DNA of 32,000 nt, taken from assembly GCA_004284765.1 (NCBI GenBank), contig NQJD01000026.1, forward strand, positions 1-32,000, read 5' to 3'. Numbering within the stretch: position 1 is the stretch's first letter; every line of letters starts with the position of its first letter. Shown here one piece after another: positions 1 to 32,000 of this stretch. The translations under genes and the position numbers were made by a program. This DNA comes from Candidatus Electronema aureum. Its GTDB lineage: Bacteria > Desulfobacterota > Desulfobulbia > Desulfobulbales > Desulfobulbaceae. The notes under the pieces are model-generated. The model saw only the letters and a program-made list of their open reading frames with translations, was not told the origin of the DNA and searched no databases.

Positions 1-127
1 GCATTAGTCAGGAAGACATTGTCGTTTTCGAGAAGCATTGAAAACTTAACTGCATCTGTTTGGAGATTTATTAATCACTACAACGATTGTATTTTATTTC
101 ATTGATCACTCACAGATCTCTATTACC
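1..127 (+). mobile_element. Right end of an IS1-family insertion sequence. It carries the 3' end of an InsB-like transposase ORF (stop at 103-105) and a terminal repeat ending at 127. The element continues left of the window.
   Basis: Frame-1 translation of 1-105 is ALVRKTLSFSRSIENLTASVWRFINHYNDCILFH*. This parallels the C-terminus of E. coli IS1 InsB (..[29 protein letters not shown]). The terminus ..TATTACC at 121-127 matches the IS1 end (GGTAAT.. read inward). A near-copy of about 130 bp lies at 1531-1657. Confidence 0.7.
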
Positions 128-402
128 TAGGAATTGGGCTGTCACTACGCCTTAATGACTACCCGGAAAAGCGGACACTTGGAGGATAGAAAGGCGGAAT
201 CTTAATTTCAGAACTCATATCAAACGCCTGAGCCGAAGAACAATCTGTTTTTCAAAAAACGAAAAATTCATGACAATGTCATCGGCATGTATATCAACCG
301 TTATTATTTTGAGAGCGGTCGATACTCAGCAAGTGCCTGATCAACGGATTTGAGCCACCACCGTCTATTAAACACGTTGCAACGATTGTACTTGGGCATT
401 CG

Positions 403-948
403 TTACTTAAATTGCATTGGAATGCCGCAGCAAACAAGGAAAACCTCATCAGCGGCAGCAGCAACAACTTGGTTGCATCTCCCGGTCAAGTCGCGAAAAC
501 GGCGTGAGGCAGGATTATCCGGGACGATACCCAGCCCAACTTCGTTACTGACGAGAATCACTCTACCTTGTCGTTGTCGTCGTTCGCAGGCCGCGCGGCA
601 AAGCTCTTCAGCGAATGCGGCGATTTGATCCTCGCTCATTTCGTGACCTTGCTGCTCCGCCTCGTGCATTAGGTTGCCGATCCACAACGTGAGGCAATCC
701 ACCAGTACGATTTCATCGGCAGGACGACAGCGCAGCACATCGGCAAGGCGGAGCGGTTCTTCAATCGTCTGCCAGCCTTTACCCTGTCGATCGCGCTGAT
801 GGCGAAGAATACGCCCGTCCATTTCTGGGTCGATGTGCGGGCAGGTGGCAAGAAAAAGGCGGGGCGCGTGAATGCGCTCGGCCATTTGCTGGGCAAAGGC
901 GGATTTGCCAGAGCGGCTGCCGCCAGTGATAAGGGTGAGGGCCGTCAT
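403..948 (-). CDS. cobU: Bifunctional adenosylcobinamide kinase / adenosylcobinamide-phosphate guanylyltransferase (CobU/CobP)
   Basis: 181-aa ORF with an N-terminal P-loop (LITGGSRSGKSAFAQ). Typical CobU blocks are present: ATCPHIDPEMDGRILRHQRDR, VLVDCLTLWIGNL, ILVSNEVGLGIVPDNPASRRFRDLTGRCNQ. The length is typical for CobU. Confidence 0.9.
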   Translation of the reverse strand: MTALTLITGGSRSGKSAFAQQMAERIHAPRLFLATCPHIDPEMDGRILRHQRDRQGKGWQTIEEPLRLADVLRCRPADEIVLVDCLTLWIGNLMHEAEQQGHEMSEDQIAAFAEELCRAACERRQRQGRVILVSNEVGLGIVPDNPASRRFRDLTGRCNQVVAAAADEVFLVCCGIPMQFK

Positions 949-1142
949 GTTTTATAAAAAATGTTTGGAATATAAGCACTCAGGCAACGAAAATTACGTA
1001 GGTTTTTTCTGTCACGAATTTTCTGCCTTATTAGATCTCTTGCATAAGTCATTCGCCCGCATTTTGGTAACAGTGAACCGTAAGTGACAAAGCGGACGGC
1101 ATCCAAAATGCTATATTGAATTCTCAGATAAAAACAATATAA

Positions 1143-1258
1143 TAGGAGTTACGCAGTTCGATTGCCAACCCGTTGATTTGATTCAACTGGCGATTTATAC
1201 AACAAAAAGACAACTTGCTGTAATGGTTGAGCTTCTCATTTCAACTGCGTAACTCCTA
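1143..1258. repeat. 116-bp unit bounded by a perfect 16-bp inverted repeat (TAGGAGTTACGCAGTT at 1143-1158, AACTGCGTAACTCCTA at 1243-1258). MITE-like or a structured RNA.
   Basis: I verified exact reverse complementarity of the two 16-mers base by base. They enclose 84 bp of AT-rich non-coding sequence between cobU and the IS remnants. Confidence 0.5.
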
Positions 1259-1339
1259 AGCAAATGAAAGGAAAAAATTTTCATGCAAAGAATGCTCGCG
1301 TCAATTTGTTGAAAATCCTCAAAACAAAAAAATGACGCG

Positions 1340-1657
1340 GAATGGCGAACATTTGACCGCCCTGTGGATCTCACTTTTTGAAGACTGCAAAAAGAACGGA
1401 ATATTTTTCACGGACGGCCTAGCCTCTTACGGAAAAGTATTTCCTGCGGCAAGACACAGAACTGTCAGTAAAGGAAGCGGAAAAAAGTCATATCGAAAGG
1501 ATTAATTTAACATTCAGACAAAGAGTGTCGGCATTAACCAGGAAGATATTGTCGTTTTCTATAAGCACCTAAAATTTAACTACATCTGTTTTGAGATTTA
1601 TTAACTACTACAACGATTGAATTTTATTCTATTGATCACTTACAATTCACCATTACC
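1340..1657 (+). pseudogene. Decayed IS1-family transposase 3' fragment (second copy) with a frameshift and an internal stop. The IS terminus is at 1657.
   Basis: Translation gives GEHLTALWISLFEDCKKNGIFFTDGLASYGKVFPAARHRTVSKGSGK, then a frameshift. It continues HIERINLTFRQRVSALTRKILSFSIST*NLTTSVLRFINYYND*. This parallels IS1 InsB ..[51 protein letters not shown]... It ends ..CATTACC at 1651-1657. The left boundary is approximate and the N-terminal half of the transposase is absent. Confidence 0.65.
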
Positions 1658-1920
1658 TGGCGGACAAACAAAGACCGGTCAGTAAATTTCGGAAAAAAGT
1701 GCAGATAATGCGCGCAAAAGCAGGCGAAGATGTCTTTGCCATATTCGAGTTTGAAATACTCGCCGTAAATTTCCATGGTGATGACTTTTTCATCTGTCAA
1801 GGCAGGTTTAAAGCCGCCCTGACGCAACCGGCATTGCTGCCTGATGACACTGTATTGTTCACAGACAACCAGAAAGACAGCGATAATAAAACTGTCTCCA
1901 TTGGCGCACTCCTTGTGAAT
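1658..1920 (-). pseudogene. N-terminal fragment of a DDE transposase (IS4/IS5/IS982-like), truncated by the IS1-family insertion at 1657/1658
   Basis: The minus-strand reading frame gives ..DSFIIAVFLVVCEQYSVIRQQCRLRQGGFKPALTDEKVITMEIYGEYFKLEYGKDIFACFCAHYLHFFPKFTDRSLFVRQ. This is the pattern typical of the N-terminal region of DDE transposases (..R.G..P.L[ST]D.EVIT..I.GE......D..I..YF..H....FP.L..RS.F.RQ). The frame runs directly into the IS1-like terminal repeat (GGTAATGGTG) and no catalytic domain follows. Confidence 0.55.
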
Positions 1921-2201
1921 AGGGCTTAGATACCGCTATGCTACAGGATGCGCCCAATGGATCGGGCATCTTCTTTAAGAGTTGCACATTAGGTTAGAAA
2001 CATAATCGGTTGCAGGTATTTTTTCAAAGGAGAAGAAAGGGAGTGAGCTGGTACTGTTGAATCCCCTGCTTGAAAAAGCGAGAAAGAAAAGGTATCCTGC
2101 TGGGAAATGTGGAATTCTGATACGCTAAGGGAGGTAGAGCTATTTCTATCGTTGGCAGCACAGCCGGTCTCAAAAGCAGCCAGCTCCGGCAGCTGGAACA
2201 A

Positions 2202-3755
2202 TTGTTGCGGAAAAAGGTCAGTCCAGATGAGGTGATAGGGCGGGAGCTTGCCCGCAGCCTTACGATTTTATCAGTGGAGCTGAACCGGCAGCTTGGTTTG
2301 CTCATTCATCGCTCTGGCACGGTGGAGACGGTTATTGTCGGTGATCACGACCGCATTGTCATCCCGGTCTTGGACAGATCGCGCACAGGCGGGGGTCGGC
2401 TCTGCGGACTACGCTGCGTCCACACTCATTTCGGTACAGCTGGCCCGGATGAGGAAGACATCATGGACATGGTTTGCCTACGCTTAGACCTGATGTCCGT
2501 GTTGACTCTCAGCAGCGGCCAGACTGAGCTGCTGCACATTGCCCATGTTCAGCCCGACAGCGCAAAAGGCTGGCTGCTGCTGGAACCAGTGCATCCTGCT
2601 ACGCCGCAGTTTTCTTGTCTCGCCTTGATTGAAACTATCGAGGAACAGTTAGCCCGGCTTCAACTGCTGCGTAAGGTCGATCAAGGCCAAGAGCGAGCCA
2701 TTCTCGTTTCAGTCAGCACTGGTTCGCGGACAGAGACAGCGGATTCGATGCTGGAGCTGGCCGAGTTAGCCCGCGCCGCCAAGGTGCAAGCAGTCGAGCG
2801 GGTGATTCAGCATCGCAGTAGGGTTGATCCCCGCTTTATCCTCGGCAGCGGCAAGCTGATGGAAATCATGCTGATGAGCATCAGCACCGGGGCTAATCTG
2901 CTTATCTTTGATCAAGAGCTGACCCCTTCGCAGGTGCGCTCCATCACCAATCGCACCGACCTGCGGGTGATCGACCGCACGCAGCTCATTCTTGATATCT
3001 TCGCTTCTCGCGCCCTGTCACGCGAGGGCAGGCTGCAAATCGAGATGGCCCAGCTCAAATACCTGCTCCCTTTTCTTGCCTCCAGAGATGATTCGCTTTC
3101 TCGGCTCACCGGTGGCATCGGCGCACGCGGGCCAGGTGAGACCAAGTTAGAGATTGACCGCCGTCGGATCAAAGACCGCATCGCTCGGCTCGCTGATGAG
3201 CTGAAAGAAGTGGGCAGCCAGCGCTATCATCGCCGGAGTCGTCGCCGCAAGCATGAGGTGCCGGTGGTTTCGCTGGTCGGCTACACCAACGCGGGTAAAT
3301 CCACCTTGCTCAACAGTCTAACTGGTGCGCATATTTTGGCCGAGGATATGCTGTTCGCCACCCTTGACCCTACTTCGCGCCGCTTCCGCCTGCCCGGCGG
3401 GACAGAAGCGGTGCTGACAGACACCGTGGGCTTTATCCGCAATCTGCCTGCTGAATTGCTCAAGGCTTTTGCCTCAACGCTTGAAGAGCTGTCTGAGGCT
3501 GACTTGCTTCTGCATGTGATTGATTTGGCGAATCCGGCGTGGCAGCAACAAGTAGAAGTGGTGGACAGTTTGCTGCACGAACTTGAGCTGGAGCAGATTC
3601 CCTGCCTGCGGGTTTACAACAAGATGGACCTACTGCCGGAGGGTTTGCCGTTACAGGCGAATGGCGGGGTTTATGTCAGTGCCAGAGATGCGGCAAGTTT
3701 AGCCGGCCTGTTGATGGAGATAGAGAAGAGGCTGACTATACGCGAGGGCTGCTAA
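2202..3755 (+). CDS. hflX: GTPase HflX (long form with an N-terminal extension)
   Basis: HflX N-domain blocks are present: LIFDQELTPSQVRSITNRTDLRVIDRTQLILDIFASRA, GRLQIEMAQLKYLLP, GGIGARGPGETKLEIDRRRI. The G1 motif is LVGYTNAGKSTLLNSLTG, followed by FATLDPTSRR and G3 DTVGFI. The TTG start at 2202 comes from the ORF track. The frame is open from 2121 with no ATG, so the start is uncertain. Confidence 0.92.
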   Translation: MLRKKVSPDEVIGRELARSLTILSVELNRQLGLLIHRSGTVETVIVGDHDRIVIPVLDRSRTGGGRLCGLRCVHTHFGTAGPDEEDIMDMVCLRLDLMSVLTLSSGQTELLHIAHVQPDSAKGWLLLEPVHPATPQFSCLALIETIEEQLARLQLLRKVDQGQERAILVSVSTGSRTETADSMLELAELARAAKVQAVERVIQHRSRVDPRFILGSGKLMEIMLMSISTGANLLIFDQELTPSQVRSITNRTDLRVIDRTQLILDIFASRALSREGRLQIEMAQLKYLLPFLASRDDSLSRLTGGIGARGPGETKLEIDRRRIKDRIARLADELKEVGSQRYHRRSRRRKHEVPVVSLVGYTNAGKSTLLNSLTGAHILAEDMLFATLDPTSRRFRLPGGTEAVLTDTVGFIRNLPAELLKAFASTLEELSEADLLLHVIDLANPAWQQQVEVVDSLLHELELEQIPCLRVYNKMDLLPEGLPLQANGGVYVSARDAASLAGLLMEIEKRLTIREGC

Positions 3756-3778
3756 AATGATGAACAGAGTTTTTCACC

Positions 3779-5173
3779 TCAACATGAAGAAGCGGAGAAC
3801 TTTGGAAAGACCTTGCCTGGATTAAGAATGCCGTTGGGATCAAAAAGCTGCTTCAGCCTGCGCATGAGCTGGAGGCTGGCCGGGTCAATCTCCAGCGGCA
3901 GAAAGGCGGACTTGGTGATGCCGATGCCGTGCTCGCCGGAAAGCGTGCCGCCGAGACTGAGGACAAAGCGGAACAGCCGCTCTTTGGCCTCAAGGCCGTT
4001 GCGGTGTTCATCGGGATCGCTCTTGTCGAGCATGATGTTGACGTGAATGTTGCCGTCGCCCGCGTGGCCGAAGGTGAGAATGAGCAGCTTCAGCTCAACG
4101 GCCAGCCGCTCGGTGAAGGCCACCAGATCGGGAATCTTTGAGCGCGGCACCACCACGTCTTCGGCGATTTTGTGTGGCCTGAGCGAGAGCACCGCAGGCG
4201 AAATCGAACGCCGGGCCAGCCACAGTTCCGCCGTCTTCTGCTCGTCCGCCGCTTGGCGGAGAACGCAATTGCCCTTTTCCGCAACAAACTTGGCGAAGCG
4301 GGCCGCCTGCTGATGCACCTCCTCCTTGCTGCCGTCGAACTCCACCAAAAGCAGGGCTGCAGTTCCGTCCGGCAACGGCTGCTTGAGCCGGTCGCGCACA
4401 GCGGCAATCGCGGTTCTGTCCATGTATTCGAGGGTGCAGGGCAGCAGCCCGGCGGAGAGGATTTCCGCCACTAACTTGGTCGCCTCAGCCAAATCGGGGA
4501 AAGTGAGGAGAAAGGTGGCCTTGCTTTCGGTCAGCGGCAGCAGGCGCAGGATGAGCTTGGTGAAGACCGCCAGCGTCCCTTCCGAGCCGATCAGCAGGCG
4601 GGTCAGATCGTAGCCGACCACGCCTTTTTCCGTGCGCACGCCGGTTTTGATGATCTCGCCGCTCGGCAGCACCGCCTCCAGACCGATGATGTAGTCGCGG
4701 GTCACGCCGTACTTGACCGCGCTGGGGCCGCCCGCGCACTCCGCTGCATTGCCGCCAATAGAGCAGAATTTCAGGCTGGCCGGATCGGGCGGATACATCA
4801 GGCCGCGCTTTTTCAGGGCCGCTTGCAGCTCGCCGGTGATCAGGCCCGGCTCAACCACGGCGATCATGTTGGCGGCATCAATCTCCAGAATCCGGTTCAT
4901 CCGGCTGAAGGTTATTACCAGCCCGCGCGCCACCGGCAGCGCGCCGCCGGTCACGCCGCTGCCCGCGCCGCGCGGAATGACCGGAAAGCGGTGCTCGTTG
5001 GCCAGCCGCAGGATCGCCGCAACCTGCTCCGCTGTTTCCGGCATCGCGGCGGCATCTGGCAGAAAGCTCTGGCCGGTCGCGTCGTAGCTGTAGCAGGCGC
5101 GGTCTTCCCAGCTTGTCAGCAGGCTGTCCGGGCCGAGAATGCGCCGGAGTTCTTTGAGGATGTGTTTGTCCAT
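3779..5173 (-). CDS. glcD: FAD-binding oxidase, GlcD-like (glycolate oxidase subunit / D-lactate dehydrogenase family)
   Basis: FAD_binding_4-type blocks are present: PVIPRGAGSGVTGGALP, NRILEIDAANMIAVVEPGLITGEL. The C-terminal FAD-oxidase block is GGTLSGEHGIGITKSAFL..DPNGILNPGKVF. The ORF track starts at GTG 5215. I prefer ATG 5173 (MDKHILKELRRILG), the usual family N-terminus. Neither start has a clear SD. Confidence 0.85.
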   Translation of the reverse strand: MDKHILKELRRILGPDSLLTSWEDRACYSYDATGQSFLPDAAAMPETAEQVAAILRLANEHRFPVIPRGAGSGVTGGALPVARGLVITFSRMNRILEIDAANMIAVVEPGLITGELQAALKKRGLMYPPDPASLKFCSIGGNAAECAGGPSAVKYGVTRDYIIGLEAVLPSGEIIKTGVRTEKGVVGYDLTRLLIGSEGTLAVFTKLILRLLPLTESKATFLLTFPDLAEATKLVAEILSAGLLPCTLEYMDRTAIAAVRDRLKQPLPDGTAALLLVEFDGSKEEVHQQAARFAKFVAEKGNCVLRQAADEQKTAELWLARRSISPAVLSLRPHKIAEDVVVPRSKIPDLVAFTERLAVELKLLILTFGHAGDGNIHVNIMLDKSDPDEHRNGLEAKERLFRFVLSLGGTLSGEHGIGITKSAFLPLEIDPASLQLMRRLKQLFDPNGILNPGKVFPKFSASSC

Positions 5174-5395
5174 TTTTGATGCAAGAGACCTCTTTGTTAT
5201 CCGCGTCAAGCACACCGTGAAGGGTTTGATCGAACATTTTTAACCTTGCGAATGCGGGATCACGGCGTGGCCGGGCCATTGACACTGCCCAAGTTCCAGC
5301 AGGAAAAACTGGAGATGCCGGTGCATTATCTACGATCTACGTCGCGGACTCTTTGATCCAAGGGGCAAAACGGCATCCGGCTCTCCTTGCATTGG

Positions 5396-5441
5396 TCATT
5401 TATATTCCAGTTGAGATAAATCTCAACTGGAATATAAATGA
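5396..5441. promoter_or_regulatory. 46-bp perfect palindrome (22-bp arms, 2-nt centre) in the divergent intergenic region between the glcD-like gene and the NLR island
   Basis: The sequence is TCATTTATATTCCAGTTGAGAT-AA-ATCTCAACTGGAATATAAATGA. I checked every arm position as complementary (5396 with 5441 through 5417 with 5420). It lies 56 bp upstream of the ATG at 5497. Both flanking genes point away from it, so it is not a terminator. Confidence 0.6.
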
Positions 5442-5496
5442 TGACTCATAATACAGACCGGCTCAACCTTATCAACCTTTGCTTGAGGAGCATCTG

Positions 5497-5865
5497 ATGG
5501 ACATTTTTACTTCTGCGATCATGGCTGCGCTGGGCAATTTAGGCGTAAAGGCGGTTGGCGATGCCTATGAGGGTGTAAAAGCACTGGTTCAGCGCAAGTT
5601 CGGCGCGGACCATAAGATGACCAAAGCGATTGAAGAGCTTGAGCAAGAGCCTGACTCGGACGGCTGGAAGCTCGTTCTGCAAGAGGCAGCGAAAAAAGCT
5701 GGTGCGGACAAGGATGCCGAGATTATGAAGGCGGTTCAAGCATTGCTGGATGCGGTGAAGGCGCAGCCGGGTGGCGAAAAAGCTATTCAGCAGATCATCA
5801 ATCAGCAGGTGAGCGGCAGCGGACACATCTTTTCTGGCAGTGGAAATGTAACCGTCACCAAATAA
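5497..5865 (+). CDS. Small alpha-helical protein (122 aa) with a glycine-zipper-like hydrophobic N-terminal helix and a C-terminal G/S-rich motif shared with the downstream NLR. Candidate Bell-like amyloid-signalling effector.
   Basis: ATG 5497 is preceded by GAGGAG at 5485-5490; the ORF-track TTG at 5479 is less likely. The N-terminus is MDIFTSAIMAALGNLGVKAVGDAY. The middle is K/E/A-rich and helical-looking. The C-terminus is IINQQVSGSGHIFSGSGNVTVTK*. The stop TAA overlaps the next ATG (TAATG at 5863-5867). Confidence 0.8.
   Translation: MDIFTSAIMAALGNLGVKAVGDAYEGVKALVQRKFGADHKMTKAIEELEQEPDSDGWKLVLQEAAKKAGADKDAEIMKAVQALLDAVKAQPGGEKAIQQIINQQVSGSGHIFSGSGNVTVTK
5794..5862 (+). other. C-terminal signalling-type motif of the small protein (IINQQVSGSGHIFSGSGNVTVTK)
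   Basis: 14 of 20 aligned residues are identical to residues 5-24 of the adjacent NLR, including an identical 8-residue core GSGHIFSG. Confidence 0.75.
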
Positions 5866-8414
5866 TGGCTGACAAGATTGATCAGACCGTTCAGGGTAGC
5901 GGTCATATCTTTTCCGGCACCGGTGATGTTCATGTCGAACATCATCATTACCCTCCCGGAACCGCTCCTCCCTCCCCGCCGCCCCCTCTCTCCGCTAAAT
6001 TCGACCTCTCCCGCCTGCCGACGACCGGTTCCGCGCTGTTTGGCAGGGACGACGAGCTTGCGCTGATTGATCGAGCCTGGCAGGAGAGCGGAACCAACGT
6101 TCTCGTGCTGACTGCGATGGGTGGCGCGGGCAAAACATCGCTGCTGCGGAAGTGGATTGACGATAAGCGGTATCGCGGCGCGGATGCGGTGTACACTTGG
6201 TCGTTTTATTTGCAGGGATCAAGCGGTGAGGAGCAGGCTTCAGCGGCTGAATTCTTTGACAACGCGCTGGCCTGGTTCGGTCATGACGGCAGCCCGATCC
6301 GCTCGGAGCATAACCGGGGCGTGAAATTGGCTGAATTGGTCTGCCGCCAGCGCACGCTGCTGCTGCTCGACGGCTTGGAGCCGCTCCAGCACCCCTTGGG
6401 CGGGCCGATGAACGGCGCGCTCAAGGACAAGGGCCTCGTCAGCCTGTGCGTGCAGCTTGCGGCGGACAACAACGGCCTCCTGCTCATATCCTCCCGCCAG
6501 CCGGTGATGGAGCTGAACGGCAGGCCGCATCAGCAGCAGCACGAGCTGGAGCCGCTCAACGCCGCAGCGGGCATCTCCTTGTTCCACGCCGCAGGGATCA
6601 AGGGCACCGACAAGGAGCTGACCGACACGGTGAAGGCGTACAACGGCCACGCTCTGTCCCTCAGCCTGCTGGCCAAGTACCTGAGCGAATACGAGAAGGG
6701 CGACATCCGCCAGCAGGACACGCTGCGCGGCCTGACCGAGTTCCCGGAGGCCACCCGCGACAGCCTCCACGCCTTCAAGGTGATGTCCGCCTATGAGCGG
6801 CAGCTCTTCGGCAGCCCGGATTTGCAGATCCTCTTCTGCCTTGGCCTGTTCGACCGCCCGGCTGCGGCGGAGGTCATGTTTTTTTTGCAGAAGGAGGGCC
6901 TCGTCGGTCTGCCCAACGACGAGCGGGTGTACCGCGCCGCCTGCGGAAGGCTGCGCAAGCAAGGGCTGCTGAACAAGATCCGCCCGGAGCAGCCGCAGAA
7001 CCTCGACACGCACCCGCTGGTGCGCCAGTATTTCGGCAAGAGGCTATCCGCGCTGCACCCGGAGAGCTGGCGGCAGGCGCACGTCCGGCTGTACGAGCAC
7101 TTCAAGGCCGCAGCCAAGGAGCTGCCCGATACCTTGGAGGAGATGGAGCCGTTGTTTGCGGCGGTGCGGCACGGCTGCGCAGCGGGGATGCGCCAGAATG
7201 CACTGGATGAGGTGTACTGGCTGAGGATAAAGAGGCAAAAAGAGCATTACTTAACCAGTAAACTTGGCGCATTTGCTGCTGACTTAGCCGTCGTATCCTA
7301 CTTTTTTGCCGTGCCGTGGAGTATGCCAGCCGCAGAATTGACCGATGATGCCAAGGCATGGATACTCATTGTGGCTGCATTCGGCCTGCGTGCCATTGGA
7401 CGGCTGACCGAGGCGGCAGAGCCGATGCAGGCAGGGCTGGAAATGGGAATTCAACAGGAAGATTGGAAAGGAGCAGCGGCAGCTGCCTCCAACCTCAGCG
7501 AATTATATCTGACTGTCGGCGATGTTGCGCAGGCAGTTGCCGCTGGACGGCAGAGCGTGGATCTTGCTGATCAGAGCGGAGACGCTGCGGGGCGCATAAC
7601 CTGCCGTACAACGCTCGCCGATGCCCTGCATCAGGCCGGAGAACTGGCGGATAGTCATGCCTTATTCGCTGAGGCGGAAAAAATGCAGCAGGAATGGCAG
7701 CCGGAATACGACCGGCTCTATTCATTGCGGGGATTTCGCTATTGCGACCTGCTGCTGGCTGGCGGCGCATGGCCGGAAGTGCGCGGGAGGGCGGAGAAGG
7801 CAATAAAAATCGCGGAAAAGTATCTGGGCTTATTAGATGTTGCCTTGGACAAACTTTCTCTGGGCCGCGCCGCTGTGCAAGAAGCGGTTGTGCAAGCTGA
7901 TCTGTCTATCATTTCAGGCGTTGCCCCGGACTTGGCCTGCGTTCAACCTATCAGTGGATACGTTGAACCTATCAGCCGAGGCGATGAACGTATCAGCGGA
8001 TGCGTTGAACGTATTGACGGAGCCGTCGAACGTATCGGCGGATACGATGAACCTATCCGCCGAGCCGTTGAATGGCTCGATCAGGCGGTTGATGGCCTGC
8101 GTGAAGCGGGTTATGAGGATTATTTACCGCGTGGACTGCTTGCCCGCGCCGCGTGCCGCCGCTGGGCAGCGCATTTTTCGGCTGCGGAACAGGATTTGCG
8201 GGAATGCGAAGAGATTGCCCAGCGCGGCGGAATGCAGCTGCACCTCATTGACTGCCATCTGGAGGCCGCCAGACTTGCTCGTGCCAGCGGCAGGGCCGTT
8301 CTTGGCCTCACCGCAGAGGAGCATCTGGCCGCCGCACAGGAGGGAATCGCCAAAACCTGCTATAAACGAAGGCTGGTGGAGGCGGAGGAGATTGCGGCGA
8401 TGATTCCTCAGTAG
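5865..8414 (+). CDS. STAND NTPase of NLR architecture (849 aa). Domain order: N-terminal short motif, His/Pro-rich linker, NB-ARC-like P-loop domain, C-terminal TPR-like helical repeats.
   Basis: The N-terminus is MADKIDQTVQGSGHIFSGTGDVHVEHHHYPPGTAPPSPPPP. The FGRDDEL box precedes Walker A AMGGAGKTSLL (nt 6120-6140). Walker B is RTLLLLDGLE. A GLPLA-like block is YNGHALSLSLLAKYL. The C-terminal half is Ala/Leu-rich and helical-repeat-like (..AASNLSELYLTVGDVAQAVAAGRQSVDLA..TTLADALHQAGELADSHALFAEAEKM..). Confidence 0.88.
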   Translation: MADKIDQTVQGSGHIFSGTGDVHVEHHHYPPGTAPPSPPPPLSAKFDLSRLPTTGSALFGRDDELALIDRAWQESGTNVLVLTAMGGAGKTSLLRKWIDDKRYRGADAVYTWSFYLQGSSGEEQASAAEFFDNALAWFGHDGSPIRSEHNRGVKLAELVCRQRTLLLLDGLEPLQHPLGGPMNGALKDKGLVSLCVQLAADNNGLLLISSRQPVMELNGRPHQQQHELEPLNAAAGISLFHAAGIKGTDKELTDTVKAYNGHALSLSLLAKYLSEYEKGDIRQQDTLRGLTEFPEATRDSLHAFKVMSAYERQLFGSPDLQILFCLGLFDRPAAAEVMFFLQKEGLVGLPNDERVYRAACGRLRKQGLLNKIRPEQPQNLDTHPLVRQYFGKRLSALHPESWRQAHVRLYEHFKAAAKELPDTLEEMEPLFAAVRHGCAAGMRQNALDEVYWLRIKRQKEHYLTSKLGAFAADLAVVSYFFAVPWSMPAAELTDDAKAWILIVAAFGLRAIGRLTEAAEPMQAGLEMGIQQEDWKGAAAAASNLSELYLTVGDVAQAVAAGRQSVDLADQSGDAAGRITCRTTLADALHQAGELADSHALFAEAEKMQQEWQPEYDRLYSLRGFRYCDLLLAGGAWPEVRGRAEKAIKIAEKYLGLLDVALDKLSLGRAAVQEAVVQADLSIISGVAPDLACVQPISGYVEPISRGDERISGCVERIDGAVERIGGYDEPIRRAVEWLDQAVDGLREAGYEDYLPRGLLARAACRRWAAHFSAAEQDLRECEEIAQRGGMQLHLIDCHLEAARLARASGRAVLGLTAEEHLAAAQEGIAKTCYKRRLVEAEEIAAMIPQ
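5877..5936 (+). other. N-terminal motif of the NLR (IDQTVQGSGHIFSGTGDVHV), homologous to the C-terminus of the upstream small protein
   Basis: See 5794-5862. The shared core is encoded with four synonymous codon differences (ggc/ggt, gga/ggt, cac/cat, tct/tcc). Confidence 0.75.
7950..8075 (+). repeat. Six in-frame tandem 21-bp (heptapeptide) repeats inside the C-terminal region of the NLR gene
   Basis: The units start at 7950, 7971, 7992, 8013, 8034 and 8055. They encode ISGYVEP / ISRGDER / ISGCVER / IDGAVER / IGGYDEP / IRRAVEW. A degenerate seventh unit (DLACVQP) precedes them at 7929-7949. Confidence 0.85.
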
Positions 8415-8434
8415 GGGCGTTTCGCGAAACGCCC
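8415..8434 (+). terminator. GC-rich 20-bp perfect palindrome immediately after the NLR stop codon; probable terminator hairpin
   Basis: GGGCGTTTCGCGAAACGCCC is fully self-complementary and starts 1 nt after the stop. The trailing TTACATTATAC is only weakly U-rich. Confidence 0.5.
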
Positions 8435-8524
8435 TTACATTATACAAAGAAAATGGTTACGGTGCGCCGTACCTTTCTGATCTCCTTAGAGATATCCCAA
8501 CGGTGCAAGTATGAGACAACTCAG

Positions 8525-9373
8525 ATGAATGCTAACCAACACACCGGCACCTTACACATCGTTGCCACGCCCATTGGCAACCTCAGCGATATTAGCCTGC
8601 GAATGCGTGAGGTCTTAGCCACTGCGGATATTATCGCCTGCGAAGATACCCGACACACGCGCAAGCTGCTTTCTCACTTGAATATCAGCGCAAAGTTGAC
8701 CAGCTGTCACCGCGATAACGAACAACAGAAAGCCACGCAACTTGTCGAGCGGTTGCTCTCAGGCTCGACAGTGGCGTTGGTCTCTGATGCTGGGACACCC
8801 GGTCTTTCCGATCCAGGCGCAGTGCTGGTACGAGCAGCGCGGGCCGCTGGAATTACGGTAGTACCGGTGCCAGGGCCATCAGCCTTGGCAACTGCCCTTT
8901 CTGTCGCGGGGTTAGATGATTCCAACTTTTACTTTGGCGGCTTTCTCTCAGCGAAAAAGAGCGAGCGCCGGAAGCAGCTCACCGCGCTCAAGTCTTTACC
9001 TTGCCCGATGATCTTTTATGAGGCACCGCATCGGATAGAGGCTGCGTTGCAGGACTGCTTCGATATCCTCGGCGACCGACAAGCTCAAGTCTTCCGCGAG
9101 CTAACCAAGCTCCATGAAGAACATAAAGCCGGGATGCTGTCCGCGCTGATAGAGCAAATGAGCGGCAAGGTACTGGGGGAATTGGTGCTGCTCGTCAGTG
9201 GTGCAGAGGAAAAGCAGCATGAGGAACGGCCTGAAAATCTTGACGAGTTGATTCTCTGGCACCGTGATCAAGAAGGCAGTTCGCTCAAAGACGCAGCAAA
9301 GCAAATTGCCGATGCCTTAGATATGCCTAAATCGCAAGTGTATCAGCGCGCCCTAAGCCTCTGGCAGACATGA
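8525..9373 (+). CDS. rsmI: 16S rRNA (cytidine1402-2'-O)-methyltransferase RsmI
   Basis: Family blocks are GTLHIVATPIGNLSDISLRMREVLATADIIACEDTRHTRKLLSHL, VALVSDAGTPGLSDPG, VPVPGPSA and FYEAPHR. I prefer ATG 8525 (MNANQHTG..) over the upstream ORF-track start at 8453. Confidence 0.92.
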   Translation: MNANQHTGTLHIVATPIGNLSDISLRMREVLATADIIACEDTRHTRKLLSHLNISAKLTSCHRDNEQQKATQLVERLLSGSTVALVSDAGTPGLSDPGAVLVRAARAAGITVVPVPGPSALATALSVAGLDDSNFYFGGFLSAKKSERRKQLTALKSLPCPMIFYEAPHRIEAALQDCFDILGDRQAQVFRELTKLHEEHKAGMLSALIEQMSGKVLGELVLLVSGAEEKQHEERPENLDELILWHRDQEGSSLKDAAKQIADALDMPKSQVYQRALSLWQT

Positions 9374-10245
9374 GCGGACGTTGGCGAACGCATCTCTTGA
9401 TGCTGCTGACCACAATGCTGGTCTCAACCTCGTTCACCGTGGGCAAAGCCATTGCGGGCGGTATGGACCCAGCCGTGCTGACCCTCCTCCGCTTTGCCTT
9501 GGCAGCCCTGCTCTTTCTGCCCTTTGTCGCGTGGAAATACGGTCTGTACCTGCCGAAGAGAAAGCAGTTCGTTGGCTACGCCTGCATCAGCTTTACCCTC
9601 ACCGGCTTCTTCTGGCTGATGTTTCTCTCCTTGCAAAGTACCACCGCCTTGAACACCGGGGTCATTTACACCTTGGTACCGGGATTGTCCGGCCTTTACA
9701 GTGCCGTCCTGCTCCGCGAGCGATTAGGCAAATACCGACTCATGGCTTTAGTTCCGGCCACCGTCGGAGCGATCTGGGTCCTGTTTCACGGCAGCTGGCA
9801 ACAGCTGTTGGCTTTTAATCTCAAGTCCGGCGACCTGATTTTCTTCTGCGGCTGCCTGCTGATGGCGTTCTACACCCCGCTTGTTAAACTCTTCCATCGC
9901 GATGAGCCGATGTCAGTAATGACCTTCTGGATACTGATCACCGGGTGCGGATGGCTGCTGCTCTTCTTTAGCCAACGATTGATGGCTATGGTTTGGGCAG
10001 ATGTTCCGGCGCAGGTCTGGAGAGGCATTGCCTATTTGGCGATCTTCTCAACCATGATCACCTTCTTCCTCAGTCAGCTTTGCACCTTGCGCCTTGGCCC
10101 GACCAGAGTCATGGCGTATAGCTACCTCTACCCGCCTTTTATTATGCTGATCGAATGGGCGTATGGCCAGCCGCTGCCGCCTGTGCAGATGCTACCGGGC
10201 TTAGTGTTGATTGTTGCAGCAATGCTGATTGTCCAGCAGGAGTGA
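9370..10245 (+). CDS. DMT-superfamily (EamA-like) transporter with about 10 predicted TM segments
   Basis: The 291-aa protein is hydrophobic throughout with the two-half EamA-like organisation. Its ATG overlaps the rsmI stop (ATGA at 9370-9373). Confidence 0.8.
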   Translation: MSGRWRTHLLMLLTTMLVSTSFTVGKAIAGGMDPAVLTLLRFALAALLFLPFVAWKYGLYLPKRKQFVGYACISFTLTGFFWLMFLSLQSTTALNTGVIYTLVPGLSGLYSAVLLRERLGKYRLMALVPATVGAIWVLFHGSWQQLLAFNLKSGDLIFFCGCLLMAFYTPLVKLFHRDEPMSVMTFWILITGCGWLLLFFSQRLMAMVWADVPAQVWRGIAYLAIFSTMITFFLSQLCTLRLGPTRVMAYSYLYPPFIMLIEWAYGQPLPPVQMLPGLVLIVAAMLIVQQE

Positions 10246-10277
10246 CGTTGTTCGTTAGCTGCCCCTTGAATGCAAAC

Positions 10278-10320
10278 AAAAAAGCGATGCCGCCTCCGTA
10301 GAGACAGCATCGCTTTTACT
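10278..10320. terminator. Bidirectional rho-independent terminator between convergent eamA-like and groEL genes
   Basis: An 11-bp stem pairs AAAAGCGATGC (10280-10290) with GCATCGCTTTT (10307-10317). The A-run on one side and T-run on the other make it usable on both strands. Confidence 0.65.
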
Positions 10321-10351
10321 TTTCTTGAGCAGATAGAAAAGATGCGACGAC

Positions 10352-12025
<1,674 letters not shown>

Positions 12026-12065
12026 TTATAGCTTGTGATTAAAACAGGATAGTCGCAGAACAGGC

Positions 12066-12356
12066 TTACGCTTCGATGATGCCGAGAATGTCCTCTTCAC
12101 GCATGATGAGGTATTTTTCGCCATCCAACTTCACATCGGTGCCGCCGTATTTGGAGAACAGTACCCGGTCGCCAACCTTGACATCCATAGCAATCCGCTC
12201 GCCTGCATCATTCCGCTTGCCTGCGCCAACAGCAACGACCTTGCCTTCAGCCGGTTTTTCTTTGGCAGAGTCGGGGATGATGATGCCGCCTGCGGTTTTC
12301 TCTTCCTCTTCCACTCTCTTGACCAGAATGCGGTCATTCAACGGACGAATATTCAT
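12066..12356 (-). CDS. groES: Co-chaperonin GroES (Cpn10)
   Basis: The 96-aa product is [84 protein letters not shown] 12356 is preceded by GGAGGA. The ORF-track start at 12413 is an upstream extension. Confidence 0.98.
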
Positions 12357-12475
12357 GGACAATCCTCCTGTTACAGAATTTAATAGGGAGTTTAGGCCGA
12401 CCTCCTTCTGCATGATGTCGGCTCACGTTTACTTGCTCGGACAGAAAATTAATTCCTGTCATCTGACTGCGCCAA

Positions 12476-12511
12476 ACAATAGGAACGGATCAGGGGAAAT
12501 CAAGGGCGAGA
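12476..12511 (-). promoter_or_regulatory. Candidate sigma-32 (heat-shock) promoter of groES-groEL
   Basis: The minus strand reads TCTCGCCCTTGAT. This matches the sigma-32 -35 region consensus TNTCNCCCTTGAA at 10 of the 11 specified positions (12 of 13 counting the two N). A 15-nt spacer follows, then CCTATTGT against the -10 consensus CCCCATNT (4 of the 7 specified positions, a weak match). It lies about 120 nt upstream of the groES ATG. Confidence 0.4.
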
Positions 12512-12563
12512 GGGAGAAAAAAATGCTTTTCCCTTCCTTCATGCTGGAATAAAAAGAAAAATA

Positions 12564-13637
12564 TTAGATAGCGCGTACTAACCAGCCGTGCGTATCGGGC
12601 AGTATTCCGCGCTGCATCTGCTGAATGCCATCAAAGAGCCGCTGGGCTATTGGCCCGGTCTTGCCGCCACCGATAATGATGGAACGTTCTTGGTAGAGGA
12701 ATTCGCCCACCGGCGCGATGACCGCCGCTGTGCCGGAGCCAAAAGCCTCAGTCAGCGAGCCATCTGCTGCTGCCGCGATGATTTCATCCATGCTGATTCG
12801 CCGCTCGTTCGCCTTGATACCCCAGTCTGCTGCGACTTTCAAAACAGTGTCGCGAGTGATACCAGGTAGGATGGTGCCGCCTAACGGTGGCGTGACCAAT
12901 TCGCCGTTGATGACAAAGAAGATGTTGGAAGTACCCACTTCCTCGACATATTTATGTTCTGCCGCATCTAACCACAGCACTTGGGTGCAGCCTTTTGCTT
13001 TGGCTTCAGCAAAGGCCTTGAGTGAGGCAGCATAGTTGCCACCGGTTTTAGCTTCGCCTACTCCGCCCGCTGTAGCCCGAACATACTGGTCTTCCACGTA
13101 AATCTTGGTTGGTTTAAAACCTTCAGCGTAGTAAGCACCCACTGGGCAGCAGATGATGAAAAAGAGGTATTCATTCGCAGGATGCAGGCCAACCGCAGCC
13201 TCGGTAGCAATCATCGCTGGGCGAATGTAGAGCGATGCACCCGAAGCCTGCGGCACCCATGCCCGGTCGAGTGCAACCATCTGCTTCAGGGCCTCTAACA
13301 CCTCTTCCGCCGGAATCTCTGGCATACACATGCGGACAGCAGAGCGGTTCAGGCGATTCAGGTTATCCAAAGGCCGGAAAAGTAGAACAGAGCCGTCTGC
13401 GCCGTGATAGGCTTTCAGTCCTTCAAAAATCTCCTGACTGTAATGCAGAACCATTGCCGCTGGGTCGAGCGTGAACGGGCCGTAGGGTTTGATCTCCGCA
13501 TCGTGCCAGCCTTCTTTGCTATTCCAGCTCATCACAAACATGTGATCCGTGAAATGCCGACCGAAACCGAGGTTATTCCAGTCTGGCTTTGCCTTCAGCG
13601 TCTCTGTTTTGCGCAGCGTAATTTCCAGCTTCTTCAT
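12564..13637 (-). CDS. ilvE: Branched-chain amino acid aminotransferase (about 357-aa class IV type)
   Basis: Family blocks are FTDHMF, VLHYSQEIFEGLKAY, LFRP..NL.RLNRSA.RMCMP, SLYIRP, GVGEAKTGGNYAASL, EEVGTSNIFFV..GELVTPPLGGTILPGITRD. Confidence 0.92.
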   Translation of the reverse strand: MKKLEITLRKTETLKAKPDWNNLGFGRHFTDHMFVMSWNSKEGWHDAEIKPYGPFTLDPAAMVLHYSQEIFEGLKAYHGADGSVLLFRPLDNLNRLNRSAVRMCMPEIPAEEVLEALKQMVALDRAWVPQASGASLYIRPAMIATEAAVGLHPANEYLFFIICCPVGAYYAEGFKPTKIYVEDQYVRATAGGVGEAKTGGNYAASLKAFAEAKAKGCTQVLWLDAAEHKYVEEVGTSNIFFVINGELVTPPLGGTILPGITRDTVLKVAADWGIKANERRISMDEIIAAAADGSLTEAFGSGTAAVIAPVGEFLYQERSIIIGGGKTGPIAQRLFDGIQQMQRGILPDTHGWLVRAI

Positions 13638-13667
13638 TTTCCTATCCTTTCTTTATCAATTTGTTAT

Positions 13668-14855
13668 CTATCTCACCCGAACACACAGCCCCTTCAAATA
13701 CTGCGTTTCCGGGATGGCCAATTTTACCGGATGATCTGCACTTTGCCCCAACCATCGAAGTAGCTGAACATCGCGTCCACTGTCCGTTGCTGCATCCGCC
13801 ACGATTTTCTGAAACAGCTCCATCTTCATGAGTCCAGAGCAAGAAAAGGTGAACAGCAGACCACCGGGACGGAGCAGTTTGAAGGCAAGCAGATTGATGT
13901 CTTTGTAACCTCGGCTTGCTCTTTCCATATTAGTCTGCGATTCAGCAAATTTTGGCGGATCAAGAATGATAAGGTCAAAGGTTCGGCCTTCTTTCAAATA
14001 CTGACGCAGAAGTTGAAAAACATCTGCTTTGATACTTGTGCACGCATTGTCAGGAAAACCGTTCAATCGCGCGTTATCGTCAATCATGCTGATAAAATCG
14101 GCCCGATCTTCTGCATGAACGACATGCTTTGCTCCGCCTTTCAGAGCTGAAATCCCAAATCCACCAGTATAGGCAAAGCAATTCAGCACTTCTGCGTCTA
14201 AGCTGTGAGAACGAACTATATTGCGGTTGTCACGCTGATCAAGATAAAAACCTGTCTTGTGTCCTTCTTTGAGATCAACGAGGAATTTCAGCCCGTTCTC
14301 TTCAATTTCCAGCAAAGTAGGCGGCTCTTCTCCGCAGAGTAGTCCCTTGCACGGCTGAAGCCCTTCCTTTTTGCGGACTTCAACATCAGATCGCTCATAG
14401 ATGTTGTGCAGACCAGTCGCTTGCTTGAGTTGCTCAATCAGTACCTTTTTCCAGCGTTCCGCACCAATGCTGAGAAATTGGCAGACAATAAAATCACCGT
14501 AGCGGTCAGTAATCAGGCCGGGCAAGCCGTCTGCCTCAGCCGCGATCAGGCGGTAAGCATTTGTCTGCGTTGAAATACCCAAGGATTCCCGTAGGTTAAT
14601 AGCAGTCTGGATGCGACGGGCGAAGAAGGCTTCATCAACAAGTTCCTGCTCGTCGAATGTCCAGATGCGGAGGCGAATCTGCGAGGAAGGCGAATAGGCA
14701 CCGCGCCCTAAACATTGGCCGTTGGCGGAAAAAGCATCCACGGTCGTGCCGGGCTGCGGATTGCCCTCCACCCGCTGCACCGCGCCAGAAAAAAGCCAAG
14801 GATGCCCGTGCAGCAGCGAACGCTCGCGACCTTCCTTGAGGATGAGTTTGTTCAT
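13668..14855 (-). CDS. rlmI: Class I SAM-dependent 23S rRNA (cytosine-C5) methyltransferase, RlmI-like (PUA + methyltransferase)
   Basis: The N-terminus is LKEGRERSLLHGHPWLFSGAV. Other blocks are AYRLIAAEADGLPGLITDRYGDFIV, KTGFYLDQRDNR, VLNCFAYTGGFGISA and ILDPPKFA. Confidence 0.87.
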   Translation of the reverse strand: MNKLILKEGRERSLLHGHPWLFSGAVQRVEGNPQPGTTVDAFSANGQCLGRGAYSPSSQIRLRIWTFDEQELVDEAFFARRIQTAINLRESLGISTQTNAYRLIAAEADGLPGLITDRYGDFIVCQFLSIGAERWKKVLIEQLKQATGLHNIYERSDVEVRKKEGLQPCKGLLCGEEPPTLLEIEENGLKFLVDLKEGHKTGFYLDQRDNRNIVRSHSLDAEVLNCFAYTGGFGISALKGGAKHVVHAEDRADFISMIDDNARLNGFPDNACTSIKADVFQLLRQYLKEGRTFDLIILDPPKFAESQTNMERASRGYKDINLLAFKLLRPGGLLFTFSCSGLMKMELFQKIVADAATDSGRDVQLLRWLGQSADHPVKLAIPETQYLKGLCVRVR

Positions 14856-14914
14856 ATTTTCCCGGTTGATTCAATGCAGAATCAACATATTTCATTGATT
14901 AAAAATCATCTTCC

Positions 14915-15700
14915 TTAGTACAGCGGCCTCGTTCCTTCACAAAGAGGAAACTTGGCACACCCCCAGAACTTACTTCCTGCATTTCTACCTTTCCGCGCTT
15001 CCCGCACAATCATTTCTGCGCCACAGCGTGGACACAATTGGTATTTACTTTTCTTTTCAGTGGCAATTGCTTGTACATGTTTGACATGCAATCTGCGATT
15101 ATGAAAACTATTTTTCAGTTTCCTATTCTTGATCGTATTAATAGCCGCATCTACCTGTGCCGAACTGAGTAGCTTTTTTTTCTGCGCTTTGATAAATGAA
15201 ATAAATTCATCTCGAAGTACAACATTATCTGGCATTTCTGTCTCAAAGCAACAGTTCCCTGCAAAAACAATCAAGGAGAAAATGTACTTTTCATTGATAC
15301 CCAGCAGCTCATGAAAAGTTTTTGTGTGCTTGTAGTTCTGATGCAGCGGATTCTGAAAGCTATTGACGTATGCACCGATTTGCTGCGTCCAGCTCCGCTC
15401 CTGCCTGCCGCCAGAGATCATCCCTTGCATGTTTTTGGTTTCAATGACAAAAATACCATACGGAGAAACTACTACATGGTCAATCTGCGTAGTGCCGTTG
15501 GTCGTCGGCAGGAGCAAGTTACTAAAGGTATGATAAACCTTCCTGTTCAAGTGCCGTCGGATGGCTCTGTTGATTCGTAATTCGCCGACCATCCCCTTGA
15601 ACCGCCGCGATTTGAGCAACTTCACTATCGCGATAGCGGGCAGGAGCAGCCAGAAGACTTTAAGCAGTCCGACAACGAATTGCGCGAAATCAGCAAACAT
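14915..15700 (-). CDS. NERD-domain protein with an N-terminal TM helix and a C-terminal topoisomerase-type C4 zinc ribbon
   Basis: NERD blocks are FKGMVGELRINRAIRRHL..YHTFSNLLLP..TTQIDHVVVSPYGIFVIETKNMQGMISG..W. The C-terminus is CPRCGAEMIVREARKGRNAGSKFWGCAKFPLCEGT. I prefer ATG 15700 (MFADF..); the ORF-track start is 15766. Confidence 0.8.
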   Translation of the reverse strand: MFADFAQFVVGLLKVFWLLLPAIAIVKLLKSRRFKGMVGELRINRAIRRHLNRKVYHTFSNLLLPTTNGTTQIDHVVVSPYGIFVIETKNMQGMISGGRQERSWTQQIGAYVNSFQNPLHQNYKHTKTFHELLGINEKYIFSLIVFAGNCCFETEMPDNVVLRDEFISFIKAQKKKLLSSAQVDAAINTIKNRKLKNSFHNRRLHVKHVQAIATEKKSKYQLCPRCGAEMIVREARKGRNAGSKFWGCAKFPLCEGTRPLY

Positions 15701-15855
15701 GCGGCGGCTCCAGTTCGGTGGTAAGGAAAAAGCTACAGCCTTTTTCTTACCATTCAGGCCCAGCAAAGGGCAACCGAAATTTCTTGGTTGACGTAGCGGC
15801 CTGCCCTGAATACCATGCGGCTTTCTCGCGAAAACAAATACACGGAGGACATACT

Positions 15856-16530
15856 ATGACTACCCTGCCGCCCCCAGCACCTAAAAAGGGCTTTTCGTTG
15901 ACACAACGTATCGCCATAGCTCTCGGTGTGATGCTACTCACCGCAGCGGCTGCGGTTTTGCTGATTAAAATATGGCTTTTTCCCCAGCCGTTCAAGCCGA
16001 CAGCACTGAATCCGCAGGAACAGCAACAGTTAGCGCAAAAAATGGAGCAAATAGAAACAGTTTCAGTTTCGCCTCCGCCGCAGCATGATCTTGAAGACGG
16101 TCGCTTGAAGCCAGAACCTTATTCTGAGGAAGGAGCAAACCGGGAGATGGTGTTCAGCGAGCGGGAGATCAACAGTCTCTTGGCGACCAACACCAATCTT
16201 GCCGAGAAAATGGCTATTGACCTTAGCGAAAATTTGGTCAGCCTCCGTCTGCTCCTGCCTCTTGATCCTGATTTCCCGGTCATGGGCGGCAAAACCCTGC
16301 GGCTGCGGGCGGGTGTGGAGCTGGCCTACCGTGAGGGACGGCCTGTGCTGATTCTCAAAGGGGTCTCGCTGATGGGCGTTCCTTTGCCTAATGCTTGGAT
16401 AGGCGGGCTAAAAAATATTGACCTGATGCAAGAATTTGGCGGACAACCCGGTTTTTGGCAGAGTCTCGGTAACGGGCTGGAAAGCATTCAAGTGCGGGAG
16501 GGCGAGCTGCATCTCAAGCTGAGAGAATAG
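15856..16530 (+). CDS. Membrane-anchored hypothetical protein (single N-terminal TM helix, periplasmic/extracytoplasmic C-domain)
   Basis: ATG 15856 is preceded by GGAGGA at 15845-15850. The N-terminus is MTTLPPPAPKKGFSLTQRIAIALGVMLLTAAAAVLLIKIW. I recognise no family. The ORF-track start at 15718 overlaps the NERD gene and lacks an SD. Confidence 0.7.
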   Translation: MTTLPPPAPKKGFSLTQRIAIALGVMLLTAAAAVLLIKIWLFPQPFKPTALNPQEQQQLAQKMEQIETVSVSPPPQHDLEDGRLKPEPYSEEGANREMVFSEREINSLLATNTNLAEKMAIDLSENLVSLRLLLPLDPDFPVMGGKTLRLRAGVELAYREGRPVLILKGVSLMGVPLPNAWIGGLKNIDLMQEFGGQPGFWQSLGNGLESIQVREGELHLKLRE

Positions 16531-16549
16531 TCGCCCTCCCCTTGCTTGA

Positions 16550-17554
16550 TCACTGCGCGAGGCTCTTTTTGTTTCGTCCTTTCTGCCAGATCGCCACCAA
16601 CAAGGAACATGCGGCCAGCACAAGCGTAACTTGCTGAAAAATAGTGGCCTCAACCAACACCCAAGCTGTAGCCAAAAGCGGCAGCAAGGCTGCTCGCACC
16701 GTCAGTCGGATCAATCCGTGTTGGGCGATGAAGTCAGCAATCGGCGGTGAAGCCTGATAGTACCATGCAACAAAGGCCCGGCCTGGCGTGTTCGTCAGCA
16801 GGCGCAGATCACGAAATTTCCGCAAGAGGACTACCTGTGGCTCTAAAGCACTGCCGTAGGCGGCTGTGGCAATAAAGCAACCTCCCCCGCCGCTGTCACT
16901 GCTACTACTGGTGCTGGTGGTACTACTGCTGCCGATGCTGCTAATGCTCGTTTTTTTCATGCTCAGAATTTGCTCGGCAAAGCCTTGAGCAATAATTTGC
17001 GCACCTGTCCTTGTTGGATGTATGCCATCAGTGGTGATGTTCTTCCAATCGTTGATCACCCTACCGTAGGTATCAACCAAGACAACTTGGTTACTGGCTG
17101 CAACATTGACAATCGAGGGGTTGTAGTTTTCCGGTGCATAGTTCGATTGAGAATTCGGAGTGATGGTGGACATAATAGGCACTGCTCCGGCATTTTTGGC
17201 ATGTTGCGCCATATTCTGCAAGTTGAAGCTCGTGGCTGAAGGAGAAATGCCCTCTACCACATCGTTAGCTCCTTCCATAATCACTGCATACTTTGGTTTG
17301 TTTGCTGCAAGCACAGTATCAATACGTGAAATACCAGCTAAGGTATCTTCACCGCCAACGCCTGCATTAACCACGGTAAAAGAGGCTGAATCAAGCTTGG
17401 ACTTCAGATAAACTGGATAGCCTTCATTGACTGTTGGATATCCAGCAGTGATGGAATCACCAAAACAGAGCACCACATCGGCAGCTCGGCAGTCAGTCAT
17501 GCCAAAACAAAACAGTAGAATACCTGTGGCAATACACCAGCTTCTTTTCTTCAT
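16550..17554 (-). CDS. Secreted SGNH/GDSL hydrolase with a Ser/Thr-rich linker and a C-terminal [10 protein letters not shown]..-type membrane-anchor domain
   Basis: The signal peptide is [28 protein letters not shown] block I is [12 protein letters not shown], block [12 protein letters not shown], block [11 protein letters not shown], block V DGIHPT. The linker is [21 protein letters not shown]. The anchor region is [51 protein letters not shown] followed by hydrophobic helices. Confidence 0.85.
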
Positions 17555-18315
17555 TCTACTTTCTTTGCCCTCCCGTCTGCGCTTATTTCCTGTAACACAT
17601 ACGTGCTGGCTTGGGGGAGAAAGTCAGGAAGCACAGGTTTGGTGTTTTCCACTGTTTCTTCTTTTTTTTCCTCAGCTTCCCGCTCTGGCGACCAGCCGTT
17701 AGTCGTGTACGTGGAAACAAGGGTTGTATATTTTCCATCACGGAAACCCTGCCAACGAACTTCTATGTTACCTTGTTCATTCAGGGCTATTTTCGGCTTA
17801 ATATCGGGAGTTTCATTGGCCGCATTGATCAGCATTGGTTTTTGCCAAGCTGAGTTTACAAAGCGACTGTAATAAATTTCATCCTGTTCACCGTCATTAC
17901 CCGCCCAGACCAACCAAATAACTCCGTCATGAGCTGCCAAGGCTGAGGGAGTGATAGCCGAGCTGTGGTCTGTTGCCAACTTGATCGGTTCTGATGACCA
18001 TTTATTGCCATCCTGCCCAACTAAATATTCAATAGCAATGCCGTCTGGCTGCACTGCTGACCAGAAAATCCAATGTGTACCGTTCGGCGCAATAACAAAA
18101 TCTGGATGAAGGTTGTTGGCGTTGTTATTCGTCAACTTCTGCGGTGCCTCCCAAGCATCTCCCTTGCTTGAACTGTGGTAAATTTCGTAGCGCAGTCCAT
18201 CTGACTGCGACCAAACGATCTCTTTCTGTACGACATTCTCAGCACCTTGGCAGGGCGCAATAAGTAAGGCTGACAGTGTCAGCATCCCTAAGACAGCACG
18301 TTTTGGTAGCATCAA
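17551..18315 (-). CDS. Secreted repeat protein (sialidase/BNR- or propeller-like repeats), function unknown
   Basis: The signal peptide is [26 protein letters not shown] recurring [IV]W..W....DG pattern is present: [51 protein letters not shown]. There is an ATGA overlap with the downstream SGNH gene. Confidence 0.7.
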
Positions 18316-18370
18316 GATTCACTATGAAAAGATTTTAATCAACTAATCAACAGTCCTTGCGGCAAGGAAG

Positions 18371-19003
18371 CTATTTACCCTGCACCTTTGTGAGAGCCTC
18401 GGCAAAGCCCTCTGCAATCATCTTGGAGCCGGTATCATTGGGATGGATACCATCAAAAGTGATACTCCTCCAGCTTGAGGCCATCCTGCTGTAGGTGTTC
18501 ACCAGCGTGAAACGGCCTTTATACGCCATCTGAATGATGGAGGGATTGTAATTCTCCGGCACATAGCTTCGGCGGGCCGTGTTGGGAGTGATGGTGGACA
18601 TGATCGGTATGCCGCCCGCTCTTTTGACCTGTAGGGCCATATTGTTGAGATCATAGGTAGTCGTTGATGGTGATATCCCCTCCACCACATCATTAGCACC
18701 CTCCATGATCACCACGTACTTCGGCCTGTTCGCAGCAAGCACCTTCTTCATTCGCGCCACGCCGCGATAGGTATCCTCGCCGCCTAAACCGGCGTTAACG
18801 ACATTCAAGGAGGAGCTTTTCATGGATTGGAGATAAACTGGATAGCCAATTGCCTTGTATCCCGCAGTGATGGAATCGCCAAAGCAGACCACAGTTTCTT
18901 TCGAAGCTAGAGGCGGGGGTGGCGGTGGCGGCTCAGGAGGAAGGACAACTGGTTCAGTATGGTTGAGCAAGGTGAGCAAAATGCCTACAAGCTGTTTATT
19001 CAT
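18371..19003 (-). CDS. SGNH/GDSL hydrolase, paralog of 16550-17554, with a poly-proline N-terminal linker and no C-terminal anchor
   Basis: The N-terminus is MNKQLVGILLTLLNHTEPVVLPPEPPPPPPPLASKE. The SGNH blocks are [61 protein letters not shown]. They are collinear and highly similar to the other copy. I prefer ATG 19003 over the ORF-track start at 19078. Confidence 0.85.
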   Translation of the reverse strand: MNKQLVGILLTLLNHTEPVVLPPEPPPPPPPLASKETVVCFGDSITAGYKAIGYPVYLQSMKSSSLNVVNAGLGGEDTYRGVARMKKVLAANRPKYVVIMEGANDVVEGISPSTTTYDLNNMALQVKRAGGIPIMSTITPNTARRSYVPENYNPSIIQMAYKGRFTLVNTYSRMASSWRSITFDGIHPNDTGSKMIAEGFAEALTKVQGK

Positions 19004-19037
19004 AGCTATGTTCTCAGAAAATATGCAACGACTACTT

Positions 19038-21047
19038 CTACAAGACGACCTTACCGATTTCACAGAGACCGATAACAACGAAATTATACACAGAAAGGAG
19101 GAAAAGGAGAAGAACTAAGCTATGAAATACCGGTTTAATCACAATCCGAGAGCAATGATAATAGAGGATAGCAAACATCGGCAGCAGGGGAAGTGAATAG
19201 CGGCCTTGGGCTTGAAAGTCAACTGTCCAAGCGTGCCAGATCATGCCGCCGAGAAAGAACAGAGTGCAGCCTGTAGCAAGGCCCAGCAGTGTCAGGCCTG
19301 GTAGCCCGCCCCGCCATACAAGGGAGACCGCAAGCGTGAGGAGGAGCAGCAGACCGACAACTCGTACATAGTCGTAATAAGCGAAGGAGGCTGCATATTG
19401 GGTGAAGCCATAAACCCCAAAGGCAGAGCGGAACGACTTCTCACCCCAGCGGTCAAGCTCTATAAACTGTTTAAATGTTTTCCCTCTGTCCCGCATCTGG
19501 AGATAAAAATGCTTCTCGTTAAGCGGGGTGTTGGGTTTGTATATGGGCTGTGCGTATTGCTCGCGAGCAGCTAAGATCAGCTCGCTTTTCTTGAAATCAT
19601 TGATCCAAGCATCGGTGACTTTGACAACAGTAAAGAAGAGGCCACCGATGAGAACAATAGCTGTGAAGCGAGCAAGAGTTCTTTTGCTCCAGACAGGTGG
19701 TGCAACTCGTATTCGCCAGAGAAAATACAGGAAGAAGAACACATAGAGGAAGTAAAAGTTCTGCTTCTGAAACAAAAGCAGACCTAAGAGCAAGCCGAGC
19801 CAGAGAGATGCGAACCAGCCGTATTTTTTTAACTCATCCCTGAGCAAGGTGTTGAGGGTTGATCGCTCTGTAGCTAATTGATACGCAGCGAACAGACAAA
19901 GACAAACAGAGAGGGCCTCAGAATTGCAATAACTGAACACATACCATATCTGCGGAGAAATCAGCAGCGAGAGAAGGAAGAAACGAAAATCTGCCTTGCC
20001 AAAGGCATACAGCACTAAGACAAGAAAGAGCAACACATTGAACAGCCGCTGGGCGGAATACTGCTCAAGATGAAGCGGCTCGATGAAATGCAGATATTTC
20101 CCGACGATTAGATAATATATCTCACCTGAATGCAGGCGTGAAACCCCGTAAGCACTATACGTGTGGGTAATAGCCGGGTCGCCGACTCTCGGTGGGAGGA
20201 AGTGATCTTTGTAATACCCCGCTGATGCTATGTGCATGTTTTCATCAGGATGTGTGTTATATGCACTTAGAGTTGCCATGACCAAGATCAAGGCTAAGAC
20301 AAAAGTAGCCAGCACCGGAATGAAATTCAGCTGGTTGAAAAAGAGGCGGGTGAGAAGATAACAGCCAACCGCCAAGAACAAGATACCCAGCTCATGTTCG
20401 AATTCATCAAACCAAGGAACGTGTCTCTCCATCTTTGGCAGGGAAAGCTCTACCTGCGAATCACCTTTATGAACTGCCATACTGACACCGCCTTCTGGCA
20501 GCGGAGTCATGCTTTTAACTCCAGCTATCACTCGCAGACGAGTAGCAAAATCAGCAGGACTTTGTACCTGATACAGGGGAAAGCCGCTCTGCTGGAGTGT
20601 AATCAGCCGGATGGTGATAGTAGCCGCCTTGTTTTCACTGGGGTCTAAGCGCAAACGATCAAGATGGAAAACATTGGTGACACTGATAGCATAACGGGAC
20701 ACGCCGGGCTTGATCAGCAGTTGCGCTGATTTCCTTTCACTGTAGTTCCCGTGCTTATCGGGCCAAAAGACCTGAAGGATAGTGCGGGTATCAGTCTCCA
20801 GCTCCAATTCAACCAATGTCCTATTGAAGATAAAGAAGTAATAGCCTGCACTGAGAACGAAGAACAGCAGGAGAACAAAGAGCCAATACTTAGGCGGTGA
20901 TGCTTCATCATGAGACACTGCGACACCTGAGCCAACTCCGTGTAAAGGCGGCGCAGTTGAAAAACGGGGGAACAGATTAAGCAGCTGCATGAAAAGAGAC
21001 CGTGAATGAGATTGATGATTATGCGGAACGAAGGAAGGGCCGTTCAA
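19038..21047 (-). CDS. Large polytopic membrane protein, GT-C/DUF2142-like (putative glycosyltransferase or polymer-handling enzyme), with an extracytoplasmic N-terminal beta-module
   Basis: The ORF encodes 669 aa with more than 12 hydrophobic segments. A loop motif NTHPDENMHIASAGYY resembles the PDE..H / acidic first-loop motif of GT-C-fold enzymes. An alternative start is ATG 20990. The product assignment is weak. Confidence 0.6.
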   Translation of the reverse strand: MNGPSFVPHNHQSHSRSLFMQLLNLFPRFSTAPPLHGVGSGVAVSHDEASPPKYWLFVLLLFFVLSAGYYFFIFNRTLVELELETDTRTILQVFWPDKHGNYSERKSAQLLIKPGVSRYAISVTNVFHLDRLRLDPSENKAATITIRLITLQQSGFPLYQVQSPADFATRLRVIAGVKSMTPLPEGGVSMAVHKGDSQVELSLPKMERHVPWFDEFEHELGILFLAVGCYLLTRLFFNQLNFIPVLATFVLALILVMATLSAYNTHPDENMHIASAGYYKDHFLPPRVGDPAITHTYSAYGVSRLHSGEIYYLIVGKYLHFIEPLHLEQYSAQRLFNVLLFLVLVLYAFGKADFRFFLLSLLISPQIWYVFSYCNSEALSVCLCLFAAYQLATERSTLNTLLRDELKKYGWFASLWLGLLLGLLLFQKQNFYFLYVFFFLYFLWRIRVAPPVWSKRTLARFTAIVLIGGLFFTVVKVTDAWINDFKKSELILAAREQYAQPIYKPNTPLNEKHFYLQMRDRGKTFKQFIELDRWGEKSFRSAFGVYGFTQYAASFAYYDYVRVVGLLLLLTLAVSLVWRGGLPGLTLLGLATGCTLFFLGGMIWHAWTVDFQAQGRYSLPLLPMFAILYYHCSRIVIKPVFHSLVLLLFLLSVYNFVVIGLCEIGKVVL

Positions 21048-22632
21048 TCAGGGCATAGGTGAAGCAGGCGAAAAGATAACTCAGCAGCAGGGTGGAAACA
21101 AACAGCGGAAAGCCCGACAGATGGTTGATTCCACCGTAGTACGCTGCGCCTTTACGGATCAGCTCAAGCATCAGGGGATGAAAGAGATAGATGCTGAACG
21201 ACACCAAACTGAGCGCACGCAGCGGAAGGGAAGACAGTATTCGGGTGATTGCAGATGCAGGGCCAGCGGCCAGCACTGCCAAGATCAGCACAGCGGCAGC
21301 CGTACCAAACCAAGAGAAATACATTTGGGTGAATATCCGCGTGCCAGTACCCCAGAGGTGTTCCTCTGAACCAAGGAGAAAGAACAGTAGCAACGCAGTG
21401 CTGATGCCTGCTCCCCACGGTTCCATTTTCTTGTGCAGCTCTGGTTTATCTCTTCTCTGCCAAATGCCGTAGTAGAGCCACGAGGCAATAATTCCGGCAA
21501 GGAAGACTCCGAAGTAAGGTCGCAGCTTGATGTTATTCATGCCGTATAAGAAAAGAACGTTTACATCAAAATAGCGGTTACTCAGGAGCATTAGAGCAAG
21601 TAGTGCGGGGATAACTAACCAAGGACGTAGCTGGAAGAGCAGTAAGCTGACCAGCATCAAGAGGGGAGTGAGCAGGTAGAAGAACATCTCCTGTGGCACT
21701 ACCCAGAGATGCCCTGCGCCCTTGAGAAAGAGGAGATGAAGCAGTGCTTCATCAAAGCGAGCGGTAAAGAGATAGACTATGACAATATAGGTGTAATACA
21801 GCGGCAATATTCTACGCAGCCGACGAGCAAAGAAGTGCTGCCAGCTCGCTACAGACAGCGCTCTCTCTGGCTGCTGTACAAAGGGTTTAGCAAGGAGAAA
21901 GCCGCTCAAAGTCATGAAGATCCACACACCGCTGGCACCGAGTCCTTTGAACAGACCCCAAGTGTGATCCGCAATCACCATCAGCATCGCAAGCCCGCGT
22001 AGGCCGTCGAGTGCGTTAATGTTTTCGCCGATAGAAGGCTGCTTGCTGTACAGGTCAGAAAAAGGGACCAAACCGCTGATCTTTGTCTGCGAAAGGAGGC
22101 TGAAAGCCAACAGAGAAAAGAGCAGCGGCAGGCCCCACAGAAGAAGCGGATTGGGCTTGAGCAGCGACGTGTTGTAAGTAAGGTAGGAATCCTCACCACT
22201 TTGAATCTCAGCATATTCCTGCTGCGAGCGAACAGTCGCGTCTGCCGCCTGCGGGCTGAACAACCGTTGGATATCTTCCGGCCAGAGAACGCGTTCACCG
22301 GCATACGTGCCAGCCACAGTAAGCTTGTGTAACCGCACTGTGCCGGGCCTATCGCCCAAATCTATCCTAAGTTTTCTTGCGGGAGCGTTATGAAGATTGA
22401 TGCGCACGGTTTGCAGCTGATTCGGTTCGATCATACCAGAGAAAACTGAATGCTGCTCGCTAAATGCACCGCTGCTGGTGTAATAAACTTGGAAACGGTC
22501 GGGGTGATCAAGCTGCACGATCAGTTCAACAAAGTTCGCACCGAACAAAACAGTTTGACAGACAACAAACACCGCCGCAAATACCAACAACGCTGCGGCT
22601 GCGGCAAACAAATTCTTGCGGGTACGTCTCAT
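21019..22632 (-). CDS. Acyltransferase family 3 (OafA/WecH-like O-acyltransferase) with an N-terminal TM helix and an extracytoplasmic beta-module
   Basis: The AT3 signature is INALDGLRGLAMLMVIADHTWG..GVWIFMTLSGFLLAKPF, followed by about 9 further TM segments. The N-terminal 170 aa are non-AT3. Confidence 0.85.
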   Translation of the reverse strand: MRRTRKNLFAAAAALLVFAAVFVVCQTVLFGANFVELIVQLDHPDRFQVYYTSSGAFSEQHSVFSGMIEPNQLQTVRINLHNAPARKLRIDLGDRPGTVRLHKLTVAGTYAGERVLWPEDIQRLFSPQAADATVRSQQEYAEIQSGEDSYLTYNTSLLKPNPLLLWGLPLLFSLLAFSLLSQTKISGLVPFSDLYSKQPSIGENINALDGLRGLAMLMVIADHTWGLFKGLGASGVWIFMTLSGFLLAKPFVQQPERALSVASWQHFFARRLRRILPLYYTYIVIVYLFTARFDEALLHLLFLKGAGHLWVVPQEMFFYLLTPLLMLVSLLLFQLRPWLVIPALLALMLLSNRYFDVNVLFLYGMNNIKLRPYFGVFLAGIIASWLYYGIWQRRDKPELHKKMEPWGAGISTALLLFFLLGSEEHLWGTGTRIFTQMYFSWFGTAAAVLILAVLAAGPASAITRILSSLPLRALSLVSFSIYLFHPLMLELIRKGAAYYGGINHLSGFPLFVSTLLLSYLFACFTYALIERPFLRSA

Positions 22633-22872
22633 TTATCGCTTTCTGATGCGCTGATACAGACGGTGAAGTTTATCTTCAAAGGGTACGAGCAGCGGGAAGA
22701 TAAACCGGCCTAACGTGTGCGAGAGCAGCAGTACCAGCTGCCCTTTCTTGTCCGCGCCATAGCTGAGGTTACCCAGCGGGATGAGTTTGTTGCACAGGAG
22801 CGTGTGGATAATCCGCGTTATCTCACCCTCGCCTAAGTCATAGTCTTTGCCGGTAACGTAGTGTTCTTTCAT
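22633..22872 (-). CDS. Small hypothetical protein (79 aa from ATG 22872; the ORF is open up to 23088)
   Basis: The ORF abuts the AT3 start, with its stop at 22633-22635 and the AT3 ATG at 22630-22632. The upstream part of the 151-aa ORF is occupied by 23-bp (non-multiple-of-3) tandem repeats, so I prefer the shorter version. It has no recognisable SD and no recognisable family. Confidence 0.4.
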   Translation of the reverse strand: MKEHYVTGKDYDLGEGEITRIIHTLLCNKLIPLGNLSYGADKKGQLVLLLSHTLGRFIFPLLVPFEDKLHRLYQRIRKR

Positions 22873-22950
22873 GTCAAGTTCTGGGTCATGGTCTTCATGG
22901 GCAGCGGTTCTCTCCTGCGGCTCAATCTCAGCCCTCAGTGGGAGCGTTTC

Positions 22951-23042
22951 TGGTACCGTAATACCAGCGAGGTTGGTATTACGGTAGGAGCGAGGCTGGT
23001 ACCATGGTACCAGCGACGTTAGTACCATGGTACCAGAAATGC
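22951..23042. repeat. Four tandem 23-bp direct repeats, each internally palindromic (TGGTACC.T..TACCA), bracketed by an 18-bp inverted repeat (22940-22957 / 23029-23046)
   Basis: The units are:
- U1 tggtaccgtaataccagcgaggt (22951)
- U2 tggtattacggtaggagcgaggc (22974)
- U3 tggtaccatggtaccagcgacgt (22997)
- U4 tagtaccatggtaccagaaatgc (23020)
U1/U3 share 19/23 and U3/U4 share 18/23. The array contains a perfect 20-bp palindrome GCTGGTACCATGGTACCAGC at 22995-23014. Confidence 0.8.
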
Positions 23043-23256
23043 TCCCTTCTGCTTGTGAGATTATCTCATAAGCAGGTGTGGGTTGCAAGGGCGCAAGTGT
23101 TTCGATCAGTAAGCTGGGCTAATAGACTTCGTGCAGAAGCCGCAGAGTGCAGCGATGCAACAAACAGGGCGAACACAGGGGTTCGCTCCTACACCACGCT
23201 GGGCGGCATCTCTCGTAGGGGCAGTTCCCCGTACCTGCCCTGCTTCTGCAAGATGG

Positions 23257-25332
<2,076 letters not shown>

Positions 25333-25422
25333 TCAGCTCGGTGAATGAGGGACGTAGGCTGTCGCCGCTACTATATATGGAGTTTAAAAAGTTGTACAGA
25401 GGAATCAGCGAGACTGGCAGCC

Positions 25423-25445
25423 CTACCAGAACCACTTTAGCTCGG
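25423..25445. repeat. Left copy of a 23-bp imperfect direct repeat flanking the three-gene cassette
   Basis: CTACCAGAACCACTTTAGCTCGG here compares with CTACCAGTACCACTTCAGCTCGG at 28775-28797 (21/23 identical). A third partial copy TTCAGCTCGGTG lies at 25332-25343 and is 12/12 identical to 28788-28799. Confidence 0.75.
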
Positions 25446-25469
25446 CAAGTATCCAACGGATAAAATCTA

Positions 25470-25499
25470 TTGACAATCAGGTAGAGTATTTTGTATAGC
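25470..25499 (+). promoter_or_regulatory. Candidate sigma-70 promoter of the three-gene cassette
   Basis: TTGACA (25470-25475, perfect -35), an 18-nt spacer, then TATAGC (25494-25499). It lies about 100 nt upstream of the ATG at 25598, which has an AGGAGGA SD at 25580-25586. Confidence 0.55.
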
Positions 25500-25597
25500 C
25501 TTGGCTATTGATGCAACATCCCGCCAAGTTTCTTTGGCGAGTGAGAGGGTGCCGAATCTCGGTGAAAATCAGATTGTCAAGGAGGAAGCACATAGCT

Positions 25598-26014
25598 ATG
25601 CAGTGTGATTTTTACGACGCTCATGACCGTCACTGGCAGGATGCCGAGCAGCTTTTTCAGGCCCAGCGTTGGGCCAATGCGGATCATTTGTATGGCGTTG
25701 CAGCAGAGTGTGGTTTAAAGGCACTGATGCTGAAGTTCGGCATGGTTTTCAATTCAAACAAGGATATGCCTAACGATAAGAAAGATAGGGAACATGCCAA
25801 TGGTATCTGGGCGCGTTATGAAAGTTACCGCTCAGGACATCAACAAGGTGTAAGCTATGGCCTGCCGTCAGCTAACCCGTTCCAAGATTGGCATGTCTCT
25901 CAACGTTATGCCCACCAAGCGGATTTTGATATAATCCGTGCCGAATCGCACCGAAAAGGAGCCGAGTTGGTTTGCAAGCTCATAAAACAAGCTAAAACGG
26001 ATGGGTTGATATGA
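25598..26014 (+). CDS. Cassette gene A: small all-helical protein (138 aa) with a HEPN-like N-terminal helix pair; function unknown
   Basis: ATG 25598 has a strong SD. The product begins MQCDFYDAHDRHWQDAEQLFQAQRWANADHLYGVAAECGLKALMLKFG. This resembles the first two HEPN helices (..A..dl..A..L......a..l.y.a.E..LKA.l). No canonical Rx4-6H motif is visible; only RYAH and RAESH occur. Its stop overlaps the gene B start (ATGA at 26011-26014). Confidence 0.75.
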   Translation: MQCDFYDAHDRHWQDAEQLFQAQRWANADHLYGVAAECGLKALMLKFGMVFNSNKDMPNDKKDREHANGIWARYESYRSGHQQGVSYGLPSANPFQDWHVSQRYAHQADFDIIRAESHRKGAELVCKLIKQAKTDGLI

Positions 26015-27306
26015 TTACCTTTGATCAAGTTCTGCCGAAAGTTCATGAGATTCTGAAGCCGCACTCAGACACGATAAGCCGGATACAGCCTGTGATTGTC
26101 AATAGAGACCTTAATGGCCGGGTGCGTTTGATTATCCGAGAAACGATGAAAGGTAATTCAGTAGCGATGGCGGCAATCAAGACGATTGCCGCCGAACTCG
26201 CAGAGCAGCTAAAGCCGCATTCTTTCCCCGCTGGACAAGTCGTCCTGTTTGAAGATGATGATATGGAGAGTCTGCTTGCTGCTGCGCCAACTTTTCCCTT
26301 GGAGGACATTGAAGGCGTTTACGTTATGGACCGACTGGCCAATGAAAGCCGCTGGGCCAGCATTGCACCGCTTTCATTAGGTGTTCCTCGTGCGGTATTC
26401 TTCTCCATTAAGGGCGGTGTTGGCCGTTCCACCGCTATGGCGGTCTTGGCCTGGTCGCTGGCGCAGGCGGGCAAGCGGGTGCTGGTACTGGATTTGGATC
26501 TTGAATCACCTGGACTGTCTTCAGCCTTGCTGCCAGCCGAACGACAGCCCGCCTATGGCATTGCCGATTGGCTGGTCGAGGATTTAGTGGACAACGGCGA
26601 TGCTGTATTTGAAGACATGATTGCCATCAGCACACTTTCCCATGATGGCGAAATAGACGTGGTGCCAGCACATGGCCGCAATCCAGGCGAATACATTTCC
26701 AAGCTTGGTCGGGTCTGGATGCCCAAGATAGACAGTGACGGCAAGCGTGAAAGCTGGTCGCAACGTCTTGGACGGCTGCTGAACAAACTGGAAGAACACT
26801 TGCAGCCTGATGTCATTTTGATTGATTCACGCTCTGGCATTGATGAAGTGGCCTCAAGCTGCGTCACGGACTTGGGAGCCAGCTTGGTACTGCTCTTTGC
26901 CATCGATGGCGGACAGACTTGGTCGGGCTACCAAATGCTGTTTGGTCATTGGCATCAAGCTGGGGTTGCCCGGGAAATTCGGGAACGTTTGCAGCTCGTG
27001 GGTGCGATGATTCCTGAAACCGATGCCGCTGACTACTTCAGCAGTCTGTGCGAAAAGAGCTGGGATATGTTTTCCAACTCTCTTTATGACGAAGTGCCGC
27101 CCGGTGTCCCTATGGGTGAGCTGTTCAATTTTGACAACAGTGATGAGACTGCTCCGCACTTCCCTTGGCCCATCCGCTGGCATCGGGGATTTGCTGCCCT
27201 GTCCTCTCTGCACTCGCACCTTGAGACGATAGATGAAGTCCAAGTAGAGACGGTTTTCGGTTCCTTTATCAAAAGCTACGCTCTCTGCGGGGGCAGAATC
27301 TCATGA
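26011..27306 (+). CDS. Cassette gene B: ParA/MinD-fold ATPase with a variant deviant Walker A KGGVGRS, an N-terminal extra domain of about 125 aa and an extended C-terminus
   Basis: The Walker region is AVFFSIKGGVGRSTAMAVLAWSLAQAGKRVLVLDLDLESPGL (KGGVGRS at nt 26410-26430). Arg replaces the usual second Lys of KGGxxK[ST]. The Walker B-like block is PDVILIDSRSGIDE. The 431-aa length is much larger than ParA/MinD. Confidence 0.85.
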   Translation: MITFDQVLPKVHEILKPHSDTISRIQPVIVNRDLNGRVRLIIRETMKGNSVAMAAIKTIAAELAEQLKPHSFPAGQVVLFEDDDMESLLAAAPTFPLEDIEGVYVMDRLANESRWASIAPLSLGVPRAVFFSIKGGVGRSTAMAVLAWSLAQAGKRVLVLDLDLESPGLSSALLPAERQPAYGIADWLVEDLVDNGDAVFEDMIAISTLSHDGEIDVVPAHGRNPGEYISKLGRVWMPKIDSDGKRESWSQRLGRLLNKLEEHLQPDVILIDSRSGIDEVASSCVTDLGASLVLLFAIDGGQTWSGYQMLFGHWHQAGVAREIRERLQLVGAMIPETDAADYFSSLCEKSWDMFSNSLYDEVPPGVPMGELFNFDNSDETAPHFPWPIRWHRGFAALSSLHSHLETIDEVQVETVFGSFIKSYALCGGRIS

Positions 27307-28739
27307 CTGAAGTTAATCTAATCCGTGATGCCATTATTGCTGCTCTTCCTGCGGAGACATCAAATTACGGTGAAGTGCCAAAAACGGGTCATTTGTATGT
27401 GCCGCCAGCTCATTTGAAAGCTCTGCGGTTAGAAAGCTGTCTGGTGGTCGGAACCCGCGGCGTAGGTAAATCGTTTTGGACCGCAGCATTGGGTTCTGAA
27501 TCCATTCGCGCTGCTCTTGGACAATCAGTCTCTGCCCTGAAAACTGCCCGCGTTTATATCAGCTTCTCAGGAGTGGACAGAATTGAGGATTATCCCAATG
27601 CTGACATTTTTTCCCGCTTTTCAGAACAAGAGAAATCGTTCTATGACCTTTGGCGATGTGTCATCCTGCGCTGGCTTGCCAAAGAAATTCTCAATCAGCA
27701 GATTCCTAATGATAGATGGGAGGACACAGCGGACTGGCTGAAAAGCAATCCTGAAGATGCGGCCCGCATCGTTCAGCAGTCCAGCCAGAAATTGAATGAT
27801 GACAATCAGCATGGGTTGTTTCTGTTTGATGCCTTGGATCGAACCAGCCAGAACTGGAAGACGATGGACAATATTGTTCGTGATCTGTTGCGAACAGCTC
27901 TCTGGCTTAAGTCTTATCCAAAACTCAGCGCAAAGATTTTCCTGCGGGAAGATCAGTTCGAGCGCACCGTGACTGATTTCCCCGATGCCTCGAAACTTCT
28001 GGCAACCAAAGCCGAATTGAATTGGGCACAGCATGACCTGCACGGACTGCTGTGGCAGATGCTGATTAACGCCCCTGATAAGCATGGAGAATGCCTGCGG
28101 GCGGTTTATCAGAGAGTGACGGGAGCCGCTGAAGTTGAAATGAATAGCGGCTGGTGGCTGGCAGAAGAGATTAAACGGGAAAACACGATCCAGCGCAATC
28201 TGTTTAAAGCCCTAGCCGGGCCGTGGATGGGGAAAGATCGACGGCGGGGTGTGCCTTACGTATGGTCGGTCAGCCATTTAGCAGACGGGCGAGGTCGCAC
28301 TTCGCCCCGCTCTTTCCTTGCTGCAATCCGTCAAGCTGCAGAAGATTCACAGGAGCGTTATCATGACTACTCGTTGGCATTGCATTACGAAAGCATTAAA
28401 CGAGGAATTCAGAAAGCATCTGATATCCGTGTCAGTGAAATGGCTGAAGATTATCCTTGGGTGCGTACTTTTTTGGAACCATTAAAAGGATTGACAGTAC
28501 CCTGTGAGTTCGATCTGGTATTGGAACGATGGATATCCAGCTTTCCATCTGGCCCTGAAAGCGCACACGGCTCTGGACTCCCTCCGCAACATGCAGCACG
28601 GGGCTGGGAAGGAGTGAGAGAAGACCTACTGAGGTTAGGTCTCTTTGAAGCGAAGAAGGATGGCCGTATCGACATGCCCGACCTCTATCGTGTCGGTTTC
28701 GGTTTAGGTCGGCGAGGTGGAGTGAAGCCTAAAAGTTAA
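27303..28739 (+). CDS. Cassette gene C: P-loop NTPase (478 aa) with a large helical C-terminal region; function unknown
   Basis: Walker A is CLVVGTRGVGKSFWTAAL (nt 27450-27473). Walker B is HGLFLFDALDRTS. The C-terminal 250 aa have no motif I recognise. There is an ATGA overlap with gene B (27303-27306). Confidence 0.85.
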   Translation: MTEVNLIRDAIIAALPAETSNYGEVPKTGHLYVPPAHLKALRLESCLVVGTRGVGKSFWTAALGSESIRAALGQSVSALKTARVYISFSGVDRIEDYPNADIFSRFSEQEKSFYDLWRCVILRWLAKEILNQQIPNDRWEDTADWLKSNPEDAARIVQQSSQKLNDDNQHGLFLFDALDRTSQNWKTMDNIVRDLLRTALWLKSYPKLSAKIFLREDQFERTVTDFPDASKLLATKAELNWAQHDLHGLLWQMLINAPDKHGECLRAVYQRVTGAAEVEMNSGWWLAEEIKRENTIQRNLFKALAGPWMGKDRRRGVPYVWSVSHLADGRGRTSPRSFLAAIRQAAEDSQERYHDYSLALHYESIKRGIQKASDIRVSEMAEDYPWVRTFLEPLKGLTVPCEFDLVLERWISSFPSGPESAHGSGLPPQHAARGWEGVREDLLRLGLFEAKKDGRIDMPDLYRVGFGLGRRGGVKPKS

Positions 28740-28774
28740 AAATTCGGCATATTGTCTATCTATCGCTGAAAGCA

Positions 28775-28797
28775 CTACCAGTACCACTTCAGCTCGG
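28775..28797. repeat. Right copy of the 23-bp direct repeat flanking the cassette
   Basis: See 25423-25445. It lies 35 bp after the gene C stop and sits inside an imperfect hairpin (ACCAGTACCAC..GTGGAGATGGT). Confidence 0.75.
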
Positions 28798-28823
28798 TGG
28801 AGATGGTTGCGTTCTCCGCTTGC

Positions 28824-28919
28824 TCAATGCCCGATGAATAAGAAGAGGTCAAAGGAAATGGTGTCGATGCTGCACGGCCTGCACGGACTAAGGTACTCAG
28901 TGAGTAATACTTGCTTCAT
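28824..28919 (-). pseudogene. 31-codon relic of a HAD-like gene 5' end, start-coupled (ATGA) to the AlgJ-like gene stop
   Basis: The minus strand reads ATGAAGCAAGTATTACTCACTGAGTACCTTAGTCCGTGCAGGCCGTGCAGCATCGACACCATTTCCTTTGACCTCTTC.., encoding ..IDTISFDLF. The segment 28842-28868 matches 25222-25248, the IDTVTFDLF codons of the intact HAD gene, at 25/27 nt. GTCCGTGCAGGCCGTGCA versus GTCCGGGCAGGTCGTGCC matches 15/18 but in a shifted frame. Similarity stops after FDLF and a stop follows 5 codons later. Confidence 0.65.
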
Positions 28920-30514
28920 TGCTTTGTTGTTGGCACAGCCTTGATGGTCAGAGAGCGGAGGAGATAGGTTCCAGTCGTTGTACCGGGATCAATGCGGATT
29001 AGCCCTTTGACATGAGGATGAGGAAGACGGAAGAGCAGCCGGTTTGCACCTTTGCGCACGTTCTGCTCGACTCTATGCTGCGGCCTGATCGTTCCCTGAT
29101 CGTCAGCTGTAGTGAAATAGAGGGCAAAGTCTGTATCCTGCGGAGCATCTACATTGACCTCCACGAGATAGCGTTCGCCGTCTGCGGGTGGAGTGAACGG
29201 CACGACAAAATAGGGATCGCTGCTGGTAGCTTGCAGCAACAGGCCGTCAGTGCTTGGTTGCAGGCGCAGATCATGCCGAAGCGACACGCTGTTGATATCC
29301 AGTGAGTTATCAACCCGCAGCCGCACCTTGTCCGAGGCCGCATACTGTGCTTCCAACACCGCAGCTGTCAGCTGTGGATCAGGCGCGATCCGTTGCATGT
29401 TCCGCGCTACCCATACGTCAAAGACAATATCAGGTTTCACATGTGAAATAAGTTGCTTCAGTTGGTCGAACGGAACGTTTGGGGAGTAGATAACTCTTTT
29501 GAAGCGTTCATTGAAGTACCGTCGAAGGCCATTGCCAAAGGAATCATGAATAACTAATGCTGTCAACTTCTGCTGAGGGCAGCCGTTGGTAGAAGGTGCT
29601 TTAGCAGCGGCCTTCCTGTCTGGTAGCAATGCTAATTCCTGCGCCGATAGAGGTTGATCAGTACCAGCGCAGGGCTGTTTTATGTGAACAACAGGCACTG
29701 TTTCTCCCACTTCTTTCTCTAAGTGCATGAGTCGAGCTAAGTCACCAGAGAACGGTACGTTGTCTATAGAGAATTCATCCTTCGAGATTGCTCTCATCTG
29801 CGCTTCAGGGAACCATTGCTTGCAATATGCAATCATCTGGTTGAAAGCCAGCATGGCTCCTTCGTTTGTCCAATGCGTATCCGTCTTAAAGTAAAGCTGT
29901 CTTTCTTCTTTGTGTCTCTTGAAGAGAGCATACAGATTGACGGTATCATGAAACGTGACTTCTTTGTTTGCAGCAGCAATGAATTCCTCATAGAAAGAAA
30001 GCCCTCTGCTGCGTTGTATCCGGTTCGGCAGATAAGCATCATACACAGTTATTTTATTTGGTACAGGAATAAACAAATAGCGCACTCCGATGCGGGATAG
30101 CCAGTCTCGGCGGTCAGCGAAAAGAGCGAGGTACTCATCCATCGAGATTGCATCCGCCTGCCGCTGCCCGTAATAATCATCAATGACGGATTCTCCAGTA
30201 TAAAAGAACCAGCCTTCTTTCCCTTTAATAACTACTGGAGAAGGAGACAGATGGAGTACGTTTAAAGAGATTGCATTAGATGCCCTAATTAAACTGTCAC
30301 GCAAACCGAAATGATCCTGATAAAAGATGTCAAACTGCTTCGGAAAGGCAAGCATTCCTTGAAGATTACCCTTCACTTTTGGGAACGTTGCTAACTTTCT
30401 CTTTTCCGCTGTGGATATTTCTTTGCGAGGGCTGACGAGGAAAAGTCCCAAGGGCACGATGAGAACGAGCAGAAAGAGAGTGGAAAGAACTGCTGAGTAT
30501 ATCCGATTCCCCAT
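28916..30514 (-). CDS. AlgJ/AlgX-like (DHHW-type SGNH-like) polysaccharide O-acetylation protein with an N-terminal TM anchor and a C-terminal beta-module
   Basis: The N-terminal anchor is MGNRIYSAVLSTLFLLVLIVPLGLFLV. The signature is YFKTDTHWTNEGA (D-x-H-W of AlgJ/AlgX-type acetyltransferases). It sits immediately downstream of an MBOAT gene, as algI-algJ does in alginate O-acetylation. Confidence 0.75.
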   Translation of the reverse strand: MGNRIYSAVLSTLFLLVLIVPLGLFLVSPRKEISTAEKRKLATFPKVKGNLQGMLAFPKQFDIFYQDHFGLRDSLIRASNAISLNVLHLSPSPVVIKGKEGWFFYTGESVIDDYYGQRQADAISMDEYLALFADRRDWLSRIGVRYLFIPVPNKITVYDAYLPNRIQRSRGLSFYEEFIAAANKEVTFHDTVNLYALFKRHKEERQLYFKTDTHWTNEGAMLAFNQMIAYCKQWFPEAQMRAISKDEFSIDNVPFSGDLARLMHLEKEVGETVPVVHIKQPCAGTDQPLSAQELALLPDRKAAAKAPSTNGCPQQKLTALVIHDSFGNGLRRYFNERFKRVIYSPNVPFDQLKQLISHVKPDIVFDVWVARNMQRIAPDPQLTAAVLEAQYAASDKVRLRVDNSLDINSVSLRHDLRLQPSTDGLLLQATSSDPYFVVPFTPPADGERYLVEVNVDAPQDTDFALYFTTADDQGTIRPQHRVEQNVRKGANRLLFRLPHPHVKGLIRIDPGTTTGTYLLRSLTIKAVPTTKQ

Positions 30515-30518
30515 AGTT

Positions 30519-31940
30519 TCAGAACCGGAAGTAAATAAATGGGTTGTAGGAATTCACCGCCAGCGAGGCGGCGGAGTAGAGCAGTATGGCGGTGATCAGC
30601 AGCAGCTTTACGGCCTGTGCAGGTAGGGCCAGTATCGCAGTGGTTGGCTGCAAATTCTTTCGCAACCAAGGATAAAGAGGCGCACTCAACATAATTCCAG
30701 CAGCAAGGGAACAGCACCACCTGCTGTCAAGCCTCATGCTGATCTGCGGCAACATTGTGTCAGCCTTGGCAAATCCGTACATAGCTGCAAAATAGCTCCC
30801 CACATCAGCCAGCCGCTCAAGCCGAAAGAGCACCCAGCCATTACCGATCACGAAGAGTGTGTACATATGCTGCCAGAACGGATGCTTCTGATCCAGCATC
30901 TTGCCGAAACGTCCGCGTTCTACGACAAGAAAGACTCCGTACAGCAGTCCCCAAAGGATGAAGTTCCAACTTGCGCCGTGCCAGAGGCCGCAGAGCAAGA
31001 AGACAATAAGCAGATTGAAACCAGTGCGTACCGCTCCGTGCCGGTTGCCACCGAGCGGAATGTAGAGATAATCGCGCAACCAAGTAGAGAGAGACATATG
31101 CCATCGCCGCCAAAACTCTCGTACCGAGCGGCTGATGTAGGGATAGTTGAAATTTTCTAAGAGATGAAAGCCGAACATTCGGCCTAAGCCGATGGCCATA
31201 TCCGAATAGCCTGAAAAATCAAAATAGATTTGCAAACTATAGCAAAGGACACCCAGCCAAGCAGTGCCAGTTGAAAGTGTTTCTGCGGGTAGAGTGAAAA
31301 TTTGATCAGCCAATTGACCCACGGAATTGGCGATCAGCACCTTTTTTCCTAAGCCGAAGATGAAACGTTCTGCACCTGCGGCAAAGTCAGTGAGAGTAAT
31401 TGTTCGTTGTTTAATCTGCTCGGCAATATCGTTGTAGCGGACAATAGGGCCAGCAATGAGCCGAGGAAAGAGAGAGAAATACAGTCCGATATACAGAGGA
31501 TTCTTCTGGGCTGGATATTTCTGCCGGTAGATATCAATCAGATACGACAGGGCTTCAAAGGTGAAAAAAGAAATGCCGATAGGCAGATGCACTTTCTCCA
31601 ATACAAGATGCTCGATACCGAACTGAGTAAGAAGCGCATTGAAATTGGCAACGATAAAATTGGCATACTTAAAGAATCCTAGCAGACCAAGATTGACAGC
31701 CACTGCCACTGCCAAGACTAACTTCTCTGTTTTTCCTCGCCGACTGATCAGCAGACCGAAGAGGTAATTGATAAAAGCCGAGGCGATGAGGACGAACACG
31801 AAAAGTTGCTCGCCCCAGAAATAGAAAAGAATACTGCCTGCCAGCAGGAGAACATTCCGTCCCCTTGCTCCAGCACAGAGATGCGCTGCCAAGATGATCG
31901 GCAGGAAAAAGAAAAGAAAAGTTATGGAGCTGAAAAGCAT
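30519..31940 (-). CDS. MBOAT-family membrane-bound O-acyltransferase (AlgI/DltB-like)
   Basis: The N-terminus is MLFSSITFLFFFLPIILAAHL. The catalytic-His region is FWRRWHMSLSTWLRDYLYIPLGGNR. The 473-aa polytopic organisation is typical of AlgI/PatA/DltB. Confidence 0.9.
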   Translation of the reverse strand: MLFSSITFLFFFLPIILAAHLCAGARGRNVLLLAGSILFYFWGEQLFVFVLIASAFINYLFGLLISRRGKTEKLVLAVAVAVNLGLLGFFKYANFIVANFNALLTQFGIEHLVLEKVHLPIGISFFTFEALSYLIDIYRQKYPAQKNPLYIGLYFSLFPRLIAGPIVRYNDIAEQIKQRTITLTDFAAGAERFIFGLGKKVLIANSVGQLADQIFTLPAETLSTGTAWLGVLCYSLQIYFDFSGYSDMAIGLGRMFGFHLLENFNYPYISRSVREFWRRWHMSLSTWLRDYLYIPLGGNRHGAVRTGFNLLIVFLLCGLWHGASWNFILWGLLYGVFLVVERGRFGKMLDQKHPFWQHMYTLFVIGNGWVLFRLERLADVGSYFAAMYGFAKADTMLPQISMRLDSRWCCSLAAGIMLSAPLYPWLRKNLQPTTAILALPAQAVKLLLITAILLYSAASLAVNSYNPFIYFRF

Positions 31941-32000
31941 CGGCAGTTTCTTCCGGTTAAACAGGCAGCTAAAATTTTCGGCATTGTAGCGGAGAACCTA

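Follow-up and report, generated by a model that had tools for sequence, protein, structure and literature searches.

A candidate Bell/NLR gene pair of the bacterial amyloid-signalling type in the cable bacterium Candidatus Electronema aureum

A stretch of 32,000 nucleotides of DNA (the window) from Candidatus Electronema aureum, a cable bacterium that forms multicellular filaments, contains two genes that probably work together as a cell-death module of the Bell/NLR amyloid-signalling kind. Judged on its sequence, the original prediction that the pair has the Bell/NLR layout known from bacterial amyloid signalling appears largely right, and those of the suggested checks that were run all favoured it. 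Both genes are intact, and their products are 100% identical to the NCBI proteins CDV28_1265 (ORF1) and CDV28_1266 (ORF2) of this organism. The 1-nt overlap between stop and start codon that had been reported is present and implies translational coupling; 42% of the published collinear Bell/NLR pairs overlap, short overlaps being typical (Dyrka 2020, bioRxiv 10.1101/2020.01.06.895854). The features of the pair are listed in Table 1.

Table 1. Positions of the predicted features of the gene pair and its borders in the window.
Feature	Nucleotides	Strand	Residues and remarks
Conserved leader, left cassette edge	5453..5496	+	Shine-Dalgarno GAGGAG 5485-5490
ORF1, predicted Bell-domain effector gene	5497..5865	+	ATG 5497, TAA 5863-5865, 122 aa
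Hydrophobic N-terminal helix of ORF1, MDIFTSAIMAALGNLGVKAVG	5497..5559	+	aa 1-21; acidic residue at position 2
Effector-side motif, INQQVSGSGHIFSGSGNVTVTK	5797..5862	+	aa 101-122 of ORF1
TAATG stop/start overlap	5863..5867	+	1 nt
ORF2, predicted NLR-type STAND NTPase with TPR repeats	5865..8414	+	ATG 5865, TAG 8412-8414, 849 aa
Receptor-side motif, IDQTVQGSGHIFSGTGDVHV	5877..5936	+	aa 5-24 of ORF2
His/Pro-rich linker, EHHHYPPGTAPPSPPPPLSAKFDLSRLP	5937..6020	+	aa 25-52
Nucleotide-binding oligomerisation module	6039..7130	+	about aa 59-420
Walker A, GGAGKTS	6120-6140	+	aa 86-92
Walker B, LLLLDGLE	6357-6380	+	aa 165-172
TPR/helical-repeat sensor region	7134..8411	+	about aa 424-849; Pfam, AlphaFold2, Foldseek
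21-bp tandem repeat, 6.3 copies	7940..8072	+	7-residue repeat, aa 696-738; TRF
Perfect 20-nt GC-rich palindrome, right cassette edge	8415..8434	+	directly after NLR stop codon

A profile HMM built from ORF1 homologues (alignment A1) matched loci L016 and L017 at E 7.9e-20 and locus L018 at E 6.1e-19; these encode BAZ82063.1, BAZ83819.1 and PSB32048.1, all of which are in Table S2 of Dyrka 2020, and the pairs of that table recovered by the profile were BAZ82063.1/BAZ82062.1 and PSB32048.1/PSB32049.1. We conclude from these profile matches that ORF1 and the published Bell-domain proteins are homologous, which bears out the Bell-type architecture that had been proposed. The family is large, with 2614 cluster representatives at E<=0.001. 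ORF1 also passes the Pfam HetE-N family (PF20701) marginally, at 25.1 bits against a cut-off of 25, and a precomputed match to this family is present in 96/96 close ORF1 homologues; the published cyanobacterial Bell proteins gave no PF20701 match at E<=0.01. The AlphaFold2 model of ORF1 has six helices spanning residues 3-106, with pLDDT 82-92 for residues 1-90, so that an all-alpha domain of ~100 aa lies inside a 122-aa protein (the published range is about 120-140 aa). When this model was compared with solved structures by Foldseek none resembled it, the best E value being 1.8, so that a link to the folds of Bab, HeLo or the MLKL four-helix bundle is hypothetical. ORF1 starts MDIFTSAIMAALGNLG and its homologues start MDI, MEP, MDP or MET, which matches the acidic residue at position 2/3 followed by a hydrophobic helix that is described for Bell and Hell domains (Dyrka 2020) and also fits the 'MEPIS' region (Ibarlosa 2024, bioRxiv 10.1101/2024.11.07.622273). 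The N-terminal helix is presumed to be a membrane-inserting element.

The strings quoted originally for the NLR (FGRDDEL, at residues 59-65 of ORF2, the Walker A and B motifs and the His/Pro-rich linker) are all there. The AlphaFold2 model of ORF2 (pLDDT 83.9, pTM 0.81) matched the solved STAND-TPR protein 6mfv at E 4e-13, Apaf-1 at E 1.6e-7 and Avs3 at E 6e-6 in Foldseek, with further matches to CED-4, NRC2 and MalT. From this model and its Walker motifs we identify ORF2 as a STAND NTPase carrying TPR repeats, in the pattern of a P-loop NTPase followed by helical and winged-helix modules; in fold it comes closest to the solved STAND-TPR protein and Apaf-1. The NB-ARC label that had been given to it agrees with the fold, as seen in the likeness to Apaf-1, CED-4 and plant NLRs, but not with the Pfam threshold, since the ORF2 scores of 16.7 bits for NB-ARC and 17.8 bits for NACHT fall short of the respective cut-offs of 23.5 and 26.7; a match to AAA_16 likewise stayed under its threshold. 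Among 40 ORF2 homologues, at E<=0.01, 33 matched NACHT, 22 NB-ARC and 35 AAA_16, and the assignment of ORF2 to the NB-ARC or NACHT subclass from its sequence is ambiguous. The claim of TPR-like repeats is upheld by matches to TPR_12 (27.7 bits; cut-off 30.1) and TPR_MalT (21.4 bits), and by the modelled sensor region, in which paired helices form a helical solenoid; the TPR regions of LGN, MalT and AfsR match this region in Foldseek, and AfsR and LGN do so also by profile search. Residues 696-725, which lie within the tandem repeat, have pLDDT <50, and in ORF2 homologues the repeat stretch is 32, 39, 46 or 53 aa long, that is, it varies in 7-residue steps.

The C-terminus of ORF1 (residues 101-120, INQQVSGSGHIFSGSGNVTV, nt 5797-5856) and the N-terminus of ORF2 align without gaps at 14/20 identical positions, exactly as first counted. 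The BLOSUM62 local score of this match is 71, compared with a mean of 17.6 (sd 3.8, maximum 46) in 5000 composition-preserving shuffles. Different codons encode eight of the 14 identical residues, and at the DNA level 39/60 positions agree, which argues that the match has been kept at the protein level and does not reflect recent gene conversion. Bell residues 105-122 and NLR residues 1-37 have pLDDT <50 and adjoin confidently modelled domains, so both copies of the motif are predicted to lie in disordered tails, outside the globular parts of the proteins. The motif is rich in G, S, V, I, N and Q, has no P or L, and can be read as three short beta-prone runs with SGSG turns between them. These are the features described for BASS motifs, which are about 20-25 aa long, rich in G, N, Q, V and I, poor in K, P and L, and found outside globular domains (Dyrka 2020).

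It had been suggested that both the motif and the host lineage might be new, and this holds against the pair tables for BASS1-10 and against the count of zero Bell proteins in Desulfobulbales, the order of the host, in the survey of Dyrka 2020; relative to that survey, the lineage is new for Bell/NLR pairs. None of the strings IFSG, FSGSG, FSGTG, NVTV, IVAG, GSGH and VAVGGN was found in the Dyrka 2020 supplements (346 listed pairs, BASS1-10). The nearest example among BASS1-10 belongs to BASS1, with 7/18 identical residues and a score of 35 (z about 5), where scores within the BASS1 class are 35-79. A BASS1 HMM that we rebuilt from Table S2 of Dyrka 2020, and which is thus not the authors' own profile, did not report the pair of the window at E<=100 and gave at most 0.7-1.6 bits (E >30) on other type A N-termini. 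The shared motif therefore appears by sequence to fall outside the published classes BASS1-BASS10, with a faint likeness to BASS1. Beyond cable bacteria, numerous metagenomic Bell proteins and one Longimicrobium MAG have similar tails.

In homologous loci, an NLR gene follows the small-protein gene wherever the contig reaches far enough, and the two motifs co-vary pair by pair. For 37 non-redundant pairs, cognate scores averaged 64.5, compared with 30.8±2.9 (maximum 42.5) after permutation, and within the 14 cable-bacterial pairs they averaged 54.3 compared with 36.4±2.8; in each case 0/10,000 permutations reached the observed score. At least six motif types occur on the near-identical Bell and NLR bodies of other cable bacteria, and the type agrees within pairs at dozens of loci from two phyla, apart from a single pairing of a type D tail with a type G N-terminus. 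The two partners in this exception have in common only a short [IV]GxxIG core, so simple motif identity does not fit every pair. Even a single residue can be matched: the residue after G-x-G in type A is H in both partners of the window and of L066, and N in both partners of L031, L065, L064, L035, L032 and L002. Type B or C N-termini are found on NLRs that are 80-84% identical to that of the window, whereas type A NLRs may be as little as 59-65% identical to it; the linker segment PPPPLSxKFDLSRLP is kept across all motif types while the preceding motif differs. These comparisons indicate that motif type is uncoupled from the phylogeny of the bodies, for NLR and Bell alike. Fusions of Bell and NLR also occur among the relatives (L009, L045).

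About 40 nt immediately upstream of the Bell ATG are near-identical in four chromosomal contexts (the window, L066/L061, L058 and L060), and farther upstream of this leader the four sequences are unrelated (alignment A2). On the other side, likeness to cassettes in other slots stops at the NLR stop codon, and the palindrome that follows is possibly a terminator hairpin. A given slot holds alternative cassette types in different strains (L057 and L065, L061 and L066, L058 and L067), which shows that cassettes are exchanged between strains. The pair had been described as a discrete island between conserved housekeeping genes; it is indeed flanked by the housekeeping genes glcD and rsmI, but their adjacency is not kept in three other cable-bacterial genomes. 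We consider it possible, at somewhat less than even probability, that cable bacteria keep a set of interchangeable, mutually insulated amyloid-signalling cassettes of six or more motif types, which recombination moves between a small number of fixed slots, and that the commonest type (consensus G-x-x-[NH]-[IV]-F-S-G-x-G-[ND]-V-x-V) is a new and widespread BASS family. If so, cassette swapping would generate strain-level polymorphism comparable to that of fungal het or immune loci, the family would extend to lineages that are not multicellular, Longimicrobium being an example, and the near-isogenic cassettes would provide a natural experiment on how ~20 residues encode the specificity of amyloid templating.

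The closest published parallel is provided by the Bell/BASS/NLR pairs of filamentous Actinobacteria and Cyanobacteria (Dyrka 2020), which share with the window a homologous Bell domain, a multicellular host, the same order of collinear overlapping genes and a ~20-aa motif that is C-terminal in the effector and N-terminal in the NLR. The BASS1 and BASS3 motifs of such homologous pairs form prion-like fibrils (Dyrka 2020), as has likewise been shown for the BASS11 motif. BASS11 belongs to Bab/Agp of E. coli ECOR25, an antiphage abortive-infection pair in which Bab, a related Bell protein, executes abortive infection (Ibarlosa 2024). Like ORF1, Bab is a small helical effector whose helix 1 is hydrophobic and whose C-terminus carries a ~20-aa glycine-punctuated motif, and Agp is an adjacent TPR-containing sensor with the same motif at its N-terminus. 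However, Agp is a TPR-GreA/B-PIN protein and not a STAND NTPase, the Bab domain, called 'Babybell', is the shorter one at about 80 aa, and Bab/Agp lies in a prophage defence hotspot, whereas the pair of the window lies between housekeeping genes. The fungal HET-S/NWD2 and HELLP/PNT1 systems follow the same logic, in that the motif at the N-terminus of an NLR acts as template for the prion-forming motif at the C-terminus of a helical membrane-targeting effector, which a neighbouring gene encodes. Their motifs have no detectable sequence relation to that of the window, their effector domains are HeLo/Hell and not Bell, and HET-s has two pseudo-repeats where the ORF1 tail has one copy. The Avs STAND NTPases, 6mfv and Apaf-1/CED-4 have the fold of a nucleotide-binding oligomerisation domain (NOD) and helical-repeat sensor in common with ORF2; in Avs proteins the enzymatic effector is part of the same chain, at its N-terminus, whereas ORF2 would reach a separate effector protein via a short motif.

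By analogy with these systems, we propose that the Bell and NLR genes are co-transcribed as well as translationally coupled, and that the NLR would stay off as long as its TPR region detects no cue, the likeliest cue being a component of a phage or damage linked to infection. Once it is triggered, oligomerisation that depends on nucleotide would gather several disordered NLR N-terminal motifs into a cross-beta nucleus, which would template the matching motif at the C-terminus of Bell. Stacking of the Bell tails may release or reorient the hydrophobic N-terminal helix, and the freed helix would attack the cytoplasmic membrane and kill the cell. In a clonal filament, one cell would thus be sacrificed for its neighbours, and separate motif types would stop cross-talk between parallel sensor-effector pairs.

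That two G/S-rich ends merely resemble each other by chance, or through a local duplication where the genes meet, and play no role in signalling, can be rejected. The motif is indeed short, and G and S abound in it, but no shuffle reached its score, the synonymous codon differences speak against it, and at least six unrelated motif types each match in their own pair; we regard this explanation as negligibly probable. A better contender, although an improbable one, is that the motif serves as a docking tag and not as an amyloid, the Bell tail and NLR N-terminus pairing by beta-strand augmentation in a defined hetero-complex from which the effector is recruited or released stoichiometrically on activation, without a templated, self-propagating fold. 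Specific interaction alone would suffice to account for co-variation and disorder, and the short common core of the D/G pairing would fit such a tag. However, the length, composition and glycine-punctuated strands of the motif are those of the fibril-forming BASS1, BASS3 and BASS11, and near-identical partners are more readily explained by homotypic stacking than by complementary surfaces.

The amyloid mechanism may also operate in a role other than phage defence, such as self/non-self discrimination, analogous to fungal het loci, or programmed cell death in the filament, for example in the removal of damaged cells or in filament fragmentation; we consider this unlikely, if somewhat less so than a docking tag. 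It would agree with the alternative cassettes found at the same slot in three cases, with the position of the pair outside any defence island and with our finding no relatives on viral contigs. Fusion between cells of separate filaments is not known in cable bacteria, which counts against such a role. Bell/NLR pairs are enriched in multicellular prokaryotes, which also favours a non-phage role, and the published accounts describe their function as not yet settled (Dyrka 2020; Ibarlosa 2024). On the other hand, the sole Bell protein of demonstrated function works in abortive infection, and the NOD-TPR chassis also occurs in proteins with TIR or PNP domains, of a kind typical of antiphage systems. 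Because the window has no neighbouring defence genes, the immune role rests on analogy: in other proteins the same chassis bears TIR, SEFIR, PNP, hydrolase or Mrr N-terminal domains, and these, together with the likeness to Avs3 and abortive infection by Bab, would link the proposed cell-death module to immunity. The PADLOC models recognised neither the ORF1 nor the ORF2 product. With regard to the orthogonality of motif types, we note that Electronema sp. VV carries two pairs, 7 kb apart, with unlike motif types.

The analysis confirmed the original observation of two coupled genes whose products share a terminal motif, and supported its interpretation as a Bell/NLR pair. ORF1 and ORF2 encode proteins with exactly the sequences of CDV28_1265 and CDV28_1266 from the freshwater cable bacterium Candidatus Electronema aureum. 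The overlap between the genes had been read correctly, the ORF1 stop and ORF2 start codons having one base in common, and a ribosome-binding site (GAGGAG) is present 6 nt upstream of the ORF1 ATG. A promoter/terminator scan gave no signal over background near the two genes, an Rfam scan of the entire window gave no match, and PADLOC and NCBIfam gave no meaningful matches for the pair.

Features of the Bell/NLR locus (window coordinates)
Feature	Position	Strand	Description
ORF1 (Bell)	5497-5865	+	intact, 122 aa
ORF2 (NLR)	5865-8414	+	intact, 849 aa
TAATG overlap	5863-5867		ORF1 stop and ORF2 start
AT-rich perfect inverted repeat, 22+22 nt	5396-5441		TCATTTATATTCCAGTTGAGAT, AA, ATCTCAACTGGAATATAAATGA; divergent glcD/Bell intergenic region
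21-bp tandem repeat, 6.3 copies	7940-8072		NLR aa 696-738; encodes 7-residue repeat (ISGxVEP/ERI...)
Perfect GC-rich palindrome, 20 nt	8415-8434		GGGCGTTTCGCGAAACGCCC; immediately after NLR stop codon; clear T-run absent

The motif at residues 101-120 of the Bell protein (INQQVSGSGHIFSGSGNVTV) and residues 5-24 of the NLR (IDQTVQGSGHIFSGTGDVHV) is, as first described, identical at 14 of 20 positions without gaps, and its local score of 71 compares with 17.6±3.8 (maximum 46) for 5000 composition-preserving shuffles. Because the two copies agree at 39 of 60 bases at the DNA level and use different codons at 8 of the 14 identical residues, we conclude that their identity has been kept by selection on the proteins and not by recent gene conversion. 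The motif comprises three short beta-prone runs (INQQV, HIF and NVTVT) with two SGSG turns between them, a sequence pattern compatible with a beta-arch stack.

To follow the motif in relatives, Bell loci were sampled from genomes, metagenomes and contigs encoding selected homologs (numbered L0xx), and each Bell tail was set against the beginning of the long ORF that follows it. Among cable bacteria, Bell domains that are almost the same end in clearly different tails, and each time a matching start is found on the downstream NLR. The type B motif has the sequence QKVIGDRNIVAGGNINITL, and the D/G partners have only an [IV]GxxIG core in common.

Motif types of Bell tails and of the NLRs encoded downstream
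Type	Loci	Bell tail	NLR N-terminus
A	window, L031, L032, L035, L064, L065, L066	as in window	as in window
A'	L002, L060	VKISVTGDGNIFSGSGNVTVLR	AQTIVGNSNVFSTAGNIHIEHHHY
B	L056, L058	IGxKNIVAGxGDINIKL	QKVIGDRNIVAGGNINITLP
C	L004, L006	GDHSKAIAVTGGQNVSITA	GSHNNLINVSNSENVNIILP
E	L037	ATGSYIAQAGPGGSASVRVN	AKGSHIAQAASGGVAIVIEGN
F	L050	AGGVAVGGNVQGNVF	AGAGGVAVGGNVGGNIIINP
D/G	L057, L061, L067	long, GGIG[MI]DIGxFKAA...	SVGxxIGVxIxQAQAPIHI

The expectation that the two motifs would co-vary pair by pair was borne out by permutation. For 37 non-redundant pairs the mean cognate score was 64.5 as against 30.8±2.9 (maximum 42.5) over 10,000 permutations, and for the 14 cable-bacterial pairs it was 54.3 as against 36.4±2.8, a value reached by none of 10,000 permutations. 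Type B or C starts are present on NLRs 80-84% identical to that of the window, while type A NLRs range down to 59-65% identity with it, and the motif type of the Bell protein is likewise uncoupled from the phylogeny of the body. We conclude that partner matching is maintained while motifs are shuffled among bodies, and, since different but always matched motifs occur on Bell and NLR bodies with 80-85% identity, that the motif is isolated as the specificity determinant. Such near-identical bodies are in effect ready-made swap experiments. Within type A, both partners have H directly after G-x-G in the window and L066 pairs, and both have N there in six other pairs, these being only eight pairs and phylogenetically non-independent.

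ORF1 scored marginally over the cut-off for Pfam PF20701 (HetE-N; 25.1 bits, cut-off 25). A profile of 26 ORF1 homologs matched cyanobacterial proteins at E about 1e-19, at loci encoding BAZ82063.1/BAZ82062.1, BAZ83819.1/BAZ83820.1 and PSB32048.1/PSB32049.1, for which Dyrka et al. (2020) list the tail and NLR motifs in their Table S2; the Bell-domain reading of ORF1 therefore holds. At its N-terminus (MDIFTSAIMAALGNLG) residue 2 is acidic and the helix is hydrophobic, as has been described for Bell and Hell domains. AlphaFold2 predicted six helices over residues 3-106 (pLDDT 82-92 over residues 1-90) and disorder in the final 18 residues (pLDDT below 50), placing the motif outside the globular domain. 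The Bell family has 2614 members at E<=0.001 among 1.84 billion cluster representatives. Foldseek with the ORF1 model found no similar solved structure, the homolog profile gave only chance helical matches to PDB sequences, and no relatives were found on viral contigs.

The NLR, with Walker A (GGAGKTS) at aa 86-92 and Walker B (LLLLDGLE) at aa 165-172, gave a confident AlphaFold2 model (pLDDT 83.9, pTM 0.81) in which residues 1-37, with the whole motif and some of the His/Pro linker, are disordered, so that on this side too the motif lies outside the globular domain; a second disordered segment spans residues 696-725. By Foldseek the nearest structure was the solved STAND-TPR protein 6mfv (E 4e-13), followed by Apaf-1 (E 1.6e-7), Avs3 (E 6e-6), CED-4, plant NRC2 and MalT. 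The NB-ARC assignment in the original prediction thus stands at the level of fold, through Apaf-1, CED-4 and NRC2; Pfam NB-ARC, NACHT and AAA_16 were all sub-threshold. Among 40 homologs, NACHT was matched in 33 and NB-ARC in 22 at E<=0.01, and sequence does not decide between the two subclasses; 'NLR-like, Apaf-1-type NOD plus TPR' is a fair description. This NOD-TPR chassis is abundant (>3700 matches) and in other organisms carries N-terminal TIR, SEFIR, nucleoside phosphorylase, alpha/beta-hydrolase or Mrr domains; immune NLRs are modular in just this way. The N-terminus is hydrophobic and probably transmembrane in homologs P0141 and P0142, and charged and coiled-coil-like in P0133 (Electrothrix scaldis); all three lack an amyloid-type motif. 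The tandem repeat lies in a disordered loop between TPR blocks, and the length of the corresponding stretch in homologs varies by multiples of 7 residues (32, 39, 46 or 53 aa), which is repeat-number polymorphism within the sensor region.

The Bell domain and BASS1-10 were defined mainly from filamentous Actinobacteria and Cyanobacteria (Dyrka et al., 2020, bioRxiv 10.1101/2020.01.06.895854). Table S1 of that study records Bell in 3 of 267 Desulfobacterota genomes, with motif pairs in none, and in none of 34 Desulfobulbales genomes; type A is absent from the BASS1-10 lists, and diagnostic strings of types A, B and F are absent from the supplementary tables. Against these published lists, the suspicion that both motif and host lineage may be new holds. 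The class nearest to type A, in pairwise comparison with example sequences of each class, was BASS1 (QGSGHIFSGTGDVHVEHH against SGQGRVFQTGGDQYIEEH: 7/18 identical, score 35, z about 5). Although this likeness was promising, a BASS1 profile that we rebuilt from 51 Table S2 sequences gave only 0.7-1.6 bits (E above 30) on other type A N-termini and did not report the window's own pair even at E<=100. Membership of BASS1 was rejected because the rebuilt profile does not score the motif; a distant relationship is possible. The motif also occurs outside cable bacteria: of the 149 best Bell-family cluster representatives, at least 20 (P0404 among them) have type A-like tails (for example INQTVSGTGHIFSGSGDIHV), and one of these 20 is from a Longimicrobium sp. 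MAG (HEU4559313.1). A literature search found no paper connecting cable bacteria to NLRs or amyloid signalling, and a 2026 review names only Actinobacteria and Cyanobacteria. What is new here is the host lineage and a motif family outside the published BASS1-10 lists, in a kind of system already described. Added to this are the observations that motif types are shuffled among nearly identical bodies and that one cassette type replaces another at a fixed slot.

The pair is flanked upstream by hflX and a glcD-like gene and downstream by rsmI, an EamA transporter gene and groEL. The proposed setting between housekeeping genes is thus correct, while the glcD-rsmI adjacency is not conserved: different genes precede rsmI in Electronema sp. 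V4, E. halotolerans and Electrothrix aarhusensis, and a Bell/NLR pair is missing there. Electronema sp. V4 has instead, ~2.4 kb upstream of rsmI, a HicA/HicB toxin-antitoxin pair (L068 3958-4559), the interval containing a 448-aa ORF and rlmN. Translation of rsmI in the window probably begins at the ATG at 8525, because the 282-aa product from there is 99% identical over its full length to a 282-aa RsmI ortholog. As the pair and its flanks have equal GC content, a recent foreign origin has no compositional sign.

The most similar pair (L066, 83-84% identical) lies between kdsB-like and radA-like genes. At three slots the cassette type differs between strains. At kdsB/radA, L066 has type A and L061 type D/G; at clpX/lon, L058 has type B and L067 type D/G; and at uvrD-like/SNase-folP-ftsH, L065 has type A, and L057 has type D along with an NLR that is longer and different. 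Since a leader of ~40 nt upstream of the Bell ATG is conserved across slots and similarity between cassettes stops at the NLR stop codon, the mobile unit consists of the two genes and a short leader. The palindrome after the NLR stop marks the right boundary of the cassette and is a possible terminator. The inverted repeat directly upstream of the leader occurs once in the window and is absent from 66 related loci; it was rejected as part of the module, and may represent an operator, a hairpin or the scar of an insertion. That cassettes are exchanged at fixed positions flanked by housekeeping genes suggests that they are under diversifying selection, which is expected of immune or recognition loci. 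Electronema sp. VV has two pairs with different motif types 7 kb apart, which fits distinct motifs insulating parallel pathways.

The best-supported model for the window pair is the published one for this architecture, from which we infer amyloid formation, templating, toxicity and trigger alike. The TPR region would sense a ligand and cause the NOD to oligomerise, clustering the N-terminal motifs into a cross-beta nucleus; this would template the Bell tail and expose the hydrophobic helix, leading to membrane damage and cell death. Of the two main alternatives, one is that the matched, disordered motifs could be a non-amyloid docking tag. The other is that the role of the pair could lie in filament development or recognition and not in phage defence. 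The Bell relative Bab, of the E. coli BASS11 pair, has been shown to execute abortive infection after amyloid conversion (Ibarlosa et al., 2024, bioRxiv 10.1101/2024.11.07.622273).

Under the published model, cable bacteria become the third lineage with NLR-linked amyloid signalling, one phylogenetically distant from Actinobacteria and Cyanobacteria, and bring a further motif family outside the BASS1-10 lists. As obligately multicellular filaments they would give independent support to the proposed link between this mechanism and multicellularity. The result fits the existing paradigm without challenging it and offers a clean natural system for amyloid signalling specificity. To our knowledge cable bacteria are not genetically tractable, and function is therefore accessible only via a heterologous host.

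Several relatives depart from the canonical arrangement. In a type D/G cassette (L061 6430-6440, also L062 and L063) TAACG replaces TAATG, so that the NLR start codon is ACG; the frame of the N-terminal motif is still open, and this could be a pseudogene in the making or a non-canonical start. Two tandem Bell genes precede a single NLR in L057 (5529-6432) and L065 (5457-6294), the first with a shortened type A tail (…NIFSGSGDVT, then stop); in L057 the tail of the second is of type D, and what follows is a different NLR, of 1143 aa, with about 14 nearly identical TPR units. Orphan Bell genes of Electrothrix (L003 789-1127, L005 5001-5339 and L034), whose tails stop early (…QQVIGEESLF, then stop) with no NLR downstream, look like decayed effectors. 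In the cyanobacterial relatives L009 (4941-7544) and L045 (905-3167) the Bell domain is fused straight to an NLR with no motif link, which was reported as a rarer architecture (Dyrka et al., 2020).

Follow-up and report, generated by a model that had tools for sequence, protein, structure and literature searches.

The window analysed here, a 32,000-nt stretch of Candidatus Electronema aureum DNA, holds a cassette of about 3.3 kb in which three intact plus-strand genes encode one small HEPN-like protein and two different ATPases. Gene A (25598-26014, 138 aa) specifies a predicted HEPN-like four-helix protein, gene B (26011-27306, 431 aa) a ParA/MinD-class (SIMIBI) ATPase, and gene C (27303-28739, 478 aa) a Sll1717-family P-loop ATPase. 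An ORF check bore out the operon described in an initial annotation of this DNA: the genes are translationally coupled, with ATGA overlaps at 26011-26014 (A/B) and 27303-27306 (B/C).

Expression signals and insertion site

The left arm of the cassette (25446-25597, plus strand) carries a putative promoter, a leader of ~92 nt and a Shine-Dalgarno sequence (AGGAGG, 25580-25585) 12 nt ahead of the ATG of gene A. The promoter consists of a -35 hexamer TTGACA (25470-25475) and a -10 hexamer TATAGC (25494-25499) separated by an 18-nt spacer; both hexamers are kept in the orthologous cassette of a relative (L090), in which the spacer has diverged. The hexamers are thus present and conserved, but the description "near-consensus" was too generous for the -10 element, which shares 4 of the 6 bases of TATAAT and does not end in T, and for this reason a consensus promoter scanner made no call at the site. 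The predicted RNA fold of the leader is not significant (z -0.33). The right arm (28740-28770, plus strand) comprises the 31 nt that separate the stop codon of gene C from the right repeat.

Apart from A, B and C, every large ORF in 16550-31940 lies on the minus strand, confirming the foreign orientation of the cassette; these neighbours encode GDSL/SGNH hydrolases, Acyl_transf_3, HAD-like, AlgX-like and MBOAT proteins. To the left is a HAD-like gene (23257-25317, minus strand, 686 aa), the first gene of an acyltransferase/SGNH operon, whose upstream region (25318-25418) is conserved in cassette-free relatives. To the right is an AlgX/SGNH-like gene (28916-30514, minus strand, 532 aa), preceded by an MBOAT gene (30519-31940, minus strand). 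The cassette is bracketed by the 23-bp direct repeats noted earlier (25423-25445 and 28775-28797, 21/23 identical), which extend to 27 nt with 24/27 identities: the left copy, AGCCCTACCAGAACCACTTTAGCTCGG, occupies 25419-25445 and the right copy, AGCACTACCAGTACCACTTCAGCTCGG, 28771-28797. The repeat pattern of 23 nt has no further copy in the whole window, none of 100 dinucleotide shuffles gave a repeat match at up to 3 mismatches, and profile searches agreed with the initial annotation in finding no integrase or transposase between the two copies.

Read on the minus strand, the left repeat duplicates the 3' end of the upstream gene, a member of the Lnb_N family: its last 8 codons and the stop. 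A frameshifted remnant of this Lnb_N/DUF7843-family gene, comprising its last ~24 codons and ending in IEQAENATISTELKWYW and a stop, lies at 28771-28842 (minus strand); it was matched by blastn to two contigs of relatives (L087, 633-706; L084, 3338-3410) and by tblastn with the 633-aa protein of L084, and on this sequence comparison it is the end of the original target gene. It is adjoined by a frameshifted pseudo-copy of a HAD-like gene (28842-28919, minus strand, first ~26 codons), the ATG of which (28919-28917) overlaps the stop codon of the AlgX-like gene (ATGA). The cassette does not, as had been proposed, lie inserted in an operon: it splits none, and sits upstream of the sugar-modification operon, between the stop codon of the gene remnant and the conserved upstream region of the HAD-like gene.

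The contig L087, from a close relative, has the same flanks with a single repeat copy and lacks the cassette, and therefore 25446-28770 is a discrete insertion/deletion unit. L090 and L092 carry orthologous cassettes at this site, other close relatives retain the same acylation operon without the cassette, and its presence is polymorphic among close Electronema lineages. In Ca. Electronema aureum it is a solo insertion directly after the stop of the upstream gene, flanked by a 27-nt target-derived duplication. This resembles integrase-less cis-mobilisable islands at gene 3' ends, in that the repeats contain the 3' end and stop of the target gene, a relative has an empty site with one copy, and comparable repeats flank the cassette in other genomes. 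Unlike such islands, the unit is small (3.3 kb) and encodes no recombinase, and its repeats range from 22 to 174 bp with a different sequence at each site; the cassette sites showed no conserved element termini.

The three proteins and their family

The AF2 model of A (pLDDT 90.9) yielded, in a Foldseek search of the PDB, ten top matches that were all HEPN domains, in line with the HEPN-like helices first suggested, at E-values of 0.06 or worse. The Pfam model HEPN_AbiV matches A with 17 bits (E 0.007), under its cut-off of 27.1, and matches a Fic-fused relative of A with E 5e-5; in that variant locus, a Fic domain is fused ahead of the A domain and B follows immediately. The Rx4-6H motif is the defining mark of catalytic HEPN RNases. 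It is absent from A in the conservation alignments, which instead reveal 13 near-invariant polar or catalytic-type residues within the 138 aa; the positions conserved in A are R11-H12, D15, R24, N27, D29, E37-C38, K41, H66, W98, R103-Y104 and H118. By its modelled fold, A is a HEPN-like bundle without Rx4-6H; the earlier statement that no effector domain was evident was in this respect too strong, although the catalytic motif is missing. A is thus small, helical and HEPN-like, as in AbiV/HEPN toxin and abortive-infection modules, but differs from them in having an R-Y ... H(R/K) pattern and an N-terminal R-H pair instead of Rx4-6H, in being partnered by two ATPases rather than by an RNA or MNT, and in a leader that shows no sign of an RNA antitoxin.

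B was correctly recognised as a ParA/MinD-type ATPase with a variant Walker A and extra termini: its P-loop, KGGVGRST, lies at 26410-26433, the ATPase core spans approximately residues 125-314, and it is flanked by ~125 aa of conserved N-terminal domain and a ~115-aa C-terminal extension. The NCBIfam model AAA_KGGVGR matches with 197.9 bits (cut-off 90), Pfam matches are to CbiA/ParA/AAA_31, and a profile search of the PDB matched only the P-loop region of MinD/Soj/ArsA. With ParA, MinD and BcsQ it shares the signature Lys K134, switch I (DLDLESPG) and Walker B (ILIDSRSG). It departs from them in the replacement of the P-loop Lys by Arg (KGGVGR), in its conserved additional domains, in the lack of a ParB/MinE/BcsE-type partner, and in scores far under the equivalog cut-offs (BcsQ 31.6 vs 157.85, MinD 31 vs 212.9, ParA 27.8 vs 180).

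For C, the assignment as a P-loop NTPase was upheld by the location of Walker A (GTRGVGKS, 27450-27473) and Walker B (LFLFDALD, 27816-27839), and by a match to NCBIfam NF047389 (82.5 bits, cut-off 75). Its tail, PDLYRVGFGLGRRGGVKP, is nearly invariant in the family alignments. The AF2 model (pLDDT 86.8) found its best PDB match in the N-terminal ATPase part of BrxC (9zll, E 4.6e-5), followed by the archaeal ORC2/Cdc6 of A. pernix (1w5s/1w5t, E 4e-4); the predicted fold is that of an ORC/Cdc6/BrxC-like AAA+ protein, and the helical C-terminal domains may represent a lid and a winged-helix-like domain. Unlike BrxC/DUF499 proteins, C has only 478 aa and no long series of C-terminal domains, and TM-scores reach only 0.3-0.47. 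Type-1 BR systems repeatedly combine HEPN with an ORC-like ATPase, HEPN-DUF499 fusions included (PMC12839542), and the cassette likewise pairs a HEPN-like protein with an ORC-like ATPase.

The trio had been presented as undescribed, which it is not, since the PADLOC-DB v2 models PDC-M28A, B and C match all three proteins full length (E 3.8e-57, 6.3e-184 and 1.7e-205), the match to A covering residues 1-137 of 138, and the genes follow the listed order, A>>B>>C. At E<=1 none of the three has a match to any further PADLOC family, and the cassette is, as proposed, none of Gabija, Septu, PARIS or Lamassu. It has in common with these a compact coupled operon with NTPase(s) and a small putative effector, and horizontal mobility, but their ATPases are of the ABC type and their nucleases Toprim or HNH, whereas the cassette has SIMIBI/ParA-type and AAA+ ATPases with a HEPN-like protein. 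PDC-M28 stands for a "phage defence candidate", the curated cassette CAS_00115 in the supplement of Payne et al. 2024 (bioRxiv 10.1101/2024.01.29.577857), predicted through guilt-by-embedding; that text describes neither domains nor mechanism for the family, and no mention or experimental test of PDC-M28 was found in the literature searched. PDC-M28 names a candidate rather than a system that has been validated or described mechanistically. Other PDC candidates failed on testing (PMC12409345), and among candidates tested in another study 4 of 8 were protective (PMC12881386).

Distribution and genomic context

B and C are tightly linked to one another and to a gene resembling A: order and strand of A-B-C are kept in 65 of the 72 species genomes in which 1.8 kb or more of sequence lies upstream of C, the remaining 7 being decayed or partial, and the order holds too in distant plasmid and provirus copies (30-45% identity). 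Copies at 54-66% identity occur in Proteobacteria, Desulfobacterota, Chloroflexota, Chlorobi, Synergistetes, Spirochaetes, Acidobacteria, Nitrospirae and Peptococcaceae, a spread across phyla that we read as horizontal transfer; 25446-28770 is one representative of this three-gene operon, which is widespread and, on that reading, horizontally transferred.

In one locus (L003, Sphaerotilus) the trio lies inside a BREX-2 system, between pglX and DUF6079/pglZ, and in 10 loci of DUF499 BREX-related systems it is co-oriented in the exact slot between a DUF1156 methyltransferase and a PLD-helicase; DUF499, DUF3780 and in some cases DarG lie upstream. Elsewhere, genes for PglZ, BrxL or type I RM are found now and then as neighbours. 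The trio is thus often found inside BREX-type systems, but the window is no defence island and, like most loci, has no BREX-type partner, and the neighbours of non-embedded copies are mostly ordinary genes; in this the solo cable-bacterium copy differs from its embedded relatives.

This embedding could mean that the trio serves BREX-type DNA-modification systems as an accessory or back-up module, for example a second-line effector needing BREX/DUF499 components, in which case the solo copy in the window would be an orphan with little activity. The recurrent slot and the resemblance of C to the BrxC AAA+ core fit this, as does the fact that BREX and BR loci host many auxiliary effectors, stand-alone HEPN proteins among them (PMC12839542). 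We nonetheless consider it unlikely: ~85% of complete trio loci lie outside BREX-type/DUF499 systems, solo ORFs remain intact across phyla, the cassette has its own putative promoter, and a profile-profile comparison of C with neighbouring DUF499 proteins found nothing (probability 0.3%). Embedding need not mean dependence, since the same loci also contain DarTG, which is an independent system.

A similarly low probability attaches to a selfish addiction or stabilisation cassette, in which a toxin A held by the ATPases would keep the unit or its carrier DNA in place with no net anti-phage benefit. TA modules frequently use HEPN proteins as toxins (PMC13064643), a copy carried by an Enterobacter IncF plasmid adjoins an integrase and GNAT/DUF1778 TA pairs, and the cassette, polymorphic in Electronema and with flanking repeats in several genomes, shows the behaviour of a discrete mobile unit. 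Yet only 24 of 72,556 plasmids have the trio, it recurs inside defence systems, and two large ATPases would make a costly antitoxin; TA and abortive-infection roles can, moreover, coexist.

That B and C serve the acylation locus as ATPases of partition, positioning or polysaccharide export (ParA/MinD-, BcsQ- or BY-kinase-like) is very improbable, and we reject a role in polysaccharide synthesis, suggested though it was by weak P-loop matches of B to CBP_BcsQ, MinD, ParA and eps tyrosine-kinase models and by the AlgI/AlgX-like, Acyl_transf_3 and SGNH genes around the cassette: the operon is kept without the cassette in close relatives, the cassette is antisense to it and has no ParB-like gene, B has the Lys-to-Arg change and sub-cut-off scores, and the neighbours at 80 other loci are unrelated to polysaccharide synthesis, so that the exopolysaccharide association raised earlier as a counter-argument was not found.

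Proposed function

Beyond the family identity, kept gene order, repeated BREX-2/DUF499 embedding and insertion/deletion polymorphism that we observe, we suggest with moderate confidence that this PDC-M28 copy is an autonomous anti-phage or anti-mobile-DNA module. The initial reading as a conflict or defence system survives to the extent that this is a self-contained, foreign and conserved unit with the genomic behaviour of such systems, but the candidate was already listed. By analogy, and with lower confidence, C would act as a switch in the manner of ORC/Cdc6/STAND proteins, its C-terminal part possibly winged-helix-like, and would sense an invader cue. B would be a dimerising ParA-type nucleotide switch that couples or gates the response, and slow hydrolysis is expected of it because the P-loop Lys is replaced by Arg. 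A would be a toxic effector, released or activated upon infection, and like other HEPN proteins would probably act on RNA; the missing Rx4-6H motif, the HEPN_AbiV score below threshold and the Foldseek E-values of 0.06 or above weaken this assignment. The outcome of its action would be abortive infection. We thus suggest that the cassette serves the cable bacterium as an anti-phage or anti-mobile-DNA module, probably of the abortive-infection type, with the mechanism itself proposed at lower confidence.

Gene content and identity of the cassette

The cassette consists of three plus-strand genes coupled by ATGA stop/start overlaps: gene A (25598-26014, 138 aa), which starts downstream of an AGGAGG at 25580-25585; gene B (26011-27306, 431 aa); and gene C (27303-28739, 478 aa), with the overlaps at 26011-26014 (A/B) and 27303-27306 (B/C). 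This is the arrangement described in the initial annotation, and the motifs quoted there for B (KGGVGRST) and C (GTRGVGKS and LFLFDALD) are found as well; the product of gene C is 100% identical to hypothetical protein CDV28_12624 of Candidatus Electronema aureum. The antisense setting is likewise confirmed: apart from A, B and C, all large ORFs between 16550 and 31940 lie on the minus strand, their products being SGNH/GDSL hydrolases, an Acyl_transf_3 protein, HAD-like, AlgX-like and MBOAT proteins. The surroundings of the cassette in the window are housekeeping genes. The near-consensus promoter proposed upstream of A has moderate support: the -35 hexamer is perfect, and both hexamers are conserved in the orthologous cassette of L090, a more distant Electronema-type contig, where the spacer has diverged; the -10 hexamer TATAGC, however, matches at only 4/6 positions, and because it is missing the last T, a consensus scanner made no call. 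Elsewhere in the window, a minus-strand gene at 14915-15766 encodes a 283-aa protein with a NERD nuclease-related domain and a topoisomerase-type C4 zinc ribbon, which may be defence-related; its neighbours are housekeeping genes (CobU, HflX-like GTPase, GroEL, RsmI, RlmI-like).

In a search against the models of PADLOC-DB v2.0.0, all three proteins were matched over their full length by the models of a single family, PDC-M28: A by PDC-M28A (E 3.8e-57, 1-137/138), B by PDC-M28B (E 6.3e-184, 1-427/438) and C by PDC-M28C (E 1.7e-205, 1-479/480), with no other PADLOC family at E<=1 for any of them. The adjacency, co-orientation and A>>B>>C order of the genes in the window agree with the cassette FAM_01482>>FAM_02546>>FAM_01036, and the trio is almost certainly PDC-M28. 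PDC is short for "phage defence candidate": from genes lying inside BREX, DISARM and type I RM systems, Payne et al. drew up 145 candidates of one or several genes, which entered PADLOC as untested predictions (bioRxiv 10.1101/2024.01.29.577857). The supplement of that study lists CAS_00115, with three families and a count of 121, as "Assign as candidate PDC-M28" (10.1101/2024.01.29.577857). The initial annotation, which took the trio for an undescribed conflict or defence system, was thus correct about the kind of system but mistaken about its novelty, since the trio is a catalogued candidate. In the literature searched, PDC-M28 is nowhere mentioned and we found no experimental report of phage protection by it; it is not among the candidates in two published experimental tests of PDC systems (PMC12881386, PMC12409345). 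Searches on KGGVGR/Sll1717 returned nothing on the trio's family, and none of the literature found combines ParA, MinD, HEPN and defence islands. The trio is not a new discovery; it is a candidate with good comparative support, an unusual combination of proteins and an intriguing mode of spread.

Predicted properties of the three proteins

The structural model of A is a helical bundle (pLDDT 90.9), and its ten best PDB matches in Foldseek are all HEPN proteins (TT1696, SsR10, TM0613, ST0689, 4nqf and sacsin among them), with probabilities up to 1.0 and E-values of 0.06-0.9; a PDB search with the A sequence found no relatives. The nearest named HEPN relative is AbiV, for which A scores under the cut-offs of both Pfam HEPN_AbiV (17.0 bits vs 27.1) and NCBIfam AbiV_defense (13.2 bits vs 27). 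AbiV is an rRNA-degrading RNase that is held by an RNA antitoxin (PMC13064643). An antitoxin of this type is not evident in the leader of the trio: the fold of the 95 nt from 25506 to 25600 (leader and start codon) was not significant (z -0.33), and its stem is not conserved in L090. Scanned for Rfam families and tRNAs, the window as a whole gave no matches.

In 841 clusters at 50% identity, members of the A family nearly always stand alone, with a length of ~138 aa. Near-invariant in the family are R11-H12, D15, R24, N27, D29, E37-C38, K41, H66, W98, R103-Y104 and H118. The canonical Rx4-6H motif is absent from A, as the invariant R103-Y104 is followed by no His 4-6 residues downstream, and the conserved H118 lies 15 residues away; because this RNase motif is lacking, A may be an RNase whose active site is of another kind, or it may bind nucleotides or serve as an adaptor. 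Many homologues of A (e.g. P0151, P0177, P0188 and P0230) are labelled "SAM-dependent methyltransferase" in public records, which is probably a propagated misannotation, since the label fits neither the size of A nor its all-helical HEPN-like model. One variant, seen on just one metagenomic contig (L100, 434-1711, protein P0437), has a Fic domain of the AMPylase type (Pfam Fic, E 1.5e-16) at its N terminus, ahead of the A domain, and a B gene follows directly, from 1701; this fusion fits A in an effector position.

The core of B is of the ParA/MinD class, with the signature lysine K134, a switch I DLDLESPG and a Walker B ILIDSRSG. Its P-loop, KGGVGRST, keeps the signature lysine and has arginine in place of the P-loop lysine in 27/27 aligned sequences, so that B departs from the deviant Walker A motif KGGxxK[ST] with both lysines. 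B scores well against NCBIfam AAA_KGGVGR (197.9 bits, cut-off 90), a family whose name carries no function, and stays far below the equivalog cut-offs elsewhere: 31 vs 212.9 for MinD, 27.8 vs 180 for ParA, 31.6 vs 157.85 for BcsQ and 23.2 vs 108 for eps_fam. Partition and positioning ATPases further differ in having a ParB- or MinE-like partner gene, which is absent from the cassette. On either side of the core, B has conserved regions (~125 aa N-terminal, ~115 aa C-terminal) for which Pfam, NCBIfam, PDB and PHROGs searches gave no relatives; the PDB sequence search matched the P-loop region and nothing else, and the sole PHROGs match was a generic ParA-like one to B.

C matches NCBIfam NF047389 (Sll1717 family P-loop ATPase; 82.5 bits, cut-off 75), a name that again carries no function. 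In Foldseek, the BrxC N-terminal ATPase (9zll, E 4.6e-5) and archaeal ORC2/Cdc6 (E 4e-4) come closest to its model (pLDDT 86.8), with probability 1.0 but a TM of only 0.3-0.47, while its scores for Pfam NACHT and AAA_16 are below the cut-offs and the PDB holds no sequence relatives. From the model, we read C as a putative ORC/STAND-type AAA+ ATPase, whose helical C-terminal domains may be a lid and a winged-helix-like domain; a basic C-terminal tail is nearly invariant. A profile-profile comparison of C with the DUF499 ATPases that neighbour the trio in some genomes gave a probability of 0.3%, an uninformative value as the DUF499 sequences were few and partly incomplete ORFs.

Insertion site and repeat-flanked copies

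The initial annotation noted imperfect 23-bp direct repeats bracketing the cassette, with no integrase or transposase between them, and both observations were borne out. The 23-nt pair (21/23) is the only one of its kind in the window, 100 shuffles gave 0 matches, and the repeat extends to 27 nt with 24/27 identical (25419-25445 vs 28771-28797). Between the two copies there are A, B and C alone, and domain searches of these found no recombinase, integrase or transposase that the cassette could call its own.

Related cable bacteria were located via homologues of the flanking HAD-like protein. The closest relative, Logan contig L087 (95% protein and 91% DNA identity), aligns to the window leftwards from 25447 through the HAD-like gene, and to 28842-28771, with a 29-nt overlap; both flanks are contiguous in it, the repeat occurs once and the cassette is absent. 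In L087, the repeat is the last eight codons and the stop of the gene upstream, of the DUF7843/Lnb_N/DUF7840 family (633 aa in Ca. Electronema sp. PJ, product end ...AELKWYW*). From this empty site with one repeat copy it follows that 25446-28770 is a discrete insertion/deletion unit, which in 3,325 bp holds the promoter, A, B, C and a 31-nt tail, directly after a stop codon. Tested as an integrative element, the cassette thus shows both flanking direct repeats and a one-copy empty site in a relative.

Cassette and AlgX-like gene are separated by 146 nt (28771-28919), a mosaic of two frameshifted minus-strand remnants: the last ~24 codons of the Lnb_N/DUF7843-family gene (28771-28842), which are the target gene end, and a pseudo-5' end of a HAD-like gene (first ~26 codons, 28842-28919), whose ATG overlaps the AlgX-like stop (ATGA). 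This mosaic points to an earlier rearrangement or deletion at the spot. The view that the cassette sits in the middle of an operon does not stand, as no operon is interrupted and the HAD-like gene retains its own conserved upstream region with a promoter-like site. L090 and L092, another of the more distant Electronema-type contigs, carry orthologous cassettes at 78-80% DNA identity; in both, the covered cassette end retains a remnant of the same Lnb_N-type gene end, the cassette of L090 abuts the HAD-like gene, and the genes on the other side differ. Several further cable-bacterium relatives are without the cassette. What lies upstream of the HAD-like gene varies strongly among the Electronema lineages (L084, L085, L086, L089, L090 and L092), the adjacent gene encoding a ~800-aa unknown protein, an ODP metallo-beta-lactamase-like, a RadA or an Lnb_N-like protein. 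These differing neighbours, and the presence or absence of the cassette among relatives, make the region a variable spot and indicate a local recombination hotspot.

Repeats also flank copies in other genomes. We compared the 350 nt upstream of A with the 350 nt downstream of C in 61 loci with a full A-B-C set and sufficient flanks, and found repeats of at least 18/22 in seven, while 40 shuffled controls never exceeded 16/22. Six of the seven were extended; the seventh, in Sphaerotilus (L003), is GC-rich and may have arisen by chance. The longest are a 174-bp repeat of about 90% identity in a Gammaproteobacteria MAG (L026, 7799-7972 / 11627-11800), a perfect 106-bp repeat in Geobacter (L011, 8119-8224 / 11449-11554), which corresponds to the upstream gene's 3' end, stop codon included, the last 34 codons being read as ComM/YifB-like, and a 42-bp repeat (40/42) in Halovibrio (L040, 8167-8208 / 11451-11492); shorter ones occur in Ectothiorhodospira (L043, 25 bp, 20/22 in the best window), a Spirochaeta MAG (L072, 23 bp, 18/22 in the best window) and on a Tistrella plasmid (L001, 22 bp, 19/22). 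No two sites share a repeat sequence. No recombinase was found inside the six cassettes with extended repeats, and no conserved termini were seen. Target-site duplication by a classical transposase was rejected on account of the excessive length and variability of the repeats, and a conserved att core because their sequence differs per site. The repeat-flanked PDC-M28 copies in unrelated genomes suggest an integrase-less mobility at the level of the cassette; a Campbell-type single-crossover integration of a circularised cassette with target homology is possible, as is a recombinase acting in trans.

Distribution, genomic company and proposed function

Homologues of C number more than 2,000 in the protein collection, and 367 loci emerged when a single genome of each species was scanned by pattern. 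The best 80 of these are spread over many phyla at 54-66% identity, which we read as probable horizontal transfer. Of the 72 species-genome loci in which the sequence reaches 1.8 kb or more upstream of C, 65 have a full-length A and B directly before C on the same strand, mostly with the two matches abutting; the remaining seven are decayed or partial copies. B and C thus co-occur with an A-like ORF, in kept order, as expected of the system proposed initially. The order is also kept in plasmid and predicted-provirus copies that are as distant as 30-45% identity; the trio is present on 24/72,556 plasmids and seven IMG/VR contigs, and a C homologue in 0/50,697 GenBank phages.

When the neighbours of the 80 loci were clustered and cluster representatives annotated, a recurrent order emerged, complete or partial in 10 loci: DUF499 ATPase, DUF3780, sometimes DarG, DUF1156 methyltransferase, A, B, C, PLD-helicase. 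The DUF1156 methyltransferase is directly upstream in eight of these and the PLD-helicase directly downstream in six. This DUF499/DUF1156/PLD-helicase arrangement is a type-2 BREX-related system (PMC12839542). In Sphaerotilus (L003), the trio lies inside BREX-2, between pglX and DUF6079/pglZ. The guilt-by-embedding signal of PDC-M28 is thereby independently reproduced. The cassette is nevertheless mostly found alone, and the copy in the window is not embedded: among 140 randomly sampled neighbours from 59 other loci, PglZ, BrxL and type I RM proteins made up a handful and most were ordinary genes, and integrases are not prominent. DarG, the macrodomain antitoxin of DarTG, is upstream of the trio in four loci (L048, L056, L057 and L079, e.g. 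846-2009 in the last); in L056 and L057 it shares the same DUF499/DUF1156 BREX-related locus, suggesting that several independent defence modules dock at such loci.

We consider a defence function of the PDC-M28 trio probable, with the trio acting as an autonomous defence module. Which protein does what is far more doubtful, and rests on analogy with ATPase-plus-effector systems and on the pairing of HEPN proteins with ORC-like ATPases, which recurs in BREX-related systems (PMC12839542): C would be the sensor or switch, B a nucleotide-dependent dimeric gate, whose lysine-to-arginine change in the P-loop is expected to give a long-lived bound state, and A a toxic effector leading to abortive infection. 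The mobility signals and the presence of a HEPN-like protein, HEPN proteins including toxins, would also suit a selfish addiction cassette, which is compatible with defence rather than exclusive of it. It is also possible that the trio is an accessory dependent on BREX, although the many intact solo copies and the cassette's own promoter speak against this. A role of B and C as polysaccharide or partition ATPases was rejected, given the scores of B far under the family cut-offs, the absent partner gene, the unrelated neighbours in other genomes and the close relatives that keep the operon without the cassette.

It is possible, though less likely than not, that PDC-M28 is a mechanistically new type of defence, in which an Arg-P-loop ParA-class switch and an ORC/BrxC-like AAA+ sensor jointly control a HEPN-fold effector without the RNase motif, the whole being a promoter-operon unit that moves integrase-less and inserts after gene ends with variable target duplications of 22-174 bp. 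In any case, the family joins an atypical HEPN protein to a ParA-type switch and an ORC/BrxC-like ATPase, an unexplored mix that occurs in hundreds of species and recurs inside BREX-type systems. The exact empty site, together with the repeat-flanked copies elsewhere, provides a natural before/after pair and may show how small defence cassettes spread free of a recombinase. To our knowledge, cable bacteria have not yet been grown in pure culture and their interactions with phages are barely known; if PDC-M28 works in defence, it would give them a concrete set of immune genes.
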